Assembly: GCA_964520015.1 (NCBI GenBank)
Contig: CAZFMA010000038.1
Span: forward strand, 1-34,403
DNA from: an uncultured Candidatus Saccharibacteria bacterium
GTDB lineage: Bacteria > Patescibacteriota > Minisyncoccia > Phycocordibacterales > UBA2100
Length of the DNA stretch: 34,403 bases
Direction: 5' to 3'
Each line of letters opens with the position of its first letter. Position 1 is the stretch's first letter. The translations under genes and the position numbers were made by a program. A model generated the notes under the pieces. The model saw only the letters and a list, made by a program, of their open reading frames with translations, searched no databases and had not been told where the DNA came from. This document shows positions 1 to 34,403 of the stretch, piece after piece.

Positions 1-454
1 AACCGCAACCAAAACTCTGATCGAGTACTGGATGTTGGGAGCAATGAATCCGCTTCCCGTTGAGAAACGCACCACGATTCGCTTTTGCAAAGAAAAATTC
101 CTTGGTCGCAGGGAGATTTATCACCGACAAGATGACTTTGCCTTTGTGAACAAGACAGATCATGACCCCAAACATGGGGATGCCTTTTGAGAAATTGAGT
201 GTGCCATCGATGGGATCGATAATCCAGACGTATTCTGCTCCTTCATTTCTGACGCCGCTCTCTTCCGAAATAATGCCGTGGGTTGGATATCTTTTTATAA
301 TCCTCGATGTTATAAGTTTGTCGGCAAGAAGATCGGCCTTGGTAACAACATCCCAAATATGCTGGGATTTCATGTAGTGCATTCCGTCTTTTCCGAAACG
401 CTTGAGGACTGCATCGCCTGCTTCGCGGGCGAGATTTTGAATGAATTTATCCAT
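1..454 (-). CDS. Inositol monophosphatase family protein (SuhB-like). N-terminal part only; the 3' end is cut by the window edge.
   Basis: Own translation of the minus strand from the ATG at 454-452: MDKFIQNLAREAGDAVLKRFGK...GAEYVWIIDPIDGTLNFSKGIPMFGVMICL. It contains the IMPase WxIDPIDGT motif. The ORF is absent from the track because it is truncated. Confidence 0.8.
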   Translation of the reverse strand, partial: MDKFIQNLAREAGDAVLKRFGKDGMHYMKSQHIWDVVTKADLLADKLITSRIIKRYPTHGIISEESGVRNEGAEYVWIIDPIDGTLNFSKGIPMFGVMICLVHKGKVILSVINLPATKEFFFAKANRGAFLNGKRIHCSQHPVLDQSFGCG

Positions 455-464
455 AGGATGAAGT

Positions 465-1388
465 CTACTTCTTTGTGCTATGTCCGCCAAACTGTCCGCG
501 AAGGGCGGAGAGGAGTTTACCGGTATAGCTTGGCTTTTTTGCCGATTGCACACGGAATTTGAATGAGTCTTCGATAACGATGATTGGTGTCTTATGCTTT
601 TTTGCTGTTTTTACAGTCCATTCACCTTCGCCTGTATGCGCAACAGATCCGGAGACGTCCTTGAGGTCCTCGCCGTATTCTTCAAGCGCCTTCTTCATCC
701 ATCCCACTAGTCGGGATTCTATAACGCTCTTATGATTGTAGATATCAGCGACGCGTATGAGGTCGAGTTTGTATTTCGACTTCTTAAGAAGGGCGAAACC
801 TTCTGCGAGGGATTGCATCATTCCATAGTCGATACCGTTGAGAATCATCTTTACAAAATGCCCGGCTCCAGCGCCGAGGAAAAATTGATACCCGTCTTTG
901 ACCGCCAGATCCTTAAAGAGTTGTTCGTATGCCTTAAACGTCCCGGGATCTCCTCCGATCATCAGGCATCCCCCATTGCGCGCTCCAGAGGGACCCCCTG
1001 AAAATCCAACGTCCATGTATTTCAGTCCCATTTTTTCGATTTTCTTCGAGCGGCGGATCGAATCCTCGTAATACGAGTTGCCGCCGTCGATAATGATATC
1101 CCCTTTGGACAGGTGTTGGGTGATGCCGTCTTTTCCAAACAACATATCATCGACGACTTTGCCGGCCGGGAGCATGAGCCATACGATCCGCGGCGTCTCG
1201 AGCTGGTGAATAAGTGCTGAGGGCGTCAGCGCTTCATGCATTCCTTCATCACGCAGCGTGTGCATGATCTCTTCGCTCCGATTATGCCCGCGTACCTTCC
1301 AGCCCTTTTCAAGTAATTGGCGAACGATACCCGCACCCATTTTCCCCAATCCTATGATTCCAATTTCCTTTCTCATCAGTCTATTCAT
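465..1388 (-). CDS. gnd: 6-phosphogluconate dehydrogenase (decarboxylating), short ~300-aa type
   Basis: 307-aa ORF with an N-terminal Rossmann motif (IGIIGLGKMG), GGNSYYEDS, and a C-terminal 6PGDH-like region. It lies directly downstream of zwf. Confidence 0.8.
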   Translation of the reverse strand: MNRLMRKEIGIIGLGKMGAGIVRQLLEKGWKVRGHNRSEEIMHTLRDEGMHEALTPSALIHQLETPRIVWLMLPAGKVVDDMLFGKDGITQHLSKGDIIIDGGNSYYEDSIRRSKKIEKMGLKYMDVGFSGGPSGARNGGCLMIGGDPGTFKAYEQLFKDLAVKDGYQFFLGAGAGHFVKMILNGIDYGMMQSLAEGFALLKKSKYKLDLIRVADIYNHKSVIESRLVGWMKKALEEYGEDLKDVSGSVAHTGEGEWTVKTAKKHKTPIIVIEDSFKFRVQSAKKPSYTGKLLSALRGQFGGHSTKK

Positions 1389-1402
1389 ACCATTACGCCA
1401 AA

Positions 1403-2830
1403 TTAGCTGTTATATCTCGTATCAGGCTCGTACATCATAAGCGGAGAGGCACCCCGCTGCCAAGCTGCAATAATAGGGTCGGTAAAGCGCCACATAGCGC
1501 GTATTTCGTCGGTCGAGATAAAAAGCGTTCGGTCTCCCTCGATGCAATCTAAAAGCAGCTTCGCATACTCTTCCACGTAGGGCACGTGTTCACTCGTGTC
1601 GCGCATCATGTAGCGAAACTCGCGGCGTTCCGTTTCGAAGGTGAAGCCCAGCTTTTTCGCCCAGAACTCGATAAGTATTTCCTCGCGTGGCTCCATGCGG
1701 AAAATAATCTCATTTTTGTGGTGTGAGCCATCAGGCGGACAGAGGCACGGCTTCGGATGCCGCAAGGTAACCACAATTTCTTTCAGTGGTTCACCCATGC
1801 GCTTGCCACTCTCCATAATAATCGATACCCCCTTCCATTTGGGATCATCTAACTCCGCGCGAATCTTGAAGTACGTTTCAGTCTCTGAATCCGGTGCGAC
1901 GCCTGCAATGTCGCGATAGCCTTTGTATTGTGCGCGAGATGTCTTTTCCCCGACTTCGCTCGGAGAAAGGACGTGCAGCGTCTCCAGAATGGCCGCGCGC
2001 TTGGTCTGGATAGCCGTCGCGCGATACTCTGTCGGGTGCTCCATCGTGACGAGCGCCAGCATCTGGAGAATATGATTCTGGCCGACATCACGGAAGGTTC
2101 CCACGGCGTCATAAAACGGTCCTCGTGTCTCGACTCCGATTTTTTCCAAGAGCCTGAGGTTGATGCTCTCGATGAGATCTTTCCCCCACGGTATCTCAAA
2201 GAGATTGTTTGAAAAACGGAAAGTCAGGACATTTTGCAGCATCTCTTTGCCGAGGTAGTGATCAATGCGATAGATCTGCTGTTCGACAAAATGCTTTCCC
2301 ACGAGCTCATCGATCTCCTTTGCCGTTTCCAAATCCATGCCAAATGGCTTTTCGACAATGATGTGCGCCCACGCCTCTCCTTCTTTCAATTCCTTCGGAC
2401 CGCGCAGACCGCCGCGCGAAATCTGCTCTATGATGGTTTTATAGTGCTCCGGGGCGACGGCGAGATAAAAAAGTTTATTCGACGACATTCCCCATTCCCG
2501 ATCACTTTCTTCAAACGCGACCTTCAATCGATCGTAGCTTTCTGCATCTTCAAACTCTCCCTTCTGAAAACGGAATAGTGAGATGAATGAGGTGATAGTG
2601 TCCTTCGAAAGTGCCACCTCCGTGCGCTTTTCCAAAATTTCTCGTATATAAGTCTGAAATTCTTCGTCACTCCAATCGCGACGAGAGAACCCTATGATAC
2701 GAAACCTTTCGGGCAACTTGCCGTGGGTATGAAGATGATAGAGAGCGGGAATGACTTTTCTCTGCATCAAATCCCCCGTCGCCCCGAATGCTACGAATAT
2801 GGTGGGAAGGTTACTATTCGTGGCAACCAT
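1403..2830 (-). CDS. zwf: Glucose-6-phosphate 1-dehydrogenase
   Basis: 475-aa ORF with FGATGDLMQRK at the N-terminus, the RIDHYLGKE active-site motif, and typical length. Confidence 0.92.
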   Translation of the reverse strand: MVATNSNLPTIFVAFGATGDLMQRKVIPALYHLHTHGKLPERFRIIGFSRRDWSDEEFQTYIREILEKRTEVALSKDTITSFISLFRFQKGEFEDAESYDRLKVAFEESDREWGMSSNKLFYLAVAPEHYKTIIEQISRGGLRGPKELKEGEAWAHIIVEKPFGMDLETAKEIDELVGKHFVEQQIYRIDHYLGKEMLQNVLTFRFSNNLFEIPWGKDLIESINLRLLEKIGVETRGPFYDAVGTFRDVGQNHILQMLALVTMEHPTEYRATAIQTKRAAILETLHVLSPSEVGEKTSRAQYKGYRDIAGVAPDSETETYFKIRAELDDPKWKGVSIIMESGKRMGEPLKEIVVTLRHPKPCLCPPDGSHHKNEIIFRMEPREEILIEFWAKKLGFTFETERREFRYMMRDTSEHVPYVEEYAKLLLDCIEGDRTLFISTDEIRAMWRFTDPIIAAWQRGASPLMMYEPDTRYNS

Positions 2831-2839
2831 GTGTGGTTA

Positions 2840-3937
2840 TTATACACTTGAAAATAGACCTTTCTTAAATGACAGTTCGGCATTCAGAATGCCGCCGCCG
2901 GCTGCGCCACGAACAGTGTTGTGCGAGAGTGCGACAAATTTGTAATCGAATACCGGGCAAGGGCGAAGCCTCCCGACGGAGACGGCCATTGCTTTATCGG
3001 CATCACGATCCATTTTTGGCTGCGGACGATTCGGTTCATCGCGGTAAATGATTGGCTGTTTAGGAGCAAGCGGAAGGTCGAGTTCTTGTGGTACTCCACG
3101 GAATTTTGCCCACACTTCTTTGATCTCTTGAATCGAAGGCTTTTTACCTTTGAACGAGATATTTACGCATGCAAGATGGCCGTCGGAAACCGGTACACGA
3201 TTACATTGCGCAGAAATCGTCATGCCCGCAAAGGGAACAAACTCTCCTCCTTTGATATCACCCAAAATTTTGAGTGGCTCCTCTTCGGTCTTCTCTTCCT
3301 CGCCACCGATAAATGGAATGACATTGTCGATGACATCAAGCGAAGCAACGCCCGGATATCCTGCGCCCGAAACCGCCTGCATCGTGGTTACCGCCACTTT
3401 ATCGATCTCGTACCCGGCCTGCATAAGCGCGTAGAGTGGTGTGAGATAGCTTTGTAGACTGCAGTTGGGCTTCACGACGATAAATCCTTTCTTCCATCCT
3501 CGCGCCCTTTGCTGCTCAGGAATAATATTTAAATGATCCGCATTAATTTCCGCGATAAGCATCGGCACATTCGCAGTGTGGCGATGCGCGGAAGCATTTG
3601 AAAAGACAGGAATTCCTGCAGCAGCATACGAATCTTCCGCTGCCTTAATCGCCTCTTTATCAGGCATTTCAAACGCAGAAAATACGAGATGGCATTCACC
3701 TGCAGCTTTTGCTACATCAGCAACATCCTGCACGATGAGATTGGCAATCGCCTCTGGAAGCTCTCCTCCCACGAGCCATCCGCTTTTGAGGGCTTCTTTA
3801 TAACTCTTGCCAGCCGATTGCGGCGAAGCTGCTACATATGCGACGCGGAACCACGGATGGTTCGCGAGTAAACGAATATACTGCTGCCCGACCATGCCGG
3901 TAGCTCCCAAGACGCCAACGGGAATTTTTTTATTCAT
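2840..3937 (-). CDS. asd: Aspartate-semialdehyde dehydrogenase
   Basis: 365-aa ORF with the GATGMVGQ NAD(P)-binding motif, NCSLQS around the catalytic Cys, and SHNTVRGAAG near the C-terminus. Confidence 0.9.
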   Translation of the reverse strand: MNKKIPVGVLGATGMVGQQYIRLLANHPWFRVAYVAASPQSAGKSYKEALKSGWLVGGELPEAIANLIVQDVADVAKAAGECHLVFSAFEMPDKEAIKAAEDSYAAAGIPVFSNASAHRHTANVPMLIAEINADHLNIIPEQQRARGWKKGFIVVKPNCSLQSYLTPLYALMQAGYEIDKVAVTTMQAVSGAGYPGVASLDVIDNVIPFIGGEEEKTEEEPLKILGDIKGGEFVPFAGMTISAQCNRVPVSDGHLACVNISFKGKKPSIQEIKEVWAKFRGVPQELDLPLAPKQPIIYRDEPNRPQPKMDRDADKAMAVSVGRLRPCPVFDYKFVALSHNTVRGAAGGGILNAELSFKKGLFSSV

Positions 3938-3938
3938 A

Positions 3939-4072
3939 CCCAGCTAGTACAATTTGGCATCGTTTCTGCCGCTGATTAATTCTGCTTTCATACAAATACC
4001 GCGATTACCGAAACTAATCTCATTTCTGTGATCATACCGGTAACCAAGGAAATGCCAAATTGTACTGCTGGG
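3939..4072. mobile_element. MITE-like element, copy 1 (134 bp)
   Basis: The left arm is CCCAGCTAGTACAATTTGGCAT (3939-3960). The right arm is ATGCCAAATTGTACTGCTGGG (4052-4072), a 21/22 inverted repeat. It is flanked by the direct repeat CATA at 3935-3938 and 4073-4076. Confidence 0.65.
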
Positions 4073-4083
4073 CATAAGGTATT

Positions 4084-6591
4084 TTACATTGTAACAGCAG
4101 CCGTGCGCAAAATATCGGCAAACACGCCTGCAGCTGTGACCTCCGCGCCCGCACCTGGTCCTTGAATGACGAGTGGCGATTTTTGATATCGCTCGGTGAA
4201 GAAGGCGATGATGTTGTCATTGCCATAGAGCACGTAGAAAGGATGGAGTGCATCCACTGCCTGCAAGCTCACGCTCGCTTTGCCCTTGTTCAGCGTCGCG
4301 ACATAACGAAGTACTTTGCCGCTTTTCTCCGCGGCACGCTTCTTTGTCTCAAATATATGATCTTCCTTTTTCAACTGCTCGAAAAACTTTTCTACGGTCG
4401 GCGCTTTGCGGGCGCGCTCCGAGAGCAAGCTCTGTACTTTTACATCCTTCAGCTTCAGCGGTATTCCCATATCACGCGCAAGAATGAGAATCTTCCGTGC
4501 GACATCCATGCCACTCAAGTCATTGCGAGGATCGGCATCGGCGAATCCAAGTTTGCGTGCTTCCATCACAATATCGCTAAAGGCTCGCGTGCCCTTAAAA
4601 TTGTCGAAGACATAACTCAAGGTGCCTGAAAGCACAGCCTCGATACGCGTCACACGGTCTCCCGAAAGGAGAAGATCCTTCAGAGTTCCCAGTACCGGCA
4701 ATCCTGCACCAACGTTGGTCTCGTACAAGAATTTAACTCCATATTTTGAAGCAGCGGTTTTGAGTGCGAGGTAGCGCTCATACGAACCGGAATTCGCGGA
4801 CTTATTAGGCGTCGCGATCGATACACCAGCACGAAGCACATCGATATAACGCGCGGCGATTTCTTCGCTCGTTGTACAGTCCACAAAGACGCTGTTGGGT
4901 AAATCCATTGCTTTCATGTTCTCGATGAACGTCCGGATATTCATTTTTGTTTTCGATCCTTTCAATTGTTTCTGCCAGTCTTCCGCTGGTATACCGCCGT
5001 TGTCGTCGATGATCATGCGGGATTCGTCAGCAAGCCCGATCAAACGAACTACGTATCCGTGGTCTCGTTCCAGGGCTTCCGCTTGTCTGGCGATTTGTTT
5101 TAGAAGTGCGGCACCCACAAGGCCAGTATCCACCATAAAGACATTAATGATGACCTGTTCCGGCGAGAAGAACGCAGCATGAACGGCGTTCAGGGCTTTA
5201 ATCGAGTCTTCCTTTTTGATCACGATGGAGATGTTCAACTCCGAGGCACCCTGGGCGATCGCGACGATGTTGATACCGTTTTGACCGATCGTCTGGAAGA
5301 ACCGCCCTGCGATACCGCGTCTGCTTTTCATCCCTTCGCCGACAATAGAAAGGATAGAGAGATCGTCGGTGATGATCACAGGGTCGATGAGACGTGATTG
5401 GAGTTCAAGTACAAATTCTTCCTCGATCGCCTCCCGTGCTTTCTCCGCTTCACTCGTGGTAACCACGAGCGAGATCGAATGCTGCGATGAGGCTTGTGTA
5501 ATCAAAATGACGTTCACCTTTGCACGGGCAAGAGAACCAAAGAGTCTTCCAGAAGCTCCTCGCACACTTGAGAGGCCGCTCCCCTCCACTTGTATCATCG
5601 AAATATTGTTGACCGATGTAATGCCTTTGATGTGAGTCTCCAAGACTTCTGTCTTTTTGCTTACGATCGTGCCCAATGCATCGGGCTCAAATGTATTTTT
5701 GATATGGATGGGAATGTTGCTTTCCATTGCAGGACGCATAGTCGGCGGATGCAAGACTTTCGCGCCAAAATATGACATCTCGGCTGCTTCGAGATAACTC
5801 ATGGAGCGAATCGGAAGCGCGTCTTTGACTTTGCGCGGATCGGCGGTCATAACGCCCGAGACATCGGTCCAGATTTCAATTGAACGTGCTTTGAGCGCTG
5901 CGCCAAGAATCGAGGCGCTGTAATCGCTCCCCCCGCGCCCCAGCGTCGTCGTTGCCCCGCGCGGAGTCGATGCAATGAATCCGGTGACAATTTGGAGTTT
6001 GGGGTGTTTCCTGAAATACGCTCGGATTGCTTTGTTTGTGACGGGGAAATTAACTATCGCTTCGCCGAAGGTTTCGTCGGTTGTGATGATAGAGCGTGCA
6101 TTCAAATATTCGGCGCGCACCCCGCGATCCGAGAGTGCATCGGTAAGAAGGTGCGCTGAGAGCCGCTCGCCATAACTCATGATGTAATCCAATGCGCCGA
6201 GGGAAAGCTCGCTCACGAGATATACTCCGCGCGCCAAACCTTCGAGCGAATCAACAAGTGCCTTAATGTTAGCAATTGCTTCCGCACGATTGCGCTCCGA
6301 GATAAGATCATTTGCTACCTTGATGTGTCGCTTCTCTATTTCACGAATGAGTTTTTTGTAGGAATCATCTTTTACTGCAGCGCGAGACGCAATATCTATC
6401 AATTGGTCTGTAACGCCGCTCATCGCGGAGACGACTACCGCTGCGACTCGTGCATCCTGCTGGGGCTTTTTCACGATGCTGATGACGCGTCGAATTGCCT
6501 CCGTGGACCCCATGGAAGTACCCCCAAATTTGAGGACTTTTATTCCCTTTGGCGAAGAACCGGAAGGCGTAATTGCCTTTGTTCCTTTCAT
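4084..6591 (-). CDS. thrA: Bifunctional aspartokinase / homoserine dehydrogenase
   Basis: 835-aa ORF. It has the KFGGTS aspartokinase N-terminus, a central ACT-like region, and a C-terminal homoserine dehydrogenase region (GPGAGAEVTAAGV). Confidence 0.9.
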   Translation of the reverse strand: MKGTKAITPSGSSPKGIKVLKFGGTSMGSTEAIRRVISIVKKPQQDARVAAVVVSAMSGVTDQLIDIASRAAVKDDSYKKLIREIEKRHIKVANDLISERNRAEAIANIKALVDSLEGLARGVYLVSELSLGALDYIMSYGERLSAHLLTDALSDRGVRAEYLNARSIITTDETFGEAIVNFPVTNKAIRAYFRKHPKLQIVTGFIASTPRGATTTLGRGGSDYSASILGAALKARSIEIWTDVSGVMTADPRKVKDALPIRSMSYLEAAEMSYFGAKVLHPPTMRPAMESNIPIHIKNTFEPDALGTIVSKKTEVLETHIKGITSVNNISMIQVEGSGLSSVRGASGRLFGSLARAKVNVILITQASSQHSISLVVTTSEAEKAREAIEEEFVLELQSRLIDPVIITDDLSILSIVGEGMKSRRGIAGRFFQTIGQNGINIVAIAQGASELNISIVIKKEDSIKALNAVHAAFFSPEQVIINVFMVDTGLVGAALLKQIARQAEALERDHGYVVRLIGLADESRMIIDDNGGIPAEDWQKQLKGSKTKMNIRTFIENMKAMDLPNSVFVDCTTSEEIAARYIDVLRAGVSIATPNKSANSGSYERYLALKTAASKYGVKFLYETNVGAGLPVLGTLKDLLLSGDRVTRIEAVLSGTLSYVFDNFKGTRAFSDIVMEARKLGFADADPRNDLSGMDVARKILILARDMGIPLKLKDVKVQSLLSERARKAPTVEKFFEQLKKEDHIFETKKRAAEKSGKVLRYVATLNKGKASVSLQAVDALHPFYVLYGNDNIIAFFTERYQKSPLVIQGPGAGAEVTAAGVFADILRTAAVTM

Positions 6592-6632
6592 ACGTTTACG
6601 TTAACACACATATATCAAAGTGTCAAAGTTCC

Positions 6633-7919
6633 CTAGGCTTTTGCGGCCTCTTTTGCCTCTTCCTCCCCTGTCGCCATCTCCACTTCCGCGACAATCGCCT
6701 GTGGCTCATGCTTCTTCTGGAGAGAGAGTGCAGTATACGCTGCCGCGAGGATCGCGGTTATGCCGCCTACAGCAAGTGCCCACCGAGCATTGACTACCTC
6801 TCCAATGAGACCGATAACAGGAGCCCCGATGACGGTCGAGCCGAAAATAACCGTCGACCAGAGCGACATAATTCGTCCACGCATAGAAGCGAGAGATTCG
6901 AGTTGAATCATCGTGCTGCCGAGCGATGTTACGTTAACGGAGAAAAATCCGACAAAAATCATCCCGATGATCGCAAGCGAGAGCGTAGGCATTATGGCGG
7001 TGAAGCAAATCGCAATGCCAAAGAGCAAGGCTGCTATCACGAATTCCCGCAGTGTGATCGTCGGCCGACTCGCCGAGTATAATCCGCCGGCAACAGAGCC
7101 TGCTCCCATCGCAGAGAGAAGCGCAGCATAATCCGCCGCAGTTCCATAGAAAGTGTTTTGAGCGAGAAGGGAGAGCGAAACTTGAAATTCATAGGTGAAA
7201 GTACCGATTGCGAGCATTGCAAGGAGAATAGTCCGGATGAGCGGCACCGACGCGGCATAGATAATCCCTGCAAACAGATTGGTAATAGGGGCAGAATCTT
7301 TTTCTTCATGATGTAATTCACTGGGTCGGATGCGTGAGAGCATAAAAAGCACGGCGCAGAATGAAACGGCGTTCGCTGCAAAACAAAAAGCGATCCCCAC
7401 TGTTGCAATGAGAGAACCCGCGATCAAGGGTCCGATCGCACGAGCGACGTTTGCATTTGTAGAGTTCAGTGCAACGGCATTTCGTACATTATCTCTGCCC
7501 ACCATTTCATGGACGAAGGTCTGACGTGCGGGATTATCGATCGTAGCGACAACTCCAATTATCAACGCTAAGATGTAGAGCATCCAAATTTGAATGCTGC
7601 CGGTATACACAAGTATGCTGAGTATGAGCGCGAGAAGTGCAAGGGATGTTTGCGTCACATAGAGAATGTGGCGCTTGTTGAATTTATCAACAACAATGCC
7701 GGCAAACGGTCCACCAATAAGCATGGGCAAAAAGCGGAATGCGAGTACGGTCCCCAAGGCTACGCCAGAGCCGCTTAGCTGAAGCACGAGCCAGCTTAAG
7801 GCGACAATCTGCATCCACGTGCCGGCATTCGATAATGCCTGCCCTATAAAATAGAGACGGTAATTACGGACCTTAAGAGACGAAAACATCTGATGCCCCA
7901 ATTGCCGAATCGCGTTCAT
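6633..7919 (-). CDS. MFS transporter
   Basis: 428-aa ORF, hydrophobic throughout with about 12 predicted helices. The N-terminus (FRxLWxGQ-like, VRNYRLYFIGQALSNAGTWMQ) is typical of MFS_3/EntS-like exporters. Confidence 0.8.
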   Translation of the reverse strand: MNAIRQLGHQMFSSLKVRNYRLYFIGQALSNAGTWMQIVALSWLVLQLSGSGVALGTVLAFRFLPMLIGGPFAGIVVDKFNKRHILYVTQTSLALLALILSILVYTGSIQIWMLYILALIIGVVATIDNPARQTFVHEMVGRDNVRNAVALNSTNANVARAIGPLIAGSLIATVGIAFCFAANAVSFCAVLFMLSRIRPSELHHEEKDSAPITNLFAGIIYAASVPLIRTILLAMLAIGTFTYEFQVSLSLLAQNTFYGTAADYAALLSAMGAGSVAGGLYSASRPTITLREFVIAALLFGIAICFTAIMPTLSLAIIGMIFVGFFSVNVTSLGSTMIQLESLASMRGRIMSLWSTVIFGSTVIGAPVIGLIGEVVNARWALAVGGITAILAAAYTALSLQKKHEPQAIVAEVEMATGEEEAKEAAKA

Positions 7920-7926
7920 ATCAACA

Positions 7927-10599
7927 TTACGGAGTCCGCAAGCGTGCGTACGCCTTACGCACCTCTTCGGCGACGAGTATGGACGAAGCTACTATGATTA
8001 TCGTTACCCATTCGTAGAGCGTAAGCGGCGTGGTGTGCAGAATTGATTGAAGGAATGGCGTATGGAGCGCCAAAATTTGGAGCGCGATGACGATCGCCGT
8101 CGCGCCGATCAGGTACTTGTTGGAGAAAAGATTCATTTGGAATATCGACTTCGTGTCGGAGCGGCAATTCCACGCGTTGAACCATTGGAAGACGGCAAGC
8201 GTGGTAAGCGAGATCGTCCATGCTTTCGTCATGTCTGCACCCACGTAATCCTTGAAGAGATAGAGGGTTCCGATTGTCATAACGATCGCAACGAGCGCGA
8301 TCCTTCTGAACATGGCACCATCCACGAGGTATTTCTTTGGCTTCGCAAATGCCCGGCTCAGCAGGCCCTGCTCTTTCGGCTCCATCGCAAGCCCCATGTC
8401 GAGGAATCCATCCGTGACAAAATTGAGCCAGATGATTTGCGCCGCTAGCAAGGGTATGGGAAGCCCGAGAAGCATCGCGCCGATGAGGGTGAGCGTCTCC
8501 CCTGCGCTTGTGCTGAAGAGGTAGAGAATGACTCTCCGTATTGATTGATAAATACCGCGGCCCTCCTCGACTGCGGAGACAATGCTGCCGAAATTGTCGT
8601 CGAGGAGAATGATGTCCGAGGCTTCTTTGGCAACTTCGGTTCCCATTTTGCCCATCGAGACCCCGAGATCGGCGGCGACAAGCGATGGCGCGTCATTTAC
8701 CCCATCACCTGTCATCGCGATAATTTCTCCTCGTTTTTTATAGCCATTGATGAGGCGCAGCTTGTGTTCTGGCGTAACGCGCGCAAAGATCGATGTTTTC
8801 GCAAGTTTCTCCGCGAGCTCAAGATCGGAGAGAGCATCAATCTCGGCTCCCGTGAGGACGAGATCACCTGTCTGATAGATTCCTGCCTCTTTCCCTATTG
8901 CACGCGCCGTAAGAGAGTGATCCCCGGTTATCATAACGACTCGGATTCCAGCTTCTTTCGCACGGCTCATCGCGTCTCGCACTTCTACGCGAAGCGCATC
9001 CTTCATGCCGTATAAACCGAGGAATGTGAGTTTGCCGATGTGCTCCGGCTGCAGTGTCGAAATGTGCGAATTATCGTCGATAGCAAATGCAATCACGCGC
9101 AAACCCTTCGAAGACATCTCGGTAACTGCCTTTTCAATGATTTCTCGTTCCCTCTCCCCAAGCGAATGGTGCGCGCCTTCGCGCCATATCGTGTGAGAGA
9201 GCTTCAAGATTTCTTCCGGCGCGCCCACGATCGTGAGAAAATTCCTGCCTTCGTGATTGTGGAGCGTGCCGTGATACTTAAGCTTGTAATCGAAAGGAAG
9301 TTCTCCCAGCATAGGCGAGCCGTGCTCCAATGTGTCTTTGTGATATCCAACCTTTTGGGCGAAAGCGAAAAGCGCCGCCTCTGTGGGATCGCCCGAGACG
9401 CGCCAGCGCGATTCTTCTTCGGAGTAGAGCGCGCGACCAGTCGCCGAAAAGGCCGCGCACTTACCCGCATACAAAAGCCCCGGACTTTCCGCGGGATCAA
9501 TCACGACATCGCTGCGCCGGATTTCACCTTTCGGCTCGTATCCTACTCCGTCAATTCGATACGACTCTCCGCCAACCCATACTTCCTGAACGACGAGTTC
9601 GTTGCGCGTGATCGTGCCCGTCTTGTCGACTGCTATCACATTTGCCTGTCCCAAGGCTTCGACTGCCTGGAGCTCTTTGACTAGTGCGTTGCGCTTCGAC
9701 ATTCTCCACACTCCCGTCGCCAGCACCAAGGTCATTACGATGGGCAAGCCTTCAGGAATGATAGAAACGGCGAGCGAAACCACGGTTGAGAACATCGTAC
9801 GGATCGAATATCCCTGGAAAAGTCCCAGAAGAAAAATGAGAAGCCCGACGGCAAAAACGACAACGATGATAGCGCGCGAAAGACGTTCGATATTCGATTT
9901 CAAAGGAACGTCTGAGCTGATCGATGAAACCGCCTGTGCGATTTTGCCGATGGCTGTTTTCACACCCGTTGCAACGACAATCGCCTTGCCGCTCCCCGCG
10001 ACAATAGTCGTCCCTTTCCACACCATGTTGGTCTGATCCGCAGTTTGCCGATCTTTTCCAGTGAGTACTCCGTCGATCTTATCTACCGGCTCTGATTCTC
10101 CCGTGAGGGAAGATTCGTCGGTACGAAGATTTCGCGCAAGAATAAGCCGTGCATCCGCCGCAACTTTCGCTCCCTCCGGAAGAATGAGGATGTCTCCCAC
10201 TACTACTTCACTATCCGGAATGATTAATTCTTTTTCCTCACGCAGGACAATTGCCTTCGTCTCGACGAGACGCCTGAGCGCGCGAAGCGTATTTTGTGCT
10301 TTGCCTTCCTGAAAGGTTCCGACGATCGCATTAAAAAGCAACACCGCAAGGATGATCCCTCCGTCTGCAATTTCTCCCATGGCAAGGACAATTCCGGCGG
10401 CTCCGAGAAGCAGATAGATAAGCGGACTTTTGAACTGGCGCAAAAATATTTGCCACACCGTATCGGGCTTTTTCTCGGGCAACGTGTTTGCGCCACCCTC
10501 GCGCAAGCGCCGTGTCACTTCTCCCACACTCAATCCAAACTCGCTGGAGCGAAGCTCATCAAGCACCAACGGTACCGGTCGTGTATACCAATTCGTCAC
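7927..10599 (-). CDS. P2-type cation-transporting P-type ATPase (Ca2+/cation pump-like)
   Basis: 890-aa ORF with the motifs TGES, PEGLP (TM4), DKTGTIT, MITGDH and GDGVNDAPSL. The apparent start codon is GTG at 10599-10597. Confidence 0.9.
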   Translation of the reverse strand: MTNWYTRPVPLVLDELRSSEFGLSVGEVTRRLREGGANTLPEKKPDTVWQIFLRQFKSPLIYLLLGAAGIVLAMGEIADGGIILAVLLFNAIVGTFQEGKAQNTLRALRRLVETKAIVLREEKELIIPDSEVVVGDILILPEGAKVAADARLILARNLRTDESSLTGESEPVDKIDGVLTGKDRQTADQTNMVWKGTTIVAGSGKAIVVATGVKTAIGKIAQAVSSISSDVPLKSNIERLSRAIIVVVFAVGLLIFLLGLFQGYSIRTMFSTVVSLAVSIIPEGLPIVMTLVLATGVWRMSKRNALVKELQAVEALGQANVIAVDKTGTITRNELVVQEVWVGGESYRIDGVGYEPKGEIRRSDVVIDPAESPGLLYAGKCAAFSATGRALYSEEESRWRVSGDPTEAALFAFAQKVGYHKDTLEHGSPMLGELPFDYKLKYHGTLHNHEGRNFLTIVGAPEEILKLSHTIWREGAHHSLGEREREIIEKAVTEMSSKGLRVIAFAIDDNSHISTLQPEHIGKLTFLGLYGMKDALRVEVRDAMSRAKEAGIRVVMITGDHSLTARAIGKEAGIYQTGDLVLTGAEIDALSDLELAEKLAKTSIFARVTPEHKLRLINGYKKRGEIIAMTGDGVNDAPSLVAADLGVSMGKMGTEVAKEASDIILLDDNFGSIVSAVEEGRGIYQSIRRVILYLFSTSAGETLTLIGAMLLGLPIPLLAAQIIWLNFVTDGFLDMGLAMEPKEQGLLSRAFAKPKKYLVDGAMFRRIALVAIVMTIGTLYLFKDYVGADMTKAWTISLTTLAVFQWFNAWNCRSDTKSIFQMNLFSNKYLIGATAIVIALQILALHTPFLQSILHTTPLTLYEWVTIIIVASSILVAEEVRKAYARLRTP

Positions 10600-10612
10600 G
10601 CTCTATATTCTA

Positions 10613-10740
10613 CCCCGTCAGTAGATGTTGGCGATGCGCGAGGCGCAGTTGGTAGGGAAATCTTGAATGGCATCGTTGTTTGTGAACAAGGAAACTATAT
10701 TATTCTCAGGAAGAAACTGTCGCCAACATTCACTGCGGGG
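10613..10740. mobile_element. MITE-like element, copy 2 (128 bp)
   Basis: The left arm is CCCCGTCAGTAGATGTTGGCGA (10613-10634). The right arm is TCGCCAACATTCACTGCGGGG (10720-10740). It is flanked by TCTA at 10609-10612 and 10741-10744. The arms match copy 1 at 14 of 22 positions, with the same 22/21-nt arm asymmetry. Confidence 0.65.
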
Positions 10741-10762
10741 TCTACCCCGTTTTATCAGCAGT

Positions 10763-11023
10763 TTAGTGTTCAGGATCGAGCGGGCCGACAATTTTGAGTA
10801 TCCATTTTTCTAGTTTTTCGAAAGCTGCGTGAACTTTGGGAAAGCGTCTCGTATGAGATTCAATCCACGTGCGTATGCGAGAGGATGCGATTGAGAGAAG
10901 AATAAGACCAATCGCGATAAACAATAATCCCTGCAGAAACGGAAGCGCGAGGCCGATAATGCCCACAATGATAAAGAATATTCCGACCACTATAAGCGCA
11001 GTTTTTTTGATGTGTCTTTTCAT
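10763..11023 (-). CDS. Small two-helix membrane protein, possibly DUF454/YbaN-like; family not firmly recognised
   Basis: The track ORF is 10763-11053. I prefer the ATG at 11023 (MKRHIKKTALIVVGIFFIIVGIIGLALPF...) because the upstream ATG at 11053 lies inside MITE copy 3. Confidence 0.5.
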   Translation of the reverse strand: MKRHIKKTALIVVGIFFIIVGIIGLALPFLQGLLFIAIGLILLSIASSRIRTWIESHTRRFPKVHAAFEKLEKWILKIVGPLDPEH

Positions 11024-11136
11024 CCCGTTAGAAGCAGGACGCGGAAATACCATGTCCCGCGTCTACCGTATTATCGTTGATAAGGGTTGATTGCATACGC
11101 AAGATAATGATGAGTCGTCCGCGGCTTCTAACGGGA
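11023..11136. mobile_element. MITE-like element, copy 3 (114 bp)
   Basis: The arms are TCCCGTTAGAAGC (11023-11035) and GCTTCTAACGGGA (11124-11136), with an extra GGACG/CGTCC pairing just inside. It is flanked by TTCA at 11019-11022 and 11137-11140. The boundary is ambiguous by 1 nt. Confidence 0.6.
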
Positions 11137-11856
11137 TTCATACACAGCGTCTGCTGAGTGTACACCTTCTTTCTGCTTTTTGCGCACCGCACGCACGCCG
11201 AGAAAGACGATCCCTGCCACGATGATCCACTGCAAGAGCGCCGTGCTCTCTTTGGGATCCGGCAACACAAAGCCGAGGATGTAGACCTGTATCGGTATCC
11301 AGAATGCTATTGCGACGAAAGAGAGCATTAGCGTTTTCAAAAATCCGGCGCGCGCGATGCCCATGCAGATATTTGTAATCGCAAGTATGTTCGGATGTAT
11401 TCCCGAGAAAAATACGGCCCAGCGGCCGCGCCGATCAAGCCACGCCTGCATGGAGTGCACCATGTCCTGTGATCCGAGTTTAAGTAAAATTCTATAGAAA
11501 CCTTCCCTTCCGAGCCAATAATTGATAGCTGTCGCGGTAAGCACACTCGCCCACGCGATAAGGACAACAATGCCGAGCGCGGGAATGCTTCTGTCAGAAA
11601 CGAGGATTGCCAAGATGACAACGAGAGAGCCCGGGAAATAGAAACTCACCATAAAAAGGCTTTCGATAAGCGCAGAGACGTAGAGTGTGATGAGGCCGTA
11701 GCGGTCAAAAAATCCTTTGGCAATTTCTGCAAGATAGTCTACTCCAGGAAGCCCCAAGGGCTCGCGTACAAAGATCATGATGATTGCAAAAATCGCAACA
11801 GCAAAATACAAAGCGCCGGGAGCAAGATACGCAGTAAGTCGTTTCAGCTTTTCCAT
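11128..11856 (-). CDS. DedA/SNARE-associated family membrane protein
   Basis: 242-aa polytopic ORF with DedA-like segments (ESLFMVSFYFPGSLVV, INYWLGREG). Its TAG stop codon (11128-11130) lies inside the right arm of MITE copy 3. Confidence 0.75.
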   Translation of the reverse strand: MEKLKRLTAYLAPGALYFAVAIFAIIMIFVREPLGLPGVDYLAEIAKGFFDRYGLITLYVSALIESLFMVSFYFPGSLVVILAILVSDRSIPALGIVVLIAWASVLTATAINYWLGREGFYRILLKLGSQDMVHSMQAWLDRRGRWAVFFSGIHPNILAITNICMGIARAGFLKTLMLSFVAIAFWIPIQVYILGFVLPDPKESTALLQWIIVAGIVFLGVRAVRKKQKEGVHSADAVYESR

Positions 11857-11928
11857 GTATGTCTTTGGTCCTGCAACTGACGTGTGTGCAGAGAGATTAT
11901 TACTGTAACAGGAAAGAGAGGCTCTATA

Positions 11929-12087
11929 CTACACGCGCGCACCTTTATAAATACACTTGATGCACTGTTTCTGGTTTTCGCGCGTTTTGATGTACTTGTT
12001 TTTGCAGCCACAGACTGAAACCTTGGTAGTGCTGGGCTTCTCTATCCATCGTCCATTCTTCTGAAATGTTTTCGTCGGGATATGCAT
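11929..12087 (-). CDS. Small Cys-rich hypothetical protein (CxC...CxxC, possible zinc ribbon)
   Basis: Internal ATG at 12087 gives MHIPTKTFQKNGRWIEKPSTTKVSVCGCKNKYIKTRENQKQCIKCIYKGARV. The longer track ORF (to 12198) would cross a strong hairpin and overlap the upstream gene. Confidence 0.35.
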   Translation of the reverse strand: MHIPTKTFQKNGRWIEKPSTTKVSVCGCKNKYIKTRENQKQCIKCIYKGARV

Positions 12088-12133
12088 GGGGCGCAACAAT
12101 ACCACACTTCCACGATAAATCAATGATGTAGTT

Positions 12134-12164
12134 CGGGGGCGGAGTCTCCCTGACTCCGCCCCCG
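12134..12164 (-). terminator. GC-rich hairpin downstream of the 12176-12670 gene
   Basis: The sequence is CGGGGGCGGAGT-CTCCCTG-ACTCCGCCCCCG, a perfect 12-bp stem with a 7-nt loop. It starts 12 nt after the stop codon. There is no clear U-tract on the minus strand. Confidence 0.4.
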
Positions 12165-12175
12165 TTTGTAGAGGT

Positions 12176-12670
12176 CTAGCCTGACCCCCTGGGCCCATGC
12201 ACGGCCCTCACGGTAAGGAGGAATGCCCAGAGGCACACCATCCCGACGACGAGGCTCACCATCGCCTCAATCGATACTCCCTTTGGGCCGGGAGTTCCTC
12301 TGCTGAGTTGGAACCACAGCATGACGACGAGACTCACGAGTGCGCCCAGCAAGTAGGCAATGCCCGCATAGATGTCGCCCCGGCGGAGCTCCTTCCAGAC
12401 TCGCACCCTGTCTTGGGGATAGGCTCTGCGGTAGAGCTTCCAGCGTCCCAAGGCAGCGGATAGTGACAGGAAGAAAATACCCACAACCATCTCGGGCTGT
12501 GATACGCTCCCGTCAGCTGCCCATCTGCCTAGAGCCAGAACGCCCAAGAAGAAGGCAAGGGCGGTGACTACGTTCAGAACATGACGGAACCAGTTGGGCG
12601 GTGTAACGTATATCGACCAGCGACCCCGAAGTTCTTCAACGACTTCTCGAGACCGAGAACCCATGCTCAT
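12176..12670 (-). CDS. Hypothetical four-helix membrane protein, high-GC compositional outlier
   Basis: 164-aa ORF with four hydrophobic segments and a repeated ALGRW motif. Hand counts give 40/60 and 37/60 G+C for 12181-12300. Flanking lines give 22/60 (11941-12000) and 28/60 (12721-12780). Confidence 0.6.
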   Translation of the reverse strand: MSMGSRSREVVEELRGRWSIYVTPPNWFRHVLNVVTALAFFLGVLALGRWAADGSVSQPEMVVGIFFLSLSAALGRWKLYRRAYPQDRVRVWKELRRGDIYAGIAYLLGALVSLVVMLWFQLSRGTPGPKGVSIEAMVSLVVGMVCLWAFLLTVRAVHGPRGSG

Positions 12671-12781
12671 ATCCGTTCTCCCGTTGCGAGCGTTGCACGA
12701 TCTTAATCAACTATTTCAATTAAACTCCGTTCGGTCAAATAGGTCTCGCTTCACGTGCTGTATCCTGCTATACATTCCCTT

Positions 12782-14032
12782 ATGAGTAGCGCGGGTAAAA
12801 AATACGACGTTATCGTAGTCGGTGGCGGTCCCTCTGGCATGATGGCGGCCGGGCGGGCGGCTGAGCGCGGGAAATCGGTCTTACTCATTGAGAAAAACGC
12901 GGCATTAGGGAAAAAGCTCGACATCACAGGTGGAGGCAGGTGCAATATCACCAATGCCGAATTGGATGTGCATGTACTGCTCAAAAACTATGGCGCTGCC
13001 CAGCAATTCCTCTACTCCCCGTTCTCGCAGTTCGGCATGCAGAGCACGTTTGATTTTTTTACCGCTCGCGGATTGCCGCTCGTCGTGGAAGCTAGGAAGC
13101 GTGCTTTCCCGACGACCCAAAAAGCTCCCGATGTGACCGCAGTACTTAAGAAATATCTCGCGCGGGTGGGAGTCAAAGTTCTCACAAAAACCACGGTACG
13201 AAAACTTCTGTCAGAAAATGGCCGCGTGGTTGGGGCTGTTACATCTAGCGGCACCTATACGGCCGACAATTTCATTATCGCCACGGGCGGTTCATCCCAC
13301 CCAGAGACCGGCTCCACGGGAGATGCATTCGGTTGGCTCACGGAGCTCGGGCACAGCATCGTCCCTTCAACGCCAACCCTTGTGCCACTTCGCGTACGCA
13401 ATGAATGGATCAAGAAACTCGCGGGCATTACCTTGCCGGAAATGAAAATTACTTTCTTTGTAGATGGGAAACGACACTTCGCAAAAAAGGGTCGGCTACT
13501 TTTCACACACTTCGGACTTTCGGGTCCTCTTATCTTAAACACTGCTCACTTGGTCCGCGATCTATTACTATCGGGCGGAGTGGTCACTACTACGATTGAT
13601 ACGTTTCCCGACACTGATTTCGCCAATCTTGAAAAGCGCGTCCTCGCGACAATTGAAACAAATAAAAATAAGAATTTCAAAAATGTTATCGACGAGATCG
13701 TGCCTGCAGGAATGGGCCGCGCGTATGCATCGCTTTTGAATTTGCCTGATCCGACCCTCAAAGCTCATAGTTTGAGCAAGGAAGATCGCAAACGATTTGT
13801 GCATCTATTGAAAGGTGCGCCCGCGACGATCGAAGGACTCATGGGATACGATCGTGCGATCGTCTCCGACGGTGGAGTGCCACTTACTGAAGTCGATACA
13901 CGCACCATGCGCTCACTCAAAGTCCCGAATCTCTATTTCACCGGCGACGTCCTGCATATCAACCGCCCCTCCGGCGGCTACTCGCTTCAACTCTGCTGGA
14001 CCACCGGCTTCGTCGCCGGAAATAGTATTTAG
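12782..14032 (+). CDS. NAD(P)/FAD-dependent oxidoreductase, HI0933/YhiN (BaiN-like) family
   Basis: Contains YDVIVVGGGPSGMMAAGRAAERG, ITGGGRCNITN, and C-terminal GGYSLQLCWTTG. I prefer the ATG at 12782 (MSSAGKKYDV...) over the GTG at 12755. Confidence 0.85.
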   Translation: MSSAGKKYDVIVVGGGPSGMMAAGRAAERGKSVLLIEKNAALGKKLDITGGGRCNITNAELDVHVLLKNYGAAQQFLYSPFSQFGMQSTFDFFTARGLPLVVEARKRAFPTTQKAPDVTAVLKKYLARVGVKVLTKTTVRKLLSENGRVVGAVTSSGTYTADNFIIATGGSSHPETGSTGDAFGWLTELGHSIVPSTPTLVPLRVRNEWIKKLAGITLPEMKITFFVDGKRHFAKKGRLLFTHFGLSGPLILNTAHLVRDLLLSGGVVTTTIDTFPDTDFANLEKRVLATIETNKNKNFKNVIDEIVPAGMGRAYASLLNLPDPTLKAHSLSKEDRKRFVHLLKGAPATIEGLMGYDRAIVSDGGVPLTEVDTRTMRSLKVPNLYFTGDVLHINRPSGGYSLQLCWTTGFVAGNSI

Positions 14033-14169
14033 CGAGGTTTTATCTTTTCGTCCTTAATCTTATTGAGTATCTTTTCTATTTTCCCAAGGCTCTGAGCCTC
14101 AAGAATCGATACGGGAATCGCTTCTGGGCCTTTTATATTCTTTCCTTGATTCTTGTGGGTTTTTAGTGG
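14029..14169 (-). pseudogene. Displaced or duplicated fragment of the obg 3' end
   Basis: The 65-aa ORF tail PVSILEAQSLGKIEKILNKIKDEK aligns with the Obg C-terminus PISILDEESMTEVKKILNKIKDGR. The DNA shares a 27-nt identical core plus diverged flanks. A 1-nt indel shifts the original stop codon out of frame. Confidence 0.55.
14049..14075. repeat. Direct repeat core, copy 1 (CGTCCTTAATCTTATTGAGTATCTTTT)
   Basis: This 27-mer is identical to the one at 14972-14998. An adjacent TTATCTT is also shared. Confidence 0.9.
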
Positions 14170-14238
14170 CATATATTCCTTACCTCTCACGGTCGTATAT
14201 GATAAGGAATATTGAACGAGTGTCATTTCGTTGTAATT

Positions 14239-14811
14239 CTATACATTGAAATGATGCCTCAGATGCTTGTCGTTCTCCACCTGTTCAACAATCAAATACA
14301 AAGCTGCAGCACCGATCTTTAGATCAGCCTTGAGCAGAGCAATGAGATCCTCGCAATCGTGTGGATACACCCACACGCTGTCCTGCAAACGATAAAATCC
14401 GCACGATTGCATGAACATTCGAAGCTTATCGCGAACGGTTCTGCGTTTTTCCGGTATATCGAATATAATAATTCGCCAACGTTTGTCCCATCGACGGGGA
14501 ACCGCTAGTAGGCCAAACTTATGGCTTTCGAGTATGAGCGCCCGTTTCCCCGCTTCGGTAATACGCGCATAACGAGCACCGTTCTTCTCAACGAAGATGA
14601 CGTGTCTTTTGCTCGCGAGACGAGAAAGTGCTGTTTTTGCTTGGTTTGTAAAGCGATACTTGTTGCGCCCGAAACCCCCAAGAAGTTGTAGCGCATTGGG
14701 TGCTGCCATTGCCACAAGGAGAACCCCGGCAACACCGATAGTTGCAAGCACCGCATGCTGTATCTGGCCTCGTCGTCTCCGTTTCCGAACTTCAATTTCA
14801 AGCACGCCCAT
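14239..14811 (-). CDS. PaaX-like transcriptional regulator: N-terminal wHTH plus a Cas2-like middle domain, lacking the PaaX C-terminal domain
   Basis: The 190-aa segment WDKRWRIIIFDIPEKRRTVRDKLRMFMQSCGFYRLQDSVWVYP parallels E. coli PaaX WDGKWLLLL...KKQLIWQGFGALAPSLMASP and the Cas2 ferredoxin-like pattern. Confidence 0.75.
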   Translation of the reverse strand: MGVLEIEVRKRRRRGQIQHAVLATIGVAGVLLVAMAAPNALQLLGGFGRNKYRFTNQAKTALSRLASKRHVIFVEKNGARYARITEAGKRALILESHKFGLLAVPRRWDKRWRIIIFDIPEKRRTVRDKLRMFMQSCGFYRLQDSVWVYPHDCEDLIALLKADLKIGAAALYLIVEQVENDKHLRHHFNV

Positions 14812-14850
14812 ATTCCTTAATTATCACGATCGGATGTTTTAAGGAATATG
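14809..14850 (-). promoter_or_regulatory. Perfect 12-bp inverted repeat over the start codon and SD of the PaaX-like gene (candidate operator or translational hairpin)
   Basis: CATATTCCTTAA (14809-14820), an 18-nt spacer, then TTAAGGAATATG (14839-14850). On the mRNA strand the proximal arm contains AAGGA followed by AUG. Confidence 0.45.
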
Positions 14851-14963
14851 ACGTATGTGTATAAGTAATCGAGGGAGCAATAGAGGAATCAACAGAGGCA
14901 CCGACAAATAACGGATGCAATGAAATTCGGCGCCGACAATCAATTTGCTAATCGGCCCGTGAC

Positions 14964-15926
14964 TTATCTTCCGTCCTTAATCTTATTGAGTATCTTTTTC
15001 ACTTCCGTCATGCTCTCCTCGTCGAGGATAGAAATGGGAACGGGTTTTAATTTCTTTTTCTTGAGCGCCTGCATCTTTTCCTTTACTTCTTCCGGCGTAA
15101 CTGTATCTGTTTTTGTGAGAAATACAAATTCTATTTTTTTCAAGAGTTGCGAATTATAGGTCTCAAGTTCTTTGCGAATGATCTCATAGTCGCGAACCGG
15201 ATCATCCGACTCGGCGGAAATAAGATGAAAGAGGACTTTCGTGCGTTCAATGTGTTTCAGAAATTTCACGCCCAAGCCCTTTCCTCCCGACGCCCCTTCT
15301 ATCAGTCCCGGAATATCGGCAAGAATGAGTTCATAGTACGCGCCGAGGTGCGGCTCGAGCGTGGTAAAGGCATAAGCGGCGACGCGGCTCTTGGCGGCCG
15401 TGAGTTCATTGAGAAGACTCGATTTACCGGCGTTCGGAAGGCCGACAAATCCAACGTCCGCGATAAGACGAAGCTCAAGCCGATAGTGACCCACGTCGCC
15501 TTTCAAACCGGATTCAGCTTCCATCGGGGTTGTGTTGACGGCGGAACGGAATTTGAAATTCCCTCTTCCCCCAATCCCCGCCCCCGCAGCCAGTATGCGC
15601 TGCCCAACCGTTTCCATTTCTTGCACAAAGCCGGTGCTTATATTCTGTATCCGCGTCCCGATAGGAATCTTGAGTACAAGATCTTCTCCCCCGCGACCGT
15701 CGAGAAATTGCCCACGACCGTCCTTTCCTTTCTCCGCTTCTATGACTTTTTTGTGTGCGAATGCGCCGAGCGCGCTCGGATTTGAGACTCCCTCGAAATA
15801 GACGCTGCCGCCGTTGCCGCCGTCCCCTCCTGTGGGCCCGCGCGCGAGGCGCACTTTCTGAAAGGCTACGGCACCCCTGCCGCCATCCCCTGCATGGACT
15901 TCAATCGTTATTTCATCTACGAGCAT
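14964..15926 (-). CDS. obg: GTPase Obg (short form without a C-terminal OCT domain)
   Basis: 320-aa ORF. It has the Gly-rich Obg fold N-terminus (GDGGRGAVAF, GGDGGNGGSVYF) and the G motifs GLPNAGKSSL, DIPG and TKTD. Confidence 0.92.
   Translation of the reverse strand: MLVDEITIEVHAGDGGRGAVAFQKVRLARGPTGGDGGNGGSVYFEGVSNPSALGAFAHKKVIEAEKGKDGRGQFLDGRGGEDLVLKIPIGTRIQNISTGFVQEMETVGQRILAAGAGIGGRGNFKFRSAVNTTPMEAESGLKGDVGHYRLELRLIADVGFVGLPNAGKSSLLNELTAAKSRVAAYAFTTLEPHLGAYYELILADIPGLIEGASGGKGLGVKFLKHIERTKVLFHLISAESDDPVRDYEIIRKELETYNSQLLKKIEFVFLTKTDTVTPEEVKEKMQALKKKKLKPVPISILDEESMTEVKKILNKIKDGR
14972..14998. repeat. Direct repeat core, copy 2, inside the obg 3' end
   Basis: This 27-mer is identical to the one at 14049-14075. 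Confidence 0.9.
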
Positions 15927-15972
15927 GAAGGCATGCTAGCACAAACACAAAAAATCTGGTTACATCTATGGT

Positions 15973-16128
15973 ATGCCTGACACAGAACACCAAGAGTGGC
16001 TCGAAAACAAAAAAGCTCGCGAGGCTGCAATAAAACCTAAATCCCCGCCCGTGCCTTCGAAGAAGGTGGGTGACGAAAAAAAAGAGGAACCTGACGATGG
16101 GGAGAACCGTCAGTGGGCTTATAATTGA
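15973..16128 (+). CDS. Possible small hydrophilic protein (51 aa)
   Basis: Own translation: MPDTEHQEWLENKKAREAAIKPKSPPVPSKKVGDEKKEEPDDGENRQWAYN. It is below the track cutoff and divergent from obg. No family was recognised. Confidence 0.25.
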   Translation: MPDTEHQEWLENKKAREAAIKPKSPPVPSKKVGDEKKEEPDDGENRQWAYN

Positions 16129-16246
16129 CCCCGTTAGAGATAGGAAGCAATGCTTCCATCCGAACTCACTACGTTTTTGAGCATCAAAATGACCTCAGTT
16201 ACGCCGAATTTTCCTTCACAAAAGACTTCCCAAATCTCTAACGGGG
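16129..16246. mobile_element. MITE-like element, copy 4 (118 bp)
   Basis: The arms are CCCCGTTAGAGAT (16129-16141) and ATCTCTAACGGGG (16234-16246), with further GGAAG/CTTCC pairing inside. It is flanked by TTGA at 16125-16128 and 16247-16250. Confidence 0.65.
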
Positions 16247-17212
16247 TTGATCGACTCTGACCGCTCCGACTTTCTTTTGAAGTTCGAGGGAAACAACGTC
16301 AAAAAGCCGCGCCTGCACATCTGCAGGAGTATCCGTTTCGAGCGGCACATCTGCCATCACCACCGCATCGATCTCGCGAGCCAGCGTGGAAGTTGTAAAT
16401 AATTTCCGAAGGATAAATCGATACCACGGTAGCGTGAGGACCACACGATCCGGCGCGGCCGACGCTTGAGGGTCAATTGCAATGCGAACGGGAAATGTCT
16501 TTGGAATAAAGCCGATCAGATAGCCTCGTGAGCGATAGACTATTTCAAACTTTGTCGCGCCAAATGTCAGCTCTTCTATATTACTGTCTGCAAGTATGGC
16601 TGAGGCACCGAAGAGGCCGAAGCTCCGACCAGGCGAGAATCGATACGCCCCGGAACGATATCCACTGCTATAATCTTCCAGAATATTTCTAAAGCTATCA
16701 TTGCCTCGAAGTGCGGCACGCAATTTCGCTGCATTGATGGTGGTCCCCCCGCCGACAGAAGCGGCAGCATTTGAACCTCCGGCACCGGATCCAGGTTCGG
16801 CAGGTGCGTTCGGATCCCACGTCCCGCCGGTAATTGCCCCTTGTGTGACGAGGAGCTCAAAGAGCGTGTCTAGGGCACTATCCCCCGATCCACCACCGGA
16901 GCCAAGAGAGATATCGCCACTGGTCGACGTACCACTGCCTCCAGAAGAACTACCGCCCTGACCTGTAGTTCCACTTCCAGCACTTCCTGATCCGCTTCCT
17001 CCTTGGCCCATGCCTCCTGTATCTGAACTTCCTCCGCTACTCCCGCCTCCACCCGGCACTGATCCACCACCAGATGGTTCATCGTCCGATGGGGGCTGCG
17101 GTACGCCATCACCTATTTCAATAACAACAGAGTCGTCGTAATAGTAGGCAGCAGCGAGACTTATAGTACCAAGAATGATAAACGACGAGAGGAGCGCGAC
17201 AGCAAAACGCAT
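16238..17212 (-). CDS. Secreted hypothetical protein with a long Gly/Ser-rich linker
   Basis: 324-aa ORF. It has an N-terminal signal-like helix (MRFAVALLSSFIILGTISLAAA), about 100 aa of G/S/T low complexity, and a C-terminal globular region with no family I recognise. Its stop codon TAG lies in MITE copy 4. Confidence 0.7.
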   Translation of the reverse strand: MRFAVALLSSFIILGTISLAAAYYYDDSVVIEIGDGVPQPPSDDEPSGGGSVPGGGGSSGGSSDTGGMGQGGSGSGSAGSGTTGQGGSSSGGSGTSTSGDISLGSGGGSGDSALDTLFELLVTQGAITGGTWDPNAPAEPGSGAGGSNAAASVGGGTTINAAKLRAALRGNDSFRNILEDYSSGYRSGAYRFSPGRSFGLFGASAILADSNIEELTFGATKFEIVYRSRGYLIGFIPKTFPVRIAIDPQASAAPDRVVLTLPWYRFILRKLFTTSTLAREIDAVVMADVPLETDTPADVQARLFDVVSLELQKKVGAVRVDQPR

Positions 17213-17231
17213 TGCTTAATTATAACCTACC

Positions 17232-18374
17232 CTACCGCCACTCCTTGAGAGCATCCATTTTGATCTTGATTGCAGCACCGATGACGAGGAGCATGAGAGC
17301 AAACAATGCGAGACCTCCAATGAACGGAATAAGTCCGATTAGAAAATACAGAACCACCCCGAGCAAAATAGTTTTCCACGAGATTTCATACTGTGCGGGC
17401 TTGAATATCCATTTGTGGACGATGCTCCCGAGTACAATCGGAGAAGCGAGACACACCGCGATCATCGCAGCTGCGAAGGCAAGAAGTCCGATCGCTCCGA
17501 GAGGAATCCCGACGACCGTAAAGAGAAGCGCGACAGAGACGATAGGCGTAACGATGAGAAAGATAAGCCCTCTTCCCATCAAAGCCCACGGTTTTGCAGC
17601 AGCCACGGTGACCAATTCATTCGAGAATCGGCGGAACATGAGCCACAGGGCAAACGCACCGACGAGTATCATGAGGAATTTACTGAGGAACAGGAAGGAG
17701 GCAAGGGCGAGAAGGCCCGCTTTGGCGGCACTGCGGACATCAGGCTGTTCTGTATACGTCGTCTCACCGCGGACTATGGCGCCTTCTTCCATCGTCACCG
17801 GCTTCGTTGCGCTATAGATGAAATTACCATTGATGACTGCCTTCGGGCCGAGCGTCACTTCCTCTGCATGAATTTCAACATTGCCAGTTATCACCGAATT
17901 GATGCGCACCTGTCCTCCCGCGATCTTCACATCCCCTCCTACGGGCGCGTCCATGCGCACCATGCCTCCCCCGATCGTGACATCTCCTCCGATGCGCGGA
18001 CCACCCACATTCACTTGCCCACCACCAACGAGGACATCACCGACAACCGCTCCTTGGATCAAGATATTCCCACCTGCCGCGCGCACATCATCTCCAACGT
18101 TTCCGAGAATTGTTATATTTCCTCCCGCAACCATGAGATCGGCAGTAACCGGACCATTTATGATGAGTGTGCCACCGGTAGCAACGAGGTCCCCCCGTAC
18201 TGTGCCGTCACTTGTCACATTCCCACCTGCCATGTACAAATCATCTGTAATCGTCTCTCCCAATGGAAACGACGGCTGGTCTCCGGTTCTGAATTCAGCG
18301 GCACTAGAAATAAGCGGCACGCACACCAATCCCAATGCCATGAGTAAAACCGGCACACGCAAGGTGTTTTTCAT
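17232..18374 (-). CDS. Membrane protein with bactofilin-like (polymer-forming cytoskeletal, DUF583-type) beta-helical repeats and a polytopic C-terminal anchor
   Basis: At least seven roughly 15-18-aa repeats of the form GG-x-[VI]-x-[IV]-x-G-x-V-x-GD[VL], followed by about five hydrophobic helices. I prefer the ATG at 18374 (MKNTLRVPVLLMALGLV, signal-like) over the start at 18440. Confidence 0.75.
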   Translation of the reverse strand: MKNTLRVPVLLMALGLVCVPLISSAAEFRTGDQPSFPLGETITDDLYMAGGNVTSDGTVRGDLVATGGTLIINGPVTADLMVAGGNITILGNVGDDVRAAGGNILIQGAVVGDVLVGGGQVNVGGPRIGGDVTIGGGMVRMDAPVGGDVKIAGGQVRINSVITGNVEIHAEEVTLGPKAVINGNFIYSATKPVTMEEGAIVRGETTYTEQPDVRSAAKAGLLALASFLFLSKFLMILVGAFALWLMFRRFSNELVTVAAAKPWALMGRGLIFLIVTPIVSVALLFTVVGIPLGAIGLLAFAAAMIAVCLASPIVLGSIVHKWIFKPAQYEISWKTILLGVVLYFLIGLIPFIGGLALFALMLLVIGAAIKIKMDALKEWR

Positions 18375-18497
18375 ATACGTGGAGTATACACCGTAGTAGA
18401 TTTTGGCAATAGTTTCTTCCTGCGCTTCGCGCGTTGCCAAAATTCACTACAGGGTATACACCCCCTACCCAAGCAAGAAAGCACTCATAAAACCGAC

Positions 18498-18656
18498 CTA
18501 GAGCATGTTTGAAAACGTTTGACCGGAGCGAGGGGGCGAGCCTCTTCGGGGTCTTCACAGCCGCGACGGCGGCGAGACCGAGCGCTGCGCGAACACGCGC
18601 AGACAGCGACCCCGAGGAGGCCCGCTCACGAAGCGAGGTTTTCAAACATGCTCTAG
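18498..18656. repeat. GC-rich 159-bp long imperfect palindrome (candidate MITE or structured RNA)
   Basis: The termini CTAGAGCATGTTTGAAAAC (18498-18516) and GTTTTCAAACATGCTCTAG (18638-18656) are perfectly complementary over 19 bp. Interior arms also pair (..CCTCTTCGGGGTC / GACCCCGAGGAGG..). There is a central CTGCGCG-AACA-CGCGCAG hairpin. Confidence 0.5.
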
Positions 18657-18690
18657 TTGTACACAATCTTAAAATGCCTAGAATAGCGGC

Positions 18691-19542
18691 ATGAATCCGC
18701 GTTTGCAGCAAAGGGTATTTCTGGTGCTTTTGGCGGCAGCTGTAACCGTGCTTACGATCGATATCACCCTTCAAACTGTTATAAAGAATGCGATGCCGGC
18801 TGCAGCCGTGGTTTCGGCAGAACAAATAGATGAGATGGCGCGGGTAGTACCTACTACTTCTACGGAGCTTTCTCAATACATAGAAATAATTGACAGTTGT
18901 GGACCCTACTTTGAAGGCACGTGTGTCAGAGTCCGCTCCGGCCCCGGCGAAGAGTACCCAGTTGTAACGCGATTGCGCACGGGCGTAATTCTGAAAACTG
19001 CAGAGCCAGTCGAGCATGGCGGACGCACCTGGTATCGAGTCGTGTTTGATGAACCGATCCGATATCCGGAGCGCGTAGGCGGAGAATGGTATGTTGCCGG
19101 CGAATACGTGCGCCCGTTCACGGACGAAGGGGTTATCGATTCTCTCGGGGAAACAAGCGCTTTAAGCACGAAGCGCATTCTTGTAGATCGCTCCGAACAA
19201 ATGCTCTATGCGTACGAGGGCGACACGCTCTTTATGCAGGTGCACATATCTTCCGGACTCGATCTCACGCCAACGCCGCGCGGCACATTCACCGTCTACA
19301 AAAAAACTCCGACACGCTACATGCAGGGACCATTGCCGGGAATTAGTGATCAATACTATGATCTCCCCGGCGTGCCGTGGAACTTATACTTCACCTATCA
19401 GGGCGGAACCATTCATGGGGCCTACTGGCACAACAGCTTTGGAGAACAGTGGTCGCACGGCTGTGTGAATCTTCCACTTGAGGAGGCGCGCGTACTCTAT
19501 CTATGGACAGATATAGGGACGTCCGTCACCGTGCGAGATTGA
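18691..19542 (+). CDS. L,D-transpeptidase (YkuD domain) with an SH3b-like N-terminal domain
   Basis: 283-aa ORF with an N-terminal anchor and an SH3-like segment (VRVRSGPGEEYPVVTRL...WYRV). The YkuD catalytic motif is HGAYWHNSFGEQWSHGCVNL. Confidence 0.9.
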   Translation: MNPRLQQRVFLVLLAAAVTVLTIDITLQTVIKNAMPAAAVVSAEQIDEMARVVPTTSTELSQYIEIIDSCGPYFEGTCVRVRSGPGEEYPVVTRLRTGVILKTAEPVEHGGRTWYRVVFDEPIRYPERVGGEWYVAGEYVRPFTDEGVIDSLGETSALSTKRILVDRSEQMLYAYEGDTLFMQVHISSGLDLTPTPRGTFTVYKKTPTRYMQGPLPGISDQYYDLPGVPWNLYFTYQGGTIHGAYWHNSFGEQWSHGCVNLPLEEARVLYLWTDIGTSVTVRD

Positions 19543-19610
19543 TCAGAATGTCATTCTGAGCGGGCTTCATGCCGCTCCGACGGCCTGCCCCGCTTTGGCG
19601 CGGAGCAGGG
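19543..19610. terminator. Cluster of hairpins between convergent genes (possible bidirectional terminator)
   Basis: Three hairpins: TCAGAAT-GTC-ATTCTGA (19543-19559), the imperfect GAGCGGGC-TTCAT-GCCGCTC, and the imperfect CCTGCCCCGC-TTTG-GCGCGGAGCAGG. No clear U-tracts are present. Confidence 0.3.
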
Positions 19611-19628
19611 TGTCTTCAGTCCCTGTGA

Positions 19629-20231
19629 TTACTGTCCGTACCAAGCTTTCAGCCAGCCGCGCATCATGTCTATTTCACGTGATTGCGATGTGATGATGTT
19701 GTCGGCAAGCTGTTTCATTTCGTCGCGCTCGGTCGATGCCTGCAACATACTCGCCATCATGATAGCCATTTCATGATGCGGGATCATTTGCTGGACGAAT
19801 TCGCGATCGAAGTCGGTTGCAGCTACGGATCTAAGGACTTCAATATCGCCTTCCATCCCACTCATGTGCATCATCCCTGCCTGCGCAGGCAGGCCCATAC
19901 CACCCTCCGGTGGCACGGAGCCGAACCACGCCTTGTACCATTTAGTCATGTCGTCTATCTCTCTCTGCTGTGCTTCGATAATTCCGTTTGCAAGGGAGAT
20001 GATCTCCGGACGCTTCGAGCGCTCCAGCGCGACCTTTGCCATCGCGATAGCTCCCTCGTGATGCGGGATCATCTGTACGATGAAGTGCTGATCGACGTTT
20101 TGACCCATCATGGAGCCATCCCCCATCATGTGATTGCCTCCTACCCCCCGATTACTTCCGCCGACCACGTACCCTACGCCGAGACCCACGATAAGTATAA
20201 TGGCTCCTATTCCAAGTATGTTTTTGTTCAT
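19629..20231 (-). CDS. DUF305 family protein (copper-associated), membrane anchored
   Basis: Two DUF305 repeats with MIPHHEGAIAMA and MIPHHEMAIMMA, plus Met-rich tracts (HMMGDGSMMGQ, AGMMHMSGMEG). I prefer the ATG at 20231 (MNKNILGIG...). Confidence 0.8.
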   Translation of the reverse strand: MNKNILGIGAIILIVGLGVGYVVGGSNRGVGGNHMMGDGSMMGQNVDQHFIVQMIPHHEGAIAMAKVALERSKRPEIISLANGIIEAQQREIDDMTKWYKAWFGSVPPEGGMGLPAQAGMMHMSGMEGDIEVLRSVAATDFDREFVQQMIPHHEMAIMMASMLQASTERDEMKQLADNIITSQSREIDMMRGWLKAWYGQ

Positions 20232-20263
20232 ACGTATAGTGTTATTTTTTAAGCTCACTCCTA

Positions 20264-20680
20264 TTACTCGTAGTGCAATTCGATCGCATCACCGTCGTTC
20301 ATCATGTAATTCTCGTACTCGGTATTTAGAACGCCATTCACCGTCATGCGCATATTCTGTCCGAACGAGCGAATGTCTTTCCCCCAATTTTTGAAGAACT
20401 GTCCGAGTATTACATCCTCTGTACGCACAAGTCCGCTTAACTCGAGGTGAATGATCGGCAGGTCATCGTGCGTGTGCATCGGCTGATGCACCGCGCCAAG
20501 TCCGATATTCTGCGGGATCTCAAGCTTTTCCCCTTTCACGTAGATTGTGAGGGTCGGATGCCAATGCAGGCCGTTGCGCGAGATAACATCGACGTTATTA
20601 CTCTCCAACGATCTCGTCCACAACGACCCACCCAGAAGGAGGGCTATGACGACACCGCCGATAATCAATATTTTTTTCAT
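20264..20680 (-). CDS. Membrane-anchored His-rich hypothetical protein
   Basis: 138-aa ORF with an N-terminal helix followed by GLHWHPTLTIYV and HQPMHTHDDLPIIHLE. It lies 5 nt upstream of the DUF305 gene. Confidence 0.7.
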   Translation of the reverse strand: MKKILIIGGVVIALLLGGSLWTRSLESNNVDVISRNGLHWHPTLTIYVKGEKLEIPQNIGLGAVHQPMHTHDDLPIIHLELSGLVRTEDVILGQFFKNWGKDIRSFGQNMRMTVNGVLNTEYENYMMNDGDAIELHYE

Positions 20681-20714
20681 ACATTCATTTCCAGATAATT
20701 TCTAATCGCACAAT

Positions 20715-21089
20715 CTAGAAACGATATGATTCCCTTCGGTTAAGTAATCCCTGCGAAAAAAGTTCCTGCAGAAGCGTCGGTCTATCGGGCGTGCGGCTTC
20801 GCGGTCGTATTCTTTCACATCTCTTCTCCGGTAACGAAAGACGCCATTGCCGCATGACAGCGAGAGCGAGCGCGGCGATCAAAAGCAGCTCCGCGAGAAT
20901 GGTCGCAAATGCTGTCTGCCAGTGACGCAGATGTTCGAGGACAGTGGAGGTACATATTGCGGTCTGTCCGGACATGAATGGACATCCGATTTCCTGATGC
21001 ATCGGGCTTGCGAGCAGGACGGGCATTCCAAGTACCGCCACAATTACAACAATTGCGAGCAAAAGAGGCGTGTACGTACGCACATTCAT
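20715..21089 (-). CDS. Small two-helix membrane protein with a Met/His/Cys motif
   Basis: 124-aa ORF. The segment between the helices is SPMHQEIGCPFMSGQTAICTSTVLEHLRHWQ. Confidence 0.6.
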   Translation of the reverse strand: MNVRTYTPLLLAIVVIVAVLGMPVLLASPMHQEIGCPFMSGQTAICTSTVLEHLRHWQTAFATILAELLLIAALALAVMRQWRLSLPEKRCERIRPRSRTPDRPTLLQELFSQGLLNRRESYRF

Positions 21090-21139
21090 GTAGTAACTCT
21101 ATACCGACGCGCCCTGAATGCAAGTTGGGGGGCGGCTGA

Positions 21140-21637
21140 TCAGATGCTAATGGGTGTATCGGCGGACGCGTCTGACGATATCTCAAACCATCCGCTGATC
21201 GGGCCTCCTAAGCGACTCGGAACGGGGGTATCCTCCGCGGCTGTGAATGTAGCATTGCCACCCTTTTCGAAGTGAAGCATGGCATGCAGTTTTTCGCCGT
21301 CGCGCGTAGCGCGAGAGAGCGTGACCGGTACATTCGAACTCTCTCCTGCCTGTAGAAGTGCGCTCGAACCGAGTATTGCGCCCGGTTCACCAACGTTGTC
21401 TTCATGGATAACAAGGTACCCCGAAGTTGCAAGATACATGAGAGATCCGGTAATACTCGTACCCGGACGCTGTTCGGAAACGACAACCATATTTTCTTCG
21501 GCTCTCATGCCGACAGTAGTCGAACTACCAATATCTTCTCCTGCAAGACGATCTTCTCTACCGGTGCCTAGGAAATAATATGCTCCTCCACCGAGGACAA
21601 CGAGCGCGATCAGCGCAGCGAGTACTTTTGTATTCAT
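21140..21637 (-). CDS. Membrane-anchored extracytoplasmic hypothetical protein
   Basis: 165-aa ORF with an N-terminal anchor (MNTKVLAALIALVVLGGGAYYF) and a beta-rich domain (SGYLVIHEDNVGEPGAILGSS...LHAMLHFEKGG). No family was recognised with confidence. Confidence 0.7.
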   Translation of the reverse strand: MNTKVLAALIALVVLGGGAYYFLGTGREDRLAGEDIGSSTTVGMRAEENMVVVSEQRPGTSITGSLMYLATSGYLVIHEDNVGEPGAILGSSALLQAGESSNVPVTLSRATRDGEKLHAMLHFEKGGNATFTAAEDTPVPSRLGGPISGWFEISSDASADTPISI

Positions 21638-21731
21638 ATTAAAAATTGATTATTAATGGACCTTAACTTTATAAGACGCACATCATGCCTACATCTTACC
21701 GCACTAACTAATGGGTCAATTTTGACATAGA

Positions 21732-22262
21732 CTAAAGGTTTTTCAAAACATAATCCACACGTTCCTCGGGTGGAAGTACCGGCACGTGGATCACCGGGAA
21801 GGGAAGAGACTCATACACCTCGGTAAGCAGTGCGTGGATTTTCTTCTGCGCTGCTTCATCCTCGGTACGGGCATAATCAGGTGCCAAAGGAAGCGGATCC
21901 AATATAAACACTTTCTTATACGACACCTCCCGGAGCGCATTCCGAAGTTTTTCATCTTCAGGAAGATTCTGAAAACGGTAGTATGCAAGCGCATCCGGTA
22001 TCGCACGGTCGAGAAACACGATGTCATTTTTTGAAAGTTTTTTTTCTTGTTGGACCTGCATGTCGAGAACCCCCTGCTGGAATGCAACCTGGTTTGCCCG
22101 GATCTCTTCAGTGGTTTTGCCCGTAACGCGCTCTGTGTCAATGTAATGCCGCGCATGCTCGATTGTGGTTGTATATCCCCTCGCTTTCAGTATGTCGACG
22201 GTCGTCGTTTTACCGGAGCTCGGGCCTCCGGTGATGACATACCACTGTGTGCTTACACCCAT
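21732..22262 (-). CDS. AAA_28-type P-loop ATPase (NadR C-terminal-like)
   Basis: 176-aa ORF with Walker A (ITGGPSSGKTTT), Walker B-like IVFLDR, and a size and layout typical of the AAA_28 family. Confidence 0.8.
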   Translation of the reverse strand: MGVSTQWYVITGGPSSGKTTTVDILKARGYTTTIEHARHYIDTERVTGKTTEEIRANQVAFQQGVLDMQVQQEKKLSKNDIVFLDRAIPDALAYYRFQNLPEDEKLRNALREVSYKKVFILDPLPLAPDYARTEDEAAQKKIHALLTEVYESLPFPVIHVPVLPPEERVDYVLKNL

Positions 22263-22265
22263 TGT

Positions 22266-22493
22266 CTAGAAAAATGAACCTGGGTTTTCTTTCTCCATCT
22301 GTCGACGAACCAGCGTGCATATTCCGGCGCCAATGGCGACGACCTGCAAATTGAGCGCGTTCGTATAGAGCACACCCGCCGACAACCCAAGAAATGCCCC
22401 ACTCTCGCCCGCGATCCAAGCACCGACTAACGCGAGCCCGCCCACTATGCCCGCGAAGATCATCGTTGCATGCATTACTGATGAGTATTTCAT
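22266..22493 (-). CDS. Small two-helix membrane protein, paralog A
   Basis: 75-aa ORF starting MKYSSVMHATMIFAGIVGG.... It has the same architecture and N-terminal MK-S--MH pattern as the adjacent 72-aa ORF. Confidence 0.55.
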   Translation of the reverse strand: MKYSSVMHATMIFAGIVGGLALVGAWIAGESGAFLGLSAGVLYTNALNLQVVAIGAGICTLVRRQMEKENPGSFF

Positions 22494-22543
22494 ATATAGT
22501 TTGATTCCACCTTACATGTTGATAATAACAGAAGGACTCATTC

Positions 22544-22762
22544 TTAGACAATTTCTCCTTTCCTCTCAAGCATCATGTGGTGTATCGTCCCAATTTGAGT
22601 CCAAATAGCGATGAGGATGAGAATGGCGCTGCACGCAAGTGCGTCAGCTTTTGTGATGCCGAAGGTCGTCTCCGCGTTACCGAACACGGCAATGAGAAAG
22701 GTGACGACTCCGATAAGCCCGACGATAACGCTCGCAACATGCATTAATTTTGATAGTTTCAT
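22544..22762 (-). CDS. Small two-helix membrane protein, paralog B
   Basis: 72-aa ORF starting MKLSKLMHVASVIVGLIGV... and ending ...GTIHHMMLERKG. Confidence 0.55.
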   Translation of the reverse strand: MKLSKLMHVASVIVGLIGVVTFLIAVFGNAETTFGITKADALACSAILILIAIWTQIGTIHHMMLERKGEIV

Positions 22763-22781
22763 ATATTTTTATTAGTGATTA

Positions 22782-23441
22782 TTATTCTAGTGACACGTTG
22801 TTTCGACCAGGCACTCGGCCCACAGCGTTGCTTTGGAAATACCAGTACACGATGATGCTGAGAATTGCGGCGAAGAAGCACCAGACGGAAAAGAACGTCT
22901 CGGTAAAGAACCATGCCGCAATGGCAAAAGAAATAAATAGAACGACTCCAAAGATATTGATTATTTTGTGGCTCGAAACGAGGCAACTTCCGCACGTCGC
23001 TATCAAGTAGAGAGCCATTATGAGATACGCGTACAGATGTGGCGAGTGATAGGCAATGCTGTTGTTGACGATGTGTGCAGTGACCGGATCCACAAGAATG
23101 AAGAAGAGAAGGTACAACCCGACCGCTAGACCAGCAAATGAGAATAGGCGCAGAATCTTTTTCCGAGTCGGATCTGTCTCTATCATCAAAACCGAGAACG
23201 GAACGAATATCGGCCACAGCACGTGAGAAAACATCGAGTATGCGTATGTTGCTATCGTGTTCAAAACGGGAGAACCGAAAGAAAGCCATACTGCTCCCTC
23301 GATTGCTTGCTGGACTCCAAACAAAAGTGGGACGCTGGCAAATGGCAGCTCGGTCTTCGTCTTCACTTTCGCCAACGTCAAACCTCCGGCTACGCTGAGC
23401 GCCCCTCCTGCTGCAAAACTTGCTGCGGCTGAAAAACACAT
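22782..23441 (-). CDS. Polytopic membrane protein, family not recognised
   Basis: 219-aa ORF with about 6-7 hydrophobic helices. I chose it over the overlapping Arg/Ser-rich alternative frame (22759-23439). Confidence 0.7.
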   Translation of the reverse strand: MCFSAAASFAAGGALSVAGGLTLAKVKTKTELPFASVPLLFGVQQAIEGAVWLSFGSPVLNTIATYAYSMFSHVLWPIFVPFSVLMIETDPTRKKILRLFSFAGLAVGLYLLFFILVDPVTAHIVNNSIAYHSPHLYAYLIMALYLIATCGSCLVSSHKIINIFGVVLFISFAIAAWFFTETFFSVWCFFAAILSIIVYWYFQSNAVGRVPGRNNVSLE

Positions 23442-23442
23442 A

Positions 23443-23853
23443 TTATTTATTGTGTGAAAAACCCTGATAATTTTTTATCCATTCTTTCCAAAAGAAGAAA
23501 GCGAGGATTGGAAATAGAAGTGAAGTAATAAGGCCCGGGTAGTACCCTCCTGCAAGCAGTGCCTTGATTGGATGGTGGAGTTCAAAAATATACACGACAC
23601 CAATAACCGCAAGCAGGCGGAAGCGCCACTTCTCGCCCAATAGAAGTACTAAGAAGACCACCAGTAACAGCCACAACATAAGCTGAAAAGTTACAAACAT
23701 AACACCGTGTAATGGGAGTTGTGCGAAAGGCTGAAACAGATATGCGTCCCATGCGTCCACCGCGTAAAACCCCGTGAGTATCTCCTCAATCCCATGGGCA
23801 ATGAAAAGCGGAATCGAGAGAGCAAAGATAGTTTTAAGTCGAGAGGTAATCAT
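23443..23853 (-). CDS. HXXEE domain membrane protein
   Basis: Internal ATG at 23853 gives MITSRLKTIFALSIPLFIAHGIEEILTG..., which contains the H-x-x-E-E motif. The start overlaps the ATPase stop codon as ATGA. Confidence 0.7.
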   Translation of the reverse strand: MITSRLKTIFALSIPLFIAHGIEEILTGFYAVDAWDAYLFQPFAQLPLHGVMFVTFQLMLWLLLVVFLVLLLGEKWRFRLLAVIGVVYIFELHHPIKALLAGGYYPGLITSLLFPILAFFFWKEWIKNYQGFSHNK

Positions 23854-26033
23854 AGTTTCAATTTCGGTTCCACCCGTTTGAGCAGTACCGCGTTTGTCGC
23901 GACGATGATCGAGGAGGCGGACATCAAGAGAGCGGCGATCTCCGGTCGTAGCGACAAGCCAAGTGATGTGTAAAATACTCCTGCGGCGACGGGAATCGCA
24001 AGCACGTTGTAAATAGCAGCCCAAAAGAGATTTTGCTTCATCTTCGTGACAGTTGCTTTGGACAGACGGATTGCAGCCACGATGTCGTATGGATCTGATT
24101 TCATAAGGACGATGTTTCCGGTCTCAATCGCCACATCGGTTCCAGCTCCTATGGCAATGCCGATGTCCGACTGTGCGAGTGCCGGAGCGTCATTGATGCC
24201 GTCGCCGACCATGGCGACATTCTTGCCTTCATCCTGAAGTTTCTTCACATACTTGGCTTTTTCTTCGGGAAGCACCTGTGCGAAGTAGCGTTCAATTCCA
24301 AGTTGTTCTGCAACAGCTTTGGCGACTTGCTCATGGTCACCTGTGATCATGACAACCTCCAAACCCATTTCTTTGAGTTTTGATACTGTCCTTTTTGCGG
24401 AGTCACGCACCGTGTCAGCCACACCAATTGCTCCTGCAACTCTGCCGTCGATCGCCACGATGCTAATGGTGTTACCCGTACTCAGTAAGCGATCGATCTC
24501 GTTTTTGAGAGGCGAGAGGTCAACGTTGCTTTGCTGCATCAAACGTTCTGTCCCTGCGATGACTGTTTTACCGTCGGCAACAGCGCGGACACCCAAGCCC
24601 CCAAGCGACTCGAATTTTTCCACCTTTTTCTCGATTGTTACGCCTCGCTTCTTTGCTTCCTCAATAATGGCGAGACTGATGGGGTGGTTTGAGCTTCGCT
24701 CTACTGCCGATGCATAGGCAAGCACGTCCTCTGTGGTGTAGGGGGTGACCGAGACGACCTCGGTGACCCTTGGTTTTCCCTCGGTGAGAGTTCCGGTTTT
24801 ATCCAGTACAATTGCAGTAAGCCTTGAAGTATTCTCCAGCGTTGCCGCGTCTTTGATGAGGATGTTGTGCTTGGCGCCAAGCCCAGTGCCCACGGCAACG
24901 GCGGTTGGCGTCGCAAGTCCTAAGGCATCGGGACACGCAATGACAACGGTCGAGATCGCAAAGGTGAGCGCCCCAAGCAAACCTGCATTGCCGAAAAAGT
25001 ACCAGCCAATGAAAGTGGCGATACCAGAGCCGACCGCGACAATGACGAGCCGCCCTGCCCACAGATCGGCGATGCGCTGGCCAGGCGCTTTGGAGTTTTG
25101 CGCGGTTTCCACCATTTTGATGATCTGCGCGAGCACAGTGTCAGAGCCGACCTTCGTCGCCTTGAAGCGCACAGCGCCCGTGAGGTTGACCGATCCTCCG
25201 ACGACCTTATCACGAGCCTTTTTGGAGACAGGTATCGACTCCCCAGTGACCAGCGATTCGTCTATCGAGCTTTCTCCTTCCGTCACTTCGCCGTCAACCG
25301 GCACCTTGTCGCCGGGACGCAAGAGGACGATGTCGCCCTGCACGACCTCCGCGCTCGGGATGGAAATTTCTTTCCCCCCACGTATGACTGTCGCTTTCGG
25401 CGGCACGAGATCAAAAAGAGCACGCAGTGAATCCGATGTGCCCTTGCGGGCTTTCATTTCCATCCAATGACCAAAGAGAACAAAGGTGACGAGAAGCGCG
25501 GCAGCTTCGTAGAAGGTTTCGCTTTCGGGTTGTATAAACGTCAAGAGTACGCTGAAGAGATATGCGGCGAGAACGCCAGTCGCGATCAAGACTGCCATGT
25601 TGAGCTTGCGAGCTTTCAGCGAGTAGTAGGTGCCGGTAATGAAAATCGAGCCAGTCCAGAAGACGATGGGAGTAGTTAGAATCAGAAGAATCCAATTCGC
25701 CGGAATCGGAGTCGGCAGAGTAAGGCCAAGAAAATTGATGCCTACGGGTGAGTAGAGAAAAATAGGGACGGAGAGAATAAGGGAGATAAAGAACCGGCGA
25801 CGCATATCTGCCTCCATCGCCTTGGCCATTTGCGGATTCGTCATAGCCGAATCGTGATCCATATGGCTCATTTTCTGCATGCCTGCCCCGTTAGAAGTGC
25901 CGCTTCTAACGGGGTCGTGCCCGGCGTGTTCACCACCAGTCGTTGCAGAGGCGGGGATCAAATCCATGCCGCATCCCGGACATTTTCCGGGTTCGCTCTT
26001 ACGCACCTCCGGATGCATCGGACAGGTGTACAT
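23850..26033 (-). CDS. P1B-type heavy-metal (copper-like) P-type ATPase with an N-terminal Cys-rich HMBD and an unusual CPD TM motif
   Basis: 727-aa ORF. N-terminus is YTCPMHPEV...PGKCPGCGM. Other motifs are TGES, CPDALGLATP, DKTGTLT, ITGDH, GDGINDAPAL, YN..AIP and MSASS. Confidence 0.9.
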   Translation of the reverse strand: MYTCPMHPEVRKSEPGKCPGCGMDLIPASATTGGEHAGHDPVRSGTSNGAGMQKMSHMDHDSAMTNPQMAKAMEADMRRRFFISLILSVPIFLYSPVGINFLGLTLPTPIPANWILLILTTPIVFWTGSIFITGTYYSLKARKLNMAVLIATGVLAAYLFSVLLTFIQPESETFYEAAALLVTFVLFGHWMEMKARKGTSDSLRALFDLVPPKATVIRGGKEISIPSAEVVQGDIVLLRPGDKVPVDGEVTEGESSIDESLVTGESIPVSKKARDKVVGGSVNLTGAVRFKATKVGSDTVLAQIIKMVETAQNSKAPGQRIADLWAGRLVIVAVGSGIATFIGWYFFGNAGLLGALTFAISTVVIACPDALGLATPTAVAVGTGLGAKHNILIKDAATLENTSRLTAIVLDKTGTLTEGKPRVTEVVSVTPYTTEDVLAYASAVERSSNHPISLAIIEEAKKRGVTIEKKVEKFESLGGLGVRAVADGKTVIAGTERLMQQSNVDLSPLKNEIDRLLSTGNTISIVAIDGRVAGAIGVADTVRDSAKRTVSKLKEMGLEVVMITGDHEQVAKAVAEQLGIERYFAQVLPEEKAKYVKKLQDEGKNVAMVGDGINDAPALAQSDIGIAIGAGTDVAIETGNIVLMKSDPYDIVAAIRLSKATVTKMKQNLFWAAIYNVLAIPVAAGVFYTSLGLSLRPEIAALLMSASSIIVATNAVLLKRVEPKLKL
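25886..25914. repeat. 29-nt perfect hairpin made of the MITE terminal motif, inside the ATPase coding sequence
   Basis: The sequence is CCCCGTTAGAAG-TGCCG-CTTCTAACGGGG. It encodes PVRSGTSNG in the linker after the N-terminal metal-binding domain. Confidence 0.8.
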
Positions 26034-26140
26034 ACATCTATTGTACCGCGCTCGACATTACTTCGCGCGGACGAGAGTTTTGTATCAAGTCCAATTTCTC
26101 CAAACGATTTAAACGTTTGATCTCTTGCCCTTCACTCCGT

Positions 26141-26419
26141 TCAGGACCTAGAGAGAAGATCTCTTCGAGTTGGTTTGTTGGCGAAGAGAGCCATCTTTTT
26201 CTCTCGTCGCCAACCTTTGATTTCGGCTTCACGCGCGCGAGCTTTTGCGTAGGTACGAAATTTCTTCGAATACTTGAGTACGACGGGTCGGCGGATCTTG
26301 GTGTAGTGCGCGCCCGCCTTTGCACCATTGTGCTGCTTCAATCGTTTTTCGAGATCGTTGGTGCAGCCCACATAGAGCGTAGAATCGGCGCATTCGAGAA
26401 TATAGGTGAAATAGGCCAT
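26141..26419 (-). CDS. GIY-YIG nuclease family protein (UPF0213/YhbQ-like)
   Basis: 92-aa ORF starting [31 protein letters not shown], which carries the GIY...YVG motifs. Confidence 0.85.
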
Positions 26420-26462
26420 ACTTGTGAATAGTGGTAGTCTAGATTTTACCTCAATTCAATAT

Positions 26463-27161
26463 ATGGAAAAAGCACTCTATCCCATGAGGATCAATAAATA
26501 CCTGGCGCAGAAGAAATACTGCACACGCCGTGAAGCCGATGAGCGCATTAAGCTCGGACAGGTCGTTATTAATGGCAGACGTGCGGTTCTCGGAGACAAA
26601 GTTTCGGAATCGGATGTCGTCGAAGTGAAATGGCGACAGAAGAAATACCGATATCTCGCGTACAATAAGCCGCGCGGCATTATCACGCACTCTGCACAAG
26701 AGAATGAAGAAGAGATAGAGGATATTCTGCCGGTAAAAGATGTATTCCCCGTAGGCAGACTCGATAAAGATTCGTACGGCCTTATTATCCTCTCCGATGA
26801 TGGACGGATCGTTGAACCACTCCTCAATCCCGATACTGATCACGAAAAAGAATACGAGGTTTCCTGTCTTCACTCACTCCCCGCTTCGTTTAAAGAAGAT
26901 ATGGAAAAAGGGGTGGATATCGGCGGCTATGTGACCAAGCCCTCGCAGGTAACAATTCTTGGAGACAAAAAATTCTCAATTATTCTCACCGAAGGAAAGA
27001 AGCATCAGATACGCAGAATGTGCGGCGCGTTTGGGCAGAGCGCAATCTCCCTACACAGAAAACGAATTATGAATATTGAGCTCCGCGGATTAAAGCCCGG
27101 TGAGTACCGTGATATCGAAGGAAACGAGTTGAATGACTTTTTAAAGGCCCTCGGTCTCTAA
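26463..27161 (+). CDS. rRNA pseudouridine synthase, RsuA/RluB/RluF family, with an S4 domain
   Basis: S4-like N-terminus (RINKYLAQKKYCTRREADERIKLGQVVINGRRA) and the catalytic motif PVGRLDKDSYGLIILSDDG. The start is ambiguous: ATG at 26463 or ATG at 26484. The GTG at 26424 is unlikely. Confidence 0.85.
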   Translation: MEKALYPMRINKYLAQKKYCTRREADERIKLGQVVINGRRAVLGDKVSESDVVEVKWRQKKYRYLAYNKPRGIITHSAQENEEEIEDILPVKDVFPVGRLDKDSYGLIILSDDGRIVEPLLNPDTDHEKEYEVSCLHSLPASFKEDMEKGVDIGGYVTKPSQVTILGDKKFSIILTEGKKHQIRRMCGAFGQSAISLHRKRIMNIELRGLKPGEYRDIEGNELNDFLKALGL

Positions 27162-27163
27162 CT

Positions 27164-28303
27164 ATGTTCAGCTTCAAAATATTGAAACGCTCCAAAAAAT
27201 CCCGAGCGCGACTCGGCGTGATCTCAACGCCGCACGGCGATATCGAGACTCCGAGCTTCATCCCCGTTGCAACGCGCGCGACAGTGCGAACGCTTGAGAG
27301 CGATGAAATTCTTACCGCGGGCTCGCAGGTACTTATTTGCAACACGTATCACCTGCATGTAGCGCCAGGAGAAAAGATTGTAAAGAAAATGGGCGGACTT
27401 CACTCATTTATGAATTGGAAGGGGCCGCTTATGACGGATTCCGGCGGATTCCAAGTGTTTAGTCTCGGATTTGGTACGGATCATGGAGTGGGGAAAATAT
27501 TAAAAGAAGAACCGGAGCGATCAATCGCTGAAGGCACGCAACCTCGCTCTCTGAAGATAACTGAAGATGGAGTCCATTTTCGCTCCCCTGTCGACGGTAC
27601 GGCCTTGTTCCTTAGCCCTGAAAAATCAATACACATTCAAGAAGCGCTGGGCGCTGATATTATGCTTGCTTTCGATGAATGCCCATCACCTCTTGCAGAT
27701 GAAAAATATATGCGGCAATCACTTGATCGGACACACAGATGGGCGAAGACCTGCCTCGATACTCGCACTTCCAAAAATCAGGCGCTTTTCGGAATCGTGC
27801 AGGGTGGAGGCTTCGCGCAGATGCGCATTGAGAGTGCACAAATAATCGGCGCGCTTCCCTTCGACGGCTTCGGGATCGGAGGCGAATTCGGCTACGACAA
27901 AAACGCTTTGAAGAAAATGTTGATCAAAGTGAATGACGAGCTCCCGGAGAATAAGCCGCGACATGTGCTCGGTGTCGGACATCCCGAGGATTTCCCGTAC
28001 ATCGCAACGGCTGGCGGCGACACCTTTGACTGCATCGCTCCGACGCACTACGCCAGGCGCGGCGTTATCTTCACATCAAAGGGTCGCCTCGATATTCGTA
28101 ACCGAAAGTTTTTGACCGATAAGAAGCCCCTGGACGCCGCCTGCAAATGCGATATCTGCAAGACATACACGCGCTCCTACATTTGTCACCTAATGAGAAT
28201 GAAAGAACTCACCGGCATGAAGCTCGCTTCGTATCACAACCTGCACTTCTTCAACGCACAGGCCGCTCTCCTTCGCCGCCGAATCAAAAACGACGAGATA
28301 TAG
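27164..28303 (+). CDS. tgt: tRNA-guanine transglycosylase (queuine tRNA-ribosyltransferase)
   Basis: 379-aa ORF with TPSFIPVAT, LMTDSGGFQV, LAFDEC, and the zinc site CKCDICKTYTRSYICHL. Confidence 0.92.
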   Translation: MFSFKILKRSKKSRARLGVISTPHGDIETPSFIPVATRATVRTLESDEILTAGSQVLICNTYHLHVAPGEKIVKKMGGLHSFMNWKGPLMTDSGGFQVFSLGFGTDHGVGKILKEEPERSIAEGTQPRSLKITEDGVHFRSPVDGTALFLSPEKSIHIQEALGADIMLAFDECPSPLADEKYMRQSLDRTHRWAKTCLDTRTSKNQALFGIVQGGGFAQMRIESAQIIGALPFDGFGIGGEFGYDKNALKKMLIKVNDELPENKPRHVLGVGHPEDFPYIATAGGDTFDCIAPTHYARRGVIFTSKGRLDIRNRKFLTDKKPLDAACKCDICKTYTRSYICHLMRMKELTGMKLASYHNLHFFNAQAALLRRRIKNDEI

Positions 28304-28309
28304 GATCGA

Positions 28310-29791
28310 TCACTTCTCAAGATCGAGTACTTCGTCAATACGGATCTTTGCCACAAATTCAGGTACGTGGGAGACGAGTATCATCGCGCCCTCATACGAA
28401 TCGAGCGCTTCTGCAATGATAGGAATGTGTCGGAAGTTAATGTGATTGGTGGGCTCGTCGAGAATGAGAAGCGCGGGCTGGAGGAGAACGAGTCGCGCGA
28501 AGGCGACAAGCCCTTTTTGGCCTTCAGATAAATGCCCGATCTTTGCATGGATCAGTTCATCTGAGATCAAAAATCCTGCCGCGACGCGTCGCATGCTCTC
28601 CTCAATCTGCTTAGCCATGACTGCCATCAAGACATCGTGGACTGTGGATTCAAAATCGAGGTTTGAAAAATCCTGTCGATAGTAGCCGACTTTTACGCCC
28701 TTTGTGATCGTCGCGCCCGAATCAGCAGATTCGCCTACTGGGTTCGCGTCCGCGCTTGCGAGCGCCTCAAGAAGTGTCGACTTTCCAATCCCATTGGGAC
28801 CTTTGAGGAGAAGATGCTGATTCTTGCGGAGTGAAAGTGTTTTCTTGTGTACGACAGGCTTATGGTTCTTAATCGTTTTGTACGAGGTGATTCGCAGCAT
28901 TTCGCCGGTTAGATTGGGAGGACATGGAATGTGAAATGACTTGATCGTCTTGTCCTCGCGACGCACATCAACCATGCTTTCTTCTGCTTCCGCTGCTTTC
29001 TCGCGCATACGCTTGGCGACTAAGCGCAATTGCCCTCCCTTCATCGCAAAGAAGTTTGCCTTCTCTTTGTTGGCGATGATGGTCTTATGGAGCTGAGCAT
29101 TTTTCATGTTCTCCTTTTCCACTCGTGCTTTTATCTGCTCCACCACATTGAAGTAATTGCCAACGTATTGCTCAAGCTTGTGGGTGTGTACATCGAGATA
29201 CAAGACGCCGTGGGTAAATGCATTGAGGAAATCGGAATCGTGAGAAATAACCATGCAAGTCTTTGGATACTCGACGAGAAACTGTGTGAGATGCGCAATG
29301 CCTTCTTTGTCCAAATTATTGGTCGGCTCATCAAGAAGTAGCAGATCGGGTTTTTGAATAAGCGCTGAAGCGAGGAGAAGCCGCGCCTGCTGGCCACCGG
29401 AAAATGACTTAATGATTCGGTCGTGAACTTTTGCATGGCCTTTCAAATTAACGACCTCCAGCACTTCGTCGATACGCGGATCAATGTCGTACATCTTTTT
29501 TGGAAAGACCTTCTGGAAAAATTCCCGCACGGTGAGATCCATTTCACTGCGCGGTATTACCTGCCGCGCAATAGCAATAGAAAGCCCCTTATCAATATGA
29601 ATATCGCCTTCTTCAGGTTGTACCGCTCCCGTGATGAGCGCGAAGAGCGTGCTCTTCCCTGCACCATTTTGCCCCATGAGGGTCGTCTTCGTTCCGCGTC
29701 GAATAGAAAAAGAAACGTCATCCAAAATAGACTTACGTGGCCCATGCTCGAATGAAACGTCTTCGAATCGAACAATTATTTCTTCTGCCAT
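28310..29791 (-). CDS. ABC-F family ATPase (two ABC domains, no transmembrane domain)
   Basis: 493-aa ORF with Walker A motifs GQNGAGKST and GPNGIGKST, and signature motifs FSGGQQARL and LSEGQKG. Confidence 0.88.
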   Translation of the reverse strand: MAEEIIVRFEDVSFEHGPRKSILDDVSFSIRRGTKTTLMGQNGAGKSTLFALITGAVQPEEGDIHIDKGLSIAIARQVIPRSEMDLTVREFFQKVFPKKMYDIDPRIDEVLEVVNLKGHAKVHDRIIKSFSGGQQARLLLASALIQKPDLLLLDEPTNNLDKEGIAHLTQFLVEYPKTCMVISHDSDFLNAFTHGVLYLDVHTHKLEQYVGNYFNVVEQIKARVEKENMKNAQLHKTIIANKEKANFFAMKGGQLRLVAKRMREKAAEAEESMVDVRREDKTIKSFHIPCPPNLTGEMLRITSYKTIKNHKPVVHKKTLSLRKNQHLLLKGPNGIGKSTLLEALASADANPVGESADSGATITKGVKVGYYRQDFSNLDFESTVHDVLMAVMAKQIEESMRRVAAGFLISDELIHAKIGHLSEGQKGLVAFARLVLLQPALLILDEPTNHINFRHIPIIAEALDSYEGAMILVSHVPEFVAKIRIDEVLDLEK

Positions 29792-29821
29792 GCAGAGAAC
29801 CTACCGTATCCCTGCAATAAC

Positions 29822-30352
29822 TCAAGCGATCGAGATGCCTTTGATCACCATGGGCACAACCGGCTTATCTCTCCCATCGACTTCCGTGGCTTCAATCTCG
29901 TGCACCACATCCATGCCGGCACTCACGCGGCCGAAGACAGTGTGCTTCCTATCGAGGAAATCATTGTTTTTTACATTGATGAAAAATTGGCTGCCGTTGG
30001 TGTTGGGTCCCGCGTTTGCCATAGAAATGGTTCCGACATCATTTCGGTTGTTCGCCCTAAAGGACTGCGGTTTGTCACTAATCGCTTCGCTCTTAGACAA
30101 ACCGGGAGCATTAATCTCATCGGGAAATGTATAGCCCGGACCTCCGGTCCCCCACCGCGCCATCTGTGCCTCATCTTTGGTCAGTGGGTCTCCGCCCTGG
30201 ATCATAAAATCTTTTATGACGCGATGAAATTTCGTACCGTCGTAGAAACCGCTCTTCGCAAGCTTTACGAAATTAGCGACCGTCTTTGGCGCGTCAGTCT
30301 CAAAAAGTTCCAACGTGATATCACCCGCACTTGTATGAAGCACTGCATTCAT
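29822..30352 (-). CDS. ppiB: Peptidyl-prolyl cis-trans isomerase, cyclophilin type
   Basis: 176-aa ORF with FHRVIKDFMIQGGDP, MANAGPNTNGSQFFI and HTVFGRV. Confidence 0.9.
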   Translation of the reverse strand: MNAVLHTSAGDITLELFETDAPKTVANFVKLAKSGFYDGTKFHRVIKDFMIQGGDPLTKDEAQMARWGTGGPGYTFPDEINAPGLSKSEAISDKPQSFRANNRNDVGTISMANAGPNTNGSQFFINVKNNDFLDRKHTVFGRVSAGMDVVHEIEATEVDGRDKPVVPMVIKGISIA

Positions 30353-30364
30353 GCCTGTAGTATA

Positions 30365-31129
30365 TTACTCTGCCTTCTTGTTGAGGTACTTGGCGAAACC
30401 CGAAAATGACTTGAGCAATTCAAGGGGCACGGCAAATATGACCGTATTGGATTGATCGGAGGAAATGTCGTTGATCGATTGCAGGGTGCGCAGATGAAGC
30501 GCGCCGTCCGAGGATGCGAGGATCCGCGCCGCCGCCGCCATATTCTCCGCCGCAGCAAGTTCGCCTTCGGAATTGATGATGACGGCGCGCTTCTCGCGCT
30601 CCGCCTCCGCTTGCTTTGCGATCGTGCGCTCCATATCTCCCGGAAGAGAGACGTCTTTTAATTCTACGTTGCTGACTTTGAGTCCCCACGCGTCGGTTTC
30701 TTTATCCACGATCTCTCGAATGCGCTCCGCGAGTTTTTCACGATTCGCAAGAAGCTCATCGAGCGATACCTCTCCTACAATGTTGCGCATCGTCGTTTGC
30801 GCGTACTGCGAGATTGCGTATTTGAAATCCTCAACTTCCAAGATCGCCTTTTCCGCCGATTCGACGCGGTAGTAGATAACAGCATTCACGGTGACGGATA
30901 CGTTGTCGCGGGTGATGGCCTTTTGATCGGGCACGTCGACGGCTTTCACGCGCATATCGACTTTCTGATACCCCTGGAATATCGGGATAATGATGCGCCA
31001 GCCGGGCTGCATAATGCCGGTGAACCGGCCGAGCGTAAATCGAAGCCCCCGCTGGTACTGATTGATCTGCTTGATACTAAGAAGCAGAATAAGAAGCGCG
31101 AACCCGAGTACGCCGAGTAAGAATTCCAT
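30365..31129 (-). CDS. SPFH/band 7 (stomatin-like) membrane protein
   Basis: 254-aa ORF with an N-terminal helix and an SPFH core (VDMRVKAVDVPDQKAITRDNVSVTVNAVIYYRV). It has a coiled AEAEREKRA segment. Confidence 0.88.
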   Translation of the reverse strand: MEFLLGVLGFALLILLLSIKQINQYQRGLRFTLGRFTGIMQPGWRIIIPIFQGYQKVDMRVKAVDVPDQKAITRDNVSVTVNAVIYYRVESAEKAILEVEDFKYAISQYAQTTMRNIVGEVSLDELLANREKLAERIREIVDKETDAWGLKVSNVELKDVSLPGDMERTIAKQAEAEREKRAVIINSEGELAAAENMAAAARILASSDGALHLRTLQSINDISSDQSNTVIFAVPLELLKSFSGFAKYLNKKAE

Positions 31130-31175
31130 GAGCCGATTCTATCATATCGGCCCTCGCATTTCACTTTAACCTGCC

Positions 31176-32414
31176 CTAGTGTCCTCCCCCATGCGAACCA
31201 CTTGAGTCTCCAAAGAATATCTCCGGACGCTCTTCTCCTTCTACACGAAGCGTCCCCCACGCGCCCTTATCCATACGGGCAAGCGCATGATCTACGAGCA
31301 CATACGTACCCGGCACATCTGCGATAAATTCAACAATGCTCGCGCCTCCCGCGGGGACGATCGTGGTTTGTATGTTCGTATGCGGTTCTGATCCCATCGC
31401 CGCTTCCGGATAGACGGTATCAAATATTTCGCCGATCAAATGGAAACTCGAGATCAGGTTCACGCCCCCATTCCCTACATACATCCGCACTTTTTCTCCC
31501 TGCTTAATTACAACATTGTCTTTTGAGATAGCGCCCACACGTCCGTTGAAGACGATGTACTCCGGAATTCCATCGAGCATTTTTGACGCATCAATAACCT
31601 GCAGTCCCTTGGTCCCGCGCGCTCCGCCCGTATACAGCTCGCCCTGCATCACATACAATTCACGATCGACTTTTGGCAAACCTTCTTTCGGCTCCACGAG
31701 AATAAGACCGTACATCCCGTGCGCCATGTGATTGGCGACATTCGGATGCGCACAATGATACACATAGAGGCCGGGATTCAGGGCTTTGAAGCGAAGCGTC
31801 TTCTCTTCTCCCGGCATGACATCCGTCACGGTTGCGCCTCCTCCGGGACCGGTGACTGCATGAAGGTCGATACTGTGCATGTGAAGGCTCGTGGGATCAT
31901 TGTGAAGCGTAAGGGAGACGGTGTCCCCTTCCCGTATGCGCAGAAACGGGCCGGGCACCGTGCCATCGAACGTCCAGTAATTCACAATGACTCCCGGTGC
32001 CACCTCTGAAAGCACTTCTTTCGCGGTGAGATTAATGACAACCTCGGTACTCGATGGGGCGGGAGAGACGGGAACGTCGAGAGGATTTCTCGCAATATCG
32101 GGCACCCGCGCAAATTTGTCTATGTGCGCAAAGAAAGATAATACGTTCTTCAGAGGAAGTGTGGGGCCGTCTGCTGGTCCGTAGGTGACTACACCAAATG
32201 GATATTGCAAATTCTGCGGCACTCCGACGGGAAACCAGAAAAAGAGCATCGCGCCCGCGAAAAAGACGATGAGAAGAAGGGTCGTGCGCAGGGAGTGTAG
32301 TTTGCGAAGTACAACAAAAAGAAAGATGACCGCCGCGAGGCCGGCGAGCACAAGGCCAAAGCCCTGCACGATGAGGTAGTGAAGCAAAGACCAAAGTTCG
32401 GTGATTGTATTCAT
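31176..32414 (-). CDS. nirK: Copper-containing nitrite reductase (NirK) with an N-terminal multi-helix membrane anchor
   Basis: 412-aa ORF with HMHSIDLH (T1/T2 His plus catalytic Asp), YVYHCAHPNVANHMAHGMYG (His-Cys, His, Met), FHLIGE and VDHAL. These align with canonical NirK ligand positions. Confidence 0.85.
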   Translation of the reverse strand: MNTITELWSLLHYLIVQGFGLVLAGLAAVIFLFVVLRKLHSLRTTLLLIVFFAGAMLFFWFPVGVPQNLQYPFGVVTYGPADGPTLPLKNVLSFFAHIDKFARVPDIARNPLDVPVSPAPSSTEVVINLTAKEVLSEVAPGVIVNYWTFDGTVPGPFLRIREGDTVSLTLHNDPTSLHMHSIDLHAVTGPGGGATVTDVMPGEEKTLRFKALNPGLYVYHCAHPNVANHMAHGMYGLILVEPKEGLPKVDRELYVMQGELYTGGARGTKGLQVIDASKMLDGIPEYIVFNGRVGAISKDNVVIKQGEKVRMYVGNGGVNLISSFHLIGEIFDTVYPEAAMGSEPHTNIQTTIVPAGGASIVEFIADVPGTYVLVDHALARMDKGAWGTLRVEGEERPEIFFGDSSGSHGGGH

Positions 32415-32491
32415 ATATTTTTTTAAGACCTTGCACTACATTATATATTACTTCGGGGCTATTCGACCGAACAACAACACAAGGACGGTAC

Positions 32492-32848
32492 TCAAAATTC
32501 GTAGAGTTTGTCGCGAAAGTCTTTTATTCGGTCATTCTTGTCTATTTTGATCCGCTCCTTCTTATAGAGCGCCATACGCTTTTTGCGATACGCTCGGTTG
32601 ACCCATATCCTCCCGTCGCTGTAGACGATGCGATGAAATGGAATTTTGTGTTCCCCCTTCTCCCATGCCTTGCTCAAGATAGTGGTAATGCTCTGTGCAG
32701 CCATCCCGCCGCCGCCCGCGGCGCGCGCTATAGCGCCGTACGTACTTACCCGCCCCGAAGGAATCGAGAGTGCGAGCGCGACGACCCGCTCGCTGAAGGT
32801 CTTCCTTGCAGCTTTGTGTGTCTTCGGACGTTCTTCAAAAAGCGCCAT
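32492..32848 (-). CDS. MGMT-family DNA-binding protein lacking the acceptor Cys (alkyltransferase-like, ATL-type)
   Basis: 118-aa ORF with RVSTYGAIARAAG, and IPFHRIV in place of the catalytic PCHR motif. Confidence 0.75.
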   Translation of the reverse strand: MALFEERPKTHKAARKTFSERVVALALSIPSGRVSTYGAIARAAGGGGMAAQSITTILSKAWEKGEHKIPFHRIVYSDGRIWVNRAYRKKRMALYKKERIKIDKNDRIKDFRDKLYEF

Positions 32849-32877
32849 GCTCCCAGTCTACCGCAGGGTTGGGGTAC

Positions 32878-33267
32878 TTATCGAGCTTTCTTAGAAGTCT
32901 TCTTCACTTTTCTTCCGCTGACATCCTTACCGGTCTTTTGCATATGCTGCCATGCGGCCTTCATGTCGCGGGTCATCTGGAGTATTTCCGAAGACTTTAC
33001 GCCTGCGACCTTCTTGTAGCGTTTGAGTACTCCCCCTACGATACTCATGTACGCTTCCTTATCCAATTCACCTGCCTTTTTAATTGTCCGGTCGACGGCC
33101 TCGAGAACTTCTCCCCGAGCCTTAAGCATCCAGCTTCGTGCGCTTTTGCGATGACTCGCGGCATCTTTGGAGCCGTAGAACCAATACGCGGCCGCAGTTG
33201 CTGCTGCGGCCGCTCCTACGCCCATCGCGATTGTAGTTTTCGAAATTCCTTTTTTTGCTTTTGCCAT
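32878..33267 (-). CDS. YtxH-like small protein (N-terminal helix plus charged helical region)
   Basis: Internal ATG at 33267 gives MAKAKKGISKTTIAMGVGAAAAATAAAYWFYGSKDAASHRK.... The longer track ORF adds an Arg-rich extension that overlaps the upstream gene. Confidence 0.5.
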   Translation of the reverse strand: MAKAKKGISKTTIAMGVGAAAAATAAAYWFYGSKDAASHRKSARSWMLKARGEVLEAVDRTIKKAGELDKEAYMSIVGGVLKRYKKVAGVKSSEILQMTRDMKAAWQHMQKTGKDVSGRKVKKTSKKAR

Positions 33268-33313
33268 ACAAATTATTATTTTATAAACTTGTAATGTATC
33301 CGGACATCCGACC

Positions 33314-33616
33314 CTATTCCTCTGCTCCCGCCTCTTTCTTCCGTACACGCGATTTCGGGATCTGCCGCGCAATGAAAGCAAGTACCAATTCGACGATCGT
33401 TTTTACGCGGACCCCCTCCTCTTTTACACTCGAGCGCAACACTTCAAAGTCCTGCTCGAGCTCGTCGCTCGCCTTGCGCACTTTTTTGGCAACCACCCGT
33501 ACATCGCGCAAAATGTTGATAATGAAGTACAAGACGACGGCCATGCCTATGCTAATAATAACAACCGCTATCGCAGTTATAAAAAAGAAAATGTCTGCGT
33601 GGATTAATTCATCCAT
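33314..33616 (-). CDS. Small single-pass membrane protein, hypothetical
   Basis: 100-aa ORF with the helix IFFFITAIAVVIISIGMAVVLYFIINIL followed by a charged helical tail. Confidence 0.5.
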   Translation of the reverse strand: MDELIHADIFFFITAIAVVIISIGMAVVLYFIINILRDVRVVAKKVRKASDELEQDFEVLRSSVKEEGVRVKTIVELVLAFIARQIPKSRVRKKEAGAEE

Positions 33617-33672
33617 GTACTACAGTATACGTCACTTCCTGAAGAGAAGATGAAGTGGCTTGCGCGCAGCTA

Positions 33673-34377
33673 TTACCTGGTGTAGCGGAGAACACCTTCG
33701 CGATCCACGTACCCAAGTTCAAGCACCTCTGGAGTCAATTTTTCCAGCTTGAAGTTAATGGTTTTGCCAGACATCTTTATTTGAACGTAGACTGTATTGG
33801 GCTGAAGGGGAAATGGCACTTCCTTCCCGTTATCCGTAGTAAAGACCGTGTACATCCCGTTTACGAGACTCTTGTTATCGTACATGTCGCTCACAATAGC
33901 GCCTGCTCTGAATTCACGCACGAGCTTTGTATCGTCCGCACGGTGCCATTTACCCATGATGCTCTCACTCACCGTCCCAACGAGATCTTGCGGTCCGCCA
34001 CCACCTTCTGCTGCATCACCCCAATTCCATGGAGCCATGTCTCCATTCGGTTTTGGGTTACAAACCGTTGTTGCTTGACCTACCGTGAGCTGCACTTCTT
34101 CGCCCGCGCCGCCAAAAACAATAAACGTGCCCTGGGACTCGCCTTCGAAGTGCGCACCGTCTCCCATATGATTGAGTGTCGCGGTACCTGTAAACATTCC
34201 CTGCGAACCTGCAGTGACCATCACGCGCGACATATCTTCTGAAGGAGTCATGCTGAATTCCGAACCGTTGGCACACACATATGCGTAGTCACCCTGATCT
34301 CCCTTATTGTTCATGTACCAATATGCCCCGCCTCCTACAAGAATGACTGCTAAAACTACCCCTATGACTTTATTCAT
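33673..34377 (-). CDS. Membrane-anchored hypothetical protein; the N-terminal half is possibly MliC-like
   Basis: 234-aa ORF with the anchor MNKVIGVVLAVILVGGGAYWY. It is followed by a Y-x-C-x-x-G ... C pattern (YAYVCANGSEF ... TTVCNP) that is reminiscent of MliC-type domains. The functional call is weak. Confidence 0.55.
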   Translation of the reverse strand: MNKVIGVVLAVILVGGGAYWYMNNKGDQGDYAYVCANGSEFSMTPSEDMSRVMVTAGSQGMFTGTATLNHMGDGAHFEGESQGTFIVFGGAGEEVQLTVGQATTVCNPKPNGDMAPWNWGDAAEGGGGPQDLVGTVSESIMGKWHRADDTKLVREFRAGAIVSDMYDNKSLVNGMYTVFTTDNGKEVPFPLQPNTVYVQIKMSGKTINFKLEKLTPEVLELGYVDREGVLRYTR

Positions 34378-34403
34378 ACTGGGGAGTGTTGAACGACTTA
34401 CCA

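Follow-up and report, generated by a model that had tools for sequence, protein, structure and literature searches.

MITEs inserted into bacterial operons, such as the Correia (CREE) elements of Neisseria, the enterobacterial ERIC/IRU, the pneumococcal RUP and the Chunjie elements of Geobacter, have been reviewed (PMC10969869, PMC3184786). The elements described here, which lie in a complete 34.4-kb contig of a Candidatus Kaiserbacteria (CPR/Patescibacteria) genome (the window), share with them a non-coding format, about 100-150 bp in length and delimited by terminal inverted repeats and a short target duplication, and are likewise present in many copies that are mainly intergenic and co-transcribed as long hairpins. 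For some of these MITEs (Correia, ERIC) we know of no cognate transposase, and the target duplication of Correia, RUP and IS630-type MITEs is TA. The eukaryotic MITE superfamilies (Stowaway/Tc1-mariner, Tourist/PIF-Harbinger) are heterogeneous groups with unrelated interiors, united by a short terminal consensus and a characteristic duplication, and their movement depends on distantly related transposases acting in trans. A further described system is that of the Rickettsia palindromic elements (RPEs), mobile palindromic sequences that can sit in frame in protein genes and add a peptide to the product (PMC10969869).

The four short intergenic hairpin-like sequences c1 to c4 of the window (Table 1) are very probably miniature non-coding transposons, which were inserted with a 4-bp duplication and moved in trans through their ~13-nt ends. 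They had been named in the original prediction; all were found where they had been placed, and the 4-nt direct repeats ascribed to them were each verified by position. Two further copies, c5 and c6, lie beyond the range which that prediction covered. The elements are short (29-134 nt in the window, 92-122 nt in other genomes), with no conserved ORF and with unrelated interiors; no similarity detectable by BLAST was present among the interiors of c1-c4, which agrees with their predicted dissimilarity. They share terminal inverted repeats with the end consensus CCCCGTTAGARAT and arms of typically 13-17 nt, and the arms of the window copies are interrelated. The ends of subfamily A of this genome can be written as CCCNGY(T)AGTAN-ATTTGGCA, or, over about 35 nt, as CCCRGYYAGTACAATTTGGCATNGTNTCTGCCGC. 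The arms of c1 and c2, for which a match at 14 of 22 positions had been claimed, agree at 14 of 20-22 positions, and the one-base asymmetry said to be common to both consists of one additional T on the left side of each. The repeat around c2 appears to extend over 10 nt because the native sequence preceding the target, ACGSGG, resembles the end of the element. An ORF of 43 codons runs through c1. Over its first 29 nt, c4 shares 93% identity with an element of a Saccharibacteria MAG (L015).

Table 1. Copies of the element in the window, with their arms, flanking duplications and genetic context.
Copy	Position	Length (nt)	Subfamily	Arms (left / right)	4-bp duplication	Context
c1	3939-4072	134	A	CCCAGCTAGTACAATTTGGCAT / ATGCCAAATTGTACTGCTGGG; 22/21 nt, one additional T on left	CATA (3935-3938 and 4073-4076)	between thrA stop (4084) and asd start (3937)
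c2	10613-10740	128	A	CCCCGTCAGTAGATGTTGGCGA / TCGCCAACATTCACTGCGGGG; 22/21 nt, additional left-arm T, AG/GA mismatch	TCTA (10609-10612 and 10741-10744)	between DUF454 gene and P-type ATPase gene
c3	11023-11136	114	B	TCCCGTTAGAAGC / GCTTCTAACGGGA; perfect, 13 nt	TTCA (11019-11022 and 11137-11140)	between DedA/VTT gene and DUF454 gene
c4	16129-16246	118	B	CCCCGTTAGAGAT / ATCTCTAACGGGG; perfect, 13-14 nt	TTGA (16125-16128 and 16247-16250)	3' end of hypothetical gene, upstream of obg
c5	18389-18454	66		CACCGTAGTAGATTTTGGCAA / TTGCCAAAATTCACTACAGGG	TATA (18385-18388 and 18455-18458)	divergent intergenic region; c2-type copy, ~62 nt deleted internally
c6	25886-25914	29				inside copper P-type ATPase gene (23850-26033, minus strand), in frame

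An unbiased scan for structures having arms of at least 12 nt, an exact flanking repeat of 4 nt and a span of 24-170 nt yielded four in the window, compared with 0.075 per shuffled sequence. Three of these were the copies c1, c3 and c4, and the fourth was an element at 18502-18652 that is not related to them; the sole reason for the absence of c2 from this set was the bulge within its outer 6 nt. The motif CCCGTYAG occurred eight times in the window against an expectation of 1.7, and none of 100 shuffles reached eight.

In syntenic relatives, the nearest of which has an Asd identity of 91%, an uninterrupted site was found at the exact position of each of the four elements c1-c4, and in every case the window sequence equals the empty site plus the element plus the duplicated 4-mer. 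These empty sites show that the elements were inserted. The c1 site was empty in three relatives (L002, L004 and L007), in which the thrA-asd gap is 3-9 nt. The c2 site was empty in L002 and L004 (AAAACGCGGTAGAATAC), with a DUF454-ATPase spacing of 26-33 nt, as was the c3 site in the same two genomes, where the DedA and DUF454 genes overlap, and the c4 site was empty in L002 (...GAGTCAATTAG...). It had also been predicted that removal of the elements would collapse the gaps to 8-31 nt or to overlapping gene ends. This holds for c1 (thrA-asd, 8 nt), c2 (DUF454-ATPase, 31 nt) and c3 (DedA-DUF454, overlapping) but not for c4, where about 189 nt remain, near the 192 nt of the relative. A 124-nt insertion polymorphism between L131 and L132 was rejected as a scaffold gap of Ns.

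The interior of c5 matches both ends of the c2 interior, inverted relative to the arms, whose asymmetry keeps its orientation. This inversion, together with promoter-like hexamers within c1 and c2, could suggest invertons, or sites of a site-specific recombinase for which the inverted repeats serve as crossover sites. However, empty sites combined with target duplications denote insertion and not inversion in place, a single inversion is readily accounted for by recombination between the arms, promoter-like sites were no commoner than in shuffles, and no invertase or recombinase gene was present in the window or recurred by the copies. We regard inversion as a most improbable explanation.

The window copies all lie within transcribed, co-directional gene clusters and fold far better than shuffled sequences, with z scores between -4.6 and -7 (c1, -53.8 kcal/mol, z -6.95; c2, z -5.1; c5, z -5.2). 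These properties, and the nucleotide-level conservation of c6 in two genomes, speak for conserved structured RNAs (cis-regulatory leaders, processing sites or small RNAs) of which the closing stem is the conserved part. Against such RNAs speak the orthologous loci of close relatives, which are wholly without the elements, the presence of the 4-bp flanking duplications, the unrelatedness of the adjoining genes, and the interiors, which are unconserved, so that covariation is not assessable. Rfam had no match in the whole window at the gathering threshold and none in the regions with c1-c5 even at E<=1; no tRNA was found in the window. Intrinsic terminators were rejected, since the stems are not followed by a U-tract and the number of terminator-like sites did not exceed that of shuffles, and riboswitches and leaders were likewise considered and rejected. 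As the primary nature of the elements a structured RNA is largely refuted and has very little probability; single copies may have been exapted later. The original prediction, which saw in these sequences the signature of transposition rather than of a conserved regulatory RNA, was upheld by the extra copies, by the empty orthologous sites, where no conserved RNA was found, and by the duplicated 4-mers at copies elsewhere.

Copy c6 (CCCCGTTAGAAGTGCCGCTTCTAACGGGG) is a minimal element in which two c3-type ends stand back to back. It lies 11 residues past the HMBD domain (aa 2-28) of the copper ATPase, to which it contributes the peptide PVRSGTSNGAG, absent from most orthologues, and no clean 4-bp duplication was found at its flanks. 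The 33-nt insert is also present in another Kaiserbacteria genome (L131) with 33/33 identity, in a gene that is 74% identical between the same two genomes. If c6 were simply a dead transposon decaying neutrally, this identity would go unexplained, and some copies, of which the c6 hairpin is an example, may have been retained by selection as functional DNA or RNA hairpins. Among 21 comparable mini-elements of 24-57 nt from other phyla, 7 had a duplication.

When 185,579 species genomes were scanned with the pattern CCCCGTTAGAR-N70-100-YTCTAACGGGG, at least 118 loci with c3/c4-type ends were found in other genomes, whereas about 4 were expected by chance. The family is not private to the genome of the window but spans many phyla, which could not be seen from the window alone: the matches listed include CPR lineages, Omnitrophota, Planctomycetota, Desulfobacterota, Nitrospirota, Elusimicrobiota and others. 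No copy was found in the viral contigs scanned. Copies are dispersed, six of them within the 34.4 kb of the window, and several loci elsewhere hold two to four. The other Kaiserbacteria genome, L131, carries c1-type copies at 9031-9166 and 16465-16598, at loci different from those of the window and with the duplications TATG and TACG. Some genomes have recent identical copies; the four identical ones in a single MAG (DX4.bin27, JAJYUJ01) indicate recent activity.

Among the matches listed, 72 of 121 elements had an exact 4-bp flanking duplication and none had one of 5 bp (shifted controls, 0-5), the perfect duplication being missing in 41% of copies. Where present, the duplication is exactly 4 bp, and its consensus among these matches is TNNA: flank position -4 is T in 88%, and position -1 is A in 87%. 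Conservation among the matches listed ends at position 13 from the termini, and the outer ~13 nt alone are the conserved unit. Even copies of one genome mostly have unrelated interiors, which MITEs descended from one parent IS do not usually show. This was counted against our explanation, as were the imperfect duplications, the identity of c6 in two genomes and the failure to find an autonomous element. The elements are strongly intergenic, 14 of the 122 listed lying within long open frames as compared with 72% of random positions.

Short conserved inverted modules around a variable spacer are also the architecture of REP/REPIN-like palindromes, which are spread by a RAYT-type (HUH/Y1) single-strand transposase; the existence of minimal hairpins of 24-30 nt and the lack of a DDE transposase close to the copies would be compatible with this origin. 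HUH/Y1 transposition (IS200/IS605, REP elements), however, leaves no target duplication, whereas in 59% of the listed copies an exact duplication of 4 bp is present, and its sequence varies. Moreover, the conserved module is not a palindrome by itself, and no RAYT-like gene family recurs around the copies: no gene family was enriched near the elements, and in an all-vs-all clustering of 1007 ORFs the largest cluster covered 7 of the 118 listed loci. A REPIN-like origin thus appears highly unlikely. The GTTAGAR/YTCTAAC motifs could likewise recall the recombination sites (attC) of integrons, since the ends hold GTTRRR- and YYYAAC-like motifs and the asymmetry of c1 and c2 amounts to one extrahelical base. 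In attC sites the motif order is RYYYAAC...GTTRRRY, opposite to the order found here; the flanks are housekeeping genes and not cassette arrays, and an integrase is absent. The 4-bp duplications and the empty sites effectively refute this reading, whose probability we consider negligible.

If the elements are transposons, the ~13-nt terminal inverted repeat would be the recognition feature of each copy. The transposase, provided in trans, would cut a loosely palindromic target, (G)TNNA(C), with a stagger of 4 bp, and repair of the cut would duplicate the 4 bp of the target. The chemistry would be of the cut-and-paste DDE kind. Neither the window nor ~795 kb around 149 copies yielded a transposase, and none with these ends was present among 80 IS1380 loci; in the 795 kb unpaired termini occurred at chance frequency, and the adjoining ORFs were housekeeping genes. 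The termini had earlier not been recognised as those of any named IS family, and this stands: no autonomous element with these ends was found.

The IS1380 family, a prokaryotic group related to piggyBac (PMC5718144), agrees best with ends in CC(C) and a duplication of 4-5 bp, and a transposase of this family is a possible, if doubtful, candidate for the mover. Its elements start with CC(C) (CCCACATTYCCC, CCTGAATAATTC, CCTAGATTCTACG) and have a short target duplication of 4-5 bp, as do the window elements with their CCCC ends and 4 bp, an agreement that is weakly specific. PiggyBac itself, with TTAA duplications and the end CCCTAGAAAGATA, resembles the TNNA and CCCCGTTAGAAAT of the window family. 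Beyond CCC, however, the IS1380 elements examined have nothing in common with the window elements, and their duplications are mostly of 5 bp, unlike the 4 bp here (IS1247: DR 5; PMC3281130). Within the narrow part of the family that was sampled, no element of the PF13701 type shared the terminal repeat: the ends of ISEcp1, of IS1247-like and IS1678-like elements and of 80 metagenomic IS1247-clade elements differ from those of the window, searches of plasmids and metagenomes brought up elements of the ISEcp1, IS1678 and IS1247 clades, again with different ends, and the ISEcp1 protein search returned only relatives of >83% identity. The sequence CCCGTTAG occurred only twice in 244 kb, neither time at an end, and searches of the element loci with IS1380 transposases (tblastn, phmmer, hmmsearch) gave no match. 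Membership in IS1380 is not established, because no IS1380-type transposase with these ends was found, the duplications of the members examined are mostly of 5 bp and only CCC is common to both. Alternatively, the mover could be a transposase not yet tied to any IS family, bacterial piggyBac-like or wholly unrecognised, for which a ~13-bp end would suffice across at least 10 phyla, almost any short two-ended sequence being mobile, down to 29 nt; we think this unlikely.

CPR/Patescibacteria genomes are small and tightly packed. In this genome the element family produces long intergenic gaps, one MITE family being behind four of them in the contig (the c4 gap stays long without its element), and it breaks up tight gene junctions. 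As judged from the sequence, the elements would place stems of 13-22 bp in polycistronic mRNAs. The ORF at 11128-11856 now stops at a TAG within the c3 arm and the ORF upstream of c4 terminates at the TAG of the c4 arm; a stop (CCCCGT-TAG) is thus provided to two truncated gene ends, and one element now forms an 11-residue in-frame insert of the copper ATPase. The occurrence of the same 13-nt ends in CPR, Omnitrophota, Planctomycetota, Desulfobacterota, Nitrospirota and others points to a transposition system that is very broadly active and shared by uncultivated bacteria of groundwater and sediment. The elements mark horizontal exchange, and in MAGs they also give rise to artefacts of annotation and assembly.

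Literature searches by end sequence (CCCGTTAG/CTAACGGG) returned only primers and irrelevant matches, and the searchable literature yielded no account of MITEs from these lineages. The kind of element is already known, and the sequences described here are a new MITE (super)family of very broad distribution. From the Correia, ERIC, RUP and Chunjie elements they differ in their distinct termini and 4-bp TNNA duplication; those elements each occur within one genus or family and their interiors are conserved, whereas the present family extends over many phyla with only ~13 terminal nt conserved. The 11 extra residues that c6 gives to the copper ATPase are reminiscent of the RPEs, but RPEs are about 100-150 bp long and often intragenic, whereas here long open frames contain only 14 of the 122 full-length copies listed, and the copy that sits in frame is a minimal one of 29 nt. 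With the Stowaway and Tourist MITEs the family shares its definition by ends plus duplication and its unrelated interiors; those are eukaryotic and have known transposase partners, whereas the family of the window is bacterial.

The genes of the window, as annotated with Pfam, form a run of housekeeping genes, nearly all of them minus-strand. First come a 6PGDH-like gene, G6PD, asd and thrA, then genes for an MFS transporter, a P-type ATPase, a DUF454 protein and a DedA/VTT protein, and further along obg, the copper P-type ATPase gene, tgt and others. The best homologues of Asd are in Candidatus Kaiserbacteria and other Parcubacteria (top identity 91%). The asd-G6PD spacing is 9 nt, without the 144-157-aa hypothetical gene found between these two genes in the closest relative.

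Syntenic loci of three relatives (L002, L004 and L007) were compared with the window. At the c1 site, thrA and asd are 3-9 nt apart in all three, and in L002 and L004 the DedA and DUF454 genes overlap (c3 site) and the DUF454 and ATPase genes are separated by 26-33 nt (c2 site). At c1, c2 and c3, adding the element and one additional copy of the 4-mer to the relative's sequence gives the aligned window sequence. The same applies to c4, where L002 reads ...GAGTCAATTAG and the window ...GATCAA-element-TCAATTAT. No element of the c1-c4 type was detected in the relatives' 21-kb loci. Because the relatives' sites are empty, and the window has the empty site plus element and 4-mer, a conserved regulatory RNA is ruled out as the primary nature of c1-c4. 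The check for empty sites at orthologous loci, proposed in the original prediction, thereby came out in its favour. The c2 target is the TAGA of a conserved TAGAAT box that precedes the GTG start of the P-type ATPase gene by 7 nt; the duplication restores TAGAAT beside this gene, and the box may be the -10 box of a leaderless or short-leader mRNA. The native sequence immediately upstream of this site (ACGSGG) is similar to c2's own end.

The original prediction had described c1-c4, from sequence alone, as a MITE-like family, and their placement, arms and flanking 4-mers were all recovered exactly as predicted. Each forms a long hairpin, much stabler than shuffled controls (z -4.6 to -7.0). An unbiased scan for arms 12 nt or longer bordered by an exact 4-nt direct repeat yielded 4 structures in the window versus 0.075 per shuffled sequence, and CCCGTYAG occurs 8 times versus 1.7 expected. 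Two extra copies, c5 and c6, lie outside the interval originally described.

Inverted-repeat elements and associated features (positions in the window unless another locus is named)
Feature	Position	Duplication or flanking repeat	Remarks
c1	3939-4072	CATA	subfamily A
c2	10613-10740	TCTA	subfamily A
c3	11023-11136	TTCA	subfamily B
c4	16129-16246	TTGA	subfamily B
c5	18389-18454	TATA	subfamily A; c2-type arms
c6	25886-25914		two c3-type ends around 5-nt loop
c1-type copy, L131	9031-9166	TATG	
c1-type copy, L131	16465-16598	TACG	
c6 insert, L131	10103-10129		
degenerate c6 insert, L134	~10120-10160		
second inverted-repeat element	18498-18656	CTAG	
nested 18-nt inverted repeat	18536-18553 / 18608-18625		GC-rich
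GTTTTCAAACAT in L007	~11329		
copper P-type ATPase gene	23850-26033		
c1 insertion at asd start	3935-4075		minus strand
sigma-70-like match, c1	4031-4058		minus (gene) strand; TTGGCA-16-TATGAT, 10/12
sigma-70-like match, c2	10694-10726		minus (gene) strand; TTGGCG-16-AATAAT
TAGAAT box region	10599-10612		L002: 3460-3480
asd-G6PD spacing	2830-2840		
extra hypothetical gene, L001/L002	11089-11895		

The c5 interior combines both ends of the c2 interior, has lost about 62 nt and is reverse-complemented relative to the arms. The AGTAGA/AGTGAA arm asymmetry has the same orientation in both copies despite the inverted interior, a sequence relationship that implies an inversion between the arms, or an arm exchange, in the history of the family. 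Subfamily A (c1, c2, c5) is tied to subfamily B by intermediate arms such as the c4 right arm, CCCCGTTAGAGATTTGGGAA. Its c1-type relatives in L131, a locus from another Kaiserbacteria genome, have about 35 nt conserved at each end and a diverged middle.

In the copper ATPase gene, c6 is a 33-nt insert that keeps the reading frame and adds PVRSGTSNGAG to the His-rich linker following the N-terminal metal-binding domain. The peptide is absent from most orthologues, including the closest (91% identity). L131 carries the insert at the same codon with 33/33 nt identical, in a gene of 74% overall identity, and a degenerate form is present in L134.

The window contains a second inverted-repeat element unrelated to c1-c6, with perfect 15-19-nt arms, (CTAG)AGCATGTTTGAAAAC...GTTTTCAAACATGCT(CTAG), and a nested repeat; its arm motif, GTTTTCAAACAT, occurs once in the relative L007. 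The element may belong to a further MITE family that targets CTAG.

Further copies and flanking duplications, both proposed as checks in the original prediction, were found well beyond the window. The pattern CCCCGTTAGAR-N{70,100}-YTCTAACGGGG, scanned against 185,579 species with one genome each, matched at least 118 loci versus about 4 expected by chance (2.3e-13 per position × 31 spacings × 596 Gb). Among the matches listed, record titles assigned about 43 loci to CPR lineages (Saccharibacteria, Parcubacteria groups, Kaiserbacteria, Kazan and others), about 20 to Deltaproteobacteria/Desulfobacterota, about 15 to Planctomycetota, about 14 to Omnitrophota, 5 to Nitrospirota and the remainder to Elusimicrobiota, Edwardsbacteria, Stahlbacteria and others. 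A scan of viral contigs found no copies.

An identical 4-mer flanked 72 of the 121 elements with full flanks (0-5 in shifted controls) and an identical 5-mer none. T occupied position -4 in 88% and A position -1 in 87%, with G enriched at -5, making the target, (G)TNNA(C), loosely palindromic; the most frequent duplications were TAAA/TTTA, TGAA/TTCA and TCAA/TTGA. CAAG, CGAG, TATG and TTAG were also duplicated; therefore all four bases are duplicated, and a fixed T...A recognition sequence is rejected. The end consensus is CCCCGTTAGARAT, with arms usually of 13-17 nt and no sequence conservation past position 13 from either end. Interiors are mostly unrelated, and clusters sharing one are small: seven deltaproteobacterial copies, five from Omnitrophota, Planctomycetota and Nitrospirota, and four from a single MAG that are identical, which indicates recent activity. 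Minimal forms resembling c6 (24-57 nt) recurred in other phyla, with a duplication in 7/21. Insertion thus duplicates 4 bp of a weakly palindromic target, and it depends on the ends of about 13 nt only.

The elements avoid coding sequence: 14 of 122 lie inside a long open frame, compared with 72% of random positions. They are enriched at gene 3' ends, the stop codon of a long ORF falling in the duplication or being the TAG of CCCCGT-TAG in 24/122 (3.8% of random positions). In c3 the arm TAG has become the stop codon of the DedA/VTT gene, and in c4 that of a hypothetical gene upstream of obg. Insertion of c1 duplicated the asd start codon, and from the upstream ATG a 43-codon ORF (MPSSTIWHF...DAKLY*) runs through the element to a TAG located in frame 6 nt before the asd ATG; this TAG is made by the extra T behind the arm asymmetry. 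Speculatively, the frame might preserve translational coupling with thrA. Sigma-70-like matches occur in c1 and c2, their -35-like TTGGCR being part of the subfamily-A arm; the region-wide count of promoter-like sites showed no excess over shuffles.

Mobilisation would rely on a DDE-type transposase that works in trans by cut and paste. Pfam annotation revealed no transposase gene in the window, no gene family recurred near 149 copies, and unpaired termini near copies occurred at chance frequency only, beside housekeeping genes. Among IS families, duplications of 4-5 bp combined with ends beginning CC point to IS1380. PiggyBac elements generate TTAA duplications and have the end CCCTAGAAAGATA; both resemble the TNNA and CCCCGTTAGAAAT of the present elements. 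PiggyBac has its prokaryotic counterpart in IS1380 (PMC5718144). A comparison with IS1380-family elements did not confirm the attribution. In contrast to the 4 bp found here, the IS1380-family elements examined mostly have 5-bp duplications (PMC3281130). ISEcp1, IS1247-like and IS1678-like elements and 80 metagenomic elements of the IS1247 clade have CC(C) alone in common with the present termini, and the element loci contain no IS1380 homologue. Attribution of the enzyme to IS1380/piggyBac appears rather unlikely.

The elements did not qualify as REP/REPIN elements, as attC sites or as members of any Rfam family. All MITE-defining features tested were present except an identified cognate IS; the predicted feature is real and its interpretation as a MITE family correct. 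Full-text searches, whose coverage of the literature is incomplete, found no papers on MITEs in CPR, Patescibacteria or Saccharibacteria. The elements are a new, widely distributed MITE family, of a kind already known. They work like the classical bacterial MITEs (Correia, ERIC, RUP, Chunjie), and c6 alone behaves similarly to the Rickettsia palindromic elements (PMC10969869). Unusually, the elements keep identical 11-13-nt ends across a broad phylogenetic range, their interiors are mostly unrelated and they include minimal forms of 29 nt; the eukaryotic Stowaway and Tourist "superfamilies" are a nearer likeness than the usual genus-restricted bacterial MITEs.
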